A stretch of DNA of 33,344 nucleotides from an uncultured Candidatus Saccharibacteria bacterium (GTDB lineage: Bacteria > Patescibacteriota > Dojkabacteria > SC72): contig CAYXLF010000001.1 of the NCBI GenBank assembly GCA_964465815.1, forward strand, positions 1 through 33,344, in the 5' to 3' direction. Both the position numbers and the translations under genes were made by a program. Shown one piece after another: positions 1 to 33,344 of this stretch. How positions within the stretch are numbered: the first letter of the stretch is position 1; every line of letters begins with the position of its first letter. The notes beneath the pieces are model-generated. The model was not told the DNA's origin and searched no databases. It saw nothing but the letters and a program-made list of their open reading frames with translations.

Positions 1-139
1 TTGAATATATTGGTATTTATTAATTTTATGAAATCTATATTTAATAAAATTAAAGAGAGTAATTCATTAAAAACCGCTATCACAGCGGGGTATTTCCATA
101 AAGTAGTTTAATAGGACCGATTAAATTTTAAATAGAAGC

Positions 140-1666
140 GTGATGGAAACATTAGCAATAATACTTGCTTCTGTCGTTGCTGCTGCAGGAGGATCAGTTG
201 CGCTGCTTAAATATGTATTTAAGTGGGTAAACGTAAATAAGATCCCTGAATCTGAAATAGAGGCAGCTGCGAAGAAGATGATGAGTAAGAAGTTCGAAGA
301 AGCAGAAGAAGAGCTAGCAGGCCTTAGAGAGCGTGAGGAGAAGCGATTAAAAGATATGAGGAGAGAGAATACAGAACATGAAGAGATCCTCATTGAGAGG
401 GAGAAAACTTTAAACAAAAGATCTAAGATCTTGGACGAAAAGAGTTCTGAACTAGAAAAGATGGATAGCGATCTTAAGGAAACCATGAAGCGAATGGAAG
501 ATTCTAGAGTTCAATTAAAAACAGAATTGGAGAAGATATCAGGTCTTTCCCGAGAGGAAGCTACTGAGAGATTGAAGAAGGAAATAGAGGAAGATTTAAA
601 AGGATATGAAGCTCAGAAGATCAGACAGGCAGAGAAAAATATCGAAGCTGTCGCAGACGAAAAAGCACAACATATTCTTGTTGAATCGATGCAGAGAGTA
701 GCAACTGACTATGTTGGTGAGACTACTACAAAGAGTATCAAGGTCGAAGATGAGAAAGTTAAAGGAAGAATTATCGGAAAAGAAGGTAGAAATATAAGAT
801 CATTTGAACAGATCACAGGTGTTGATGTCATCGTTGACGAATCTCCAACATCTATTGGCTTGTCATCATTTGATCCTTTGAGAAGAGAAATTGCATATGT
901 TGCAATGACCAAACTCATAGGTGACGGAAGAATTCATCCAGGTGCAATTGAGGAGTGTGTAAGAAAAGCTAAGAATGAGATTTCATTAGAAATTAAGAAA
1001 AATGGGCAGATATTAGCAGAAGAAGCTGGTTGGCCAGATATTGATATCGGATTGCTAAAACTCATCGGTAAGATGAAATACAGAACAAGCTACGGTCAGT
1101 CTTTGATGTCTCACACAATTGAAGTCATCAGATTAGCAGAAGTGCTAGCAGCCGAAGTTGGTGCCGATGTTGAATTGGTTAAACGTGCAGCATTGCTTCA
1201 TGATGTGGGAAAAGTGTTAACACATAAAATAGACTTGCCACATCACCATATCTCTGGACAGGTTGCAAGAAAGTATGTCCTTAGTGATAAACTCGTGAAT
1301 GCTATTGAAGCACACCATATGGATATTGAGCCAACATCTGTTGAAGCTGTGATCGTATATCTCGCAGATGCAATCTCAGGTGCTAGACCAGGTGCTAGAA
1401 AAGATAGCTATGAACAGTATATTCAGAGAATTGAGGGTATTGAGAATGCTGCGAAGGATGTAGCAGGCGATAAGATAGATGATGTCTTCGCGATTAGGGC
1501 AGGTAGAGAACTTCGTGTAATTGTTAAACCAATCTTGGTTTCAGACGATGAAGCTAAGGTCATGGCAAAGCAAATTGCACAAGCAATTGAGAAGACTCAA
1601 AGTTATCCTGGCAACGTGGAAGTGACTGTTATTAGGGAAACAAGAGCAATAGAGGTGGCTAGATAG
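140..1666 (+). CDS. rny: Ribonuclease Y (membrane-anchored, KH + HD domains)
   Basis: 508-aa ORF with an N-terminal hydrophobic anchor (LAIILASVVAAAGG) and an E/K-rich coiled coil. KH motif KGRIIGKEGRNIRSFEQITGVDVIVDE and HD motif LLHDVGK plus HH pairs are present. Confidence 0.93.
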   Translation: MMETLAIILASVVAAAGGSVALLKYVFKWVNVNKIPESEIEAAAKKMMSKKFEEAEEELAGLREREEKRLKDMRRENTEHEEILIEREKTLNKRSKILDEKSSELEKMDSDLKETMKRMEDSRVQLKTELEKISGLSREEATERLKKEIEEDLKGYEAQKIRQAEKNIEAVADEKAQHILVESMQRVATDYVGETTTKSIKVEDEKVKGRIIGKEGRNIRSFEQITGVDVIVDESPTSIGLSSFDPLRREIAYVAMTKLIGDGRIHPGAIEECVRKAKNEISLEIKKNGQILAEEAGWPDIDIGLLKLIGKMKYRTSYGQSLMSHTIEVIRLAEVLAAEVGADVELVKRAALLHDVGKVLTHKIDLPHHHISGQVARKYVLSDKLVNAIEAHHMDIEPTSVEAVIVYLADAISGARPGARKDSYEQYIQRIEGIENAAKDVAGDKIDDVFAIRAGRELRVIVKPILVSDDEAKVMAKQIAQAIEKTQSYPGNVEVTVIRETRAIEVAR

Positions 1667-1702
1667 CAATATTTAGCATAGCTTCTAGTTATGAATGCTA
1701 TA

Positions 1703-1734
1703 GGGGAAGAAGCTTAGTTTCTTCCCCTTTTTTA
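1703..1734 (+). terminator. Intrinsic terminator after rny
   Basis: 9-bp stem GGGGAAGAA (1703-1711) / TTCTTCCCC (1719-1727) with a 7-nt loop, followed by TTTTTT (1728-1733). Confidence 0.75.
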
Positions 1735-2049
1735 TTAATGTGCCACGGAAGTACGTAAAAAACTTGCAACAGCAATCATTTTGTGTAAATACTCGCGAAA
1801 CGCCGGTGCATTAGCATTTATGAGGTATCGTATAGCTGCTGACGGAAATTCTCTTAATAATATGATTACAAAGTTGTAACATTGAGAAACCTTAATATAC
1901 CAAAGTTTTTGATCAGCGCCACTTTCGCCCTGTAGTAAATAGAATGCTTGACGATTGCTTATATATAGCCTATTTTTAAGGTGGATATACACAAAGACTT
2001 AATTTAAAGCTTTTGTGCATAGTATCTCTTAAGAAAGGAGGTCATCGTC

Positions 2050-2319
2050 ATGTTAAAAAAAGATTTAGTTGATAAAATTGCATCAACAGGTTTAACAAAG
2101 AGACAAGCAGGTGATGCTTTGGACGCAGTCCTCGAGGCAATCTCTGGTTCTCTTAAAGATGGTGAACCTGTTCTTTTAACTGGTTTCGGTAAATTTGAAG
2201 TCAGAACAAGAGCTGCTAGAACTGGAATCAATCCAAAGACTCTTGCTAAGATCAAGTTACCTGCAACCAAAGTTCCAGCATTCAAACCTGGAAAAGCTTT
2301 GAAATCTGCAGTAAAGTAA
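2050..2319 (+). CDS. hup: HU family DNA-binding protein
   Basis: 89-aa ORF with the typical HU sequence (GFGKFEVRTRAARTGINPKT ... VPAFKPGKALK). AGGAGG Shine-Dalgarno lies about 8 nt upstream. Confidence 0.93.
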   Translation: MLKKDLVDKIASTGLTKRQAGDALDAVLEAISGSLKDGEPVLLTGFGKFEVRTRAARTGINPKTLAKIKLPATKVPAFKPGKALKSAVK

Positions 2320-2359
2320 GTGCCGCCGGCATTTCCTTGCAGATAAGGAAAATGGAGAA

Positions 2360-2381
2360 GGACTCGAAAGAGTCCTTTTTC
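2360..2381 (+). terminator. Intrinsic terminator after hup
   Basis: GGACTC-GAAA-GAGTCC hairpin followed by TTTTT. Confidence 0.75.
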
Positions 2382-2444
2382 GTTATAAAGGCTCGACTAT
2401 TTGAAATAAATACTTTAAACTAGGGAAGTATATACAATGCCCAT

Positions 2445-3812
2445 ATGAAGAACTTCTTTATTCCAACTCAAAAAAACAGATACAAACCATACTTACTTCG
2501 AAAAGTGGCTTTGGTAGCATATTCTATTCTCATAGTTTTTGTTAATAGCTTTGGAGGTATTTTTGGCATAAGTAAAGTGGAAGCGAGTTCCATATCCATT
2601 GGGAATATTATCAATCTGACCAATCAAGAGAGAACGGCAAGTGGACTTAATGCATTAAATGAAAATTCACAACTGGATGCCGCAGCGTTGGCTAAAGCAA
2701 ATAATATGTTTGAGCAACAGTACTGGGATCACTTCGGACCCAACGGAGAGACTCCATGGCAGTTCATAAGGGCAGAAGGGTACAATTATGTCTATGCAGG
2801 CGAGAACCTTGCAAAAGGCTTCCAGACGGCGGAGGGAGTGCATGAGGCATGGATGGCAAGCCCAACACATGCTGCCAATATCATGAGTGGAAATTATAAG
2901 GATATAGGTGTGGCAGTAGTACAAGGCGTTCTTTTAGGAAAGCAAACAACTCTTGTAGTACAGATGTTTGGTAATTTAACAACAAGTGTCGCTGGAACCT
3001 CTACATCTGGAAGTACCAAATCTTCTAGTGGAACAGTGGTGGGTAATGAACACGGCGAGATCAAAAGTATAAGAATAACATCACCAGTACAATCCTCCAT
3101 ATCTACAGATCCTAGCCTAAATATTCAGGGGGAGACGGTAAATGTATCGGGAGAGTATGTTGTCGAAGTGTTAGATAACTCTGCGGTTGTTGGCGAGACA
3201 TCTTCTAGTGGAAATAGCTGGGAGTATGACAAATCTGGGGATTGGGCAGAGGGGGAGCATGTTCTAAAAGCTCAGGTTAAAGGAGAGAATGTTGTTTCTC
3301 CTGAGATTAGCTTTTCCATTGATTCTACTGCACCAGTTGTAGATCTTGCATCGATAACTGTTAACAAAAATCCCGATTCATATACATTGGCATTCCAGAT
3401 TGACAATACATGGACGGATCTTCGTATAGTCAATGGCGCGAATACAATCACGATTACGTCGGAAGACAAAGAAAATATCACAGTTGAAATACCATCAAGT
3501 GGATTAGGAACAAAAATTGTCATTATGGCTTCAGATATCCTAGGTAACGTCTCTCAGACTGATATTACAGAGTATTTTAAAACCGATAATGAAAAGACAA
3601 ATATAATCTTAAGTCTTCTTAACGCAAATATAGGAGACCAAATAAGTGTAGGTATTGTAATTCTGATATTTGTATTACTATGTCTTGAAACTTTTGTATA
3701 CTGGAAGAAAGGCAAATTGAAAGAAATGGTTGGAGATCTGTTTACGATTGGTGCATGGTGGCTAATATTAACGGTTGCAATATTTAATGGATTTACTGGT
3801 TTAATTAACTAA
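2445..3812 (+). CDS. CAP/SCP (YkwD-like) domain exoprotein with N- and C-terminal membrane segments
   Basis: 455-aa ORF with an N-terminal TM helix. The CAP-domain core reads NQERTASGLNAL ... HFGPNGETPWQF ... YAGENLAKG ... AWMASPTHAANI ... YKDIGVAV. An S/T-rich beta-rich region and hydrophobic C-terminal helices follow. Confidence 0.75.
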   Translation: MKNFFIPTQKNRYKPYLLRKVALVAYSILIVFVNSFGGIFGISKVEASSISIGNIINLTNQERTASGLNALNENSQLDAAALAKANNMFEQQYWDHFGPNGETPWQFIRAEGYNYVYAGENLAKGFQTAEGVHEAWMASPTHAANIMSGNYKDIGVAVVQGVLLGKQTTLVVQMFGNLTTSVAGTSTSGSTKSSSGTVVGNEHGEIKSIRITSPVQSSISTDPSLNIQGETVNVSGEYVVEVLDNSAVVGETSSSGNSWEYDKSGDWAEGEHVLKAQVKGENVVSPEISFSIDSTAPVVDLASITVNKNPDSYTLAFQIDNTWTDLRIVNGANTITITSEDKENITVEIPSSGLGTKIVIMASDILGNVSQTDITEYFKTDNEKTNIILSLLNANIGDQISVGIVILIFVLLCLETFVYWKKGKLKEMVGDLFTIGAWWLILTVAIFNGFTGLIN

Positions 3813-3823
3813 AACACTGCCCA

Positions 3824-4621
3824 GTGAAAAAATATAGATTAAAAGTACAAAATGATTTAGCCTATTTATTCATGCTTCTGGTTTTGACAGAATTTTTTAA
3901 CTATCTTGTTCCAATAACGAGAGATTTTACATTGATATTAACTGGTGTCATGGGAGTCTTACTTTTGGAAACTTGGTTTGTTAGAGCATTTGGAAAATAT
4001 TCCGGGAAGAAAATTTCTAAATACAGTGATGTTATCGTGCGAATATCGTTAAAAGAAAGATTCTTTAGTTATTTTGTTCTTCCTGCAATTTTTTATTCTT
4101 CTATCCTTGCGTTTTTGTATTTCAATAGAAATATGGTTTTAGGGCATGTAGTATTAGGCGTTTGCATGGTCTTGTTCCTGGTACTCTTCCTAAATGTTAA
4201 AAGCTCCTTAAACAAAATATATTCTGTTGCAAATGCGACTAGAGCAATATTTGATTTCATATGTATAACAATTCTTTATCTGTTGGTTAATGTTTATATA
4301 AGGGTTGGCATTTCTCTGACAATCTTTTCTCTCCTTGTATTTGTATCTGCATTTGTATTATTAATTTTCTCGCTAAAATTGCATAGACGAATTGGTGTAA
4401 TAGAGTTAGGTATATCTATGCTAAGCTCTTTGTTTATTGCTCTCTTAACCGCGATATTCTGGAATACAAATATTTTTGTAATTCCATTAATTAGCACCTT
4501 AGCTTTCTATTTAGTTATATCTATATGGAACATTAGATTTGCAGGAAAGATACACCTTGTTGATTACATCTTGCCATTTTTGTATGTAATACTTGCATTA
4601 ACACTAATATTAACGCTATGA
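3824..4621 (+). CDS. Polytopic membrane protein, unknown function
   Basis: 265-aa ORF with a GTG start and about 7 hydrophobic helices. No recognisable catalytic motif. Its stop overlaps the next start (ATGA). Confidence 0.6.
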   Translation: MKKYRLKVQNDLAYLFMLLVLTEFFNYLVPITRDFTLILTGVMGVLLLETWFVRAFGKYSGKKISKYSDVIVRISLKERFFSYFVLPAIFYSSILAFLYFNRNMVLGHVVLGVCMVLFLVLFLNVKSSLNKIYSVANATRAIFDFICITILYLLVNVYIRVGISLTIFSLLVFVSAFVLLIFSLKLHRRIGVIELGISMLSSLFIALLTAIFWNTNIFVIPLISTLAFYLVISIWNIRFAGKIHLVDYILPFLYVILALTLILTL

Positions 4622-5322
4622 CAGATAAAAAAATTGTACTAAAGATAGGGGGCTCAGTGCTCTTTGATGATGATTTAAATATCAATTTCCAACTATTAGA
4701 GAAAGTAAAACAATGGTATTGGCATACGATTCCTTCAGTTGAAAAATTGGCCATAATAGTTGGAGGTGGTCGTCTTTCCAGAGAGATACAGGCAAAGATG
4801 AATGGTGAGATTTCGAATCAGGACGCCTTGCACACTGTGGCAATGCAAGTAACTCAAACCAATGCTGCTTTAGTTCAAGGGTATCTTAATGACTCTTCCT
4901 CGTATTTGCCGAAAAAACTAGGAGATGCTTATGAATTTTTACAGGATAGTAGAAACAAGGCATTAGTTAGTGGTGGATTAAAAGTTGGTTGGAGTACAGA
5001 TATGGATGCTGCAGTTTTTGCGAATATTTTAGGAGTCTCACAGGTGTCCAAACTTTCAAATATTGATTATGTGTATGACCATGATCCAAATACTGATCCA
5101 GATGCTAAAGCTATAAAAGATTTAACATGGGATGAATATTACAAGATTTTCGGAATTACTGATGGTGATGGCCATATAGCGAACACAAGTATGCCAATAG
5201 ATGCTACATGTGCTCAGTTTTGTGCAAAGAAAGACATCTCCTTTTTCATTTGTGGTGGAAAGAATCTGGTAGCTAAGAACAACATAGATGAAATTCTCGC
5301 GGAAGGCACCCTAATACACTAA
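4618..5322 (+). CDS. pyrH: UMP kinase, archaeal-type (amino-acid kinase fold)
   Basis: 234-aa ORF. Motifs KIGGSVL, VGGGRLSR, GGLKVGWSTDMDAA, NIDYVYDHDPNTDPDAKAI and the length match the short archaeal-type UMPK layout. Confidence 0.7.
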   Translation: MTDKKIVLKIGGSVLFDDDLNINFQLLEKVKQWYWHTIPSVEKLAIIVGGGRLSREIQAKMNGEISNQDALHTVAMQVTQTNAALVQGYLNDSSSYLPKKLGDAYEFLQDSRNKALVSGGLKVGWSTDMDAAVFANILGVSQVSKLSNIDYVYDHDPNTDPDAKAIKDLTWDEYYKIFGITDGDGHIANTSMPIDATCAQFCAKKDISFFICGGKNLVAKNNIDEILAEGTLIH

Positions 5323-5786
5323 TCAATAGCTTGGACTACATATCTTGTATCACCTTTTGGTGTAGAGATTGTAACTTCTGCACCTAATTTCTTTCCCATT
5401 ATGGCTTCTCCAATGGGGGATAGATGAGAGATTTTTCCTTCTAATGGATTTGCCTCGTCTTCACTCGTGATTTCATACTTAATGTCTCTTTGTCCCTTTA
5501 ATGTGACTATATCTCCTATACCAACTATACTTTTATTTTTGTCTGTGACAACTTTTGCAGATTTGATTTTATCCTTAAGTTCAAGAATTTTTTCTTCATT
5601 AATCTGTTGTTCTTCGATAGCCATGGAATAAGCGTCATTCTCGCGTAAGTCTCCCTGATTTCGCATTTCATTTAGGGTATTTGCGATCTTCGCTCTTAGG
5701 ATCTCCTCTCGCTCTTTGAGCTCATCCTTTAGTTTTTTAAGTCCGGACAGTGTTGTCTGATATATGTTTTCACTCATATCTGACAT
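5319..5786 (-). CDS. greA: Transcription elongation factor GreA
   Basis: 155-aa ORF with a coiled-coil N-terminus carrying the canonical tip GDLRENDAY. The C-terminal globular domain reads ISHLSPIGEAIMGKKLGAEV. Confidence 0.9.
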   Translation of the reverse strand: MSDMSENIYQTTLSGLKKLKDELKEREEILRAKIANTLNEMRNQGDLRENDAYSMAIEEQQINEEKILELKDKIKSAKVVTDKNKSIVGIGDIVTLKGQRDIKYEITSEDEANPLEGKISHLSPIGEAIMGKKLGAEVTISTPKGDTRYVVQAID

Positions 5787-5830
5787 CGCTGAATTTAATG
5801 GAAAAACATGATATTACTATGAGTATATGA

Positions 5831-5858
5831 TGTCAATAGGGAGAAAATATGATAGAAT
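5831..5858 (+). promoter_or_regulatory. Putative promoter for tRNA-Glu (extended -10)
   Basis: TGTCAA (5831-5836), a 16-nt spacer ending in TGa, then TAGAAT (5853-5858). It sits about 22 nt upstream of the tRNA. Confidence 0.45.
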
Positions 5859-5880
5859 TACACCCGTAATTATGAGTTAT

Positions 5881-5955
5881 GCCGCTATCGTCTAACGGTT
5901 AGGACATAGGATTCTCAATCCTACAATCGGAGTTCGATTCTCCGTGGCGGTACCA
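5881..5955 (+). tRNA. tRNA-Glu (anticodon CUC), CCA encoded
   Basis: Manual cloverleaf. Acceptor GCCGCTA/TGGCGGT has G1.U72 and U6.G67 wobbles. D arm is GTCT-AACGGTTA-GGAC. Anticodon arm is TAGGA-TTCTCAA-TCCTA. T arm is CGGAG-TTCGATT-CTCCG, followed by ACCA. Confidence 0.85.
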
Positions 5956-5977
5956 TATTTAAACATAATATTTCCCA

Positions 5978-6613
5978 ATGGCAAAAGTTTTTAACATTAC
6001 AGCATCGATGAATGAAAAAGTTGAAGAATTTTATAAAGAGGCAGTCAAAGAATTAGAAAAATTCTATGAACTTGGCTGGAATCAGAATCCTCCTAAAATC
6101 TATCTTGTTCCAGATAGAAAAACATTCAATGAGTTATATAACAAGGAAACCGAAGCTTGGGTGGTTGGAACAACAATGAGCTCGAATAATGTTTTTTATG
6201 TGTTGTCTCCGGAATCTTATGAAAATGAAAGTAATCATACGTATTCGGATGAAGAATATTTCAGATTAATAAAACATGAATTAAGTCATCTTTATTCAAA
6301 GAAACTATTCGATAGCTATAAACCTATTTGGTTTAATGAAGGGATAGCGATATATACTTCGGGACAAAATGTTGTTAAAACTAAACCACAAAAATTTGTC
6401 AAATTCATGGATTTCTTTGATAAAGGTGGTGGTGGTGTATATGCCGAATCAGGATTCGCGGTAGAAATTTTAATCAAAGAAATAGGTAAAGAGAAATTTT
6501 TAAAGATGTTAGAAAAAATAGAGTTACCCGTTACGGAGGAATCATTTAAAAATCATTTTAAAAAGAATTTTAATATTGATTTAACTTATGATTGGTTTAA
6601 TGAAAGACTATGA
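5978..6613 (+). CDS. Putative zinc metallopeptidase (HExxH, gluzincin-like)
   Basis: 211-aa ORF with HELSH followed by WFNEGIAIY, a possible third-ligand Glu. No signal peptide is evident. Confidence 0.5.
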   Translation: MAKVFNITASMNEKVEEFYKEAVKELEKFYELGWNQNPPKIYLVPDRKTFNELYNKETEAWVVGTTMSSNNVFYVLSPESYENESNHTYSDEEYFRLIKHELSHLYSKKLFDSYKPIWFNEGIAIYTSGQNVVKTKPQKFVKFMDFFDKGGGGVYAESGFAVEILIKEIGKEKFLKMLEKIELPVTEESFKNHFKKNFNIDLTYDWFNERL

Positions 6614-7251
6614 AATTTGATATCATCACAATCTTCCCTAATATCGTGGAGGAATATATAAATACGGGAATAGTAGGAACTGCCAAGGGAAGAGGAGTCG
6701 TGGAGATCAATGTGCATAACCTTAGGAAATGGACCACAGACAAGCATCAAAGTGTAGATGATACCCCCTGTGGTGGTGGCCCAGGAATGATCATGAGGAT
6801 AGAACCAATATATGCAGCTATACAGGAATTAAAACAGAAAGATACCATTGTGGCCATAACTACTCCTAAAGGACGAAAATTAGAACAGAAAGATCTTAAG
6901 AACTTTTCTGAGCAAAAAGAGCTCCATATGATCATCTTGTGCGGAAGATACGAAGGATTTGACCAGAGAATACATGAGCATCTGGTAGACTACGAATTCT
7001 CCATAGGAGACTATGTACTCTCTGGAGGAGAGTTGGCATCCCTTGTCCTAGTAGACGGTGTTACTAGGCTTCTTCCTGGAGCTTTGGGTAACGAAGAATC
7101 TTTAGTAGATGAATCATTTAATGACGGTACGACTTTGGATTACCCGCAGTATACCCGACCAATTGAATTCAATGGATGGAAAGTCCCAGAAATACTTTTA
7201 ACAGGAGATCATGAAAAAATTAAAAAATGGAGAGAGTCTCAGAGAGGGTAA
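6610..7251 (+). CDS. trmD: tRNA (guanine37-N1)-methyltransferase TrmD
   Basis: 213-aa ORF with MKFDIITIFPN, DDTPCGGGPGM, CGRYEGFDQR and GDYVLSGGE. ATGA overlap with the upstream gene. Confidence 0.93.
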   Translation: MKFDIITIFPNIVEEYINTGIVGTAKGRGVVEINVHNLRKWTTDKHQSVDDTPCGGGPGMIMRIEPIYAAIQELKQKDTIVAITTPKGRKLEQKDLKNFSEQKELHMIILCGRYEGFDQRIHEHLVDYEFSIGDYVLSGGELASLVLVDGVTRLLPGALGNEESLVDESFNDGTTLDYPQYTRPIEFNGWKVPEILLTGDHEKIKKWRESQRG

Positions 7252-7273
7252 ATAGGCGATTCTTGAGGGATGG

Positions 7274-7302
7274 TTTGCACAGCAATTTCAGTCATATATA
7301 AT
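7274..7302 (+). promoter_or_regulatory. Putative sigma70-type promoter for the greA paralog
   Basis: TTTGCA (7274-7279), 17-nt spacer, TATAAT (7297-7302). Confidence 0.5.
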
Positions 7303-7339
7303 ATACTATAGAGTGGGTTTAAATTAAGAACCTATCACT

Positions 7340-7810
7340 ATGAAAGAAAAAGAAAAAATTTTACTTACGAAAAAGAAGAAAGAAGAGTTAGAGCAAGAGC
7401 TTAGTGATTTAGAAAACATTAAGAAACCTGAACTCTCAAGTAATCTTGCAGCTGCCAGGCAAAACGATTTGAGTGAGGATACCGACGATTTGAGTATAAT
7501 ACTTGTTGAGAAGGAGGTGATTGAGAATAGAATTGCGGAGCTTAAAGCAATACTATCTAAGGCTAAAATCTTTATCAAAAGAGTTTGTACTCCACAAAAG
7601 ATTGATATAGGGTCTAAAGTATCGGTTGAATTCAAAGGCAAAAAGCAGATGATGACGATTGTTGACCAATTAGAGGCAGATCCTCTTAAAGGCTATATCT
7701 CAGATCACTCACCTTTGGGAAAGGCTTTAATGAAGTCTAAGGTAGGGCAGACTGTAACAATCAAGGTTAGTGGAAAAACTGTAGAATACAAAGTGCTAGA
7801 GATTTGCTAG
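7340..7810 (+). CDS. GreA-family transcription factor, divergent paralog
   Basis: 156-aa ORF of the same length and layout as GreA. The tip motif is altered to NDLSEDTDD. The C-terminal domain reads ISDHSPLGKALMKSKVGQTV. Confidence 0.8.
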   Translation: MKEKEKILLTKKKKEELEQELSDLENIKKPELSSNLAAARQNDLSEDTDDLSIILVEKEVIENRIAELKAILSKAKIFIKRVCTPQKIDIGSKVSVEFKGKKQMMTIVDQLEADPLKGYISDHSPLGKALMKSKVGQTVTIKVSGKTVEYKVLEIC

Positions 7811-9079
7811 CTCTTCGATACTTACACGTTTCTGTTCCATTGTGTCCCTGTCTCTTACTGTGACGGTATTGTCTTCCAATGTCTGGTAATCGACAGTTAT
7901 ACAATATGGAGTACCAATCTCATCTTGGTATCTATATCTTTTCCCGATATTTCCTCTTGCATCCCATACTACTTTCTTAGTATCTGTTAATTTCTCGAAT
8001 ATATCTCTCGCCTTACTTACGATCTCAGGTTTGTTAGAAACCAATGGGAATACTGCAGCCTTGTATGCGGCGATCTCAGGATTAATTTTTAATACTGTTC
8101 TAATCTCTCCATTTGCAAGTGCCTCTTCCTCATACGAGTCTAGTAGGAGGAACAAAAATGTCCTATCTACACCACCAGAAGTCTCAACAATGTGAGGGAT
8201 ATATTTCTCACCAGTCTGAGGATCGGTATATGAAAGATCTTTTCCGGAGAATTTACTATGCTGTGTAAGATCATAATCAGATCTCCAATGAATACCTTCG
8301 TTTTCAGCCCAACCCCATGGTGCTAAATATTCAATATCAAATGCTTTTTTTGCATAGAAAACTAATTTGTCTTGTGGATGCTCATAGAATCTCAGATTCT
8401 CATGTTTTCGGTAGAGATTTTTGTAGAAATTCATTCTCTCATTCTTCCAATATTCAAAGGCTTCTTCCATCATGGATGGATGTACAAAGTATTGAAGATC
8501 CCACTGCTCAAACTCTCTTGTTCTAAATGTGAATTTGTTAGGTGTAATCTCGTTTCTGAATGCTTTACCGATCTGTGCGATACCAAAAGGAATCTGTTGC
8601 CTGGTGGAATCTACAACATTCTTAAAATCTAAATAAATGGTCTGACAAGCCTCACCTCTTAAATACGCAGGAACCTTGTCTCCCTCTACAACACCAATCT
8701 CGGTATTGAAGAGTAAGTTGTATTTTCGAGCCTCTGTGAAATCGGTACCACCACATCTTGGACATTTACCTTCTACATCTTCCGGTCTGAATCTTGCATG
8801 ACAATTCTTACATTCAACAGCTTCATCGCCGAAGCTTTTAACATGGCCCGACGCTTCCCAAACCTTTGGATGAGTGATAATGGTACCATCTATGCCAACG
8901 ACATTCTCTCGCTTGTCTACCATATTCTTCCACCAATACCTCTTGAGATTGTTTTTCATCTCAACACCTACTGGACCATAGTCATAGAATCCTCCTACGC
9001 CACCATATATCTCAGAATTCTGAAATATTATGCCTCTTCTTTTGCAAAGAGATGTGACTTTTTGTAACAGGTCTTCCAT
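7796..9079 (-). CDS. glyQS: Glycine--tRNA ligase (alpha2 class II type)
   Basis: 427-aa ORF with RGIIFQNSEIYGG, FRNEITP and GGVDR motifs, a CxxC...CxxC insertion and a C-terminal anticodon-binding domain. Confidence 0.92.
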   Translation of the reverse strand: MEDLLQKVTSLCKRRGIIFQNSEIYGGVGGFYDYGPVGVEMKNNLKRYWWKNMVDKRENVVGIDGTIITHPKVWEASGHVKSFGDEAVECKNCHARFRPEDVEGKCPRCGGTDFTEARKYNLLFNTEIGVVEGDKVPAYLRGEACQTIYLDFKNVVDSTRQQIPFGIAQIGKAFRNEITPNKFTFRTREFEQWDLQYFVHPSMMEEAFEYWKNERMNFYKNLYRKHENLRFYEHPQDKLVFYAKKAFDIEYLAPWGWAENEGIHWRSDYDLTQHSKFSGKDLSYTDPQTGEKYIPHIVETSGGVDRTFLFLLLDSYEEEALANGEIRTVLKINPEIAAYKAAVFPLVSNKPEIVSKARDIFEKLTDTKKVVWDARGNIGKRYRYQDEIGTPYCITVDYQTLEDNTVTVRDRDTMEQKRVSIEELANL

Positions 9080-9206
9080 TGGTATTAGGATGAAATTATT
9101 ATTACCGATTATATCTTAATTGTACCAGTGGACACAATCATGATGTATCAGTATTTTGACTATACTATTTGACATAGTTTGGGATATTGCATACGATTAA
9201 ACATTT

Positions 9207-12200
9207 ATGAAAAAGTCTCTCAAGATACTGCTTGTTTCAATGTGTTCAATCCTTGTGACCTTCTCTTTATTTTGCATAATTCCTCTACTTGGAGGATTGC
9301 AGAAATCATATGCAGCCGATCCATTTTTGATAGATATAAATCCAGGTACGGGAGATTCTAATATTGACAAATTAGTTGATGTTAACGGAATTCTTTATTT
9401 TCGTGCAACTAATGAAACAAGTGGAGTAGAACTATGGAAATCTGATGGCACGGTTGATGGAACATCGATGGTGAAAGATATCTATGCTGGAAGTAATGGT
9501 GGATACCCAGATAACTTAACGAATGTTAATGGAGTCCTTTATTTTAGTGCAACCGATGGAACAAATGGAGTAGAGCTATGGAAATCTGATGGAACTGAAG
9601 CCAATACTGTTATGGTAAAAGATATTACTTCTGGAAGCGCAGATAGCAGCCCTAGTGAGCTTATAGATGTCGATGGTACACTGTTTTTTTGGATTGATAA
9701 TGCATTATGGAAATCTGATGGTACAGCAGATGGAACGTTATTAATTAAGAATATAACTTCAGGTACGGGATATAGTAGATTTGCAGGAGCTGCACTTGGG
9801 AGTAATTATATTTTTCTTAGGAAAGATGAGTTATGGATTTCAGATGGAACTGAAGCCGGAACGATTAGGATAACTAGCTTCTATGCGGCAGGGGCTGTGA
9901 CATTAGATTATGTAAATGGTGTACTGCTCTTTGTTGGAACTGCAACTAGCAGCTCAGATCAAGAAATATGGAAAACAGATGGGACAGTAGCGGGTACAGC
10001 GATACTAAAAAGTGGAATAGGTTTAAGTGGCTATAACGGGCCTTTTCTCCTTGATGGAAGCCTCTATTTTTGGATATATGGAAGTGTTGGGTATGAACTT
10101 TGGAAAACAGATGGTACAGAAGCTGGAACGGTGAAAATAGAGGATTCTGCATATTCGGTTTCTAGCTCGGAATACCCCGTAGTTATGGGACAAAATGCAT
10201 ATTTTATAGCTGCAGACGGAGATTGGGCCTATGGAGAAGAATTGTGGACTACGGATGGAACTGCTGGCGGGGCTCATATGGTAAAGGATATTTACAGTGG
10301 AAGTGATGCTTCAAGCATCTCTGAGATTACAGCCGTTAACGGCATGTTGTATTTTAATGCTACGGACGAGACAGAAAATGGATACAATACTGAACCGTGG
10401 AAATCTGATGGCACAGAGGAAGGTACTGTTATGCTGGCAAATTTAAATACAGCTTTGGAAGAGGGTTCTTATCCAGAAAATTTTACCAAGGTTGGAGATA
10501 TGCTTTTCTTTGAAGCTTGGACTAATGAATATGGTACTGAATTATACAGTTTAAGTACTGCGGTAGAACTTTCAACGGACTCATCTCTTTCTGCCCTAAC
10601 GGTCTCTGATTGCTCATTATCTCCTACTTTTGATGCAGCAGAGACCTCGTATACTTGTACGGTATCCCAATCGATTGGATCGGTAAATGTAACTGGGACA
10701 ACGGCTTTTGTGGGGGCGACACTGACGGTCGATGGACTAACGGCCACATCAGGCAGTTCGAAAAGAGTTAACCTAATGTCTGGAGCCAATGAAATCCCTG
10801 TAACAGTAACGGCAGAGGATGGAACTACGACAACCACTTATACAATTTCTATTACGAAACCCACCATAGATGGTGCTTCCTATTATACATATGACTCTAC
10901 GCTAGATTTTGGAAATAGTAGCACCCTGGAAAAACCATATATATCTACAATTGATAAAGATAATAATATCATTGTAGGAGGTTACTATACTGGGACTACG
11001 TCTATAGATTTTGATCCTGGTGAAGGCACAGCAATGAGTCCTGCATCTCCCAATCATTTCATATTGAAATTAAACAGTAACAGAGAATTTGTTTGGGTTA
11101 AATTCTTTAGGATCATTAGTGGCTCTTTTAACGGTTTAGAAACAGATTCTAATGGGAATATATTTCTCGCAGGAACATATACGGATTATTTAGATTTGAA
11201 TCCATCTGTAAGTGCAGAACAAATTGTTGAATCTGGTCACGATGGTGCTGGTTTCCTAATTAAGCTCAATTCTTCAGGAACTTATGTTTGGGGTAGAGCA
11301 GACGATTTCCCAACAGGAGAGGTGGGATTATGGAATTTAGATGAGGTAGCTGATAATAGCTGCTCTGATGGAGGAGATGTGTGTGATAACAGTGGCATTG
11401 CAAATGATGGCATTCTTTACGGTACTGCACCAACTGTTAGTACCTCGAATGGAAAAGGTAGAGACTTTGATGGTGTTAATGGAACCTATGTTGATATTGG
11501 GGATCTTTCTCTTTTTGAAAACCAAACATTTACAATTGAGGCGTATGTAAAGAAAGAAGGAACGTGTGGAGCCTATGATTATTGTTCTATCATGTCTAAA
11601 GGATCATCAACCAACAAGGGATTTGGTTTTGGTATCTCAAATGGTAAGCTACAAATTCGTATTAACGATATGGGTACCTCAGGGGTAGAGTATTTAGATG
11701 GAGCTACAGATCTTGCCATTGATACATGGTACTACGTTGCCGCAGTTGTTAATGGGGAAGAAAAAACATTTGAATTGTATGTAAATAACTCATTAGATGC
11801 TTCAGGCTCTTTTACCGAGAGAATCAATTATGCGGGTTCTAACCATGTAAAGATAGGAAATGCGAATGATGGAAATGATTTGCCATTTAATGGTGTTATT
11901 GATGGGGTGAGATATTCAAATGTTGTGAGAGATTCAACATATATACAGAGTATGAATTCCAAATATACGACCGGAAGTGGAAGTGATGTAGGTTCGTATA
12001 TAGCACCTATTACTAGTCAAATAGGTGGACAGATTTCTGCCAATATAGTAGTTGATGAAAATGGAAGTGTTGTGGTGGGGTACAGTTCTGGTGATGCCTA
12101 TTCTTCTCCAATTTTTAGGAAATTTGATTCATCTGGGAATATTTTATGGACAAAGGAATTTGATAATACTGGTAATTCATATTTTACATTTGAATCTATT

Positions 12201-14915
12201 GCATTAGATAGCCAAGAAAATATTTTACTTAACGGTTATGTTCTTGGTGGCTTTGCAGATTTTAATCCTGGTACAGGTGTAGACCAGAAAACCCCGACAG
12301 GTGGGAATAAAGCAATCTTTGTTACTAAGCTGACGACAAATGGATCTTATGTTTGGACACAACTTATAAATTCTGCAAGTACAACCTTTGGAATCAATTC
12401 GATACTTAAAACAGATGGGGATGATAATATTCTTGTTTTCTCCGATTTTTATGGTACAGTCGATCTGGATCCTGGGCTCCCGACAGTCGATGTCACTTCC
12501 ATAGGAAATAACGATCTTCTTTTGTTAAAGTTAAACCCGAACGGAGAATATATTTGGGGTAAAAACTTTGCTGGGGCTAGTTATGATGAGGCAATTGATT
12601 TAGCGGTAAATTCTGATAATAATATCTTTCTATCTGGGTCTTCCAACTCAAGCACTATTACAGTAGACTCTTCGACTTTCAGTTTAGAAAAGAAAACTTC
12701 TTATAGAGAGCCAATCTTCCTAGAATTAAATTCTTCTGGAGATTACGTATTCTCTAAGGTAATTCTTGTAAATTCAAGTTCTCATGCTGAGACATATAAA
12801 ATATTGTTTGATTCTAATGATGATATGTATTACACGGGTTATTATACGGGATCCCTAGATTTTAATGATGGGGAGATAGCCCTAGAGAAATCTGTTTTCA
12901 CATCTCCATCAGATAGAAACATGTTCTTAGCGAAATACAACAAAGTTTTATCAACAAATTCTTCATTATCTTTGCTAAGTACCTCTGGCTTCACATTATC
13001 TCCTGCATTTGATAGCAGTGTTACTTCATATACGGGTAGCGTAGATTTCGTAGTAGACTCAGTTGATTTTATTCCGATCAGTGCTTTCCCAGGCGCGAGT
13101 GTTTCTATAAATGGTGAGGATGTGATGTCAGGAAATCAATACGAAATTAGCTTAGCAACTGGAGTGAATAACATTTCAATTGTTGTTACCGCAGAAGATG
13201 GTGTAGCAACCTCTACGTATAGTATTGTGATCACGAGAAATACAGCTTCTACGGTTTCCTCATTATCAGCCTTAAGTATTTCAGGTTGTATGTTATCTCC
13301 AAGTTTTAGTAGTGAAGTCAAAGCATATTCGTGTTTTGTACCATCCACACTTGCTTCGATCAATGTCATACCAACGGCGTCATCCTCGATGGCAAAAATA
13401 TCAGTCCGAGGTTCAAGCGTAATTTCTGGGAATGCGCATAATATATATATAGCTACTGGTGTTACCAATATCCCTATAATTGTCACAGCAGAAGATGGCC
13501 TAACAACATCCACATATAACATTACACTTACAAAATCTGCAGAGGATGTTTCATCTGATTCCTCCCTTTCATCGTTAGAGATTCCTGGAGTCATATTATC
13601 TCCTGCGTTCGACCCATCAATTACTTCATATACAGGAAATGTTGATTTTTATATTGATTCTATTAATATTATCCCAACGGCTTCTTCCCTAGGATCAATT
13701 ATTACTGTAAATGGTGTTAGTGTAGATCAGGGCGATTCATATTCTGTTGATTTAGAAGTAGGAATAAACGATATACTAATAATGATTACAGGAGAAGATT
13801 CAGAAACGACTTCAACGTATAATCTGAAAATAATAAAAGCATCCTCTACTATAGAGGAACCAACACGCACCACCCCAGACTCTACAGCAAGGCAGGATAC
13901 ACCACTCAAAGATGTCCTTAGTGTTCTTACGATAAGTATCTCTGAAGCGAGTAAGTATGTAGAAAAAACAATTCAGGAAATTCCAATCTCAGAACAAACA
14001 TCCCGAAATATTACAGCTGCAACCCTGGCTTTGATAGCGGTATCTCCCGCAGTATCTGTAGGGCTAGGCAGCTCGTACACTATTTCATATATAGCTAAAT
14101 TCTTCTCAATGATACTTGCTCTCTTTGGTATCGGTAGAAAGAAAAGGAACTGCGGCCTAGTATATGATTCTGTAACTAAAGAACCGGTCAGTAATGCCAT
14201 AGTCAGAATATATTCAACTGATGGTACCCTTGTAGCTACAGAGGTAACTGATGTATATGGTATCTTTGAAACTGATATTGAAAGTGGTCAATACAGTATT
14301 GTAACTCAAGTAAACAATTACAAATTTCCATCGATGCTTATTACGGGTACTCAAGACTTACCGTATGAGAATATCTATGGAGGAGGAAACTTCAATTATG
14401 ATTCTTCATCAAGTATAAGCTACTCAATACCAGTGGATCCTTTGGACAAATCAAATGCAGAATATGCAAATACCATAACTAAGCATAAATTGATAAACCT
14501 AACATCTTCGGCTCTAAATATACTAATGTTCATAGGATTAGTATTCTCAATCGTTTCTTACATCAAACTAAACAGTACTTTGAACCTTATTCTTCTCATA
14601 ATATATGTATTTTTAATAATATTAGGAATGATAAGGAGAAGGCAAGCGAGGTACAGATTTGGTACAGTTACAGACCGCTCTGGAGACAGCAAAAATGGTA
14701 TAGAGTTAGGCCTAATGGAGACGGAGTTTAATAGAATCTATGCAAAGAGAGTAACCAATGATGAAGGTAAGTACAGATTTATAGTTCCAGGGGGAGATTA
14801 CAAACTAGTATCGCTGGATCCAGAATGCTCCTTATATGGGGAGGTACTGGTTAGTGGGCGAAGTAAAAAAATAATGGTTGTTTCTGAGGACTTAGTTGCT
14901 GAAAGAAGAGTTTAA
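9207..14915 (+). CDS. Giant mosaic cell-surface protein (1902 aa)
   Basis: Signal/anchor at aa 1-36, cleavage-like SYA-AD. About 9 ELWxxDGT repeats (aa 40-450). Cadherin-like beta-sandwich (aa 458-551). SBBP-type repeats (aa 556-700). LamG/concanavalin-like domain (aa 705-915). More SBBP repeats (aa 935-1245). Three tandem cadherin-like domains (aa 1250-1545). C-terminal hydrophobic helices interleaved with two carboxypeptidase-regulatory-like modules. Confidence 0.85.
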   Translation: MKKSLKILLVSMCSILVTFSLFCIIPLLGGLQKSYAADPFLIDINPGTGDSNIDKLVDVNGILYFRATNETSGVELWKSDGTVDGTSMVKDIYAGSNGGYPDNLTNVNGVLYFSATDGTNGVELWKSDGTEANTVMVKDITSGSADSSPSELIDVDGTLFFWIDNALWKSDGTADGTLLIKNITSGTGYSRFAGAALGSNYIFLRKDELWISDGTEAGTIRITSFYAAGAVTLDYVNGVLLFVGTATSSSDQEIWKTDGTVAGTAILKSGIGLSGYNGPFLLDGSLYFWIYGSVGYELWKTDGTEAGTVKIEDSAYSVSSSEYPVVMGQNAYFIAADGDWAYGEELWTTDGTAGGAHMVKDIYSGSDASSISEITAVNGMLYFNATDETENGYNTEPWKSDGTEEGTVMLANLNTALEEGSYPENFTKVGDMLFFEAWTNEYGTELYSLSTAVELSTDSSLSALTVSDCSLSPTFDAAETSYTCTVSQSIGSVNVTGTTAFVGATLTVDGLTATSGSSKRVNLMSGANEIPVTVTAEDGTTTTTYTISITKPTIDGASYYTYDSTLDFGNSSTLEKPYISTIDKDNNIIVGGYYTGTTSIDFDPGEGTAMSPASPNHFILKLNSNREFVWVKFFRIISGSFNGLETDSNGNIFLAGTYTDYLDLNPSVSAEQIVESGHDGAGFLIKLNSSGTYVWGRADDFPTGEVGLWNLDEVADNSCSDGGDVCDNSGIANDGILYGTAPTVSTSNGKGRDFDGVNGTYVDIGDLSLFENQTFTIEAYVKKEGTCGAYDYCSIMSKGSSTNKGFGFGISNGKLQIRINDMGTSGVEYLDGATDLAIDTWYYVAAVVNGEEKTFELYVNNSLDASGSFTERINYAGSNHVKIGNANDGNDLPFNGVIDGVRYSNVVRDSTYIQSMNSKYTTGSGSDVGSYIAPITSQIGGQISANIVVDENGSVVVGYSSGDAYSSPIFRKFDSSGNILWTKEFDNTGNSYFTFESIALDSQENILLNGYVLGGFADFNPGTGVDQKTPTGGNKAIFVTKLTTNGSYVWTQLINSASTTFGINSILKTDGDDNILVFSDFYGTVDLDPGLPTVDVTSIGNNDLLLLKLNPNGEYIWGKNFAGASYDEAIDLAVNSDNNIFLSGSSNSSTITVDSSTFSLEKKTSYREPIFLELNSSGDYVFSKVILVNSSSHAETYKILFDSNDDMYYTGYYTGSLDFNDGEIALEKSVFTSPSDRNMFLAKYNKVLSTNSSLSLLSTSGFTLSPAFDSSVTSYTGSVDFVVDSVDFIPISAFPGASVSINGEDVMSGNQYEISLATGVNNISIVVTAEDGVATSTYSIVITRNTASTVSSLSALSISGCMLSPSFSSEVKAYSCFVPSTLASINVIPTASSSMAKISVRGSSVISGNAHNIYIATGVTNIPIIVTAEDGLTTSTYNITLTKSAEDVSSDSSLSSLEIPGVILSPAFDPSITSYTGNVDFYIDSINIIPTASSLGSIITVNGVSVDQGDSYSVDLEVGINDILIMITGEDSETTSTYNLKIIKASSTIEEPTRTTPDSTARQDTPLKDVLSVLTISISEASKYVEKTIQEIPISEQTSRNITAATLALIAVSPAVSVGLGSSYTISYIAKFFSMILALFGIGRKKRNCGLVYDSVTKEPVSNAIVRIYSTDGTLVATEVTDVYGIFETDIESGQYSIVTQVNNYKFPSMLITGTQDLPYENIYGGGNFNYDSSSSISYSIPVDPLDKSNAEYANTITKHKLINLTSSALNILMFIGLVFSIVSYIKLNSTLNLILLIIYVFLIILGMIRRRQARYRFGTVTDRSGDSKNGIELGLMETEFNRIYAKRVTNDEGKYRFIVPGGDYKLVSLDPECSLYGEVLVSGRSKKIMVVSEDLVAERRV
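9324..10556 (+). repeat. Intragenic ELWxxDGT repeat array (about 9 units, probable beta-propeller)
   Basis: Recurring VELWKSDGTVDGT, VELWKSDGTEANT, ALWKSDGTADGT, ELWISDGTEAGT, EIWKTDGTVAGT, ELWKTDGTEAGT, ELWTTDGTAGG, EPWKSDGTEEGT. The DNA core tggaaatctgatgg recurs. Confidence 0.8.
12954..13841 (+). repeat. Three tandem cadherin-like beta-sandwich domains (about 95 aa each)
   Basis: Each unit has the pattern SSLSxLxxSG..LSPxFxxxxxSYtxxV ... I.V...VTAEDG..tSTY.I.I. A fourth copy lies at 10578-10859. Confidence 0.75.
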
Positions 14916-14932
14916 ATACCCTATGTCCCTTG

Positions 14933-14941
14933 TGATATAAT
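14933..14941 (+). promoter_or_regulatory. Extended -10 promoter element upstream of lysS
   Basis: TGaTATAAT, about 36 nt upstream of the lysS ATG. Confidence 0.5.
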
Positions 14942-14976
14942 ACGCTATTATTTATATAACTTTTTTAAGCTCACGC

Positions 14977-16521
14977 ATGGAAGATACTCAAAGAAGTGAT
15001 CTACTCGGACAAAGACAGGTAAGATTAGACAAACTCGCAGAGCTTAAGAAGTTAGGGGTTAACCCATATCCAGCAAAATCATACAGGGATCATTCTAACG
15101 GAGAAGTATTAAACAAATTTGAGGAATTTGATGGGAAAGACGTATGTTTGGCAGGTAGAATCATAGCTTGGAGAGAGCATGGAAAATTGGTATTTGGGAA
15201 TATCCTTGATCAGACAGGAAGTATTCAGTTAATGATCAGAGAATCTGACTTAGTTGAGGATCTTCAAAAAGGATATTTAGGTTGGGATAAATTGTATCTT
15301 TTGGATCTTGCCGACTTTGTTGAATTGTATGGAACGATAGGGAAGACAAGAACAGGTGAGATCACCGTTATGGTTAAGAGTATTCGTCTCTTAACTAAAG
15401 CTTTGAGACCAATTCCTCGAAAATTAGAAAACAAGGAGCAGATATTTAGAAGGAGATATTTGGATTTAGTAGTAGATAATGAATCATTGAAGCTTTTTGA
15501 AAGAAAAGCGAAATTCTGGCAGGTACAGAGAGATTTCTTGAGAGATCATGGATTTATGGAAGTAGAGGTTCCTGTATTGGAAGCTGTAACTGGTGGCGCA
15601 GATGCTACTCCATTCATAACTCATCACAATGCCTTGGATCAAGATTTCTATCTTAGAATTTCCACTGAGTTGTATCAGAAAAGATTGATTGGTGGTGGGT
15701 ATGAAAAAATATATACTTTTGGCCCTAACTTTAGGAATGAAGGTATGGATGATGAGCATCTTCAGGAATTTTATGATATTGAGTGGTATTGGGCTTATGC
15801 AAATTACAAGGATAATATGCAGTTGGTACATGACCTATTCTTAGAGATTGCTAGCAAGGTATATGGGAAGACTCAGTTTACAACCAGAGGACATACTTTT
15901 GATTTAGCGAATGAGTGGAAGGAGATAGACTATACCTCCGTCATAAAGGAGAGGTTTGGTGTTGATATCTTTAACGATTCTGACGAAAAGATGTTGAGTG
16001 TGATTAAGGAGAATAACATTGAGATGGGTGGAGAGGTGAATAGGAATAGGATGATAGATACACTTTGGAAAGCTATTAGAGCTACCATATCAGGTCCTGC
16101 ATTCTTGGTAAATCAGCCTAAGTTTGTTTCGCCTTTAGCAAAATCACATCAGGATAATCCTGATTTAACAGAGAGGTTCCAGGTGGTTATTGCTGGTAGT
16201 GAATTGGGTAATGGTTATTCTGAGATTAATGATCCTCAAGACCAATTAGATCGATTCCTTGAGCAACAGGCTATGAGGGATAGTGGAGATAGTGAAGCAC
16301 AGATGTTGGATATTGATTTTGTAGAGATGTTGGAATATGGTATGCCTCCTGTAAGTGGTTATGGTCAGAGTGAGAGAATTTTCTGGTTCTTAGAAGATAT
16401 TTCTGGTAGAGAGGGTACTTTCTTCCCACAGATGAGAGTAGAGGTTGAGAATACTACAAAACAGATATACAAGGACAGAGTCAGATTCAAGGAGAATATT
16501 AAAAAAGAGGAAAAGAAATAG
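14977..16521 (+). CDS. lysS: Lysine--tRNA ligase (class II)
   Basis: 514-aa ORF with an N-terminal OB anticodon-binding domain. Class II motifs include FRNEGMD and ELGNGYSEINDP, followed by GMPPVSGYGQSERI. Confidence 0.93.
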   Translation: MEDTQRSDLLGQRQVRLDKLAELKKLGVNPYPAKSYRDHSNGEVLNKFEEFDGKDVCLAGRIIAWREHGKLVFGNILDQTGSIQLMIRESDLVEDLQKGYLGWDKLYLLDLADFVELYGTIGKTRTGEITVMVKSIRLLTKALRPIPRKLENKEQIFRRRYLDLVVDNESLKLFERKAKFWQVQRDFLRDHGFMEVEVPVLEAVTGGADATPFITHHNALDQDFYLRISTELYQKRLIGGGYEKIYTFGPNFRNEGMDDEHLQEFYDIEWYWAYANYKDNMQLVHDLFLEIASKVYGKTQFTTRGHTFDLANEWKEIDYTSVIKERFGVDIFNDSDEKMLSVIKENNIEMGGEVNRNRMIDTLWKAIRATISGPAFLVNQPKFVSPLAKSHQDNPDLTERFQVVIAGSELGNGYSEINDPQDQLDRFLEQQAMRDSGDSEAQMLDIDFVEMLEYGMPPVSGYGQSERIFWFLEDISGREGTFFPQMRVEVENTTKQIYKDRVRFKENIKKEEKK

Positions 16522-16585
16522 AAAAACGATCCCCAGGTGTGCTCTCATAAGAGAAGTCCTGCACGTGGTGCACTGGGGATCGTTT
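16522..16585 (-). terminator. Y-shaped intrinsic terminator of a minus-strand RNA, abutting the lysS stop
   Basis: 13-bp closing stem AAACGATCCCCAG / CTGGGGATCGTTT encloses two small hairpins (TGCAC-cac-GTGCA and TCTC-ttat-GAGA). The T-run follows the stem only on the minus strand (GATCGTTTTTC). Confidence 0.6.
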
Positions 16586-16661
16586 CCTCGTCTCGGCTTC
16601 ACACAGAGTGAATATCGGATCCCGTGGGACCAAATATTGTCTGAGCACCGAGTTAAACGAG

Positions 16662-16735
16662 TGGCCATGAAGGGATTCGAACCCTTAATACTCTGCGGTT
16701 ATTTGCAGTGCTCTTCCAGTTGAGCTATCAAAGCC
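16662..16735 (-). tRNA. tRNA-like gene with a non-canonical anticodon arm (atypical tRNA, pseudo-tRNA or tRNA-mimic module)
   Basis: Canonical D arm GCTC-AACTGGAA-GAGC and T arm AAGGG-TTCGAAT-CCCTT. Acceptor GGCTTTG/CATGGCC has a U.U mismatch. Three nt lie between acceptor and D stem. The anticodon arm is only 16 nt (CTGC-AAATAACC-GCAG). No CCA is encoded. Confidence 0.45.
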
Positions 16736-16851
16736 AAACGATGACGAGAGAGTGGGGAAGATAATCTTTCCCAGGGAAAGGAAGACACCTTCCACACTCT
16801 ATTCAAGTAGGGGAGTACTTGATACTCATCATCAGACATATTCAGTTGAAA

Positions 16852-16880
16852 TGAACAGGTGTGATTTTAGCAGATAGAAT
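16852..16880 (+). promoter_or_regulatory. Possible divergent promoter for the 16930 operon
   Basis: TGAACA (16852-16857), 17-nt spacer, TAGAAT (16875-16880). It overlaps the minus-strand promoter back to back. Confidence 0.3.
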
Positions 16881-16892
16881 ATTATGGGTCAA
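16864..16892 (-). promoter_or_regulatory. Near-consensus sigma70-type promoter driving the minus-strand RNA locus
   Basis: On the minus strand: TTGACC (16892-16887), 17-nt spacer, TAAAAT (16869-16864). Confidence 0.6.
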
Positions 16893-16929
16893 TATCCTTT
16901 AATATATATATTTCTGATATCATTAATAT

Positions 16930-17292
16930 ATGGAATCCATATCGGATATATTAAAAAACCTAAAGCCACAAACAGAGGAAAAGAAAGAAACCAAACAGCC
17001 AGAGCTTTTCAATATGGATGAAATAAAAGATAATCCCAAAAGAATGTTTGGAGACAAACACAAATACATATCTACTGAATATCAAGTATATGGATTAAGG
17101 TTAGCCGGGAAGTTAGGAGATACGAAGCGTACAACAATGTATATTAAATGGGCAAAAGAAAAACCAAGAGCAATACTAGAGATGGCTTACAGTTTTACAA
17201 TTGATTATCCTAATGCCAAAGATAAAAGCAAAATATTTATGTGGAAGGTAAAAGAACTTGAAAATGAGAGAAAGAGTAAAAAAGAACAATAA
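16930..17292 (+). CDS. Hypothetical small basic protein (120 aa)
   Basis: Intact ORF, K/E-rich with predicted helices. No motif recognised. Overlaps the downstream permease gene by 35 nt. Confidence 0.5.
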   Translation: MESISDILKNLKPQTEEKKETKQPELFNMDEIKDNPKRMFGDKHKYISTEYQVYGLRLAGKLGDTKRTTMYIKWAKEKPRAILEMAYSFTIDYPNAKDKSKIFMWKVKELENERKSKKEQ

Positions 17293-18088
17293 CTGGAAAG
17301 AAATAATTAAAAAACATCTGACACTATACTTCTCTCAGGAGTATATGCATAAAGGGCAATTGATCTCTTGGGTTATTGCAGATGTTATAAAAATTGCAGG
17401 ATTGTGTTTTGTATGGTTAGCATCCTCAAAGATCACAGGGAGTATAGATCAAGCATATATTGTTACATACTACGTAATAATGCTGATTGTCGGGAGGTTA
17501 ATGGCAGATATAACGCCAGAGGAGGGTATTAGGCAAATCCTAAACGGAAAATTCTCGAACTTGTTGCTCAAGCCTACAAGTTATCTTAACTGCTATATTG
17601 GTAATAACCTCGGTTCAAATCTATTTCGACTTATGGTATCTGCTCCGGCATTCCTACTTGGGATGTTTTTAGCTATTAAACTGGATCTTTGGATAACGGA
17701 TTTTAACCCATACTTAATATTTCTAGCCATTCTGGCAATTGTAATGGGTTTTTTAATTAATTTCTTATTAGGAAATATCTTCTCTTTGTTAGCATTCTAC
17801 AACAAAAATATGGAAGGAATGCGAATATTCTATTTCAATATCGCAGCATTACTTTCCGGGGAATTTATCCCCTTAATAATACTTCCATTCGTAGCCGAAT
17901 TTGCTTTGAAAGTTTTACCCTTTAGATATACATTGTCTTTCCCAATAGAGATATTGATAGGAAGAGTGACCAATTATGATATCTACACAGGCTTTATTAT
18001 TGGATTAATATGGTTAGTTGCTTTGTATTTTGTGTATAAAGTTTTTTACTCAATAGCTATTAGAAGATATGCAGCAGAAGGTATTTAG
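17258..18088 (+). CDS. ABC-2 family transporter permease (COG4587/COG3694-like)
   Basis: 276-aa ORF with about 6 TM helices and the family-typical motif NGKFSNLLLKPTSYL. The start could instead be M3 at 17264. Confidence 0.65.
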   Translation: MKMRERVKKNNNWKEIIKKHLTLYFSQEYMHKGQLISWVIADVIKIAGLCFVWLASSKITGSIDQAYIVTYYVIMLIVGRLMADITPEEGIRQILNGKFSNLLLKPTSYLNCYIGNNLGSNLFRLMVSAPAFLLGMFLAIKLDLWITDFNPYLIFLAILAIVMGFLINFLLGNIFSLLAFYNKNMEGMRIFYFNIAALLSGEFIPLIILPFVAEFALKVLPFRYTLSFPIEILIGRVTNYDIYTGFIIGLIWLVALYFVYKVFYSIAIRRYAAEGI

Positions 18089-18881
18089 AGAAAATTTGTT
18101 TAGATATTGGAAGATATGGGTATTATGCCTAAGGGCTAGTATGAAGAAGAGCCGTATGTATAAGGGAGAGATTTTTGTAAGATTCTTAAGAACCATCTTT
18201 ATAGTTCTCACACAGCTACTCTTGCTTTCTGTGGTTTTTGGAGATCAAAAATATCTTGTGGGTTGGTCAAGGTCGGAGGCATATCTTGTTCTGGGAATAT
18301 GGAATCTTTTGAACTATTCGGGTTGGGCTTTGTTTGGGGTAAATCTCTCTATGTTAGAAAGATACGTAGTGGATGGAGATTTTGATTTTACACTTACAAA
18401 ACCAATCTCTTCTGCTTGGTTGACATCTTTTGGGGATTTCTCAATGTATAACTTAATATCTGCGCTTTCCGGAGTGATATTGATAGGGTACTATTTTGTT
18501 GTTAATTGGACCTGCATATTTTTAAATAATGTATTGCTATTTGTGTGCGCAATTGTTGTTGCTGCAATTATTTGGTATGCAATATATCTTTTCTTTGCAA
18601 GTTTTACACTTTCTATTCCAAGAAGTGGATTTATGGGTATTGCTAAGGAGATTCTAGGATTAACACGATACCCAACTAATATATACGCAAGTACATTACA
18701 GTTGATTTTCCATACGGTGATACCAATTGCTTTTGTTTCTACCGTTCCGGTTGAAATTTTAACTAATAGGGAGAGTCCTGTGCTTCTAATTATTGGTGCG
18801 GGAATAGCTTTTATTCTTTTAAGGTTTAGTTACTGGGTATGGAGCAAGAATATTAGGAAATTTGTAAGTGCTGGTGGATAA
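18069..18881 (+). CDS. ABC-2 family transporter permease, second subunit
   Basis: 270-aa ORF with about 6 TM helices and the motif DGDFDFTLTKPISSAWL. Overlaps the upstream paralogous permease by 20 nt. Confidence 0.65.
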   Translation: MQQKVFRENLFRYWKIWVLCLRASMKKSRMYKGEIFVRFLRTIFIVLTQLLLLSVVFGDQKYLVGWSRSEAYLVLGIWNLLNYSGWALFGVNLSMLERYVVDGDFDFTLTKPISSAWLTSFGDFSMYNLISALSGVILIGYYFVVNWTCIFLNNVLLFVCAIVVAAIIWYAIYLFFASFTLSIPRSGFMGIAKEILGLTRYPTNIYASTLQLIFHTVIPIAFVSTVPVEILTNRESPVLLIIGAGIAFILLRFSYWVWSKNIRKFVSAGG

Positions 18882-18938
18882 CATTATAGTTTTCTAAAAC
18901 ACAAGGAAATCTCAGATAGTGATTGATAAGATAAGGGC

Positions 18939-19943
18939 TTACTTCGAAGCGAAGCGTCTAGTTTGTTCCAAAACAATATTTAATGCTTCTTCTGCAGTCT
19001 TCGCTTTTATCGGGGATGCCGACGCATATGGATGTCCTCCTCCTCCAAGTGCTTGTGCTATATCACCAACTTCTTGATATCCCTTTGTACTTCTGAATGA
19101 CACGAACCATGTATCTGGGTTATCAAAATCCGGTTTTATGATAAATCCCCAATGCACACCTTGTATGAATCTGATGTATTTGTCTCTGAGGAATGCTTGT
19201 GCTTCATTGACCCCTGTTTTGCTTAGTCCTTCTTTCTCAATTTCATCAAGTGATATATACATATATGCCATATCCTTCTCAATAGTTAGCGTCTTCAAGT
19301 ATGAGATGATTGCAGGTGTAGCTTCTTTGGGGAATTTCGCAGCGTTGTATGACATTGCTTCCATATCCACATCGGAAACTTGTTTCGCGTCTGCAAATAC
19401 TCTTAGAGTATCTGGAGTAGTTGTTTCGTAGAGAAATCTCCCTGTATCAGCAACTATTCCGTATTGGGTTAATTCTGCAATATCTTTTGTTAATACAAAT
19501 TTCTTCCCTAGTATATTTTTGAAACTGGCAAATACCTGCTCTGTAGCAGAGCTTCTCTTTTCATTAATCACAAAACCATCTGCGTTATTCTCAACCTCAG
19601 TGTGATGATCGATGCAAACAATCTCCTTATTGGTATCTTTTAATTGATCTCGGGCAAAATCTAAGCATAGATCTATCTTCCCAGCATCTGTAACAATTAT
19701 TAAATCCTCTTCTCCTTCTCTTAATTCTTCTACTACGTGGATAGCTTTCATCCCTGGGAGATTTGCAGTAGGCATCTGTCTTGCCTTCATAACAACATTC
19801 TTTCTAGGATCTAGTTGCTCGATGAAAAGCTTGGTCATAATCATGCTACAGAAAGCATCAATATCTGGACTTCTGTGAGTAATGATCAAAATATTCTTAG
19901 ATTCTTCAATTAATTGCTTAAATTTCTTGTTGTACTGTAACAT
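18939..19943 (-). CDS. nrnA: DHH/DHHA1 phosphoesterase (NrnA-like nanoRNase / pAp phosphatase)
   Basis: 334-aa ORF with HRSPDIDAFCS, DHH (CIDHHTE) and the DHHA1 motif GGGGHPYASA. Confidence 0.85.
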   Translation of the reverse strand: MLQYNKKFKQLIEESKNILIITHRSPDIDAFCSMIMTKLFIEQLDPRKNVVMKARQMPTANLPGMKAIHVVEELREGEEDLIIVTDAGKIDLCLDFARDQLKDTNKEIVCIDHHTEVENNADGFVINEKRSSATEQVFASFKNILGKKFVLTKDIAELTQYGIVADTGRFLYETTTPDTLRVFADAKQVSDVDMEAMSYNAAKFPKEATPAIISYLKTLTIEKDMAYMYISLDEIEKEGLSKTGVNEAQAFLRDKYIRFIQGVHWGFIIKPDFDNPDTWFVSFRSTKGYQEVGDIAQALGGGGHPYASASPIKAKTAEEALNIVLEQTRRFASK

Positions 19944-19947
19944 AATC

Positions 19948-19976
19948 TTGATAATACCAGATGGGGAGAATATAAT
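19948..19976 (+). promoter_or_regulatory. Putative sigma70-type promoter for serS
   Basis: TTGATA (19948-19953), 17-nt spacer, TATAAT (19971-19976). Implies a leader of about 110 nt. Confidence 0.5.
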
Positions 19977-20093
19977 AAACCTAGAAATGAGAAGATATTT
20001 TTACAACTCATCATCATCTTCAGTCCTCTAGGAGGACGAATTAATTACTTTCAAAATTTTTGTTTTGTATATTTAAATTAAAGAAATAGACAG

Positions 20094-21365
20094 ATGATAG
20101 ATATTAAAAAAATAGTAGAAGATAAAGAAAAGGTTAAAGAAGGATTACTGAAAAGAATGAAACCCGAAGAGCTAGATCTGGATTGTATCGTTAATTTATA
20201 TAACCAGAGAAAAGAACTCCAAACAGAATATGATGTAAAGAGAGGAGAGCAGAATGCGTTTAATGAGAAGATGGCCAAGGTGGAGAAAGGTGGAGATGAA
20301 TTTAAGCAACTAGTTGCAGATTTGAAGATAAAGGCAGAAGAGGTAAAAGGTATTGAAGAGAGATTAAAGGCGGTAGAGGTAGAGCTTAAGGCAAAGATGG
20401 CTGTGTTCCCAAATATCCCAGATGAGGATATGCTTGCTGGGGAGAAGGAAAATAACCAAGTGATTAAAACTGTTGGAGAAAAACCTATATTTGATTTCAA
20501 GATTAAGGATCATGTTGAGTTAGGGAAGAATTTAGATATATTTGATTTAGAGACTGCTGCAAAGATATCTGGCGCAAATTTCCCAATGTACAAAGGTTTA
20601 GGTGCTAGGTTAGAATGGGCTTTGATCAATTTCTTCATATCTGAGCATAATAACTCGGGGTATGAGATGATTATTCCTCCTAATCTTGTGGTTGAGCAAT
20701 CTGCCTATGCTGCAGGTCAGCTTCCAAAGTTCAAAGAGGATGTGTATTGGGTGCAGGATGGATTGTGTTTAGTTCCTACTGCTGAAACTGTTTTGACAAA
20801 TATTTACAGAGATTCTGTGTTAGAAGAAAAAGATCTCCCTAAGAAATTTTTTGCATACACACCATGCTACAGAAGAGAAGCGGGCACATATCGTGCAAGT
20901 GAGAAAGGTTTGATCAGAATGCATCAGTTTAACAAAGTTGAGATGTACCAATTTACTGCGGATGATAAATCAACGGAAGCATTTGAGGAGTTAGTGGCTA
21001 AAGCTGAGGATTTGGTAAAGAAATTGGGTCTACACTATCGTGTGGTTAAACTTGCAGCCGGGGATTGTTCTGCGGTTGCAGCCAGAACCTATGACATTGA
21101 GGTATATATGCCAACGATGGATACATACTATGAAGTCAGTTCCGTATCTAATGCCACTGATTATCAGGCGAGAAGAGGAAATATGAGGTACAAACCTGCT
21201 GATGGTGGAAAACCAAGATTTATGCATACCCTTAATGGATCTGGATTGGCCACAAGTAGATTAATGGTTGCATTGGTAGAGGCATATCAGCAAGCAGATG
21301 GCTCCATTACAGTACCTGAGGTACTAAGGCCTTTTATGGGAGGGATAGATAAAATATCTAAGTAA
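20094..21365 (+). CDS. serS: Serine--tRNA ligase
   Basis: 423-aa ORF with an N-terminal coiled-coil arm. The class II core includes YRREAG, FNKVEM and GSGLATSR. Confidence 0.93.
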   Translation: MIDIKKIVEDKEKVKEGLLKRMKPEELDLDCIVNLYNQRKELQTEYDVKRGEQNAFNEKMAKVEKGGDEFKQLVADLKIKAEEVKGIEERLKAVEVELKAKMAVFPNIPDEDMLAGEKENNQVIKTVGEKPIFDFKIKDHVELGKNLDIFDLETAAKISGANFPMYKGLGARLEWALINFFISEHNNSGYEMIIPPNLVVEQSAYAAGQLPKFKEDVYWVQDGLCLVPTAETVLTNIYRDSVLEEKDLPKKFFAYTPCYRREAGTYRASEKGLIRMHQFNKVEMYQFTADDKSTEAFEELVAKAEDLVKKLGLHYRVVKLAAGDCSAVAARTYDIEVYMPTMDTYYEVSSVSNATDYQARRGNMRYKPADGGKPRFMHTLNGSGLATSRLMVALVEAYQQADGSITVPEVLRPFMGGIDKISK

Positions 21366-21369
21366 AAAA

Positions 21370-21915
21370 ATGAAGTTTTTCTTGGGATTCTGCCCTGACA
21401 AGGAAGCTAATGTAAAGATACGAAAAATATCTTCTGAACTTGGAAAAGTTTTTGACGATCTGGATATATCTGTGAGATGGAGTAATCCGGATAGCTACCA
21501 CATGGTTATGATTCCAATCAATGTGAGGCTTCCATTTGTTGAGATTCCTTTGTTAAAGCACCAATTACTTAAATATAGTTTCAACCCCTTCAAGGTTGTA
21601 TTTAATGCAAGCAAACTTGGTATCTCAAGAAAATACAAAGAATTGATCTATCTTGATGTCAAGGAAGGCGGAGAGGAGATGCGAAAGATGTACCTAGATT
21701 TGAGAAAGCTTTTAAGAAAAAGTGATGACACTAATTTCATACCGCATCTTGTATTGGGTAGGGTTAGTAAAGATTTAAGCAATCAGGAATATATGAATAT
21801 CTCTAGGGATCTTTCAAGAATTGCAAAGGGATTAAATATCTCTGAAGCTCACTTCTATGTTAATGCTTTAAGAATAATTAAAAGTACACCGGAAGGATTA
21901 GAGATCGTAGGTTAG
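21370..21915 (+). CDS. 2H phosphoesterase superfamily protein (LigT/ThpR-like), variant motifs
   Basis: 181-aa ORF with two H-x-V-x motifs (YHMVMIP and PHLVLGRV) at the spacing expected for the two HxT/S motifs of 2H enzymes. Confidence 0.5.
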   Translation: MKFFLGFCPDKEANVKIRKISSELGKVFDDLDISVRWSNPDSYHMVMIPINVRLPFVEIPLLKHQLLKYSFNPFKVVFNASKLGISRKYKELIYLDVKEGGEEMRKMYLDLRKLLRKSDDTNFIPHLVLGRVSKDLSNQEYMNISRDLSRIAKGLNISEAHFYVNALRIIKSTPEGLEIVG

Positions 21916-22755
21916 AATCTCTTCTAATGATGTGACCCATATCGCATTTGGATTTCTTCTAAACCATGTTTTTTGTCGCTTGATATATTTCATCGTATTC
22001 TTTACAATCGCATCTTTTACATCGTTAAGAGTATATTGTGGAACCCTTTCAAAATATGGTAAGAACTCCTGGTATCCGATGGATTGTAGTGCAGGGTATT
22101 GGTAATACCCATTCTCAAAAGCATCCCTTGCCTCTTTTTCTAACCCTTGCTCAAACATCTTTTCCACTCTCTGCATTACATTTTTTTCAAGTATTTCTTT
22201 CGGGAAATCTACGACAAAATACTTACATGGAAATACGGGTGTCATATTTCGTGTTGAGAGGGTGCCTTCTTTTTCAATTATTCTAATCAAACGTCTTGAA
22301 TTGCTTCGATCACTTTCATTTAGCAGATCAAGCACATCTGGCGATATTCTAGATTGAAGCTCTTGCAATGTCAGGGATGCAAGTGCCTCTCGTTGCCCTT
22401 TGTTATCTCTTTCTGAATCCAGATCATATCCAAATATAACAGAATCAATATATAGCCCTGTACCTCCAACAAGTATAATCTGTTTCTCTGCTGGAATGGT
22501 ATCTATTAGTGTAAGTACATCTTTTTGGTATTTATGGATATTGTACTCCTCTGTTACAGATACACAGCCATAGAGGTAGTGGGGGATGGTCTCCATCTCT
22601 GATTCAGATGGTCTCGCAGTACCAATAGAAAGCTCTTTGTAAATCTGTCTCGAATCGGCGTTTATAATAACGCCGTTAATGTTTCTTGCTAAATCAATAG
22701 CAATACTAGATTTCCCTGAAGCAGTAGGTCCGGCTATGACAATAATTGAACGCAT
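21898..22755 (-). CDS. miaA: tRNA dimethylallyltransferase MiaA
   Basis: 285-aa ORF with P-loop GPTASGKS, DSRQIYK and GGTGLY motifs. Confidence 0.92.
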   Translation of the reverse strand: MRSIIVIAGPTASGKSSIAIDLARNINGVIINADSRQIYKELSIGTARPSESEMETIPHYLYGCVSVTEEYNIHKYQKDVLTLIDTIPAEKQIILVGGTGLYIDSVIFGYDLDSERDNKGQREALASLTLQELQSRISPDVLDLLNESDRSNSRRLIRIIEKEGTLSTRNMTPVFPCKYFVVDFPKEILEKNVMQRVEKMFEQGLEKEARDAFENGYYQYPALQSIGYQEFLPYFERVPQYTLNDVKDAIVKNTMKYIKRQKTWFRRNPNAIWVTSLEEILTYDL

Positions 22756-22757
22756 GG

Positions 22758-23267
22758 CTATTTAATCAATTTATACACCAAGAAATATGTAAGCCACAAA
22801 GTAGCTAGAGAATCGCCAAGAGCAAAAAGAAGGGGAAGTATTAAAGATGGTGAAAGTACTGCAACTGCGACTAAAAGCAAAGTAATGGATAGCGATAACC
22901 TTATGGTATCATTTTTCATTTCTTTTTTGATCTCCAATATCGAGAAATCTTTTCTTTTGTAATTTTGCATGAAATATCCTACAGCGGTACCAATGTTCAG
23001 TGTAACAACAAAAATTGTAACAAATGGTACAACTTTAAATATATCCGTAACTTCTACCTTAAATGCTAAATTTGCTATTAAGAAAGTAATACATACGAGG
23101 AAACCAGATATCAAGATTGAGAATAGAGAGACAAGTGCGAATCTCTTATTTTTTGTAAATATCCAAACCAGTGTGGGTATGGCTAAGAGTATTATCAAAA
23201 GAAGGATTCCAAGGAGAATCTTCTCATAGGAGGTCCAGCTATTCCAAAGATTTGTAAATATTTCCAT
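22758..23267 (-). CDS. Small polytopic membrane protein (possible SecF-like remnant)
   Basis: 169-aa ORF with 4-5 TM helices, lying 2 nt from both flanking genes. Confidence 0.45.
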   Translation of the reverse strand: MEIFTNLWNSWTSYEKILLGILLLIILLAIPTLVWIFTKNKRFALVSLFSILISGFLVCITFLIANLAFKVEVTDIFKVVPFVTIFVVTLNIGTAVGYFMQNYKRKDFSILEIKKEMKNDTIRLSLSITLLLVAVAVLSPSLILPLLFALGDSLATLWLTYFLVYKLIK

Positions 23268-23269
23268 AG

Positions 23270-24478
23270 TTATATTTTCTTTATCTTATTTAAATACCAT
23301 CCAGAAATGATCAAACATATTTTCGAGAGTGCGGTTAATAACAGAACGTTTTGTGCTAATTGACTTAAAGTGCCACTTGTTAAGAATGTTGTTGAAGCAA
23401 GCAGTATCAGAAGGAAAAGCTCAATGTAGAAATGTGAATCTTTGTTCTCACTTAGTACATAGGTTGTTACAACTAGTAATATCATCTCTACCGCCAAGTA
23501 GTTAAGATCAACGGGAACGTTAAATATCTTTAGAAATGCGATATACAGTGATGCTGAGAGAGTCGTGGCGATTAAGACCTTCGCGGCTCTTTGTTTGTCT
23601 ATACTTTTTGAGATGACAAGGTACGTATACATGATAATAATGCTTGCAGCTATCGCAATCGCGATTCCGATATAATCTACTGCGGGAGTATCAATGGTGA
23701 TTTCTGCCTCGGATTCAATAGTACAGTCGGTATTTATTAACCCAGAATTGTAAAGCAGTGACATAACTTTAATCTGTTGTATATCTTCAGTGGAGATGGG
23801 AATCGCAAATATCTGTTGGGTGGTATCGACCAAATATGGTGTAACAAACCCATCTAGATTTACGCCGATATATTGACCATTGTACTTCTCTAGAAATGTG
23901 TTAAAAGCTTCGGTTTTATTCGCCCAGAGCTTAAAGATTGCAAAGTAGGATTGCTCTCCGCTATTAGTTTTTAATTTTGTTATATAAACATTTCTGAAAT
24001 CACTTCTATCCCATTCTGTAGCATCATAGTTTGTTGCATAAATATATGCATATTGATCACCACTATTCTCAAAATTTACATCAGTTTTCCTTGTCACTAT
24101 CTGTGCTGAGAAACGATTAGCTAAAAGTTCTCTGACCAGTGATTGATCTTTTGCAGACGTTATAGTTATGTGAATCTTGTTATCGATTATGCTGGAAGAA
24201 ATCTCTTCAACTCCAAAACCTTCAAGTCTTTTGAAGAAAATATCATTAATATCTTCTAATGATTGTACGGATGTATCTTCCGCGGAGATAATATACTCTT
24301 TCGACCAATATGTCCCATTTTTTAAAGTTAAATTGTAGTTAACCTTCGAGAAATATTTTTCAGTCAAAGGGAGCGCAATGAATATTGCAGCTAAAAAAAG
24401 AGATGTGACAATTATTATTAATGTGTAGTTTAACAAGGGCTTGAGATTCAAGCTCAGTTTTAGTTTTGGTAATTTCAT
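23270..24478 (-). CDS. Membrane protein with a large extracytoplasmic domain (SecD-like topology)
   Basis: 402-aa ORF: one N-terminal TM, a soluble domain of about 250 aa, then about 5 C-terminal TM helices. The segment VPVDLNYLAVEMILLVVTTYVLSEN weakly resembles the conserved SecD/F TM region. Confidence 0.4.
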   Translation of the reverse strand: MKLPKLKLSLNLKPLLNYTLIIIVTSLFLAAIFIALPLTEKYFSKVNYNLTLKNGTYWSKEYIISAEDTSVQSLEDINDIFFKRLEGFGVEEISSSIIDNKIHITITSAKDQSLVRELLANRFSAQIVTRKTDVNFENSGDQYAYIYATNYDATEWDRSDFRNVYITKLKTNSGEQSYFAIFKLWANKTEAFNTFLEKYNGQYIGVNLDGFVTPYLVDTTQQIFAIPISTEDIQQIKVMSLLYNSGLINTDCTIESEAEITIDTPAVDYIGIAIAIAASIIIMYTYLVISKSIDKQRAAKVLIATTLSASLYIAFLKIFNVPVDLNYLAVEMILLVVTTYVLSENKDSHFYIELFLLILLASTTFLTSGTLSQLAQNVLLLTALSKICLIISGWYLNKIKKI

Positions 24479-24481
24479 CTG

Positions 24482-25054
24482 TTAAAGTAAGTCAGATATC
24501 TGTCCGAATATGATCATCTTATCTTTTTCTAAGATGTTCATCAAGAATGGTTCTTTCTTTTTTCTAGCAAAATCAAAGTCTTCTTTTGTGATAGCGCTAA
24601 ATCTAATCTCTCGTTTCTGATCTTTTTCTAATTCACTAACCGCTTTGGAGAGTTCTCGAATGTTCATATTACCAATGAAGAGAAAATCAACATCGGTAGG
24701 ATTATCATATCTATTTTTAATGAAACTCTCAGTTAGTACTACAACTTGTACCCCTTCAATACCCTCTACAACTTTGAGTATTGCTTTGCCAATATTTGAC
24801 TCTTTGTAGAACATGCCTCTAAGTTCCTGCAGTATAGGACATTTTTTGTTTAGACGATATACCAATTTGTTTCCATCTTTCTTAGAGTAGAGTAGCCCTG
24901 CATCTTGAAGATTTAGCAGCTCTCTACGAACAGCATTAATCTCTTCATCAAGAATTCTAACTAAACCTCGGACATGGAAAGATGCGTTAAGATCGAGCAT
25001 ATATTGCTCTAGGATTCTGATCCTAACTTTTGATATAAAAAGATTTTTTAGCAT
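24482..25054 (-). CDS. Winged-helix (ArsR-like) regulator fused to a nucleotidyltransferase-like C-terminal domain
   Basis: 190-aa ORF. The N-terminus (RIRILEQ ... VRGLVRILDEEINAVRRELLNLQDAGLL) fits a wHTH. The C-terminus carries a PTDVDFLFIG NTase-like motif. Confidence 0.6.
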   Translation of the reverse strand: MLKNLFISKVRIRILEQYMLDLNASFHVRGLVRILDEEINAVRRELLNLQDAGLLYSKKDGNKLVYRLNKKCPILQELRGMFYKESNIGKAILKVVEGIEGVQVVVLTESFIKNRYDNPTDVDFLFIGNMNIRELSKAVSELEKDQKREIRFSAITKEDFDFARKKKEPFLMNILEKDKMIIFGQISDLL

Positions 25055-25075
25055 AGTTCCCCAACCTGCTTAATA

Positions 25076-26377
25076 TTATTGCTCAATTATATCAAATTTC
25101 CCATCAGATGTACCTAACATTTCGACCCATATTCTTCCTCTATTAAAAGTCACCTCATTGCCTTGGCTATCGTAGTATGTGGTTCTATCTGTTCTAGAAG
25201 TCTTCTTCCACGTACCTGTGGTGATCTTCCCATCTATGAGGAATGTCGCATCCCCTTGCCCGATAGTAGTAATAATTAGGTGACCTTTGTCGTCTCCCGA
25301 TTGAACCATCGAGACTTCTTGTACTACGATGTTCTTGGCATGAACTTGTGTCTTTGTCTCTTGGTCTATATCGGCTTGTCCACCAACCATTCTTAGGTAT
25401 GAGTTTGTATCAGGATCATATGTCCATATTACATTGTATAACCCACTATTGATTAGTCTCTCGTGGAATGTAAGCTCTACTTTGGTCTTTTCGCCTCTGT
25501 TTGAAATATCTGCATCTGCTTTGAATTTCCATTTCTCAAAACTTGAAGGGAATCCATCCCAATTCACTTTTTCTGCATATTCCCAAGCGTAGGTAATGGA
25601 GCTGTACTCATTGTGTGGTGCAACTCTCCTGCCATCATTCCATCTCCAAGCACCAATTGTGGCAATATCTTTTGCACCATAGTTATCAAGGTTCCCACAT
25701 GCATTCGTTCTAGGATCCTCTGAGGATGCACAACCATCATGGATTATCAATGAATCATATTCTAATGCCCACTCTAAGAAATAGTTTCGAATACTTCGTA
25801 TAGGGCCAACCTTCTCAGGTGCCTGACTCCAATATATTGCCATTAACCTAGTAATACCTCCCTCAGCATTGGCTTCAATCACAATATCTGCACTGTTAAG
25901 GCTAGATAATGGTCTCGCATCGGCATGGTTATTAGTCATAACAGAAACTGCTCTCCTGACCAGCATTTTATCCATTTCAGATTTGGTAAAGAGTAATCCA
26001 TTTAATGGGCTTTCCTCTGTTCTAGGCTCTGTTGGTTTTGATAGCAAGGGTAAAATATGTTTGAAAGTTCCAGTAGGAGCATCCGAAGTTATATAGTCTT
26101 GATTGAAAGAAAAAATATTTTCCAAAGGTTGTGGTTTTACTTTGTATATGCCGAAGTAATAGAAACCTGCAATACCAAGTAATGTAAGTACTGCGACTAT
26201 TGGAAATATGAAGTTCTTGATATTAAGTTTCTTTTTAGGGATATTCAACTCAACCTTCTCATCTTGAATATCTTCTTTTACGACTTCCTTGGTTTCTGGA
26301 ATTTGAGGCTCCGCAACAGGATTTGTATCTTTAATCTCGGACTTCCCAGTATCTGTGATATTGATCTCTTTAGCCAT
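25076..26377 (-). CDS. DUF3048 (YerB-like) membrane-anchored protein
   Basis: Core reads NNHADARPLSSLNSADIVIEANAEGGITRLMAIYW ... GPIRSIRNYF. Start moved to MAKEINIT (26377) because the 40-aa upstream extension overlaps the divergent gene and is implausible. Confidence 0.75.
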   Translation of the reverse strand: MAKEINITDTGKSEIKDTNPVAEPQIPETKEVVKEDIQDEKVELNIPKKKLNIKNFIFPIVAVLTLLGIAGFYYFGIYKVKPQPLENIFSFNQDYITSDAPTGTFKHILPLLSKPTEPRTEESPLNGLLFTKSEMDKMLVRRAVSVMTNNHADARPLSSLNSADIVIEANAEGGITRLMAIYWSQAPEKVGPIRSIRNYFLEWALEYDSLIIHDGCASSEDPRTNACGNLDNYGAKDIATIGAWRWNDGRRVAPHNEYSSITYAWEYAEKVNWDGFPSSFEKWKFKADADISNRGEKTKVELTFHERLINSGLYNVIWTYDPDTNSYLRMVGGQADIDQETKTQVHAKNIVVQEVSMVQSGDDKGHLIITTIGQGDATFLIDGKITTGTWKKTSRTDRTTYYDSQGNEVTFNRGRIWVEMLGTSDGKFDIIEQ

Positions 26378-26456
26378 GGCAGTTTTGTGTAGATATATAT
26401 CCAATATACTAACATATTGTGGTAGTATTAATAAATAATATTTTATGGAATAAAAT

Positions 26457-27485
26457 ATGATAAAGAAGATCGTATGGTTCCTAATATTACCTCTCATAGT
26501 AGGCGTTAGTGTCTACCTGATTTTTTTCAAGCAGAAGCCAACTACCACAGACGATACCACCAGTGATGATACTCAAACTTCACAAGAGTCTGACACAGAT
26601 ACTACAAACGAAGAAGAGGAAGAAACGGATACCTCAACTACTGGTACTGAGGAAGAGGAGGAGGCCCAAACCATTACTGGTTTCTCAACCGAATCTCAGA
26701 CAGTTGGTGCAACCTCTTCATCTAAGTACACAATTGAAGAGGTCAGCAATACCTCTCATGCAGACTACCATGAATTCGTCTTTACGCTTTCCTCTACTGG
26801 TACGGATGATCCCAATGTAATTGCAGAATACAAGAGTAGCTTAGGTGTGATTAGATTGGATTTTAATCAGATAGAAAAAGATAACAGTGGAATAGGGTAT
26901 CAGAAAGAGGTGAGTATAAATAAGGAGGGTATATCTAGACTGTATCACAATGTATCATCTGATCAGACAGAGGAACTGTATGATATCGGTGTAACCAAAG
27001 AGACGGCATTCAAGCTAATATCAGAAAAAGTAGGAGATAATTGGGAGATAACGATATATGTACAATATCCAGGAGAATCTTCTAGCACAGTAGACACGGG
27101 AAGTACCAGTTATAGTACTCAACCACAATCCATCACAGGCGTAGATGCCTCAAAAGGCGCAACAGTTAGCTCATATACATATGGTATAAGTGGAGGAGTT
27201 TTAAAATTTGTTTGGAATGTAAGTAGCACTGATACTAATCCAATTCCAAATGTCAATGCAGCATATGATTCTGAAAATCATTTGGTTGTAACATTCACAA
27301 GCCTGAAAACAGATAAGGTATATCTAGCTGTAGATGGCATCTCTTTGCCAGGAAGCTTAGCAATGCAAACTGAGAAACCAGGAGAATCAACCATATATAC
27401 AATATCGGGATTCTCATCACAAGTGGAATATAAATTAAGTGCGGGTACAAGCCCAAATCAAGTAATTTTAGAAATTGAATTATGA
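26457..27485 (+). CDS. Membrane-anchored/secreted protein with an acidic T/E/D-rich linker and two related beta-rich domains
   Basis: 342-aa ORF with an N-terminal TM followed by a linker of about 50 aa (TTDDTTSDDTQTSQESDTDTTNEEEEETD). Two domains share the pattern F.F.LSSTGTDDPNVIAEY / KFVWNVSSTDTNPIPNVNAAY. Confidence 0.6.
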   Translation: MIKKIVWFLILPLIVGVSVYLIFFKQKPTTTDDTTSDDTQTSQESDTDTTNEEEEETDTSTTGTEEEEEAQTITGFSTESQTVGATSSSKYTIEEVSNTSHADYHEFVFTLSSTGTDDPNVIAEYKSSLGVIRLDFNQIEKDNSGIGYQKEVSINKEGISRLYHNVSSDQTEELYDIGVTKETAFKLISEKVGDNWEITIYVQYPGESSSTVDTGSTSYSTQPQSITGVDASKGATVSSYTYGISGGVLKFVWNVSSTDTNPIPNVNAAYDSENHLVVTFTSLKTDKVYLAVDGISLPGSLAMQTEKPGESTIYTISGFSSQVEYKLSAGTSPNQVILEIEL

Positions 27486-27573
27486 CGCTTCGCTTCAATG
27501 TGAGGCGGTATTATATAAATGACTATTAGGGTTTTTAATAATTTTTTTAACTTACTATACACACTTCTAGCAT

Positions 27574-27987
27574 ATGATTCTTGCTCTAGTATTTGATTTT
27601 AATGGTGTGCTCTTAAATAAAAATACCCGTCAAATGGATCTGGATATGTTGGAACTTCTAAAAGAACTTCATGATTTAGATATTACTATCCATTTGTTCT
27701 CAAATACATCCAAAGAAGCTATATATTTGCTCGATTCAAAATTTAATTTCCTAAAATATTTCAAAAACATTATTCTTGTTGAGGATACAGGTTGTAGTAA
27801 ACCCTCAGACGAATCATTCAAAAATCTTTTGAAGACAATACAAACGGAGCCAGAGGATATTGTATACATAGATGATAATAGAAACAATATCAGGCAGGCT
27901 AACAAATTCGGAATGCAAGGAGTACTTTTCATAAATGAGGCAAAACTAAGAGCTAAATTAATTGAAATTGCAGAAAATGATAACTAG
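27574..27987 (+). CDS. Small HAD-superfamily hydrolase
   Basis: 137-aa ORF. Motif I is FDFNGVL (DxN rather than DxD), motif II is FSNTS, and motifs III/IV are KP ... IDDNRNNI. Confidence 0.6.
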   Translation: MILALVFDFNGVLLNKNTRQMDLDMLELLKELHDLDITIHLFSNTSKEAIYLLDSKFNFLKYFKNIILVEDTGCSKPSDESFKNLLKTIQTEPEDIVYIDDNRNNIRQANKFGMQGVLFINEAKLRAKLIEIAENDN

Positions 27988-28558
27988 AGAAAGATGCAAT
28001 AAATTGTTAGAGAAATATATAACTACTCCATGGCTTAAATTCCATATGCGGGAGAGTGATCTAATAATGCAAGCAGTAGCAAAGAGATTAGGAGAAGATC
28101 CTGAGAAATGGGGATTATCTGGATTGTTACATGACCTAGATTTTGATTATGTTAATAAAGATCCACAATGGCATGTTATTAAATTTGATGAAATACTTGA
28201 AAAAGAAGGACTTAAGATAGGTATAGATATCGATGAGGATGTGTATCATGCCATCCGTGCTCACTATGAAGAACATCCAGACATTAAAGAAAAACGAGAA
28301 AATAATTTAGATTATGCGCTCTCAGCGTCTGAAAATCTTTCAGGATTTTTAGTAGCATGCGCTTTGGTACAACCAGATAAAAAAATAGCGAGTGTAGAAG
28401 TAGATAGCGTTACTAAAAAACTTAAGAAAAAAGATTTTGCAAAAGCTGTTAGAAGAGATCTGATACAAGATATAGAGAAAACAGGAATTTCCCTCGAAGA
28501 ATTTATACAGATAGCTTTAGATGTGATGAAGGCTAATGCATCAGAATTAGGTTTGTAG
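27962..28558 (+). CDS. HD-domain hydrolase (COG2316-like)
   Basis: 198-aa ORF with H ... LLHDLDFD ... H ... residues. The start may instead be M6 at 27977. Confidence 0.65.
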   Translation: MKLQKMITRERCNKLLEKYITTPWLKFHMRESDLIMQAVAKRLGEDPEKWGLSGLLHDLDFDYVNKDPQWHVIKFDEILEKEGLKIGIDIDEDVYHAIRAHYEEHPDIKEKRENNLDYALSASENLSGFLVACALVQPDKKIASVEVDSVTKKLKKKDFAKAVRRDLIQDIEKTGISLEEFIQIALDVMKANASELGL

Positions 28559-28575
28559 TAAAATATTCTCAATAA

Positions 28576-28652
28576 CGGGGCGTAGTTCAGATGGCTAGAG
28601 CGCTTGCATGGGGTGCAAGAGGTCGCACGTTCAAGTCGTGTCGCCCCGACCA
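28576..28652 (+). tRNA. tRNA-Pro (anticodon GGG), CCA encoded
   Basis: Manual cloverleaf. Acceptor CGGGGCG/CGCCCCG has the C1-G72 pair typical of bacterial tRNA-Pro. D arm is GTTC-AGATGGCTA-GAGC. Anticodon arm is CTTGC-ATGGGGT-GCAAG. T arm is GCACG-TTCAAGT-CGTGT, followed by ACCA. Confidence 0.9.
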
Positions 28653-28694
28653 GTTTTTGTAGAAATTGATTTTTTAAGTTTCTTTAGGAACAAG

Positions 28695-29222
28695 GTGAAT
28701 AAACATGATGCTGATAAGCTAATGCATGAGAAAGTTGTTATCCAAGAATTTCTCGAGTTGTATAACGAAGTAAACAACGTAAATATAGTCTTCCTTCGGC
28801 ATGGAGATCCCCTCAAAAAAGAACCAGATGCAGTATGCTCAGAAAATATGTATATAGAGATGGTGGATATGTTCTCGCGTAACTCTGAAGCTGCTGAAAA
28901 ATGGTCTCAGATAAGGCATGAGAAAAAAGAAAGTCCCTTAGATCTGGTACTGAATACAAATGAACGTATTCAAGAACTTATATATTTGAAATCTCAGAAG
29001 CTTGATAATGGTCATTATGATGGAGTATTACCAGGAAGTAAGATTGTATTGCTTTGTAATGTAGAAAGTTTTGCAGTATCCGATCCTGAAGTTGCTTCGT
29101 TTATTGATTATTTCTACTCATTTTCTAAAGATCATATCTTCGAGAAGTACTTTGATGAAGTTTGGCTTATATGGAAACCTTCATTTTCTACTGTGAAGCA
29201 CATCAAAAAGATAGAGATTTGA
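28695..29222 (+). CDS. Hypothetical protein (about 175 aa)
   Basis: The track ORF starts at 28608, inside tRNA-Pro. More plausible starts are GTG 28695 (AGGAA 5 nt upstream) or ATG 28722. No confident domain was recognised. Confidence 0.5.
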   Translation: MNKHDADKLMHEKVVIQEFLELYNEVNNVNIVFLRHGDPLKKEPDAVCSENMYIEMVDMFSRNSEAAEKWSQIRHEKKESPLDLVLNTNERIQELIYLKSQKLDNGHYDGVLPGSKIVLLCNVESFAVSDPEVASFIDYFYSFSKDHIFEKYFDEVWLIWKPSFSTVKHIKKIEI

Positions 29223-29242
29223 GATGATGCCACTTTGATATG

Positions 29243-30271
29243 TTAATCTAGTAGGTCTGTTATTGATTTCCTCTGATTAATCCTACTTATTGTATCTGCA
29301 AAGTAGTTTGCAATAGATACCTCTTTAAACCATGGGGATTTTTCTAAGAATTCTTTTGAATGATACGTACTATCTGTACCAATAACCATATCTAAAAATC
29401 CTTTTTCATATGCTTCTTGAAATCTTTCCCATGCAGGACCATTGAAGAGAGCGTGTGTGCAAACAGCTATTACTTTCTTTGCTCCCATATTTTTTGTCTC
29501 TTCCAAAGCTTTTATCAATGTGCCTCCTGTGCAGATCATATCATCAACAATGTATACATTCTTGTCTTTTACATCTCCCAATATTGATATCTTATCTACA
29601 GTATTTGCTTTGCAATAATTTCTAACTTTATAGGTAAATGCAATATCTGTTCGAAGGGATTGTGCATAGTGATTAGCTCGTTTTGCACCACCTAGATCAG
29701 TTGGCATTATGACTGTATTCTCATTATCCTTTATTATTCTTCTTAATGTCGGGATTATGACATAGCTTCCCAAGAGATTATCAATCTTTGCTCTCCTAAA
29801 GAATCCTTGTATTGCAGAGTTATGAAGATCAATTGTAATTATATGGTCAACAGATCCATCGCCTTCTAATTCATATGCTATTCTTGCAGCTGTAATTCCT
29901 TCTCTTCCAGATTGTTTGTCCTGTCTTGCATATGGGAAAGAGGGTAGTACTGTGGTTATTCTTTCTGCATCACATCTTCTACAGGTGTCAACCATTGTAT
30001 ACAGTGCTCGCAAGTTTTGATCTGTACATCTTCCATCTGTGTGATTTTCACAGTCTTGGATTATGAACACGTCTTTACCTCTGATACTTTCGTTTATGAC
30101 AGTTTTTAATTCTGTACTTGCAAAGTGAACCTCCTCTGAATCTATTAAATGTACTTCATTGCCATATTCTTTTCTAAGGGATTTAACTATTTTCTTTGCG
30201 AAATTTAAGCCAGAATTACATGCGAGTACTGATAGGGGGCCCTTAGAGGTTGGAGACATAAAGAGGTGCAT
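29243..30271 (-). CDS. prs: Ribose-phosphate pyrophosphokinase (PRPP synthetase)
   Basis: 342-aa ORF with DLHNSAIQGFF and the PRPP-binding loop VDDMICTGGTL. The start may be M5 at 30259. Confidence 0.9.
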   Translation of the reverse strand: MHLFMSPTSKGPLSVLACNSGLNFAKKIVKSLRKEYGNEVHLIDSEEVHFASTELKTVINESIRGKDVFIIQDCENHTDGRCTDQNLRALYTMVDTCRRCDAERITTVLPSFPYARQDKQSGREGITAARIAYELEGDGSVDHIITIDLHNSAIQGFFRRAKIDNLLGSYVIIPTLRRIIKDNENTVIMPTDLGGAKRANHYAQSLRTDIAFTYKVRNYCKANTVDKISILGDVKDKNVYIVDDMICTGGTLIKALEETKNMGAKKVIAVCTHALFNGPAWERFQEAYEKGFLDMVIGTDSTYHSKEFLEKSPWFKEVSIANYFADTISRINQRKSITDLLD

Positions 30272-30318
30272 TAAATTAACATATATAGTGTACTACGAAT
30301 ATGTGAAATTAAGAAATA

Positions 30319-30327
30319 TGGTATAAT
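30319..30327 (+). promoter_or_regulatory. Extended -10 promoter element (TGgTATAAT) with no ORF downstream
   Basis: TGgTATAAT at 30319-30327. The predicted start near 30334 leads into the structured non-coding island. Confidence 0.5.
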
Positions 30328-30333
30328 ACGGAT

Positions 30334-30563
30334 AGGAAACAACGCCTTACACTAAGCGAAAAGTGATTTACAACCGGCCATCTGGGTCGGTTTTTTGTTA
30401 AACCGACCATGCTCATGTACCGGAGGATCACCGGTACATAAGCTAGAGTATTGGAAGGTGTCTGATCAACACCCAAGATATTCTGAGCAACTTCTAAGGG
30501 CAGTATGCAATTGCTACTGTGCGGGAGAAGATCGGTTAACGGTCGTATCCCGCTTCCCTTAGA
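30334..30563 (+). ncRNA. Candidate structured RNA island (unknown family)
   Basis: GC-richer than the flanks and has no ORF. Elements: terminator hairpin 30372-30392, competing hairpin 30385-30408, perfect 9-bp hairpin 30415-30439, hairpin 30457-30473, and a three-way junction 30493-30563. G.U pairs fit only the plus strand. Confidence 0.45.
30372..30399 (+). terminator. Intrinsic terminator-like hairpin inside the RNA island
   Basis: AACCGGCC (30372-30379) pairs with GGTCGGTT (30385-30392). This gives 8 bp including one G.U, with a 5-nt loop, followed by TTTTGTT. Confidence 0.55.
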
Positions 30564-30573
30564 TGAGGAGTAG

Positions 30574-30582
30574 TGATATAAT
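30574..30582 (+). promoter_or_regulatory. Extended -10 promoter element upstream of the 30607 ORF
   Basis: TGaTATAAT ends 24 nt before the ATG, implying a very short leader with no Shine-Dalgarno. Confidence 0.45.
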
Positions 30583-30606
30583 CGACCTCGTTTCGTCTTA
30601 CAAAAT

Positions 30607-31023
30607 ATGAGTAACTATACAATAACAGAAGGTCTTGTTTGTGAATTAGACCGTATGGAAAATTTAACAGAATCTGAATTCAGAGCTACTGCGGTAGTGT
30701 CCCTTTTTGGTATGGAAGAAACTAATTTCCAAATCTGTGTTGATGAAGAAGATTTTGACTCAGACAATGTAGTAAATGCTTTGAGAAGTGGATGTATCGA
30801 GAATACATGTTTTAATGTTTATCCAATATATAATCCTAATGATCTTATATTGGTATCGGATTATTCCAAATCAGAGATAGAGAAAAGTAAGAAAAAGATA
30901 GAAAATATTTATATGATTTCAAGCGAGGATTGCCCCAATGAGCATATTGTTATGCTTACGCTTAAGGATCTACGAGCAGATGGACGTGTAATGTTGGTTG
31001 CTCAGCACGTCGTTGAAAGATAA
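30607..31023 (+). CDS. Hypothetical acidic protein (138 aa)
   Basis: Intact ORF with no recognisable motif. Confidence 0.5.
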   Translation: MSNYTITEGLVCELDRMENLTESEFRATAVVSLFGMEETNFQICVDEEDFDSDNVVNALRSGCIENTCFNVYPIYNPNDLILVSDYSKSEIEKSKKKIENIYMISSEDCPNEHIVMLTLKDLRADGRVMLVAQHVVER

Positions 31024-31081
31024 TTGACCTTCCCCCAAGTATTTGTCACAATATACCTATTAATATTTCACTAATATAGGA

Positions 31082-31288
31082 ATGAAAGTATCAATAGATC
31101 ATACAAAGTGTGCCGGATGTGGTTCTTGTGTAGCAATATGTCCAGAAGTATTTGAAATGAAGGATGATGGTACTGTAGATGTTAAAGCGGAATACCAAGG
31201 TGTAGATATTACAGATGCAGTCTTGGTTGAAAAGGTAAAGCAAGCTGCAATGGCATGTCCAGCTACGGCAATTGTTATGGAGGAATAA
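31082..31288 (+). CDS. Small 4Fe-4S ferredoxin (single-cluster type)
   Basis: 68-aa ORF with CAGCGSCVAICP plus a distal ACP cysteine. Confidence 0.85.
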   Translation: MKVSIDHTKCAGCGSCVAICPEVFEMKDDGTVDVKAEYQGVDITDAVLVEKVKQAAMACPATAIVMEE

Positions 31289-31289
31289 C

Positions 31290-31709
31290 ATGGATGATTG
31301 TATTTTTTGCAAAATTGTAAAAGGAGAGATTCCTTGTTTTAAAGTGTATGAAGACGACAACTATTTGGCGTTCTTAGATTTATCAAACTTCACAGAAGGG
31401 CATACATTAGTAGTACCTAAGAAACATTACAGATTTGTATGGGATGTGGATGATATCGAAGGATACTCTAATGTGGTTAAGAAAATATCAAATCATTATA
31501 GAAATAATCTGGGGTTTGCATATGTTGATACTCTTACCTTTGGAAGGATGATTCCACATGCACATGTACATTTGGTTCCTCATAATGCAGACTCTGGAGA
31601 TTGGGAAAAAGCGCTGGAGAAAATAGGGGAGCTACAGGGGGATTCAACAAGGAGATTATCGAAGGAAAAAGGGGAGGAAATAGCTAATAAATTTAAAATG
31701 CAAGGCTAA
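31290..31709 (+). CDS. HIT-family (histidine triad) hydrolase
   Basis: N-terminus reads CIFCKIV and the histidine triad is HAHVHLVPH. Start placed at MDDCIFCK (31290), which has GGAGGA 5 nt upstream. The track ORF starts at 31272. Confidence 0.88.
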   Translation: MDDCIFCKIVKGEIPCFKVYEDDNYLAFLDLSNFTEGHTLVVPKKHYRFVWDVDDIEGYSNVVKKISNHYRNNLGFAYVDTLTFGRMIPHAHVHLVPHNADSGDWEKALEKIGELQGDSTRRLSKEKGEEIANKFKMQG

Positions 31710-32083
31710 GCCCCTTTGTAAAGCTTTTGTAATTTTTTATCAAATGTTATCAATCTGGCATTATTCTCTTTTGCAAGAAAAAGTATGATTGAATCTATGG
31801 CTGTAAATGTGTTTGGAAGGTTTCCTGCGAAGTCTATATATCTTATGAGATTACTATCATCCAGAGTAGGTATTTCATCTGCTGCTTTCAATGTTGCTTT
31901 TATTGTGCACTCCCTTGCCCGTTTATTTCTTGTGTTACTCATTAGCTCGGCAATTACCATCGCAGGTATTAATATTTTAGAACTCTTTAAATTCTTCGCA
32001 ATATCTACTGCCAAGAGATGATTTATATCCTCTTCGTTGAGCAACGAACAAATGAAATTTGTATCTAAAAGAGACTTCTCCAT
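31706..32083 (-). CDS. vapC: PIN-domain toxin (VapC-like)
   Basis: Reads MEKSLLDTNFI ... AELM ... DSIILFLAKENNARLITFDKKL, with acidic residues at PIN positions. Start placed at M16 of the track ORF. Confidence 0.8.
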   Translation of the reverse strand: MEKSLLDTNFICSLLNEEDINHLLAVDIAKNLKSSKILIPAMVIAELMSNTRNKRARECTIKATLKAADEIPTLDDSNLIRYIDFAGNLPNTFTAIDSIILFLAKENNARLITFDKKLQKLYKGA

Positions 32084-32361
32084 TCTTTGTCTCTTTGTTC
32101 TCTTATATGTTTTGCACTGTTCTTGCATTTTGGATCAGAATATTTATAGTCTTTGACTTTCTCAAAAAAACTCTGCTTTTTCCCTACTTTTGCAAGATTT
32201 TTTTCTTTAGTGTTAGTGTAATCCTTAAAACTTGTTAATACCGCGATAGGATCTTTCATTTTTTTGTATCCTAGATAAACAATTCCTCCATCTTTAACAA
32301 AGGACATTGCTTCGGAAGGCTTCTTGTAAAATTCGGTTGTGCTGTAAGTCTTGCTTTTCAT
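32065..32361 (-). CDS. Antitoxin, Phd/YefM-like N-terminus
   Basis: 98-aa ORF directly upstream of vapC, overlapping it by 19 nt. The N-terminus TYSTTEFYKKPSEAMSFVKDGGIVYLGYKK ... PIAVLTSFKDY fits the Phd/YefM pattern. Confidence 0.65.
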   Translation of the reverse strand: MKSKTYSTTEFYKKPSEAMSFVKDGGIVYLGYKKMKDPIAVLTSFKDYTNTKEKNLAKVGKKQSFFEKVKDYKYSDPKCKNSAKHIREQRDKEWRSLF

Positions 32362-32362
32362 A

Positions 32363-32399
32363 CTACTAATATTTTAGTAGCTTTTTAGTAGCGTGTCAA
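32363..32399 (-). promoter_or_regulatory. Toxin-antitoxin promoter with an embedded operator-like palindrome
   Basis: On the minus strand: TTGACA (32399-32394), 17-nt spacer, TAAAAT (32376-32371), with the ATG only 9 nt after the -10. The palindrome CTACTAA-TATT-TTAGTAG spans 32363-32380. A third TTAGTAG half-site lies at 32385-32391. Confidence 0.6.
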
Positions 32400-32442
32400 A
32401 ATGAAAAAATGAGCTAGAAATTCTGATATCAAACAGCGATGA

Positions 32443-33288
32443 TTATTCTTCCTGGAAGAACGTGAGAATATCGGTCATATATTCCTTGTCTACATCAAAA
32501 TGTGCTTTGTCTTCAATCTCTACAAGTTCAACGTCCTTCCCAAGTTTTGCAAGGTATTGAACAAAATTCCTTGAATTAACGATTCCAATATTCACATCGT
32601 CTGTTCCATGCCATATCTTTATATCGATATCCATGATTTTTGCAACTTCCGATTGATTCCATTCATAAGTTCTTGTTGTTGGAGCAAGTAGAGCAATTTT
32701 CTCAATATTGTCTGAATATTTTTGTACGAAATGCATTGTAGGTAGACCTCCCATACTAAAACCAATGAGATATATCTTCTCGGAGGTTTGGTATCTCTCT
32801 TCTATCCACTCTTGTAGATTTAGCATATCTGTAATGGATGCAGTATTCCCCCAGTTCTCATCATGCTCATTTGATGCTGCAAAGATGAAATTATACTGGG
32901 TAAAATAGATGCCATATTCTTGGAGATCCATCATAAATGGATCTAACATATCTGAGATCACTCTGGTATTAGAACCGTGGCTGTACAGAATTATGGAAGG
33001 AGGATTGTTCTCGTCTATTTTTGTAGGTGCAACTACATATGCAGTTTGCCCTTCCATTGCTTGGTTAATTTCTTCATAATGTGGACCTTCTGGGATCGTT
33101 TCTTCTACAGTTACATCTTCTTGTGTATTAGCATCCGCATCATTTGTATTTTCCTGAGTTTGCGAATTACTCTGTTTCTGAGCAACAAGGATATCATAGC
33201 AGAGGTAAATAGGTAGGGCCAAAAGGAGTAGGAATACTATGAAAAGGATTATATCTAACAGGTTAATCTTCTTTTTAGTATCATTCAT
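32443..33288 (-). CDS. Membrane-anchored alpha/beta hydrolase (esterase/lipase-like)
   Basis: 281-aa ORF with an N-terminal TM, nucleophile elbow GFSMGG, and distal D and H residues (DKAHFD). Confidence 0.7.
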   Translation of the reverse strand: MNDTKKKINLLDIILFIVFLLLLALPIYLCYDILVAQKQSNSQTQENTNDADANTQEDVTVEETIPEGPHYEEINQAMEGQTAYVVAPTKIDENNPPSIILYSHGSNTRVISDMLDPFMMDLQEYGIYFTQYNFIFAASNEHDENWGNTASITDMLNLQEWIEERYQTSEKIYLIGFSMGGLPTMHFVQKYSDNIEKIALLAPTTRTYEWNQSEVAKIMDIDIKIWHGTDDVNIGIVNSRNFVQYLAKLGKDVELVEIEDKAHFDVDKEYMTDILTFFQEE

Positions 33289-33331
33289 AATATGAAAATT
33301 ATAGACATTTTTTTTAACTCTGTCTATTAGA

Positions 33332-33340
33332 TGGTATAAT
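33332..33340 (+). promoter_or_regulatory. Extended -10 promoter element pointing out of the window
   Basis: TGgTATAAT at the right edge. Its target gene is not in the window. Confidence 0.35.
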
Positions 33341-33344
33341 CTTA

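Follow-up and report, generated by a model that had tools for sequence, protein, structure and literature searches.

The window analysed here (the whole stretch of 33,344 nt) raises the question of why a tRNA-shaped module should lie inside a larger structured RNA, predicted on the minus strand of the gap between lysS and orf120. The host lineage was assigned to Ca. Dojkabacteria (CPR) from LysRS, which is 94% identical to that of Dojkabacteria/WS6-type genome bins, and the setting is an ultra-small CPR genome, in which non-coding RNA biology is almost unexplored. The preferred answer, to which a probability of about one half is given, is that the locus is a lineage-specific accessory-tRNA cassette and that the window copy carries a decayed, tRNA-Ala-like cloverleaf unable to decode.

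The locus and its predicted transcript

The gene order lysS-orf120-ABC-2 is kept across approximately 60 loci, and the lysS-orf120 gap measures 10-75 nt in most of these syntenic loci and 350-1600 nt in one subclade. The ORFs of the window that form the neighbourhood of the RNA locus are core housekeeping genes, and no mobile-element genes were found among the window ORFs. The gap itself is without a credible ORF and is richer in G+C than its flanks, as the initial annotation had stated: only ORFs of 41-92 aa were found, with no Pfam match and no conservation (including those of 46 and 92 aa within the RNA), and the G+C fraction is 0.42-0.53 over 16450-16750 versus 0.27-0.40 in the flanks. An exact-sequence look-up of two window proteins returned no public contig encoding either of them.

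The elements proposed from the sequence, namely a near-consensus minus-strand promoter, hairpins, a cloverleaf, an irregular hairpin, and a Y-shaped terminator with a T-run, were all recovered at the positions first assigned to them (Table 1). The promoter, TTGACC-17-TAAAAT, agrees with the consensus at 10 of 12 positions. Such agreement is not rare (15 sites of this quality occur in the window), and the promoter was considered credible because the same position and the extended motif are found in all related loci. TTGACCnATAR is common to the promoters of all cassettes described below; over roughly 1 Mb of sequence from related loci, this motif combined with the -10 box and TGTTC was found only at modules of this gap. 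In the relatives, the -10 box lies at the equivalent position and the conserved start is (C)TGTTC. Transcription in the window is predicted to start near 16858.

Table 1. Predicted elements of the minus-strand locus, in order from promoter to 3' end
Feature	Coordinates	Strand	Details
-35 box TTGACC	16887..16892	(-)	directly followed by CATAA; forms the extended motif TTGACCnATAR
-10 box TAAAAT	16864..16869	(-)	upstream TG; 17-nt spacer from the -35 box
Short 5' hairpin TGTTCA / TGAATA	16839..16857	(-)	weak alone, z = -0.8
Three-way-junction leader	16740..16833	(-)	outer stem GATGATGAG / CTCGTCATC; fold -42.4 kcal/mol, z = -7.4
Non-decoding tRNA-like cloverleaf	16661..16735	(-)	ARAGORN tRNA-???, 'anticodon' (ta); Rfam tRNA; z = -2.7
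Post-tRNA hairpin, 73 nt	16588..16660	(-)	core 5'-GGUG ... UUCA ... UGAAGCC-3' with 3-nt GAA bulge; z = -3.0
Y-shaped 3' domain/putative terminator	16523..16585	(-)	13-bp outer stem AAACGATCCCCAG / CTGGGGATCGTTT; z = -5.5

Folding of 16522-16870(-) gave -130.2 kcal/mol (z = -7.9), and none of 100 shuffled sequences was equally stable. From the 5' end, the prediction places a small hairpin first, then a Y-shaped leader, the cloverleaf, a long irregular hairpin, a Y-shaped 3' domain, and TTTTT. When the strands were compared, the minus strand gave -129.7 kcal/mol, with 13 G-U pairs, versus -109.5 kcal/mol for the plus strand, and this asymmetry in folding energy supports an RNA made from the minus strand. 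The leader (approximately 120 nt) and the trailer (approximately 140 nt) rank with the most stable folds of the window; the other window tRNAs have short, plain flanks. The proposal of a single self-contained minus-strand unit, in which a tRNA-like module is embedded in a larger structured RNA, is thus supported, with a predicted length of about 335-340 nt.

The short 5' hairpin was accepted because of its position and because of matching changes in loci L002 and L003; relatives carry GTTCTT / AAGAAT at this position. In addition to its outer stem, the leader contains two hairpins, a small one with the C-rich loop CUCCCC (16810-16815) and a long one rich in G+C, and it is separated from the cloverleaf by the spacer GTTT. 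Inside its outer stem, the Y-shaped 3' domain has two hairpins, one of them TGCAC-CAC-GTGCA. The TTTTT at 16522-16526 abuts the lysS stop codon, and its first three T pair in the outer stem. A standard terminator scan did not call this domain, because it is branched and not a simple hairpin; its 13-bp stem overlaps and ends in the TTTTT.

The cloverleaf and known RNA families

The initial annotation had expected no clean match to a standard Rfam family. This stood for the flanks, which match nothing in Rfam, and less firmly for the cloverleaf, which marginally passes the tRNA model (RF00005; 29.8 bits versus a threshold of 29, model positions 1-71); no other Rfam family was matched. When the whole transcript is folded to minimum energy, all four arms of the cloverleaf are retained. 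Both the D arm, with G18 G19, and the T arm, with the loop UUCGAAU, are intact; the variable loop has 6 nt, and the acceptor stem has one U-U mismatch and one U-G pair. Only 4 bp (CUGC/GCAG) form the anticodon stem, and the loop AAAUAACC (16697-16704), which lacks U33, can be drawn either as 8 nt on the 4-bp stem or as 6 nt closed by an A-C mismatch; a readable anticodon, with a 7-nt loop, U33, and a purine at 37, is not present. No CCA is encoded at the 3' end, which reads ...GGCCA followed by CUCG. CCA is encoded in the window's two genuine, compact tRNAs (tRNA-Glu and tRNA-Pro) and also by conserved Dojkabacteria tRNAs (tRNA-Glu in related loci, and tRNA-Gly and tRNA-Thr in more distant genomes).

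The best matches of the cloverleaf in phage records were all to tRNA-Ala(GGC), at 76% identity, and the likeness to tRNA-Ala is confined to the D arm and anticodon stem. G3:U70 is absent: at position 3:70, the register of ARAGORN has C-G and that of Rfam U-G, and tRNA-Ala identity is accordingly lacking. The features that speak against decoding by the window cloverleaf, or its use as is, are the 6- or 8-nt anticodon loop without U33, the missing CCA, and the missing G3:U70. On its sequence, the module is best read as decayed, tRNA-Ala-like, and unable to decode or to be used as is. A simple pseudogene would be expected to lose its stems and promoter; the window retains all four arms, a promoter close to consensus, and flanks of high stability, a hint that the RNA may still be important.

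Two known classes of RNA had been brought up for their layout, tmRNA and the YrlA-type Y RNAs, with the remark that the locus belongs to neither. This was confirmed, since ARAGORN called no tmRNA and neither tmRNA nor YrlA (RF02553) matched the window in Rfam at E <= 10; likewise, no Ro/TROVE or RtcB domain was found in any window ORF, in agreement with the earlier observation that no rsr/Ro gene lies nearby. What is shared with both classes is a structured RNA containing a tRNA-like domain, here with a D arm and anticodon stem resembling those of tRNA-Ala, and alanine is the amino acid accepted by tmRNA. Unlike in tmRNA, the domain in the window is contiguous and internal and has an anticodon arm, and G3:U70, a tag reading frame, and pseudoknots are lacking; unlike YrlA, the window has neither a Ro-binding stem nor an rsr gene. 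The likening to tmRNA and Y RNA proved unnecessary, as relatives carry ordinary tRNAs in the same frame.

The same slot in related genomes

When the RNA was compared by direct BLASTN with 80 related loci, only the promoter and the 5' region of orf120 matched, and covariance models were therefore needed to establish homology of the modules. Cassettes of the same kind, differing in their tRNA, were found in the lysS-orf120 gap of 18 related Dojkabacteria loci, whereas relatives at greater distance lack such a gap. These Dojkabacteria stem from anaerobic-digester and sludge samples. The cassette was defined by its site between lysS and orf120, by orientation convergent with lysS, by TTGACCnATAR-N12/13-TAnAAT followed by TGTTC, and by a Y-domain with the inner hairpin GCAC-N3-5-GTGC, and each of these features is present in the window. 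Promoter, TGTTC start, and strand are conserved in 18/18 occupied loci. Judged from the sequence comparisons, the window copy is a degenerate member of this family, and the cassette appears to be confined to the interval between lysS and orf120 in one Ca. Dojkabacteria subclade.

Conservation and covariation in relatives, which had been put forward as a check, were observed for two modules, with covariation support resting on 3-12 sequences. Model R1 was built from 11 relatives with the window left out; its top match in the window was at 16523-16585(-), with 19.3 bits, E = 0.0067, and all modelled pairs standard. It matches 16 of the 18 occupied loci (not L001 and L082) and nowhere else in about 1 Mb. 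In the outer stem of the Y-domain, 129 of 132 cells are paired, and three compensatory changes are private to the window; the inner hairpin GCAC...GTGC is conserved in sequence and shows no covariation. Model R3 was built from L006, L045, and L087 only, again excluding the window, and its top window match coincided with the post-tRNA hairpin (16588-16661(-); 16.9 bits, E = 0.011), which shows compensatory changes among relatives. The GAA-bulged hairpin marks a subtype without encoded CCA, to which the window belongs, and is absent from CCA-encoding members. The gap of L001 also contains a 238-aa ORF with almost no known relatives.

The leaders of relatives have the same architecture, with a CUCCCY loop. 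This sequence occupies the loop of the first leader hairpin in the window, L006, L084, L086, L087, and L141, on stems that differ, and is single-stranded in L003. Model R2, built from the main leader type, was strong on its own group and did not detect the leaders of the window and L003, and sequence homology is therefore not claimed for the window leader; its sequence match with L003 is limited to 16 nt. At least three unrelated leader types are present among the cassettes. A T-box-like 'specifier', in which the leader or trailer would be complementary to the anticodon loop, was considered and rejected, as only chance-level 5-7-mers were found, and the matching stretch in L045 is also conserved in L006, whose anticodon differs. 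The C-rich loop was likewise rejected as an anti-Shine-Dalgarno seed, there being no Shine-Dalgarno sequences upstream of 31 ORFs in this genome.

Using ARAGORN and Rfam, the tRNAs at the same position and strand in the relatives were identified as Leu-CAG, Arg-UCG, Thr-GGU, Thr-UGU, Gln-UUG, Val-CAC, Gly-GCC, Gly-UCC, and Ser-UGA. They score 41-76 Rfam bits, several encode CCA, and discriminator bases fit the anticodons (U73 in Gly, A73 in Thr, G73 in Arg). Slot identity changes between genomes whose LysRS proteins are 78-94% identical. Slot tRNAs that are 78-86% identical at one genomic position have differing anticodons (Gly-GCC, Gly-UCC, and Thr-UGU), including an in-place GCC/UCC switch in an 86%-identical Gly tRNA. 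Altered forms are also present: the L086 slot holds a form derived from the Thr tRNA of L087 (75% identity), with all stems intact and an anticodon loop of 13 nt, and L045a, L005, and L082 have non-standard anticodon arms too.

A phage or plasmid origin was rejected. No copies were found in viral contigs (IMG/VR), no matches were obtained in plasmid records or E. coli genomes, and phage records match the cloverleaf only, as tRNA-Ala. In IMG/VR, the Y-domain patterns gave 0 matches, and the promoter pattern matched 8 viral contigs, all of them unrelated phage promoters ahead of ORFs, with no tRNA.

Interpretation of the cassette

The fallback offered by the initial annotation, an odd tRNA precursor with long flanks, came closest to the comparative data, in which 18 loci carry tRNAs in the same frame. 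As in an ordinary pre-tRNA (RF00005), there are D and T arms with G18G19 and the UUCGAAU loop, an own promoter, and a putative terminator, and the site holds standard tRNAs in relatives; unlike one, the window has its 6- or 8-nt loop without U33, no CCA, an acceptor mismatch, and long stable flanks. In the accessory-tRNA cassette reading, a stand-alone minus-strand transcript of about 340 nt would be made from a frame consisting, in order, of a strong sigma-70-type promoter, a 5' hairpin, a three-way-junction leader, the tRNA slot, a bulged hairpin (in one subtype), and a three-way-junction terminator. In relatives, the slot would supply ordinary-looking accessory tRNAs of changing identity; in the window, the cloverleaf would keep the tRNA shape, with its acceptor/T-stem stack and D/T elbow. 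If the transcript is treated as a pre-tRNA, RNase P would cut at 16735/16736 and a 3' endonuclease probably near 16661, the products would then include a leader RNA of about 120 nt and a trailer of about 140 nt, and the main roles of the flanks would lie in expression, processing, protection, and termination. Against a single frame stands the window leader, for which no homology to the main leader type was detected, architecture alone being common.

Alloacceptor remolding and related anticodon shifts of tRNAs are documented mainly in eukaryotic nuclear and mitochondrial genomes (PMC3923123, PMC4783518). The slot resembles these cases in that tRNAs at one position have changed anticodons; it differs in that remolding would here be focused on a single locus of a bacterium, at which whole tRNAs would also be replaced or decay. 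If the pattern holds, a bacterial tRNA locus exchanges its content much more quickly than its expression frame, RNAs of tRNA shape are retained without decoding ability, and two or three new motifs absent from Rfam (the C-rich-loop leader, the GAA-bulged hairpin, and the Y-shaped terminator) can be added. The locus would then provide an entry point to tRNA gene birth, death, and remolding and to tRNA-guided RNA processing in bacteria. Should the window copy be merely a decaying accessory tRNA gene, it would represent ordinary biology in an unusual wrapper.

The explanation that survives best next to the accessory-tRNA cassette, and that is held tentatively, takes the flanks to be the functional product, a regulatory or protein-binding small RNA, and the tRNA module to be only a signal for RNase P/RNase Z processing and stability, with an identity free to drift or be swapped. 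It would account for a slot that tolerates many identities and several non-decoding forms behind a promoter that stays near consensus, and the features required by RNase P, a 12-bp acceptor/T stack together with an undamaged G18G19/T-loop elbow, are kept in the window. The recurrence of the CUCCCY loop on differing stems, the closure of the leader by a stem and U-rich tail immediately ahead of the tRNA, and the stability of the flanks, far above that of shuffles, point in the same direction. However, the flanks vary, as seen in the unrelated leader types and in the loss of the hairpin from CCA-encoding members; the genome is without Shine-Dalgarno sequences, the usual target of C-rich loops; no conserved partner of the loop was found within the RNA; and members with CCA and matching identity elements resemble working tRNAs. 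In mascRNA, at the 3' end of MALAT1, and in bacterial tRNA spacer RNAs such as 3'ETS-leuZ, a tRNA-shaped module lies in a longer transcript, and cuts by RNase P/RNase Z define the ends of the flanking RNA. The window shares with these a tRNA shape inside a longer structured RNA for which decoding is unneeded, a resemblance in function only. Unlike mascRNA, which is eukaryotic, the window has relatives that carry real tRNAs, and it is not a member of that family (mascRNA-menRNA, RF01684; 17.6 bits versus a threshold of 42.5).

A broader proposal, regarded as unlikely, is that one subclade maintains a dedicated, strongly promoted 'tRNA slot', with a conserved structured frame of leader and Y-terminator, into which whole tRNAs are swapped, or in which they are anticodon-changed or turned into non-decoding mimics, all of this among close relatives. 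The window cloverleaf would then be no dead gene but a mimic under selection or a handle for processing. It could be a decoy for nucleases that target tRNA, or it could act as RNase P 'punctuation' freeing a C-rich-loop small RNA.

The narrower possibility that the cloverleaf is a non-decoding tRNA mimic, serving as a decoy or spare substrate for tRNA-targeting nucleases, toxins, or a tRNA-binding enzyme and turning over in an arms race, is considered improbable. The rapid change of identity among close LysRS relatives, including the GCC/UCC switch, and the several members with altered anticodon loops on kept stems would fit. So would a gap that is a hot spot, holding a ParB-like ORF, a peptidase, or an orphan ORF as other cargo in other lineages, and the presence of a PIN/VapC-type nuclease gene in the window. 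This evidence is entirely circumstantial, however: the PIN gene is 15 kb from the RNA locus, the cassette has no linked toxin or defence gene, the surroundings are core housekeeping genes, and the viral-contig and plasmid-record searches were empty.

It is distinctly improbable that the locus makes no functional RNA and is an insertion or recombination scar, with a dead tRNA gene and palindromes acting only at the level of DNA or termination, as a bidirectional terminator that would also serve lysS, which is convergent. In its favour are a gap that most Dojkabacteria lack and that varies among the others, and a Y-domain that abuts the lysS stop, scores approximately 11-26 bits on the plus strand as well, and has an inner hairpin conserved without covariation. 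A scar is nevertheless difficult to reconcile with the conservation of promoter, start, and strand in every occupied locus, a minus strand that is 20 kcal/mol more stable and has 13 G-U pairs, compensatory changes in both the Y-domain and the hairpin, and four intact cloverleaf arms.

The locus is very unlikely to encode a divergent tmRNA, an RNA of the YrlA/Y-RNA kind, or a tRNA that works with an expanded, four-base anticodon, and these readings are largely refuted: although the module is tRNA-Ala-like in two arms, its loop can be drawn as 8 nt, and the relative L082 has a textbook 8-nt loop, C-U-[UGAU]-A-C, the tmRNA and YrlA searches were empty, the tRNA-like domain is contiguous and not built from 5' and 3' ends, G3:U70, a tag ORF, and a Ro/RtcB gene are absent, and four-base decoding is implausible because AAAUAACC has neither U33 nor a purine at the position of 37. 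In one relative, the YrlA model gave 29 bits versus a threshold of 69, and this alignment spans two tandem tRNAs.

Layout and setting of the unit

The minus-strand layout that the initial annotation had drawn at 16522-16892, between lysS and orf120, was recovered with all elements present in the order described (see table). The 349-nt stretch folded at -130.2 kcal/mol (z = -7.9) and retained the cloverleaf in its global minimum-energy fold, with module z-scores of -7.4 for the leader, -2.7 for the cloverleaf, -3.0 for the hairpin, and -5.5 for the Y-domain; the minus strand, which has 13 G-U pairs, was more stable than the plus strand by 20 kcal/mol. The gap was also GC-richer than its surroundings, as had been noted (G+C of the unit up to 0.42-0.53, versus 0.27-0.40 in the flanks), and the view that it lacks a credible ORF was borne out, the few ORFs present being 41-92 aa long and giving no Pfam match. 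Sites with 10/12 promoter matches numbered 15 in the whole window and are not rare taken alone; the near-consensus promoter annotated earlier (TTGACC-17-TAAAAT) is credible because its type is conserved in relatives.

Features of the window unit and its flanks, and slot occupants of related loci (L-numbers: related lysS loci from Dojkabacteria genomes and metagenomes)
Feature	Locus	Position	Strand	Remark
Promoter-like site	window	-35 TTGACC 16892-16887, 17 nt, -10 TAAAAT 16869-16864	minus	TG before -10; 10/12 consensus matches
Short hairpin	window	16857-16839	minus	
Three-way-junction leader	window	16833-16740	minus	
Cloverleaf	window	16735-16661	minus	
Bulged hairpin	window	16660-16588	minus	73 nt
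Y-shaped 3' domain	window	16585-16523	minus	TTTTT end directly abuts lysS stop codon
LysRS (lysS)	window	14977-16521		flanking gene
orf120	window	16930-17292		flanking gene; 120 aa, no family
Two ABC-2 permeases	window			flanking side beyond orf120
Leu-CAG	L001	5841-5915	minus	short variable arm
Arg-UCG	L002	4627-4701	minus	
Thr-GGU	L003	4616-4692	minus	
Thr-UGU	L087	3200-3274	minus	
Gln-UUG	L006			
Val-CAC	L045			plus second, non-standard cloverleaf
Gly-GCC	L083, L141	L141:4134-4209	minus	
Gly-UCC	L084, L085	L084:4109-4184	minus	
Ser-UGA	L083	4214-4285	minus	also in L083; short variable arm
Slot occupants	L004, L081, L104			two members detected by Rfam alone
8-nt loop CUUGAUAC	L082	4505-4579	minus	
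Degenerate forms	L005, L086			

The wider window carries core housekeeping genes (RNase Y, two GreA, TrmD, MiaA, and PRPP synthetase) and three aminoacyl-tRNA synthetases besides LysRS, which was 94% identical to that of genome bins of Ca. Dojkabacteria (WS6), members of the candidate phyla radiation (CPR). Two window proteins were looked up by exact sequence, and neither was found encoded on a public contig.

A conserved frame around a variable tRNA slot

For comparison, 160 lysS loci were taken from both genomes and metagenomes. The lysS-orf120 spacing was 10-75 nt in most Dojkabacteria and 350-1600 nt in one subclade, 18 loci of which held in this gap a minus-strand unit of the cassette type, made up of a promoter, a short 5' hairpin, a long structured leader, one or two cloverleaves, and a Y-domain abutting lysS. 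The shared promoter type (TTGACCnATAR-N12/13-TAnAAT-N5/6-(C)TGTTC) was confined, across the ~1 Mb of loci scanned, to modules in the lysS-orf120 gap. No cassette was found in the viral contigs searched, where 8 matches to the promoter pattern were unrelated phage promoters, and plasmid records and E. coli genomes gave no match. A conserved frame of promoter, strand, and terminator surrounds a variable tRNA slot, and similarity between cassettes breaks within a few nt of the tRNA ends, at a U-rich spacer (UUUUGUU) on one side and at AAAACAA after CCA on the other. By contrast, the tRNA-Glu(CUC) gene close by keeps its position throughout the group, so the slot is a special case and does not represent the tRNA genes of these genomes in general.

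BLASTN of the unit against relatives matched only the promoter and the orf120 5' region, and covariance models were therefore built from relatives, with the window excluded, for the Y-domain (R1, 11 sequences), the leader (R2, from L006, L084, L086, L087, and L141), and the post-tRNA hairpin (R3, from L006, L045, and L087, whose hairpins show compensatory changes among themselves). The best window match of R1 was at 16523-16585(-), with 19.3 bits, E = 0.0067, and every modelled pair standard; the model matched 16 of the 18 occupied loci (L001 and L082 were missed) and nothing else in ~1 Mb. The outer stem of the Y-domain was paired in 129/132 cells and bore three double changes private to the window (C-G to A-U, A-U to G-C, and C-G to U-A). 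R3 matched best at 16588-16661(-) (16.9 bits, E = 0.011), around a conserved core GGUG...UUCA...UGAAGCC. R2 found no match in the window leader or the L003 leader. The window leader shares a 16-nt stretch with that of L003 (z = 4.9) and otherwise only the three-way-junction layout and a C-rich CUCCCY motif; this motif occupies the loop of the first leader hairpin in the window and in the five R2 loci, and is single-stranded in L003. With R1 and R3 matching the window and R2 not, homology to the cassette family covers the 3' two-thirds of the unit, and the leader has the family's architecture but not demonstrably its sequence.

Slot tRNAs of the relatives scored 41-76 bits. Members encoding CCA look like working tRNAs because their discriminator bases suit the anticodons (U73 for Gly, A73 for Thr, and G73 for Arg). 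The Gly tRNAs of L084 (UCC) and L141 (GCC) were 86% identical and the L087 tRNA (Thr-UGU) was 78% identical to that of L084, a pattern that looks like in-place shifting of anticodons in a bacterial lineage. The L086 occupant derives from the L087 tRNA (75% identity) and has all stems intact, a shortened D loop, and an anticodon loop of 13 nt.

Several occupants are irregular. The anticodon loop of L082 is a textbook 8 nt (C-U-[UGAU]-A-C; ARAGORN anticodon 'tgat') and resembles the Ile-GAU-like loop of cloverleaf L004a plus one extra U; this tRNA is a candidate for four-base (+1 frameshift) decoding or for a first decay step. Bacterial tRNAs for Leu and Ser are expected in class II form, and the Leu (CAG) and Ser (UGA) cloverleaves of L001 and L083 have short variable arms instead. 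The G18G19 pair is missing from the D loops of the CCA-encoding tRNAs of L003 (AGUCCGCCA) and L002 (AAUUGAA), which score 63-66 bits despite this.

The window cloverleaf and its interpretation

The tRNA-like cloverleaf of the initial annotation held as a tRNA match by a narrow margin (Rfam score 29.8 bits, gathering score 29), and ARAGORN gave it as tRNA-???. The rest of Rfam at E <= 10 returned noise only for the unit (e.g., mascRNA, 17.6 bits versus 42.5), with no match to tmRNA or YrlA, in line with the earlier statement that it is neither. The D arm (GCUC / AACUGGAA / GAGC) and T arm (AAGGG / UUCGAAU / CCCUU) are canonical. The remaining parts are not. The variable loop has 6 nt, and the anticodon arm may be drawn with a 4-bp stem (CUGC/GCAG) and an 8-nt loop AAAUAACC, or with 5 bp, a closing A-C mismatch, and a 6-nt loop; U33 is absent in both drawings. 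The acceptor stem is interrupted by a U-U mismatch, includes a U-G pair, and needs either a connector of 3 nt or a register of 8/4 for acceptor/T; CCA is not encoded, the 3' end being ...GGCCA|CUC. The genuine window tRNAs, Glu-CUC (5881-5955) and Pro-GGG (28576-28652), are compact with encoded CCA. The window occupant keeps tRNA shape and not decoding features. Its nearest database sequences were seven Streptomyces phage tRNA-Ala(GGC) genes (76% identity), the D arm of which is identical to its own, and the anticodon stem of tRNA-Ala is likewise CUGC/GCAG. Alanine identity is defined by the G3:U70 pair; position 3:70 of the cloverleaf is C-G or U-G, not G3:U70. From these likenesses we read it as derived from tRNA-Ala, with decoding ability lost.

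We give a probability of about one half to an accessory-tRNA cassette, decayed in its window copy as it is in L086. The unit would be transcribed as one RNA of ~340 nt and handled as a pre-tRNA. RNase P and 3' processing enzymes recognise the acceptor/T stack and D/T elbow; the window cloverleaf has a 12-bp acceptor/T stack and the elbow intact, and cleavage would free a leader of ~120 nt and a trailer of ~140 nt. In kind, the unit is an unusual variant of a tRNA gene or pre-tRNA. Unlike an ordinary tRNA gene, it has very stable three-way-junction flanks absent from Rfam, a slot whose occupant and anticodon differ from one close relative to the next, and, in the window, an occupant unable to decode. 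As a feature the unit is real and conserved, and what surprises is how its slot turns over; the window copy may be no more than an accessory tRNA in decay. Among described phenomena, tRNA anticodon shift or remolding comes nearest (PMC3923123, PMC4783518), and no description of a comparable locus in CPR bacteria was found in the searchable literature, an absence of matches and not proof of novelty.

The main rival, which we consider doubtful, takes the flanks as the product and the cloverleaf as a mere processing handle, by analogy with MALAT1/mascRNA. The conserved C-rich loop, a leader ending in a stem plus U-tail, and a slot that tolerates non-decoding occupants would fit it; however, leaders are of several unrelated types, the post-tRNA hairpin is missing from CCA-encoding members, and the genome offers the C-rich loop no Shine-Dalgarno sequences as target. 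No GGAG/GGAGG was visible in the 25 nt upstream of any of the 31 window ORF starts, and the lineage seems to use SD-independent initiation. No partner for the C-rich loop was found within the RNA, and complements of the anticodon loop in the flanks did not exceed chance. Ranking below this, a role as tRNA mimic or decoy would suit the rapid slot turnover but has no linked gene, and we hold it improbable. Slightly less probable again is a purely DNA-level scar or terminator, which is hard to reconcile with the strand asymmetry, compensatory changes, and conserved promoter. A tmRNA, YrlA, or four-base decoder, each failing its defining tests, deserves almost no credence.

Other features of the gap and window

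The best-conserved gap DNA among relatives (91-98% identity) was not the RNA but a near-perfect palindrome, ATATATTTCTGAT|ATCATTAATATAT, at 16906-16931, in the interval that separates the RNA promoter from the start codon of orf120. This stretch may serve the divergent orf120/ABC-2 operon as an operator or as a 5'-UTR element. A second module of ~330 nt without a tRNA adjoins the tRNA cassette in L005:4881-5224(-), L082:4046-4390(-), and L001:4546-4991(-); its promoter is of the cassette type and its terminator a simple hairpin (GAGCCAACCCTCAGA...CTCGAGGGTTGGC). It had no Rfam match, a 92-aa 'ORF' overlapping it in L001 had no Pfam match, and it has the look of a further structured RNA of the island, likewise unclassified. 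Insertions of several kinds make the lysS-orf120 junction a hot spot in general, with other cargo in L007, L008, L103, L122 (~1 kb gap), L009, and L001:4981-5697(-). In other lineages the cargo includes a ParB-like ORF (weak Pfam match, below the curated threshold) and a peptidase-like ORF (Pfam match below the curated threshold), and L001:4981-5697(-) is an ORF of 238 aa for which hardly any relatives are known and whose promoter is of the TTGCCCTATAAT type, as in the cassette.

Elsewhere in the window, a PIN-domain (VapC-like) ORF at 31706-32128 (-), adjoining a HIT-family ORF, lies 15 kb from the cassette, with no link found; VapC toxins commonly cleave tRNAs. A mechanical 204-aa ORF at 28608-29222 (+) begins within the tRNA-Pro gene, and its true start probably lies further downstream. 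GreA-family paralogues at 5319-5786 (-) and 7340-7810 (+) flank a tRNA-Glu / peptidase-like / TrmD cluster.

Follow-up and report, generated by a model that had tools for sequence, protein, structure and literature searches.

A tRNA-shaped gene with a shortened anticodon arm beside lysS in a Dojkabacteria genome

A cloverleaf with a 16-nt anticodon arm

Can a gene that folds as a tRNA, yet has no room for a seven-nucleotide anticodon loop, still serve translation, and if not, what else could it be? The question is raised by a 74-nt element in the window, the whole 33,344-nt stretch of DNA analyzed here. The window comes from a 69-contig metagenome bin (G000; 654 kb, 77% complete, about 36% G+C). 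The host is a WS6/Dojkabacteria bacterium of the Candidate Phyla Radiation (CPR) and has a bacterial-type initiator tRNA; no SSU rRNA was found in the assembly. The element and its arms are as follows.

16662-16735, minus strand: tRNA-shaped gene, a 74-nt cloverleaf (ARAGORN, Rfam, RNAfold), GGCTTTG-ATA-GCTC-AACTGGAA-GAGC-A-CTGC-AAATAACC-GCAG-AGTATT-AAGGG-TTCGAAT-CCCTT-CATGGCC-A
16735-16729 and 16669-16663, minus strand: acceptor stem GGCTTTG/CATGGCC (7/5 reading)
16728-16726, minus strand: linker ATA, three bases ahead of the D stem
16725-16710, minus strand: D arm GCTC-AACTGGAA-GAGC
16709, minus strand: A26
16708-16693, minus strand: anticodon arm CTGCAAATAACCGCAG, 16 nt, CTGC-AAATAACC-GCAG
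16692-16687, minus strand: variable loop
16686-16670, minus strand: T arm AAGGG-TTCGAAT-CCCTT
16662, minus strand: discriminator A (7/5 reading)

An earlier sequence-only reading had noted textbook D and T arms, a 16-nt anticodon arm with two possible folds, a loop T away from the U33 position, a U.U mismatch in the acceptor, three nucleotides between acceptor and D stem, an alternative reading with an 8-bp acceptor and a 4-bp T stem, and no encoded CCA; the minus-strand sequence agrees on every point. The anticodon arm is one base shorter than the canonical 17 and has A.C at position 31-39, and it folds either as 4 bp with an 8-nt loop or as five pairs, including the A.C, with a 6-nt loop. 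Because the sole U of the loop is the fourth of eight bases or the third of six, it is misplaced relative to position 33; it is followed by AAC and then a single C. A 7-nt loop with U33 is not possible, and codons would therefore not be readable. Decoding is very unlikely because the arm lacks the loop needed by ribosomes and by anticodon-reading synthetases.

The acceptor stem has U.U at 16731/16667 and U.G at 16732/16666, and since C, T and C come after the discriminator A16662, CCA is not genomically encoded. The whole can be read equally well as 7/5 with three linker bases or as 8/4 with two, and the U.U is present in both; the discriminator is A in the first register and C in the second, and the variable loop has 6-7 nt. 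The minimum-energy RNAfold structure of the 74 nt is the one with an 8-pair acceptor, a 4-pair T stem and two linker bases, and a MAFFT alignment likewise sets the first G as an extra 5' base. The cloverleaf forms unaided both in the isolated 74 nt and within a predicted 339-nt transcript.

ARAGORN, which the sequence-only reading had recommended as a check, gives an irregular call, labeled tRNA-??? with a 2-base anticodon 'ta'; its intron mode brings no gain and its tmRNA search found none. The Rfam tRNA model (RF00005) scores the element at 29.8 bits, just above the gathering score of 29 (E = 0.019 for the whole window against 4227 families), which ranks it last among the 30 tRNA matches that default filters recover from the 654-kb assembly. 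A chance match is excluded because homologous tRNA-shaped genes stand at the same syntenic place in relatives. Other families were far under threshold in a permissive Rfam scan of the spacer that holds the element, where only tRNA was found; a mascRNA-type element (RF01684) was considered and rejected at 17.6 bits against a gathering score of 42.5.

Agreement among independent assemblies

The short arm could in principle reflect an indel introduced into an ordinary tRNA gene by assembly or sequencing, as the fragmented state of the 69-contig metagenome bin and the short A runs in the loop might suggest. The stretch is found in sequencing runs of several studies. Separately built contigs, taken from one possible source run and from three further studies (wastewater in 2020 and 2025, sludge in 2024), agree base for base across the anticodon arm and have no indels over 16480-16923, at a low depth of about 4-6.5x in the independent runs. 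The other-study contigs X4, X6 and X7 span 16661-16735 without an inserted or deleted base, and on this ground we reject an indel, to which we assign next to no probability. In run X7 a strain variant carries G for A at 16686, a substitution that preserves the pair in the 7/5 register and falls on an unpaired base in 8/4; the changes of this strain are structure-neutral only.

A genus-specific slot between lysS and the next gene

The surroundings of the element in the window are listed below, together with the further parts of its predicted RNA unit.

14977-16521, plus strand: lysS, encoding a class II lysyl-tRNA synthetase and convergent with the RNA unit (Pfam domains tRNA-synt_2 and OB fold; 485 bits to NCBIfam lysine--tRNA ligase)
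16522-16586, minus strand: Y-shaped G+C-rich hairpin plus T run, predicted terminator of the RNA unit and of lysS on the opposite strand (RNAfold; directly after the lysS stop at 16521)
16587-16661, minus strand: irregular 75-nt hairpin joined to the 3' side of the cloverleaf (RNAfold)
16736-16857, minus strand: structured 5' leader of about 122 nt (minimum free energy -44.8 kcal/mol; z = -6.3 against dinucleotide shuffles)
16864-16892, minus strand: candidate sigma-70-type promoter TTGACC-17-TAAAAT with TG ahead of the -10 hexamer (10 of 12 consensus positions)
16930-17292, plus strand: ORF120, a conserved 120-aa ORF divergent from the RNA unit (comparison across relatives)

A BLAST search of the 201-nt locus against 40 relatives returned only short stretches inside the tRNA body, and orthologues were therefore sought by synteny. 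The gene order GlyRS-LysRS-[spacer]-ORF120-...-SerRS is common to the whole family. In five genomes from other genera, lysS and ORF120 are separated by 19-72 nt. The spacer of the window's genus, and that of metagenome relatives with at least 78% LysRS identity, extends to about 360-1600 nt and contains a minus-strand RNA unit. We refer to the tRNA-shaped genes in this position as slot genes. The flanking gene order is kept across the family, so the tRNA-shaped gene does not lie at the edge of a genomic island. A search of a phage collection gave only weak 75-nt matches to a Streptomyces-phage tRNA-Ala (76%), which leaves a phage origin unsupported. A link to ABC-2 permeases was rejected, as the downstream permeases are present also where the spacer is short. 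Between the GlyRS and LysRS genes the host genome alone has a 1902-aa ELWxxDGT-repeat protein (window 9207-14915, plus strand), with a partial match in G007; in the other genomes, G007 aside, the two synthetase genes adjoin.

Stems and loops of the slot genes

We parsed 13 slot genes arm by arm; the sequences are related, and the window's U.U is among the pairs counted. Standard pairs make up 254 of 260 over all four stems (acceptor, 90 of 91; D stem, 51 of 52; T stem, 63 of 65; inner anticodon stem, 50 of 52), while each acceptor position is occupied by three to six pair types and the lone mismatch among the 91 acceptor pairs is the window's U.U. As the 13 sequences are related, these counts overstate the number of independent events, yet even so the contrast between stems and loops across the aligned genes appears plain. 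The anticodon loops have 6 nt (G001), 8 nt (the window and locus L085), 13 nt (L089) or 7 nt, and those of 7 nt carry seven anticodons, TCG, GGT, GAT, CAG, GCC, TCC and TGT. The slot gene of G001 also has a bulged T stem, and that of G008 retains only the acceptor and T arms, having lost the D and anticodon arms.

The sequence-only reading had held that orthologues with a standard tRNA at this position would speak against an unusual element. Some relatives are indeed well formed, scoring 63-66 bits against 29.8 for the window's copy, with Gly-type bodies (GCC or TCC, U73 and CCA) or Thr-like bodies (TGT or GGT). Their anticodons vary and they duplicate ordinary genes in the same genomes, so their presence gives no ground for counting the window's copy as an ordinary tRNA. 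In each of G000, G001 and G005, no tRNA found scores lower than the slot gene. Anticodon arms with 5 bp and a 7-nt loop stand on a homologous stem in G007 (TTGCC-TTGGTAA-GGTAA) and G002 (GTGCC-CTTCGAA-GGCAT), and next to these the window's arm looks like such an arm minus one loop base and the closing pair. Traces of homology with both genes persist in the leader, the D arm and the anticodon stem, which indicates that the slot gene descended with rapid change and was not replaced.

Several slots differ in other ways. In G004 and G005 (L037, 6006-6077, and L040, 6966-7036, both minus strand) the slot genes have a T loop TGTAAAC and D loops without GG; their bodies are nearest tRNA-Lys(CTT) and their anticodon is GAT. 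Some spacers hold two tandem RNA units (L034 of G006, 6720-8260; L037 of G004, 5761-5831; L086, 4714-4785), each apparently, by eye, with its own promoter-like sequence. The spacer of G006 has an insert of 1.3 kb, containing an acidic ORF of 238 aa together with a second tRNA-like relic, and the upstream unit of L086 has a 21-nt T-arm stretch, TTAAGGGTTCGAATCCCTTCA, in common with the window's gene. In G008 (L039) the first unit of the spacer, at about 6350-6700, is a promoter-to-terminator RNA of about 330 nt without tRNA shape or Rfam match, which recurs as the second unit of L085.

Redundancy with the ordinary tRNA set

The G001 genome, 99% complete, has 45 ordinary tRNAs that serve all 20 amino acids with the slot gene excluded, and ordinary Thr(GGT) in G007 and Arg(TCG) in G002 are present outside the slot. 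Ordinary tRNAs of G000 and G001 are 91-100% identical, against 43 of 74 bases (about 58%) for the slot pair. The parent tRNA of the window's copy is ambiguous, with Ala, Asp and Lys scoring alike. Judged from these gene sets, the slot gene is supernumerary, with no decoding task left for it.

Non-standard decoding, in which an 8-nt or 6-nt loop would read a quadruplet or doublet or shift the frame at specific sites, is very improbable. Frameshift suppressors of the sufD type have a full 5-bp stem and an 8-nt loop in which U33 precedes the enlarged anticodon and a purine follows it. Unlike such suppressors and quadruplet-reading tRNAs, the window's element has a stem of only 4 bp and no U properly placed ahead of a candidate anticodon, as the U is fourth in the loop and the triplet AAC after it leaves a single loop base, C. 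Loop length and sequence differ in every relative, the window's genes are open under the standard code, and the near-complete G001 has its full ordinary tRNA set besides the slot gene. These points outweigh, in our view, the existence of natural working tRNAs with 8-nt loops, such as yeast mitochondrial tRNA-Thr(UAG) (PMC7609411), and the 8-nt loop of L085. Of the four explanations offered in the sequence-only reading, then, a pseudo-tRNA or decoding-incompetent mimic is supported, a non-standard decoder is disfavored and an assembly indel is rejected.

A predicted transcription unit

The candidate promoter lies 129 nt upstream of the tRNA-shaped gene. The pattern TTGAC[CA]-N16-18-TAnAAT has four matches on both strands of the whole 654-kb assembly, the window's promoter among them, and none of the other three is located in the 400 nt ahead of a tRNA called by ARAGORN. 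In 13 of 13 relatives examined, the tRNA-shaped gene has a near-consensus promoter (TTGACC, 17-18 nt, TAnAAT) 120-300 nt upstream. All 13 also have a folded leader (z from -1.6 to -7) and then a terminator in common with lysS. In the window the leader has a small 5' hairpin and a long two-tier helix that closes 4 nt ahead of the cloverleaf, and the fold of the predicted 339-nt transcript has z = -7.8. The 75-nt hairpin on the 3' side was not seen in the relatives examined, whose spacers pass directly from tRNA to terminator. On visual inspection, no convincing pairing of the anticodon loop with leader or trailer was seen.

The leader can be followed best between G000 and G007, where the consensus fold has 23 pairs, four of them changed on both sides, four on one side and none broken, while the four-fold sites of lysS in the two genomes are only 60% identical. 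An alignment of four leaders yields a weak consensus (-1.8 kcal/mol); only the comparison of G000 with G007 is informative.

These observations bear on the main rival to a functional reading, a recently dead spare gene. It would be a dispensable duplicate that still decodes in some species and has been disabled here by a loop deletion, its cloverleaf, promoter and leader not yet eroded. Disabling changes are seen elsewhere in the family as well, in the 6-nt loop and bulged T stem of G001, the 8-nt and 13-nt loops of L085 and L089 and the lost arms of G008, and the intact relatives, with their Gly-type and Thr-like bodies, look like coherent tRNAs. Within the family, the window's copy scores lowest with Rfam and has the lone acceptor mismatch, and the promoter and terminator may be kept for the neighboring genes. 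A dead gene would account less well for the leader helix, which covaries between G000 and G007 without a broken pair at a distance where lysS four-fold sites have diverged so far, and for its z of -6.3; nor would it readily explain stems that are all intact bar one mismatch in the window, or an X7 strain with only structure-neutral changes. On balance we consider a dead gene less likely than not, and it is the rival to be taken most seriously.

Preferred reading and its counterpoints

The evidence covers sequence, fold, independence of the assemblies, synteny, stem covariation, redundancy of the tRNA set and fast turnover of anticodons. Our preferred reading, which we hold tentatively at somewhat less than an even chance, is that the element derives from a genus-specific spare tRNA gene and is a decoding-incompetent, tRNA-shaped module of a larger structured RNA. 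A spare tRNA gene with a strong promoter and a long folded leader would have been inserted, in a single genus-level clade, into the gap that separates lysS from the gene after it, and selection across the clade would have kept all four tRNA arms and no particular anticodon, with the window's copy losing one anticodon-loop base and the loop-closing pair. Shape would thus be kept and the anticodon not: the sister slots contain tRNA-shaped genes whose anticodon loops are of many kinds.

The transcription, processing and present-day role of the RNA we infer as follows. An RNA of about 340 nt would be transcribed and fold into the leader helix, the cloverleaf, the 3' hairpin and the terminator. The tRNA-end-processing enzymes RNase P and RNase Z would recognize the cloverleaf, which could then act by shape only, determining where the flanking RNA pieces end or how stable they are, or could yield a stable tRNA-shaped RNA outside translation. 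We favor the shape-only module because the four stems are kept family-wide and the G000 leader covaries, which suggests selection for shape.

Three points qualify this preference. The window's copy is the most eroded cloverleaf of the family (lone acceptor mismatch, extra junction base, 6-nt variable loop, 29.8 bits), and decay would fit this equally well. The terminator would also serve lysS, and the promoter shares sequence with the region ahead of the divergent ORF at 16930, so that conservation of these flanking signals does not by itself establish that the RNA is used or matters. Finally, the complete loss of D and anticodon arms in G008 and the weak four-sequence leader consensus speak against the preferred reading.

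Possible use of the RNA away from the ribosome

An improbable further reading is that the genus keeps a dedicated, strongly transcribed tRNA-shaped RNA with a freely changing anticodon for use off the ribosome. It would serve either as a charged carrier or as a decoy or sensor for tRNA-attacking or tRNA-reading enzymes, and as a carrier it might in G000 be charged through a histidine-type G-1:C73 pair or feed a Fem-type cell-wall transferase. If this were true, the rapid turnover of the anticodon arm would reflect such use and not decay.

The specific form in which HisRS or another anticodon-blind synthetase charges the RNA, which then feeds a FemAB-type transferase or sits unused, seems quite improbable. 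Charging by HisRS could occur because the 8/4 register pairs the first G with C16663 in the manner of G-1:C73 of histidine tRNAs, and it is this register, with the first G as an extra 5' base, that RNAfold and MAFFT prefer. Irregular 8/4 tRNAs with G-1 and a non-His anticodon are charged by Escherichia coli HisRS, and the histidine is not inserted in E. coli (PMC5389517). Staphylococci retain non-proteogenic tRNA-Gly copies for Fem-type enzymes (PMC7826273), and the host genome has an ORF of this family:

Contig C3 of G000, 9400-10470, plus strand, outside the window: divergent FemAB-family ORF, 357 aa (about 31-33 bits summed)

Against these likenesses, the extra G and the C discriminator occur in no other member of the slot family, and the U.U mismatch lies within the acceptor stem. 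The T loop TTCGAAT and the D loop are ordinary, unlike those of the staphylococcal non-proteogenic tRNAs (PMC7826273), and the T stem is predicted to be a strong EF-Tu binder at -10.6 kcal/mol. The estimate uses a published additive model with A49-U65, A50-U64 and G51-C63 and the values given in Table 2 of PMC3239215. FemAB homologues are found in 35 of 41 relatives, including genera without a slot gene, and a specific link was rejected: the family is present, yet unspecific to slot-gene genomes. Its spread suggests that tRNA-dependent addition of cell-wall peptides may be common in the order. No aminoacyl-phosphatidylglycerol synthase domain was found.

Comparison with known tRNA-like RNAs

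Two parallels come closest to the preferred module reading. One is tRNA-Other of Bacillus cereus, described by Rogers et al. 2012 (PMC3399842) as a pseudo-tRNA that acts as a tRNA-like element in a larger regulatory RNA. The window's element likewise has a tRNA shape of apparently non-translational kind and may belong to a longer RNA that extends to both sides and has its own candidate promoter; the promoter of tRNA-Other is regulated. In that account tRNA-Other flanks a genomic island and has an established expression and phenotype, whereas the window's element stands in conserved synteny beside lysS; the two sequences are unrelated.

The other is the group of Acidobacteria allo-tRNAs and irregular tRNAs (Mukai et al. 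2017, PMC5389517), which form polycistrons of 7/5 and 8/4 tRNAs with highly diverse anticodons and have been suggested to be regulatory RNAs. The slot genes resemble them as accessory genes with diverse anticodons and a possible 8/4 branch, and the G-1 forms described there are charged and unused in translation. Allo-tRNAs in that account mostly have a long variable arm and serine identity. The comparison was made on these traits, and the window's element, with a variable loop of 6-7 nt and A or C as discriminator, lacks the marks of serine identity, which are a long variable arm and G73 or U73. What sets the window's locus apart is its 16-nt anticodon arm, its folded leader of 120 nt and its CPR host.

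In the staphylococcal non-proteogenic tRNA-Gly (Rietmeyer et al. 2021, PMC7826273), TGT or TGC replaces TTC in the T loop; an altered D loop and weak predicted binding to EF-Tu are further traits of this type. As in that system, the slot gene is an extra paralogue beside a full decoding set in a genome with a Fem-type transferase, and the slot genes of G004 and G005 share its TGT in the T loop and its D loop without GG. The window's copy differs in its T loop TTCGAAT, in its D loop AACTGGAA with GG and in its strong predicted EF-Tu binding. It also has neither glycine identity nor a usable anticodon, and the Fem gene is unspecific to slot genomes.

An ordinary elongator tRNA (RF00005) is matched in the cloverleaf and in the D and T loops, with a score just above threshold. 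It is not matched in the anticodon arm, where a 5-bp stem and 7-nt loop with U33 and purine 37 are missing, nor in the extra junction base, the acceptor mismatch, the orthologue identity of about 58% (compared with 91-100%) or the absence of a decoding task of its own. The element lacks defining features of each family tested and is best filed as a non-decoding tRNA-like RNA. No paper on tRNA-like elements in CPR bacteria turned up in a literature search.

Very small bacterial genomes rarely retain useless DNA, yet the whole genus retains an extra tRNA-shaped gene. With at least seven anticodon triplets, four loop lengths and arms kept by compensatory change, the slot genes offer a natural series in which selection for tRNA shape can be separated from selection for decoding. 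They would add a CPR example to the few non-translational tRNA-like RNAs (tRNA-Other, allo-tRNAs and non-proteogenic tRNA-Gly). For annotation, slot genes labeled Arg, Thr, Gly, Ile or Leu by tRNA finders should be credited with decoding capacity only after checks.

Two further tRNA genes of the host genome

Contig C25 of G000, outside the window, carries at 2614-2696 (plus strand) an 83-nt 'tRNA-Gly(TCC)' whose variable arm is about 15 nt long, scored at 34.4 bits. It is a second irregular tRNA of this genome and is without a counterpart in G001. Within the window, positions 28576-28652 (plus strand) hold a well-formed tRNA-Pro(GGG) with CCA, which scores 53.8 bits with permissive filters and is missed at default Rfam filters. 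Pro(CGG) and Pro(TGG) are the only proline tRNAs of the near-complete G001 and G005, so this gene may be a further lineage-specific extra tRNA.

Follow-up and report, generated by a model that had tools for sequence, protein, structure and literature searches.

A cis-regulatory RNA candidate absent from Rfam: a putative conditional intrinsic terminator, or orphan riboswitch, in Dojkabacteria and a second group of small-genome bacteria

The tiny genomes of candidate phyla radiation bacteria encode few recognisable regulators, and the control of gene expression in these organisms is almost uncharted; our search of the literature on structured RNAs and riboswitches of these bacteria found nothing relevant. 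Several kinds of regulatory RNA described elsewhere bear on the locus reported here. Riboswitches that respond to cations such as Mg2+, Mn2+, Na+ or Li+ govern genes for transporters and membrane proteins, ANTAR-type targets consist of two tandem small hexaloop hairpins of which the second overlaps a terminator, and riboswitch-gated noncoding RNAs are exemplified by the B12 riboswitch with EutX/Rli55. The HMP-PP riboswitch (thiS motif) is a terminator-embedded aptamer that was first exposed by the unusual conservation of its terminator (PMC6478431).

The element described here resembles the HMP-PP riboswitch in being about 50-65 nt long, in lying directly after a promoter, and in having a conserved intrinsic terminator with a hairpin, P1, upstream of it (PMC6478431). 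In both RNAs conserved nucleotides overlap the lower terminator stem, so that the ON and OFF states are mutually exclusive in HMP-PP and would be so here (PMC6478431). Unlike HMP-PP, our element matches no Rfam model and has no thiamin genes downstream; it is the stem and its flanks that are conserved rather than the terminator loop, which varies in length and sequence, and covariation lends no support to an alternative P1 or a pseudoknot. On the first three of these differences, namely the missing Rfam match, the missing thiamin genes and the variable loop, membership of the thiS family was rejected.

The window is the whole stretch of DNA that was analysed, 33,344 nt of contig CAYXLF010000001.1 (assembly GCA_964465815.1; Dojkabacteria in the GTDB lineage). 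The element lies in a 335-nt spacer that runs from prs (29243-30271, minus strand) to the gene for a 138-aa protein, which is followed by ferredoxin and HIT genes. Its parts, and the features next to it, are these:

30319-30327, plus strand: extended -10 promoter TGGTATAAT, read from the sequence
30334-30399, plus strand: 5' module, the predicted short transcript of about 63-66 nt (69.5 bits with covariance model R1)
30339-30349, plus strand: conserved single-stranded 5' block ACAACGCCTTA, consensus A-Y-AACGCCTT-G (alignments A2 and A4)
30350-30365, plus strand: P1 hairpin, CACT/AGTG with the 8-nt loop AAGCGAAA (covariation)
30366-30380, plus strand: conserved linker and terminator 5' half, ATTTACAACCGGCCA (alignment A2)
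30372-30392, plus strand: intrinsic-terminator hairpin of 8 bp, AACCGGCC (30372-30379) with GGTCGGTT (30385-30392) (sequence and fold)
30391-30399, plus strand: T-run (U-tract) TTTTTTGTT (sequence)
30385-30408, plus strand: competing hairpin of 9 bp, GGTCGGTTT (30385-30393) with AAACCGACC (30400-30408), loop TTTGTT (perfect complementarity)
30412-30565, plus strand: structured domain made up of a GATC-loop hairpin, a second GATC-loop hairpin and a three-way junction (fold and conservation)
30574-30582, plus strand: second extended -10 element, TGATATAAT, before the 138-aa gene (conserved in C60 and L113)
30607-31023, plus strand: 138-aa gene, which accompanies the RNA in this genus (no significant Pfam match)

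Copies of the module were gathered by pattern scans of genome and metagenome collections and then with the covariance model R1 (39 homologues); about 60 distinct copies were found, one or two per genome. A BLAST search of relatives returned a second copy in the same assembly, on contig C60, and partial matches in seven other genomes, the stretch 30319-30408 being the part best kept. The cassette has the order extended -10 element, invariant 5' block, P1, invariant linker running into the terminator stem, and U-run. A search of Rfam with Infernal had been suggested in the first-pass annotation of this DNA, which was made from the sequence alone; run as a permissive cmscan on 29900-31000 (E up to 10) and on 11 homologous loci, it gave no Rfam 15 family overlapping the module on either strand, the families covered including thiS/HMP-PP, nhaA-I, DUF1646, preQ1, fluoride, 6S, SRP, tmRNA and RNase P.

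The extended -10 element TGGTATAAT, which that annotation had pointed out, is present, and an equivalent is conserved upstream of most homologues. No good -35 element accompanies it, and the AT-rich window contains five matches to TGNTATAAT against 3.3 expected, a count that is not above chance alone; the promoter is significant because it is conserved among homologues, not because of that count. Of 61 rows collected by regular expression (among them two spurious ones, L058 and one L121 row), 54 have a -10-like hexamer 5-30 nt 5' of the conserved block, at a modal distance of 13 nt (12-15 nt in 28 rows), and the TG extension is found in 33, an equivalent of the form TGnTAxxxT occurring in most homologues. 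Judged from the position of the -10 element, transcription would start near 30334, and the short transcript would end in the T-run of the 5' module. Between the promoter and 30607 the sole ORF is a 55-aa frame opening with TTG (30395-30562), which was rejected as coding: it is not kept in relatives, and its reading in L003 stops after 13 codons. ARAGORN found no tRNA or tmRNA at the module locus. The public sequencing runs listed as containing this sequence are all DNA metagenomes (bioreactor, sludge, wastewater), with no RNA run among them.

The 8-bp hairpin and T-run were also part of the first-pass annotation and were found where it had placed them, with the G.U pair that it had remarked on (G30377.U30387). 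The hairpin has a 5-nt loop, ATCTG, and five G-C pairs, its calculated energy is -11.3 kcal/mol (ViennaRNA), and a consensus terminator scan recovers it independently. No other 8-bp stem with an uninterrupted T6 run occurs in 20 kb of the window; terminator-like sites overall number 16 in those 20 kb, barely above the shuffle expectation of 10.6. The sequence has what characterises an intrinsic terminator (a stem rich in G-C pairs and at least 5 bp long, a short loop, and a U-run immediately after it), and nearly all homologues keep it. Most matches derived with the covariance model have a T-run of 5-7, which the pattern did not force; L149 has four T, and L167 is an exception with TTT only. 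Within the stem, the pair at 30377/30387 is G.U in 23 and G-C in 14 of 39 homologues, the stem base changes from A-U to G-C in L149, and a C-G pair becomes U.G in L171. Wobble changes in the terminator stem, like two L113 substitutions that give G.U pairs in the second of the downstream hairpins, preserve pairing on the plus strand only, in agreement with the earlier claim for the G.U pair at 30377/30387.

Upstream of the terminator, all four pairs of P1 covary, with 156 of 156 cells paired and four pair types per position; its covariation score was reached by 0 of 500 shuffles, and all slid controls collapse. Among homologues the P1 loop has no conserved sequence, and its length runs from about 4 nt to over 50 nt. 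P1 varies while its flanks and the terminator stem are near-invariant, and this in genomes with a GC content of 0.31-0.53. The linker has the consensus A-A/T-TTA-N-AACCGGCCA, whose last eight paired bases are the terminator 5' half; 3' of it the consensus continues with a variable loop, GG-Y-CGGTT and the T-run. The search pattern itself imposed much of the column invariance in alignment A2; the columns that are invariant though not imposed in this way are A7, A45, C58, A59 and G71 (each 39/39), with C57 at 38/39. The 11-nt 5' block also persists in the matches derived with the covariance model, and those from a second order retain the same conserved blocks. Judged from these alignments, a freely varying P1 amid conserved terminator sequence is not ordinary terminator behaviour. 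The hallmarks of a riboswitch are present at the sequence level: a conserved core, a covarying helix, and overlap with a downstream expression platform.

The terminator 3' half and three U of the T-run are perfectly complementary to AAACCGACC, so that the two overlapping hairpins described in the first-pass annotation are confirmed. The competing hairpin, at -13.1 kcal/mol, is calculated to be more stable than the terminator and to be 97% occupied at equilibrium when both strands are present (ViennaRNA). An equivalent pairing is found in 20 of 42 distinct copies, each of which scores well above shuffles. The pair at one variable position is U-A in most copies and U.G in L117, and C-G is found there both in L047, of which L062 (U-A) and L117 are near relatives, and in the unrelated L054, an independent lineage that carries an 11-bp version on the C-G form. 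Several one-sided changes yield G.U pairs. On this pattern of substitutions the competing hairpin covaries and is a real feature. Other Dojkabacteria copies have a conserved GTTCTTTA stretch in place of the competitor.

The role first assigned to the competing hairpin, that of regulating termination, does not hold for this terminator: its 3' strand lies 3' of the U-run and is untranscribed when the decision is taken at 30393-30399, and it is therefore not the antiterminator here. It is probably a lock on read-through (ON) transcripts instead. The three segments 30372-79, 30385-93 and 30400-08, the second of which can pair with the first or with the third, are reminiscent of trp-type attenuators (1:2, 2:3, 3:4); unlike those, the RNA has no leader peptide, its U-run comes after segment 2, and the window, like 59 of 61 copies overall, has no fourth segment. 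One sub-lineage, L054 and L164, does have such a segment, with which the third can pair instead to give a second terminator-like hairpin; there the 2:3 pairing would genuinely be an antiterminator, acting on terminator 2. Being confined to these 2 of 61 copies, a second terminator of this kind, linked to the competing hairpin, was rejected as an explanation of the window.

The region 30328-30606 folds far better than its shuffles on the plus strand (z -5.25), and comparison with the second copy in the assembly, whose contig end cuts at the equivalent of 30360, suggests where the RNA stops. Over 30360-30560 the two RNAs are identical at 199 of 201 positions (99%), and this conservation ends near 30565. 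The ferredoxin genes of the same two loci have diverged at 24 of 69 third codon positions (35%) and at only 2 others, the 138-aa genes are 74% identical, and the HIT genes 59%. Such identity of the RNA would reflect either very strong purifying selection or recent exchange between the loci. The functional unit thus delimited by sequence, about 30334 to about 30565, behaves as a structured RNA of some 230 nt, and the promoter that the first-pass annotation had called an orphan instead precedes this RNA as its promoter. A promoter scan of 30328-30573 found no plus-strand promoter-like site, so that the domain at 30412-30565, which lacks its own promoter, has to be reached by transcription through the terminator. 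The next element of that kind is TGATATAAT, and L004 and L056 have analogous -10-like elements immediately before the downstream gene. Insertions just 3' of the RNA in closely related strains (an IS200-like transposase in L021, a reverse transcriptase in L123), together with the convergent next gene of L104, indicate that the RNA ends at the three-way junction and is its own unit. Like EutX/Rli55, the Dojkabacteria copies have a terminator control element at the 5' end of a noncoding RNA; unlike EutX/Rli55, the aptamer class is a different one.

The distribution of the module is patchy. At family level 13 of 40 genomes have it and at class level 15 of 151, the latter all in two families, and no match was reported for five congeners that are 90-99% complete (G001, G002, G005, G006 and G008); the Dojkabacteria relatives include the complete 0.72-0.73 Mb genomes G009 and G029. 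A sample of the phylum gave 2 strong matches in 151 genomes, and of two other orders, one has the module in 3 of 139 genomes and the other in 13 of 87. Weak covariance-model matches of about 30 bits also occur in other members of the phylum and stay unassigned. In the congener G006, prs and the ferredoxin gene stand side by side with a spacer of about 130 nt, without the RNA and the 138-aa gene, and the break point falls inside the -10 element. Patchiness and the arrangement in G006 exclude an essential housekeeping RNA and indicate gain, loss or transfer; SRP RNA, RNase P RNA and tmRNA were rejected on the family and class counts. The first-pass annotation had looked to conservation upstream of both the 138-aa gene and prs: the former association stands, in that the RNA accompanies the 138-aa gene in this genus, and the latter does not, prs being its neighbour in this genome only. 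From these occurrences the 5' module is, on comparative grounds, a separable unit with a wider distribution than the downstream domain, and the cassette has apparently been exchanged between lineages. A pattern scan of IMG/VR gave 0 matches, and several copies adjoin ordinary chromosomal genes; a phage origin was rejected on these two observations.

The copies fall into two kinds of context. In Dojkabacteria (GC 0.31-0.37) the RNA continues beyond the module with a hairpin whose loop contains GATC, more hairpins and a three-way junction, for a total of about 200-235 nt; the next genes encode a 67-68-aa ferredoxin with NUDIX and HIT proteins, an Elp3-like radical-SAM/GNAT protein, an NAD-dependent epimerase or, in this genus, the 138-aa protein. 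A second group consists of genomes of 0.6-1.9 Mb with a locus GC of 0.34-0.53; the taxon labels under which they were deposited are doubtful, and several of the contigs were obtained from groundwater, in the 0.1-0.2 µm fractions of filtration. In these genomes the module occurs by itself, and an ORF opens 1-45 nt past the U-run, a distance too short to hold another promoter. Downstream in this group are UPF0182 in three genomes (L136, L168 and L172), a P-type cation ATPase in L170, a 206-aa membrane protein in L036, L156 and L054 (only 39% identity between L036 and L054), SPFH/Band 7 proteins farther along in L164 and L165, and several small proteins without a Pfam family. Where the context could be resolved, the gene downstream nearly always points the same way as the RNA, L104 with its convergent gene being the exception. 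The downstream genes are heterogeneous, and a single metabolite regulon is not evident. An all-against-all BLASTP of ten downstream proteins joined only the expected orthologue pairs, and Pfam was mostly empty for them.

The fixed distance to the promoter, the conserved core, the conserved terminator, the promoterless ORFs and the need for read-through together point to a terminator-based cis-regulator with an overlapping sensor. From these elements and their conservation, covariation and gene contexts we infer termination, switching and an effector, and we give about an even chance to the reading that the module is a conditional terminator, riboswitch-like or a protein-dependent attenuator. 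RNA polymerase would start near 30334 and make the 11-nt block, P1 and the linker that runs into the terminator 5' half; by default the terminator would form and an RNA of about 63 nt would be released. An effector would hold the block, the linker and the 5' half in another conformation, leaving the lower terminator stem open and so permitting read-through, the product of which would be the structured RNA of about 230 nt in Dojkabacteria and an mRNA in the other lineages. In read-through transcripts, and in these only, the competing hairpin would form, capture the terminator 3' half and leave the conserved 5' strands free. The other conformation may involve pairing of GCC at 30344-46 with GGC at 30376-78 in the nascent RNA, closing over P1; RNAalifold on truncated transcripts proposes this helix, which is the only alternative pairing suggested by the folds, and whose columns are invariant, so that it fits every sequence. 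An antiterminator helix of TTG (30347-49) with CAA (30371-73) was rejected, the column pair containing A.C and G.A combinations, and the homologue alignments gave no antiterminator supported by covariation. Against a conditional terminator stand the heterogeneity of the downstream genes, the convergent gene of L104 and the poor U-run of L167; the downstream genes of Dojkabacteria, moreover, seem from their sequence to have -10 elements of their own, which also counts against it.

The first-pass annotation had offered two possibilities, a small terminated sRNA or a regulated termination point, and it is the termination point that fits the comparative data better. A stand-alone, trans-acting sRNA of about 63 nt, with a constitutive terminator, conserved blocks that bind target mRNAs or a protein, and merely incidental read-through, would account for the RNA's own promoter, its good terminator and a seed-like 11-nt unpaired 5' block, as well as for one or two copies per genome in the patchy manner of an accessory sRNA; the apparent -10 elements of the Dojkabacteria downstream genes and the convergent neighbour in L104 would suit it too. 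We nevertheless consider it unlikely, given the many independent contexts with a promoterless ORF just 1-45 nt past the U-run, the conservation of both the competing strand, which covaries with the terminator 3' half, and the domain at 30412-30565, and the conserved sequence of the terminator stem, which the terminator of an sRNA would not need. Nor is the module an independent unit among unrelated neighbours, as such an sRNA would be: apart from L104, genes are near and co-oriented. Rather less probable still is that the module is a purely structural 5' domain of the 230-nt noncoding RNA, its hairpin and U-run being architectural or protein-binding and non-terminating, and the two hairpins alternative mature folds. 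The near-invariance of 30360-30560 between the two copies in the assembly accords with this, as does the equilibrium occupancy of the competitor, by which a mature long RNA would lack the terminator hairpin; with canonical terminators otherwise rare in the genome, the polymerase may also respond to them weakly. However, the module also occurs directly before ORFs with no downstream domain, 5-7 U are kept after the stem in nearly all copies (four in L149, three in L167), and the 8-bp GC-rich stem, short loop and U6 have textbook intrinsic-terminator geometry.

That the signals belong to a leader or promoter region of prs on the minus strand, or are chance inverted repeats in an AT-rich spacer, is highly improbable. 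Prs is the immediate neighbour on that strand, a weak promoter-like site lies at 30307-30278, and the minus strand folds well too (z -5.46), but the RNA is not beside prs in other genomes, G006 keeps prs with its upstream region and is without the RNA, and on the minus strand the G.U pairs and wobble substitutions would become A.C mismatches. The leader is effectively refuted by wobble pairs, synteny and covariation, and chance is ruled out by the covariation of P1 and some 60 homologues. The plus-strand unit of the first-pass annotation is accordingly upheld, with its own promoter, with prs adjoining it only here, and with wobble pairs that hold on the plus strand. Other known classes were dropped on architecture alone: a type III toxin-antitoxin RNA, as there are no tandem repeats and the downstream proteins are unrelated, and integron attC sites and retron noncoding RNA, a reverse transcriptase being found only in L123 as an insertion. 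An ANTAR target was also rejected, the module having a single hairpin 5' of the terminator, with a loop of about 4 to more than 50 nt, and no dual hexaloops.

We thus present the module, on its sequence features, as a cis-regulatory RNA candidate absent from Rfam, namely a putative conditional intrinsic terminator, or a candidate orphan riboswitch. More tentatively, it could represent an undescribed riboswitch class with an aptamer of about 45 nt lying partly in its own terminator, which senses an ion or a small envelope-related signalling molecule and gates membrane-protein mRNAs as well as the Dojkabacteria noncoding RNA; equally speculative is the idea that this candidate class is largely confined to ultra-small uncultured bacteria, namely Dojkabacteria and the group with 0.6-1.9 Mb genomes. 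The cassette would be among the first lineage-typical cis-regulators described for bacteria of the candidate phyla radiation, and it would give a handle on proteins such as UPF0182 and on the signal to which these bacteria attend. Should the effector prove to be a small molecule or ion, the module would add a class with a terminator-embedded aptamer.

As with cation-responsive riboswitches, the downstream genes of the second lineage are mostly membrane genes (P-type ATPase, SPFH/Band 7, UPF0182) and the platform is an intrinsic terminator; unlike those riboswitches, the module has no Rfam match, and its Dojkabacteria contexts (ferredoxin-NUDIX-HIT, Elp3, epimerase) are a misfit for an ion regulon. 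The membrane-centred genes of the second lineage hint at an ion or envelope signal, one that the Dojkabacteria contexts do not fit. Our guess is that the effector is somewhat more probably a small ligand or ion than an RNA-binding protein. The 5' block and the terminator 5' half have the word A-Y-AAC...CC in common, and such a repeated word would also suit a dimeric RNA-binding protein.

The window was compared with the locus of the closest congener, G006, and with a second copy of the region in the same assembly as the window.

G006, contig C4, 1390-1500 (locus L151): prs-ferredoxin region, compared with window 30272-31081.
Contig C60 of the window's own assembly, 481-2216: syntenic second copy of window 30360-33288.
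Window 31706-32361, minus strand: a pair of short genes, of 140 aa and 98 aa, that overlap.

The spacing between prs and the ferredoxin gene in G006 is only ~130 nt, and the ferredoxin promoter is common to G006 and the window (TTGACC and a TG-extended -10, separated by 17 nt); the RNA and the 138-aa gene therefore act as an inserted or deleted cassette, the left boundary of which lies inside TGGTAT in this comparison.

The C60 copy has the gene order RNA, 139-aa gene, ferredoxin, HIT, esterase. Its RNA is 99% identical to that of the window, and its proteins are at most 67% identical to their window counterparts, the 67% being that of the 138-aa gene product; the locus is a genuine paralogue, or else it comes from a related strain that was co-binned. 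The 140-aa and 98-aa genes, which look like a putative toxin-antitoxin pair, sit between the HIT and esterase genes in the window; the pair is missing from the C60 copy, where HIT directly adjoins the esterase gene, and has thus been inserted or deleted.

Rearrangement around copies of the RNA is also seen in other genomes.

G212, contig C51, 1182-1440 (locus L140): degenerate second copy of the RNA.

This copy lies ~320 nt upstream of an intact RNA and has lost the 5' block and promoter of the module while keeping the three-way-junction domain; the pair is a decaying tandem duplication. In near-identical strains, the stretch that separates the RNA from the Elp3-like gene carries an inserted IS200-like transposase (Y1_Tnp) at locus L021 and an inserted reverse transcriptase (RVT_1) at L123; insertions seem to favor this 3' flank as a hot spot.

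This genome has few canonical intrinsic terminators: window 13345-33344 holds 16 loose matches versus 10.6 expected, and only one 8-bp stem followed by T6. Most genes here probably end without a hairpin terminator.

L054, 5967-6000, and L164, 319-350: second terminator-like hairpin, 3' of the first.
Window 30426-30429 and 30464-30467: GATC palindrome, displayed by the loops of two hairpins that follow one another in the downstream domain.

The 5' half of the second hairpin is a segment that can also pair with the 3' half of the first terminator, a four-segment, attenuator-like layout confined to one sub-lineage (L054 and L164). The GATC of the first loop is kept across Dojkabacteria, and the two GATC loops could engage in loop-loop kissing or dimerization.

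One of the copies from outside Dojkabacteria has an rRNA gene upstream.

L109, 1-760: copy near a 16S rRNA gene.

The 16S rRNA gene lies upstream of this copy, with ~700 nt between its 3' end and the RNA; no 23S gene was found in the 1.7 kb of the locus downstream, which suggests that the rRNA operon of this organism is unlinked. The 16S rRNA gene could be used for taxonomic placement of the organism.

Follow-up and report, generated by a model that had tools for sequence, protein, structure and literature searches.

A structured RNA with an invariant, terminator-like 5′ domain and a covarying three-way junction upstream of a small-protein gene in Candidatus Dojkabacteria

Introduction

What is the densely folded segment between prs and a small hypothetical gene, and which of its neighbours does it belong to? 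The 335-bp gap between prs and a 138-aa open reading frame (hyp138) holds an RNA element, in which an earlier note on this DNA had recognized two hairpins and a compact three-way junction. Working from the letters of the 33,344-nt stretch analysed here (the window), that note took the helices for a functional RNA that it could not match to any family it knew, described them with reference to prs, and named PRPP and nucleotides as ligands worth trying. We followed up these proposals by folding, by comparison with homologous loci and by searches against known RNA and protein families.

The window is part of a Patescibacteria chromosome of ~36% G+C, as its gene content (RNase Y, TrmD, GreA, several aminoacyl-tRNA synthetases and DUF3048) and the 83-93% identity of its prs to that of metagenome-assembled genomes labelled Candidatus Dojkabacteria, WS6 or 'Saccharibacteria' indicate. 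Dojkabacteria cannot be cultured by themselves, and their tiny genomes carry little non-coding DNA. RNase Y, TrmD and GreA mark the host as a bacterium, and an archaeal reading of the locus, with TATA boxes, leaderless genes and C/D or H/ACA sRNAs, was dropped for this reason. A CRISPR-like, tracrRNA-like or CreA-like RNA seems unlikely, as no cas genes were found in the 33 kb. Downstream of hyp138 lie a gene for a 68-aa ferredoxin and then a HIT-family gene.

Results

A ~230-nt RNA folds into a series of helices ending in a three-way junction

The element is a ~230-nt folded RNA on the + strand (window ~30334-30565), of which the three-way junction forms the 3′ part (Table 1). Every helix that the earlier note had described is present, and the minimum free energy (MFE) and centroid structures computed with ViennaRNA are the same three-way junction. 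Its two hairpins are there as well, but both extend further than it had them: H1 has a 13-bp stem, and H2 carries an extra 9-bp outer stem. While the hairpins and the junction stood, the element as a whole proved larger, since a terminator-like hairpin (T1), an alternative hairpin and a promoter-like box, all upstream, had gone unmentioned. Comparison of the homologous loci described below shows two parts, as read from their alignment: a 5′ part that is invariant in sequence and contains the predicted terminator, and a 3′ part that covaries.

Table 1. Features of the region between prs and hyp138, in window coordinates.
Feature	Position	Strand	Evidence or remark
prs	29243-30271	-	
Extended -10 box P1 (TGGTATAAT), promoter-like	30319-30327	+	Conservation across homologous loci
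Invariant 5′ segment (A)UAGGAAACAACGCCUUA, predicted single-stranded	about 30334-30349	+	Six-sequence alignment
Hairpin P0, stem CACU / AGUG, loop 4-8 nt	30350-30365	+	Stem invariant; loop length and sequence free
Terminator-like hairpin T1 (A 30372-30379 : B 30385-30392, loop AUCUG), then UUUUGUU	30372-30399	+	Terminator scan
Alternative hairpin B:C (GGUCGGUUU / AAACCGACC)	30385-30408	+	Mutually exclusive with T1
Hairpin H1, 13-bp stem with one C·A mismatch, loop WGGAUCR	30411-30443	+	Includes the 9-bp hairpin 30415-30439: ATGTACCGG (30415-30423), loop AGGATCA, CCGGTACAT (30431-30439)
Hairpin H2, 9-bp outer stem, internal loop, 5-bp inner stem, loop YYGAUCA	30444-30485	+	Folding, covariation; inner stem GGTGT (30457-30461), loop CTGATCA, ACACC (30469-30473)
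Three-way junction	30491-30565	+	Folding of six sequences, covariation
Junction helix P1	30491-30500 / 30556-30565	+	Core TCTAAGGG (30493-30500) : CCCTTAGA (30556-30563)
Junction hairpin P2, CAGTA(T)GC-AATT-GCTACTG	30501-30519	+	Conserved bulged U; lower stem invariant
Junction hairpin P3, GCGGGA...TCCCGC, inner stem GATCG-GTTAA-CGGTC	30521-30553	+	
Extended -10 box P2 (TGATATAAT) of hyp138, promoter-like	30574-30582	+	Conserved in every RNA-bearing locus and in L022
hyp138 (138-aa ORF, small acidic protein)	30607-31023	+	Directly 3′ of the RNA; ferredoxin and HIT genes next

On the + strand the junction, as both MFE and centroid structure, has a folding energy of -36 kcal/mol, against -21.7 ± 3.2 in 200 dinucleotide shuffles, none of which folds as well (z = -4.5). 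The - strand folds worse (-29.3, z = -3.35), and the whole 279-nt + strand stretch has a z-score of -4.6. Each of the six homologous sequences, folded alone, gives the same series of helices, and the junction linkers measure 0, 1 (U) and 2 (UU) nt in all of them.

Helices of the 3′ part are maintained by compensatory substitutions

Five further versions of the RNA were obtained from metagenomic contigs fetched through relatives of hyp138 (L001, L020, L031, L023 and L025). The non-coding region of L001 is near-identical to that of the window, and the hyp138 homologues are 87% identical in L020, 67% in L031, 37% in L023 and 30% in L025. Together with the window these make six sequences, which represent about three deep lineages. 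We aligned them by hand to the structure (alignment A5), with gaps filled by N to make MAFFT preserve the layout.

In this hand-fitted alignment, standard pairs occupy 94.4% of 427 cells. Fourteen pairs are changed on both sides, as compared with 4.5 ± 1.6 in 500 shuffles (0/500 reach 14) and with 0-2 in six slid controls, and the covariation score is 0.188, against 0.110 ± 0.012. RNAalifold, applied to a plain MAFFT alignment, recovered the same helices with 12 compensated pairs. By helix, the compensated pairs number two in H1, two in the outer and three in the inner stem of H2, and two, one and four in junction helices P1, P2 and P3, respectively. Within the alignment, this pattern of changes demonstrates that H1, H2 and the three-way junction have been maintained by compensatory substitutions. 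A comparison of homologous intergenic regions, which the earlier note had proposed as a check, has thus given six-sequence support to the junction helices, and its reading of the segment as a functional RNA is borne out by the + strand structure and by covariation in the junction helices and both hairpins.

Individual helices show how the pairs have changed. In H1, two pairs are changed on both sides (CCGG/CCGG to CCAG/CUGG to CUAG/CUAG) along with one U·G site and one C·A site; the latter is C·A in four sequences and could pair there only on the - strand. The loop of H1 contains an invariant GGAUC. Changes on both sides affect five pairs of H2, outer and inner stems taken together, which also has several G·U pairs, and two of the 4 differences among 335 nt that separate L001 from the window are the two sides of a single H2 pair. 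Seven pairs are changed on both sides in the junction, where the tip of P3 has been swapped for unrelated sequences that remain paired and the tip of P2 reads either GC-AAUU-GC or GAU-GCAA-AUC.

No additional stacks or pseudoknots among the unpaired columns covary. Pairing possibilities that are invariant exist there between the 5′ UAGGAAAC and GUUUUUUG and between the two GAUC loops (GAUC:GAUC). A long-range pairing of 5′-GAAAC with GUUUC-3′ put forward by RNAalifold was rejected, being only 5 bp long, invariant, and lost in L031 and L025.

Read as the + strand, 94.4% of cells pair, against 90.6% read as the - strand; G·U, a mismatch when read from the opposite strand, occupies 24 cells at 12 sites, and A·C occupies 8 cells at 5 sites. 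These G·U statistics, together with the promoter-like box and the terminator, all favour the + strand, and an RNA on that strand is therefore supported. Every reading frame is interrupted in at least one of the six sequences, which leaves no conserved ORF across the element.

The element is under strong constraint

Between the window and L020, four-fold degenerate sites of two flanking genes differ at 23 of 74 positions (31%), and the non-coding core (30372-30563) differs at 7 of 192 (3.6%). By this measure of substitution, purifying selection on the element is shown to be much stronger than on neighbouring synonymous sites. L025 lies further off, its flanking proteins sharing 30-70% identity (84% for ferredoxin) with those of the window; a single hairpin loop apart, the ~75 nt at the 5′ end of the RNA have hardly changed, and the tRNA-Pro differs at one body position (3′ CCA end aside); the 5′ domain of the RNA is as conserved as this neighbouring tRNA. 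Because constraint of a tRNA-like degree falls here on 230 nt of a genome with little non-coding DNA, the element is likely to be important for the cells that carry it.

The invariant 5′ part contains a predicted terminator and an alternative hairpin

The TGNTATAAT of box P1 is kept in six of six homologous loci, and the sequence 5′ of the box diverges. We infer a promoter function for this box and place a putative RNA start at ~30334. The 5′ segment UAGGAAACAACGCCUUA is identical in all six sequences despite flanking proteins that are only 30-70% identical, and the 5′ part of the element has 19 invariant nucleotides. Within the 33-kb window, no complementary target of this segment stands above background, its best duplex (-11.5 kcal/mol) lying inside the background tail. 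Of hairpin P0, which follows, the loop occurs as AAGCGAAA, AUAGAA, GUGUGAA and GUGA.

Of the terminator-like sites in 20 kb, T1 and one located precisely where a gene ends rank best. T1 has 8 pairs (5 G-C) with a stem energy of -11.4 kcal/mol, a 5-nt loop and the tail TTTTGTT, which makes six consecutive T when two T of the stem are included; by sequence it is a predicted intrinsic (Rho-independent) terminator, a G+C-rich hairpin with a U tract. An invariant ~40-nt segment precedes it. Its stem and loop are themselves invariant in all six sequences and, as is also the case for the 5′ segment, covariation can for this reason offer no test of it.

The 3′ arm of T1, together with the U's that begin its tail, can pair instead with segment C (30400-30408). 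This alternative hairpin (B:C) has nine pairs, with 100% of cells paired and C-to-U substitutions opposite G as the sole changes. At -8.8 to -13.1 kcal/mol, as compared with -11.4 for A:B (T1), the two conformations are near-isoenergetic; folding of the whole RNA places B:C in the MFE structure of five of the six sequences, and L025 takes A:B. The U tract comes before B:C, just as the terminator comes before the large junction domain. The terminator scan found no terminator between the junction and hyp138.

The RNA travels with hyp138 rather than with prs

In all six copies the RNA is immediately upstream of, and co-oriented with, a hyp138 homologue, and hyp138, ferredoxin and (NUDIX) HIT follow every copy for which the contig is long enough. 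L031 has the same order of prs, RNA and gene as the window. L020 and L025 have no adjacent prs; the RNA is preceded by another + strand gene in the former and immediately by tRNA-Pro in the latter. We also took the upstream regions of prs from 12 GTDB Dojkabacteria-type genomes: in the ten relatives with loci that reach upstream of prs (L003-L008, L010-L013), nhmmer, blastn and a covariance model detected no similar sequence or structure upstream of prs, and the interval between prs and ferredoxin holds an ABC transporter, rubrerythrin, both, or nothing. Close relatives lack the RNA and hyp138 alike, and in one lineage (L022, L035) the gene and its promoter-like box occur without the RNA. From this genomic context, the RNA is shown to be genetically tied to hyp138. 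The link to prs that the earlier note had implied, and with it PRPP or nucleotides as ligands, does not hold up: prs lies on the opposite strand, the RNA is kept without prs (L020, L025), and it is absent beside prs in relatives (L003-L008).

The RNA is confined to a sub-lineage of Candidatus Dojkabacteria (Patescibacteria), in a few uncultured members. Look-ups anchored on ferredoxin (P0015, P0016, P0020) gave RNA-less arrangements only, and a metagenome search with the hyp138 alignment returned only a contig already recovered. With the covariance model, each locus yields one copy, and none lies elsewhere in the 33 kb of the window or across ~190 kb from related loci. TRF reported no tandem repeats in the RNA, and neither a search of viral contigs for the invariant 20-mer nor blastn against phages and plasmids gave any phage or plasmid similarity. 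A repetitive or mobile intergenic element (MITE, REP/BIME-like) was rejected on the grounds of its single copy and its constant position relative to hyp138 across diverged genomes. A cluster of the 8-mer TCTAAGGG in prs and a 204-aa ORF was taken as chance, as its nucleotides are not conserved in relatives.

The spacing between the RNA and the gene is tightly kept. The 5′ anchor lies 249-252 nt from box P2 in all copies, and the 7-nt spacer between junction helix P1 and GTGATATAAT is fixed in length and free in sequence. The -35 position of box P2 (30554-30559, TTCCCT) coincides with J3/1 and the 3′ strand of junction helix P1. The persistence of this promoter-like box in the RNA-less lineage (L022, L035) indicates that hyp138 does not need the RNA.

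Relatives of hyp138 are rare, with only 5-6 clusters among 5.8 billion and 1.8 billion proteins, and comparison with Pfam, NCBIfam, PHROG and PADLOC assigned it to no family. AlphaFold modelled the protein with a pLDDT of 43 from 3 sequences; from 6, the model is confident (pLDDT 76, pTM 0.74). Foldseek found no significant neighbour of this model in the PDB (E ≥ 0.028, TM ≤ 0.38), and no RNA-binding or nuclease-like fold is recognisable in it; the protein is acidic.

The RNA matches no Rfam family

A search of Rfam 15 over the region gave no match at the gathering threshold and none at E ≤ 10 for 30200-30700, in line with the earlier note, which could match it to none of the signatures that it named. 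The homologues L025, L023 and L020 gave only chance-level matches, of 11.8-17.2 bits against gathering scores of 45-87. Those over the stretch from box P1 to T1 are all to terminator-ended enterobacterial sRNAs, a resemblance of shape only. The relevant negatives are these scans of small regions, as a gathering-threshold scan of the whole window missed a genuine tRNA-Pro that scores 53.8 bits alone. In the literature searched, structured RNAs have not been described for Dojkabacteria or Patescibacteria. The element is a previously undescribed structured RNA without an Rfam family match.

Several specific classes were considered. The strands of a hammerhead junction carry the core nucleotides CUGANGA, GAAA and NUH, which linkers as short as 0, 1 and 2 nt could not accommodate; a hammerhead or other three-way-junction ribozyme was rejected on these linkers and on the lack of any Rfam ribozyme match. 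RNAs of the CsrB/RsmZ type present multiple GGA motifs in hairpin loops and end in a terminator. Judged by eye in the alignment, this RNA has only two conserved GGA, one in the 5′ UAGGAAAC and one in the H1 loop (GGAUC), and a CsrA-sequestering role was rejected accordingly; the H2 loop has GAUCA, and the loops of P2 and P3 vary, with no conserved GGA. In a classical transcriptional riboswitch, an aptamer is followed by a terminator/antiterminator platform upstream of the ORF. Here an invariant ~40-nt segment does stand ahead of a terminator, and an alternative hairpin is present. The layout is unlike that of a classical riboswitch built on the junction, because the sole terminator comes before the junction rather than after it.

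Discussion

Broadly, the element can be classed with the structured non-coding and leader RNAs of bacteria. Its distribution is narrow, and in that respect it is one orphan motif more among hundreds. For Rfam it is a candidate new family; its layout, in which the terminator comes first and the structured domain second, is unusual and makes it a test case; and it is a handle on the uncharacterised protein family (hyp138) encoded beside it.

We tentatively favour, at a probability of roughly 40%, the reading that the element is a conditionally terminated leader or non-coding RNA of the hyp138-ferredoxin-HIT unit, whose long form would serve as a binding platform for a protein or ligand. The RNA would start at its own extended -10 promoter, P1, and its first ~60 nt would form an invariant sensor/attenuator domain made up of the 19-nt single-stranded segment, P0 and terminator T1. 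Most transcripts would probably end at T1 as a ~60-nt RNA. A factor that recognizes the invariant 5′ domain, be it a protein, an RNA or a small molecule, would block formation of the A:B stem and permit read-through; alternatively, T1 may simply be leaky and let the polymerase read on. Segment C would then capture the 3′ arm of T1 (B:C), and H1, H2 and the junction would fold, perhaps compacted by a loop-loop contact between the GAUC motifs. Transcription would cross the gene's promoter, P2, and continue into hyp138, ferredoxin and HIT. The transcript ends, both promoters and the activity of T1 are predictions from sequence in this scheme. The leader reading is weakened by the position of the terminator, which precedes the large structured domain, unlike in classical riboswitches, and by the promoter-like box of hyp138 itself, kept where the RNA is missing.

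A bolder version of the conditionally terminated leader, which we regard as doubtful, would make the element a new two-domain riboregulator: an invariant, terminator-embedded ~60-nt sensor would gate a 170-nt junction RNA that acts with or controls a new protein family, hyp138, and ferredoxin/HIT in ultra-small Patescibacteria, as a new riboswitch class or a new small RNP.

Parts of this layout have precedents. In non-coding RNAs of the EutX/Rli55 type, an early conditional terminator yields short and long isoforms, and tandem hairpins of the long form bind a protein. The element here shares with them an early conditional terminator (predicted) that would choose between a short and a long RNA, and tandem hairpins with similar loops. 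It differs in having no AdoCbl aptamer, in heptaloops (WGGAUCR, YYGAUCA) that are not the hexaloops of the ANTAR type, and in a long form that would extend into a protein-coding gene; the surroundings of the element contain no ANTAR or two-component genes.

In the HMP-PP (thiS motif) riboswitch, according to PMC6478431, a very short, highly conserved sequence is fused to an otherwise ordinary intrinsic terminator near the 5′ end of the transcript. A sensor of <60 nt in which the terminator itself belongs to the conserved nucleotides has a precedent here. The two have no sequence or structure relation in Rfam, the gene context here is not thiamin, and the HMP-PP riboswitch is not known to have the 170 nt of covarying structure that follows the terminator in the element. 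Orphan motifs of the kind collected by Narunsky et al. 2024 (PMC11109978) are similar as short, narrow-range, intergenic three-stem junctions with few covarying representatives and one gene family. They differ from the element, which joins an invariant terminator domain to a covarying one and overlaps with the next promoter.

The main rival to a leader of hyp138, and only somewhat less probable, is a free-standing RNA that acts in trans, either as a ~60-nt sRNA from P1 to T1 with a seed or protein site or as a ~230-nt RNP scaffold, and that is merely co-inherited with hyp138. It would account well for an RNA with a promoter-like box and a good terminator of its own, for a 5′ domain conserved to the level of tRNA-Pro, and for the separate hyp138 box that survives where the RNA is absent; the enterobacterial, terminator-ended sRNAs that Rfam matches to P1-T1 at chance level point the same way in shape only. 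It accounts less well for the large covarying domain beyond the terminator, which has no terminator of its own, and for a 5′ segment whose best duplex in 33 kb (-11.5 kcal/mol) is that of the background tail. Mere co-inheritance also sits poorly with six of six copies directly upstream of a hyp138 homologue and with the joint loss of RNA and gene in relatives.

The strict adjacency and joint loss could instead mean that the RNA is a partner of the hyp138 protein, antitoxin-like or as the subunit of an RNP. The analogy is with type III toxin-antitoxin systems (ToxIN), in which tandemly repeated antitoxin RNA units accompany an endoribonuclease of the ToxN/AbiEii type. Like the ToxIN family, the locus has the order promoter, structured RNA, intrinsic terminator and small protein gene, and it is distributed among close relatives in a patchy, accessory-like manner. 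Unlike in that family, the RNA has no tandem repeats, and the terminator stands ahead of most of the RNA and not between RNA and gene. No PADLOC, Pfam or PHROG model, toxin models included, recognizes hyp138, its structural model has no nuclease-like or RNA-binding neighbour, the protein is acidic, and one lineage has the gene without the RNA. We consider such a partnership improbable.

It is more improbable still that the conserved unit is DNA, with the palindromes serving as operators or as the core site of a recombinase, or with + strand single-stranded hairpins serving as an origin or nick site. H1 does form an almost perfect 13-7-13 inverted repeat, GATC occurs in both hairpin loops, AACCGRCC occurs three times within 37 bp, and the junction overlaps the -35 position of box P2. 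Against sites for proteins on duplex DNA, the junction stems covary without being palindromic and indels occur only in loops, and the twelve G·U sites would be mismatches in a duplex palindrome, although single-stranded DNA would also tolerate G·T wobbles. The element is moreover part of the chromosome and present once, no gene for a recombinase, relaxase or Rep protein lies nearby, and it has no similarity to phages or plasmids.

A - strand riboswitch or leader of prs sensing PRPP or a nucleotide (ykkC-type or otherwise of the purine pathway), suggested by the divergent prs/hyp138 arrangement in the window, L001 and L031 and by a - strand that also beats its shuffles (z = -3.35), is already contradicted by G·U statistics, promoter-like box and terminator on the opposite strand, by RNAs kept without an adjacent prs (L020, L025), by the absence of the RNA upstream of prs in ten relatives (L003-L008, L010-L013), and by the lack of a ykkC/PRPP or other Rfam match.

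The promoter-like box of the element recurs elsewhere in this DNA. TGNTATAAT has 5 sites in the window, every one of them intergenic; one lies 4 nt from the window end, its target out of view, and the other four point toward the gene or RNA that follows.

Gene content around the structured RNA

Among close Dojkabacteria, the stretch from prs to the ferredoxin gene (30272-31081 in the window; compared with related loci L003-L008 and L036-L041) is a hot spot of gene-content variation. It may be empty or hold an ABC transporter, a rubrerythrin, both of these together with a 115-aa ORF, or the conserved structured RNA with hyp138, a 138-aa ORF of no known family. Based on profile comparison, the 115-aa ORF may be a remote relative of hyp138 (hhalign probability 56%).

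Gene content also varies downstream, where a 140-aa gene that overlaps a 98-aa ORF is inserted (see table). Homologues occur in L003, L008 and L037 but are missing from L004, L005 and L031. Because the L037 counterpart of the 140-aa gene carries a PIN domain, the two genes resemble a toxin-antitoxin system of the VapBC type; the window copy itself has no PADLOC match.

Positions of features in the window and, where indicated, in related loci
Feature	Position	Strand	Remarks
1902-aa protein	9207-14915	+	four cadherin-like domains, laminin-G/concanavalin-like domain, CarboxypepD_reg-like domain
tRNA-like gene	16661-16735	-	ARAGORN 'tRNA-???', two-base anticodon 'ta', no assignment
tRNA-Pro(GGG)	28576-28652		Rfam, 53.8 bits with 28500-28750 scanned alone
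~165-aa ORF	28608-29222; L020 1-504; L031 85-612	+ (window)	lineage-specific, 3′ of tRNA-Pro
140-aa gene with 98-aa ORF	31706-32361	-	140-aa gene between HIT and hydrolase genes, overlapping the 98-aa ORF upstream of it
TGNTATAAT sites (five)	14933, 25094, 30319, 30574, 33332		all intergenic

tRNA-Pro, the adjacent ORF and a tRNA-like gene

The Rfam gathering scan of the whole window overlooked tRNA-Pro(GGG); true matches are lost when long inputs are combined with fast filters. This tRNA encodes its CCA in the window, and the copy in the RNA-carrying locus L025 does not. The listed start of the ~165-aa ORF, for which we found no family match, falls within the tRNA, and its true start is therefore probably the methionine at 28725. 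In L020, this ORF is the gene immediately 5′ of the RNA.

The tRNA-like gene, which scores only 29.8 bits against the Rfam tRNA model, may represent a pseudo-tRNA or an unusual decoder. Read by eye, its anticodon arm is CUGC-AAAUAACC-GCAG, with a loop of 8 nt.

Promoter-like boxes and repeated sequences

Four of the five TGNTATAAT sites face the next gene or the RNA, while the target of the fifth, 4 nt from the window end, lies beyond view. Of the promoter signals in this genome, the extended -10 box seems to be the principal one. No obvious Shine-Dalgarno sequences were seen upstream of prs, hyp138 or the ferredoxin gene.

The window contains five copies of the 8-mer TCTAAGGG/CCCTTAGA (shuffles average 1.2), all inside 1.6 kb (28935-30563). 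Two copies form P1, the closing helix of the RNA's three-way junction, two lie within the coding sequence of prs and the remaining one in a 204-aa ORF. Since the coding copies show no nucleotide-level conservation in relatives, this clustering probably reflects chance.

Elsewhere in the window, the 1902-aa protein is likely a giant surface adhesin.
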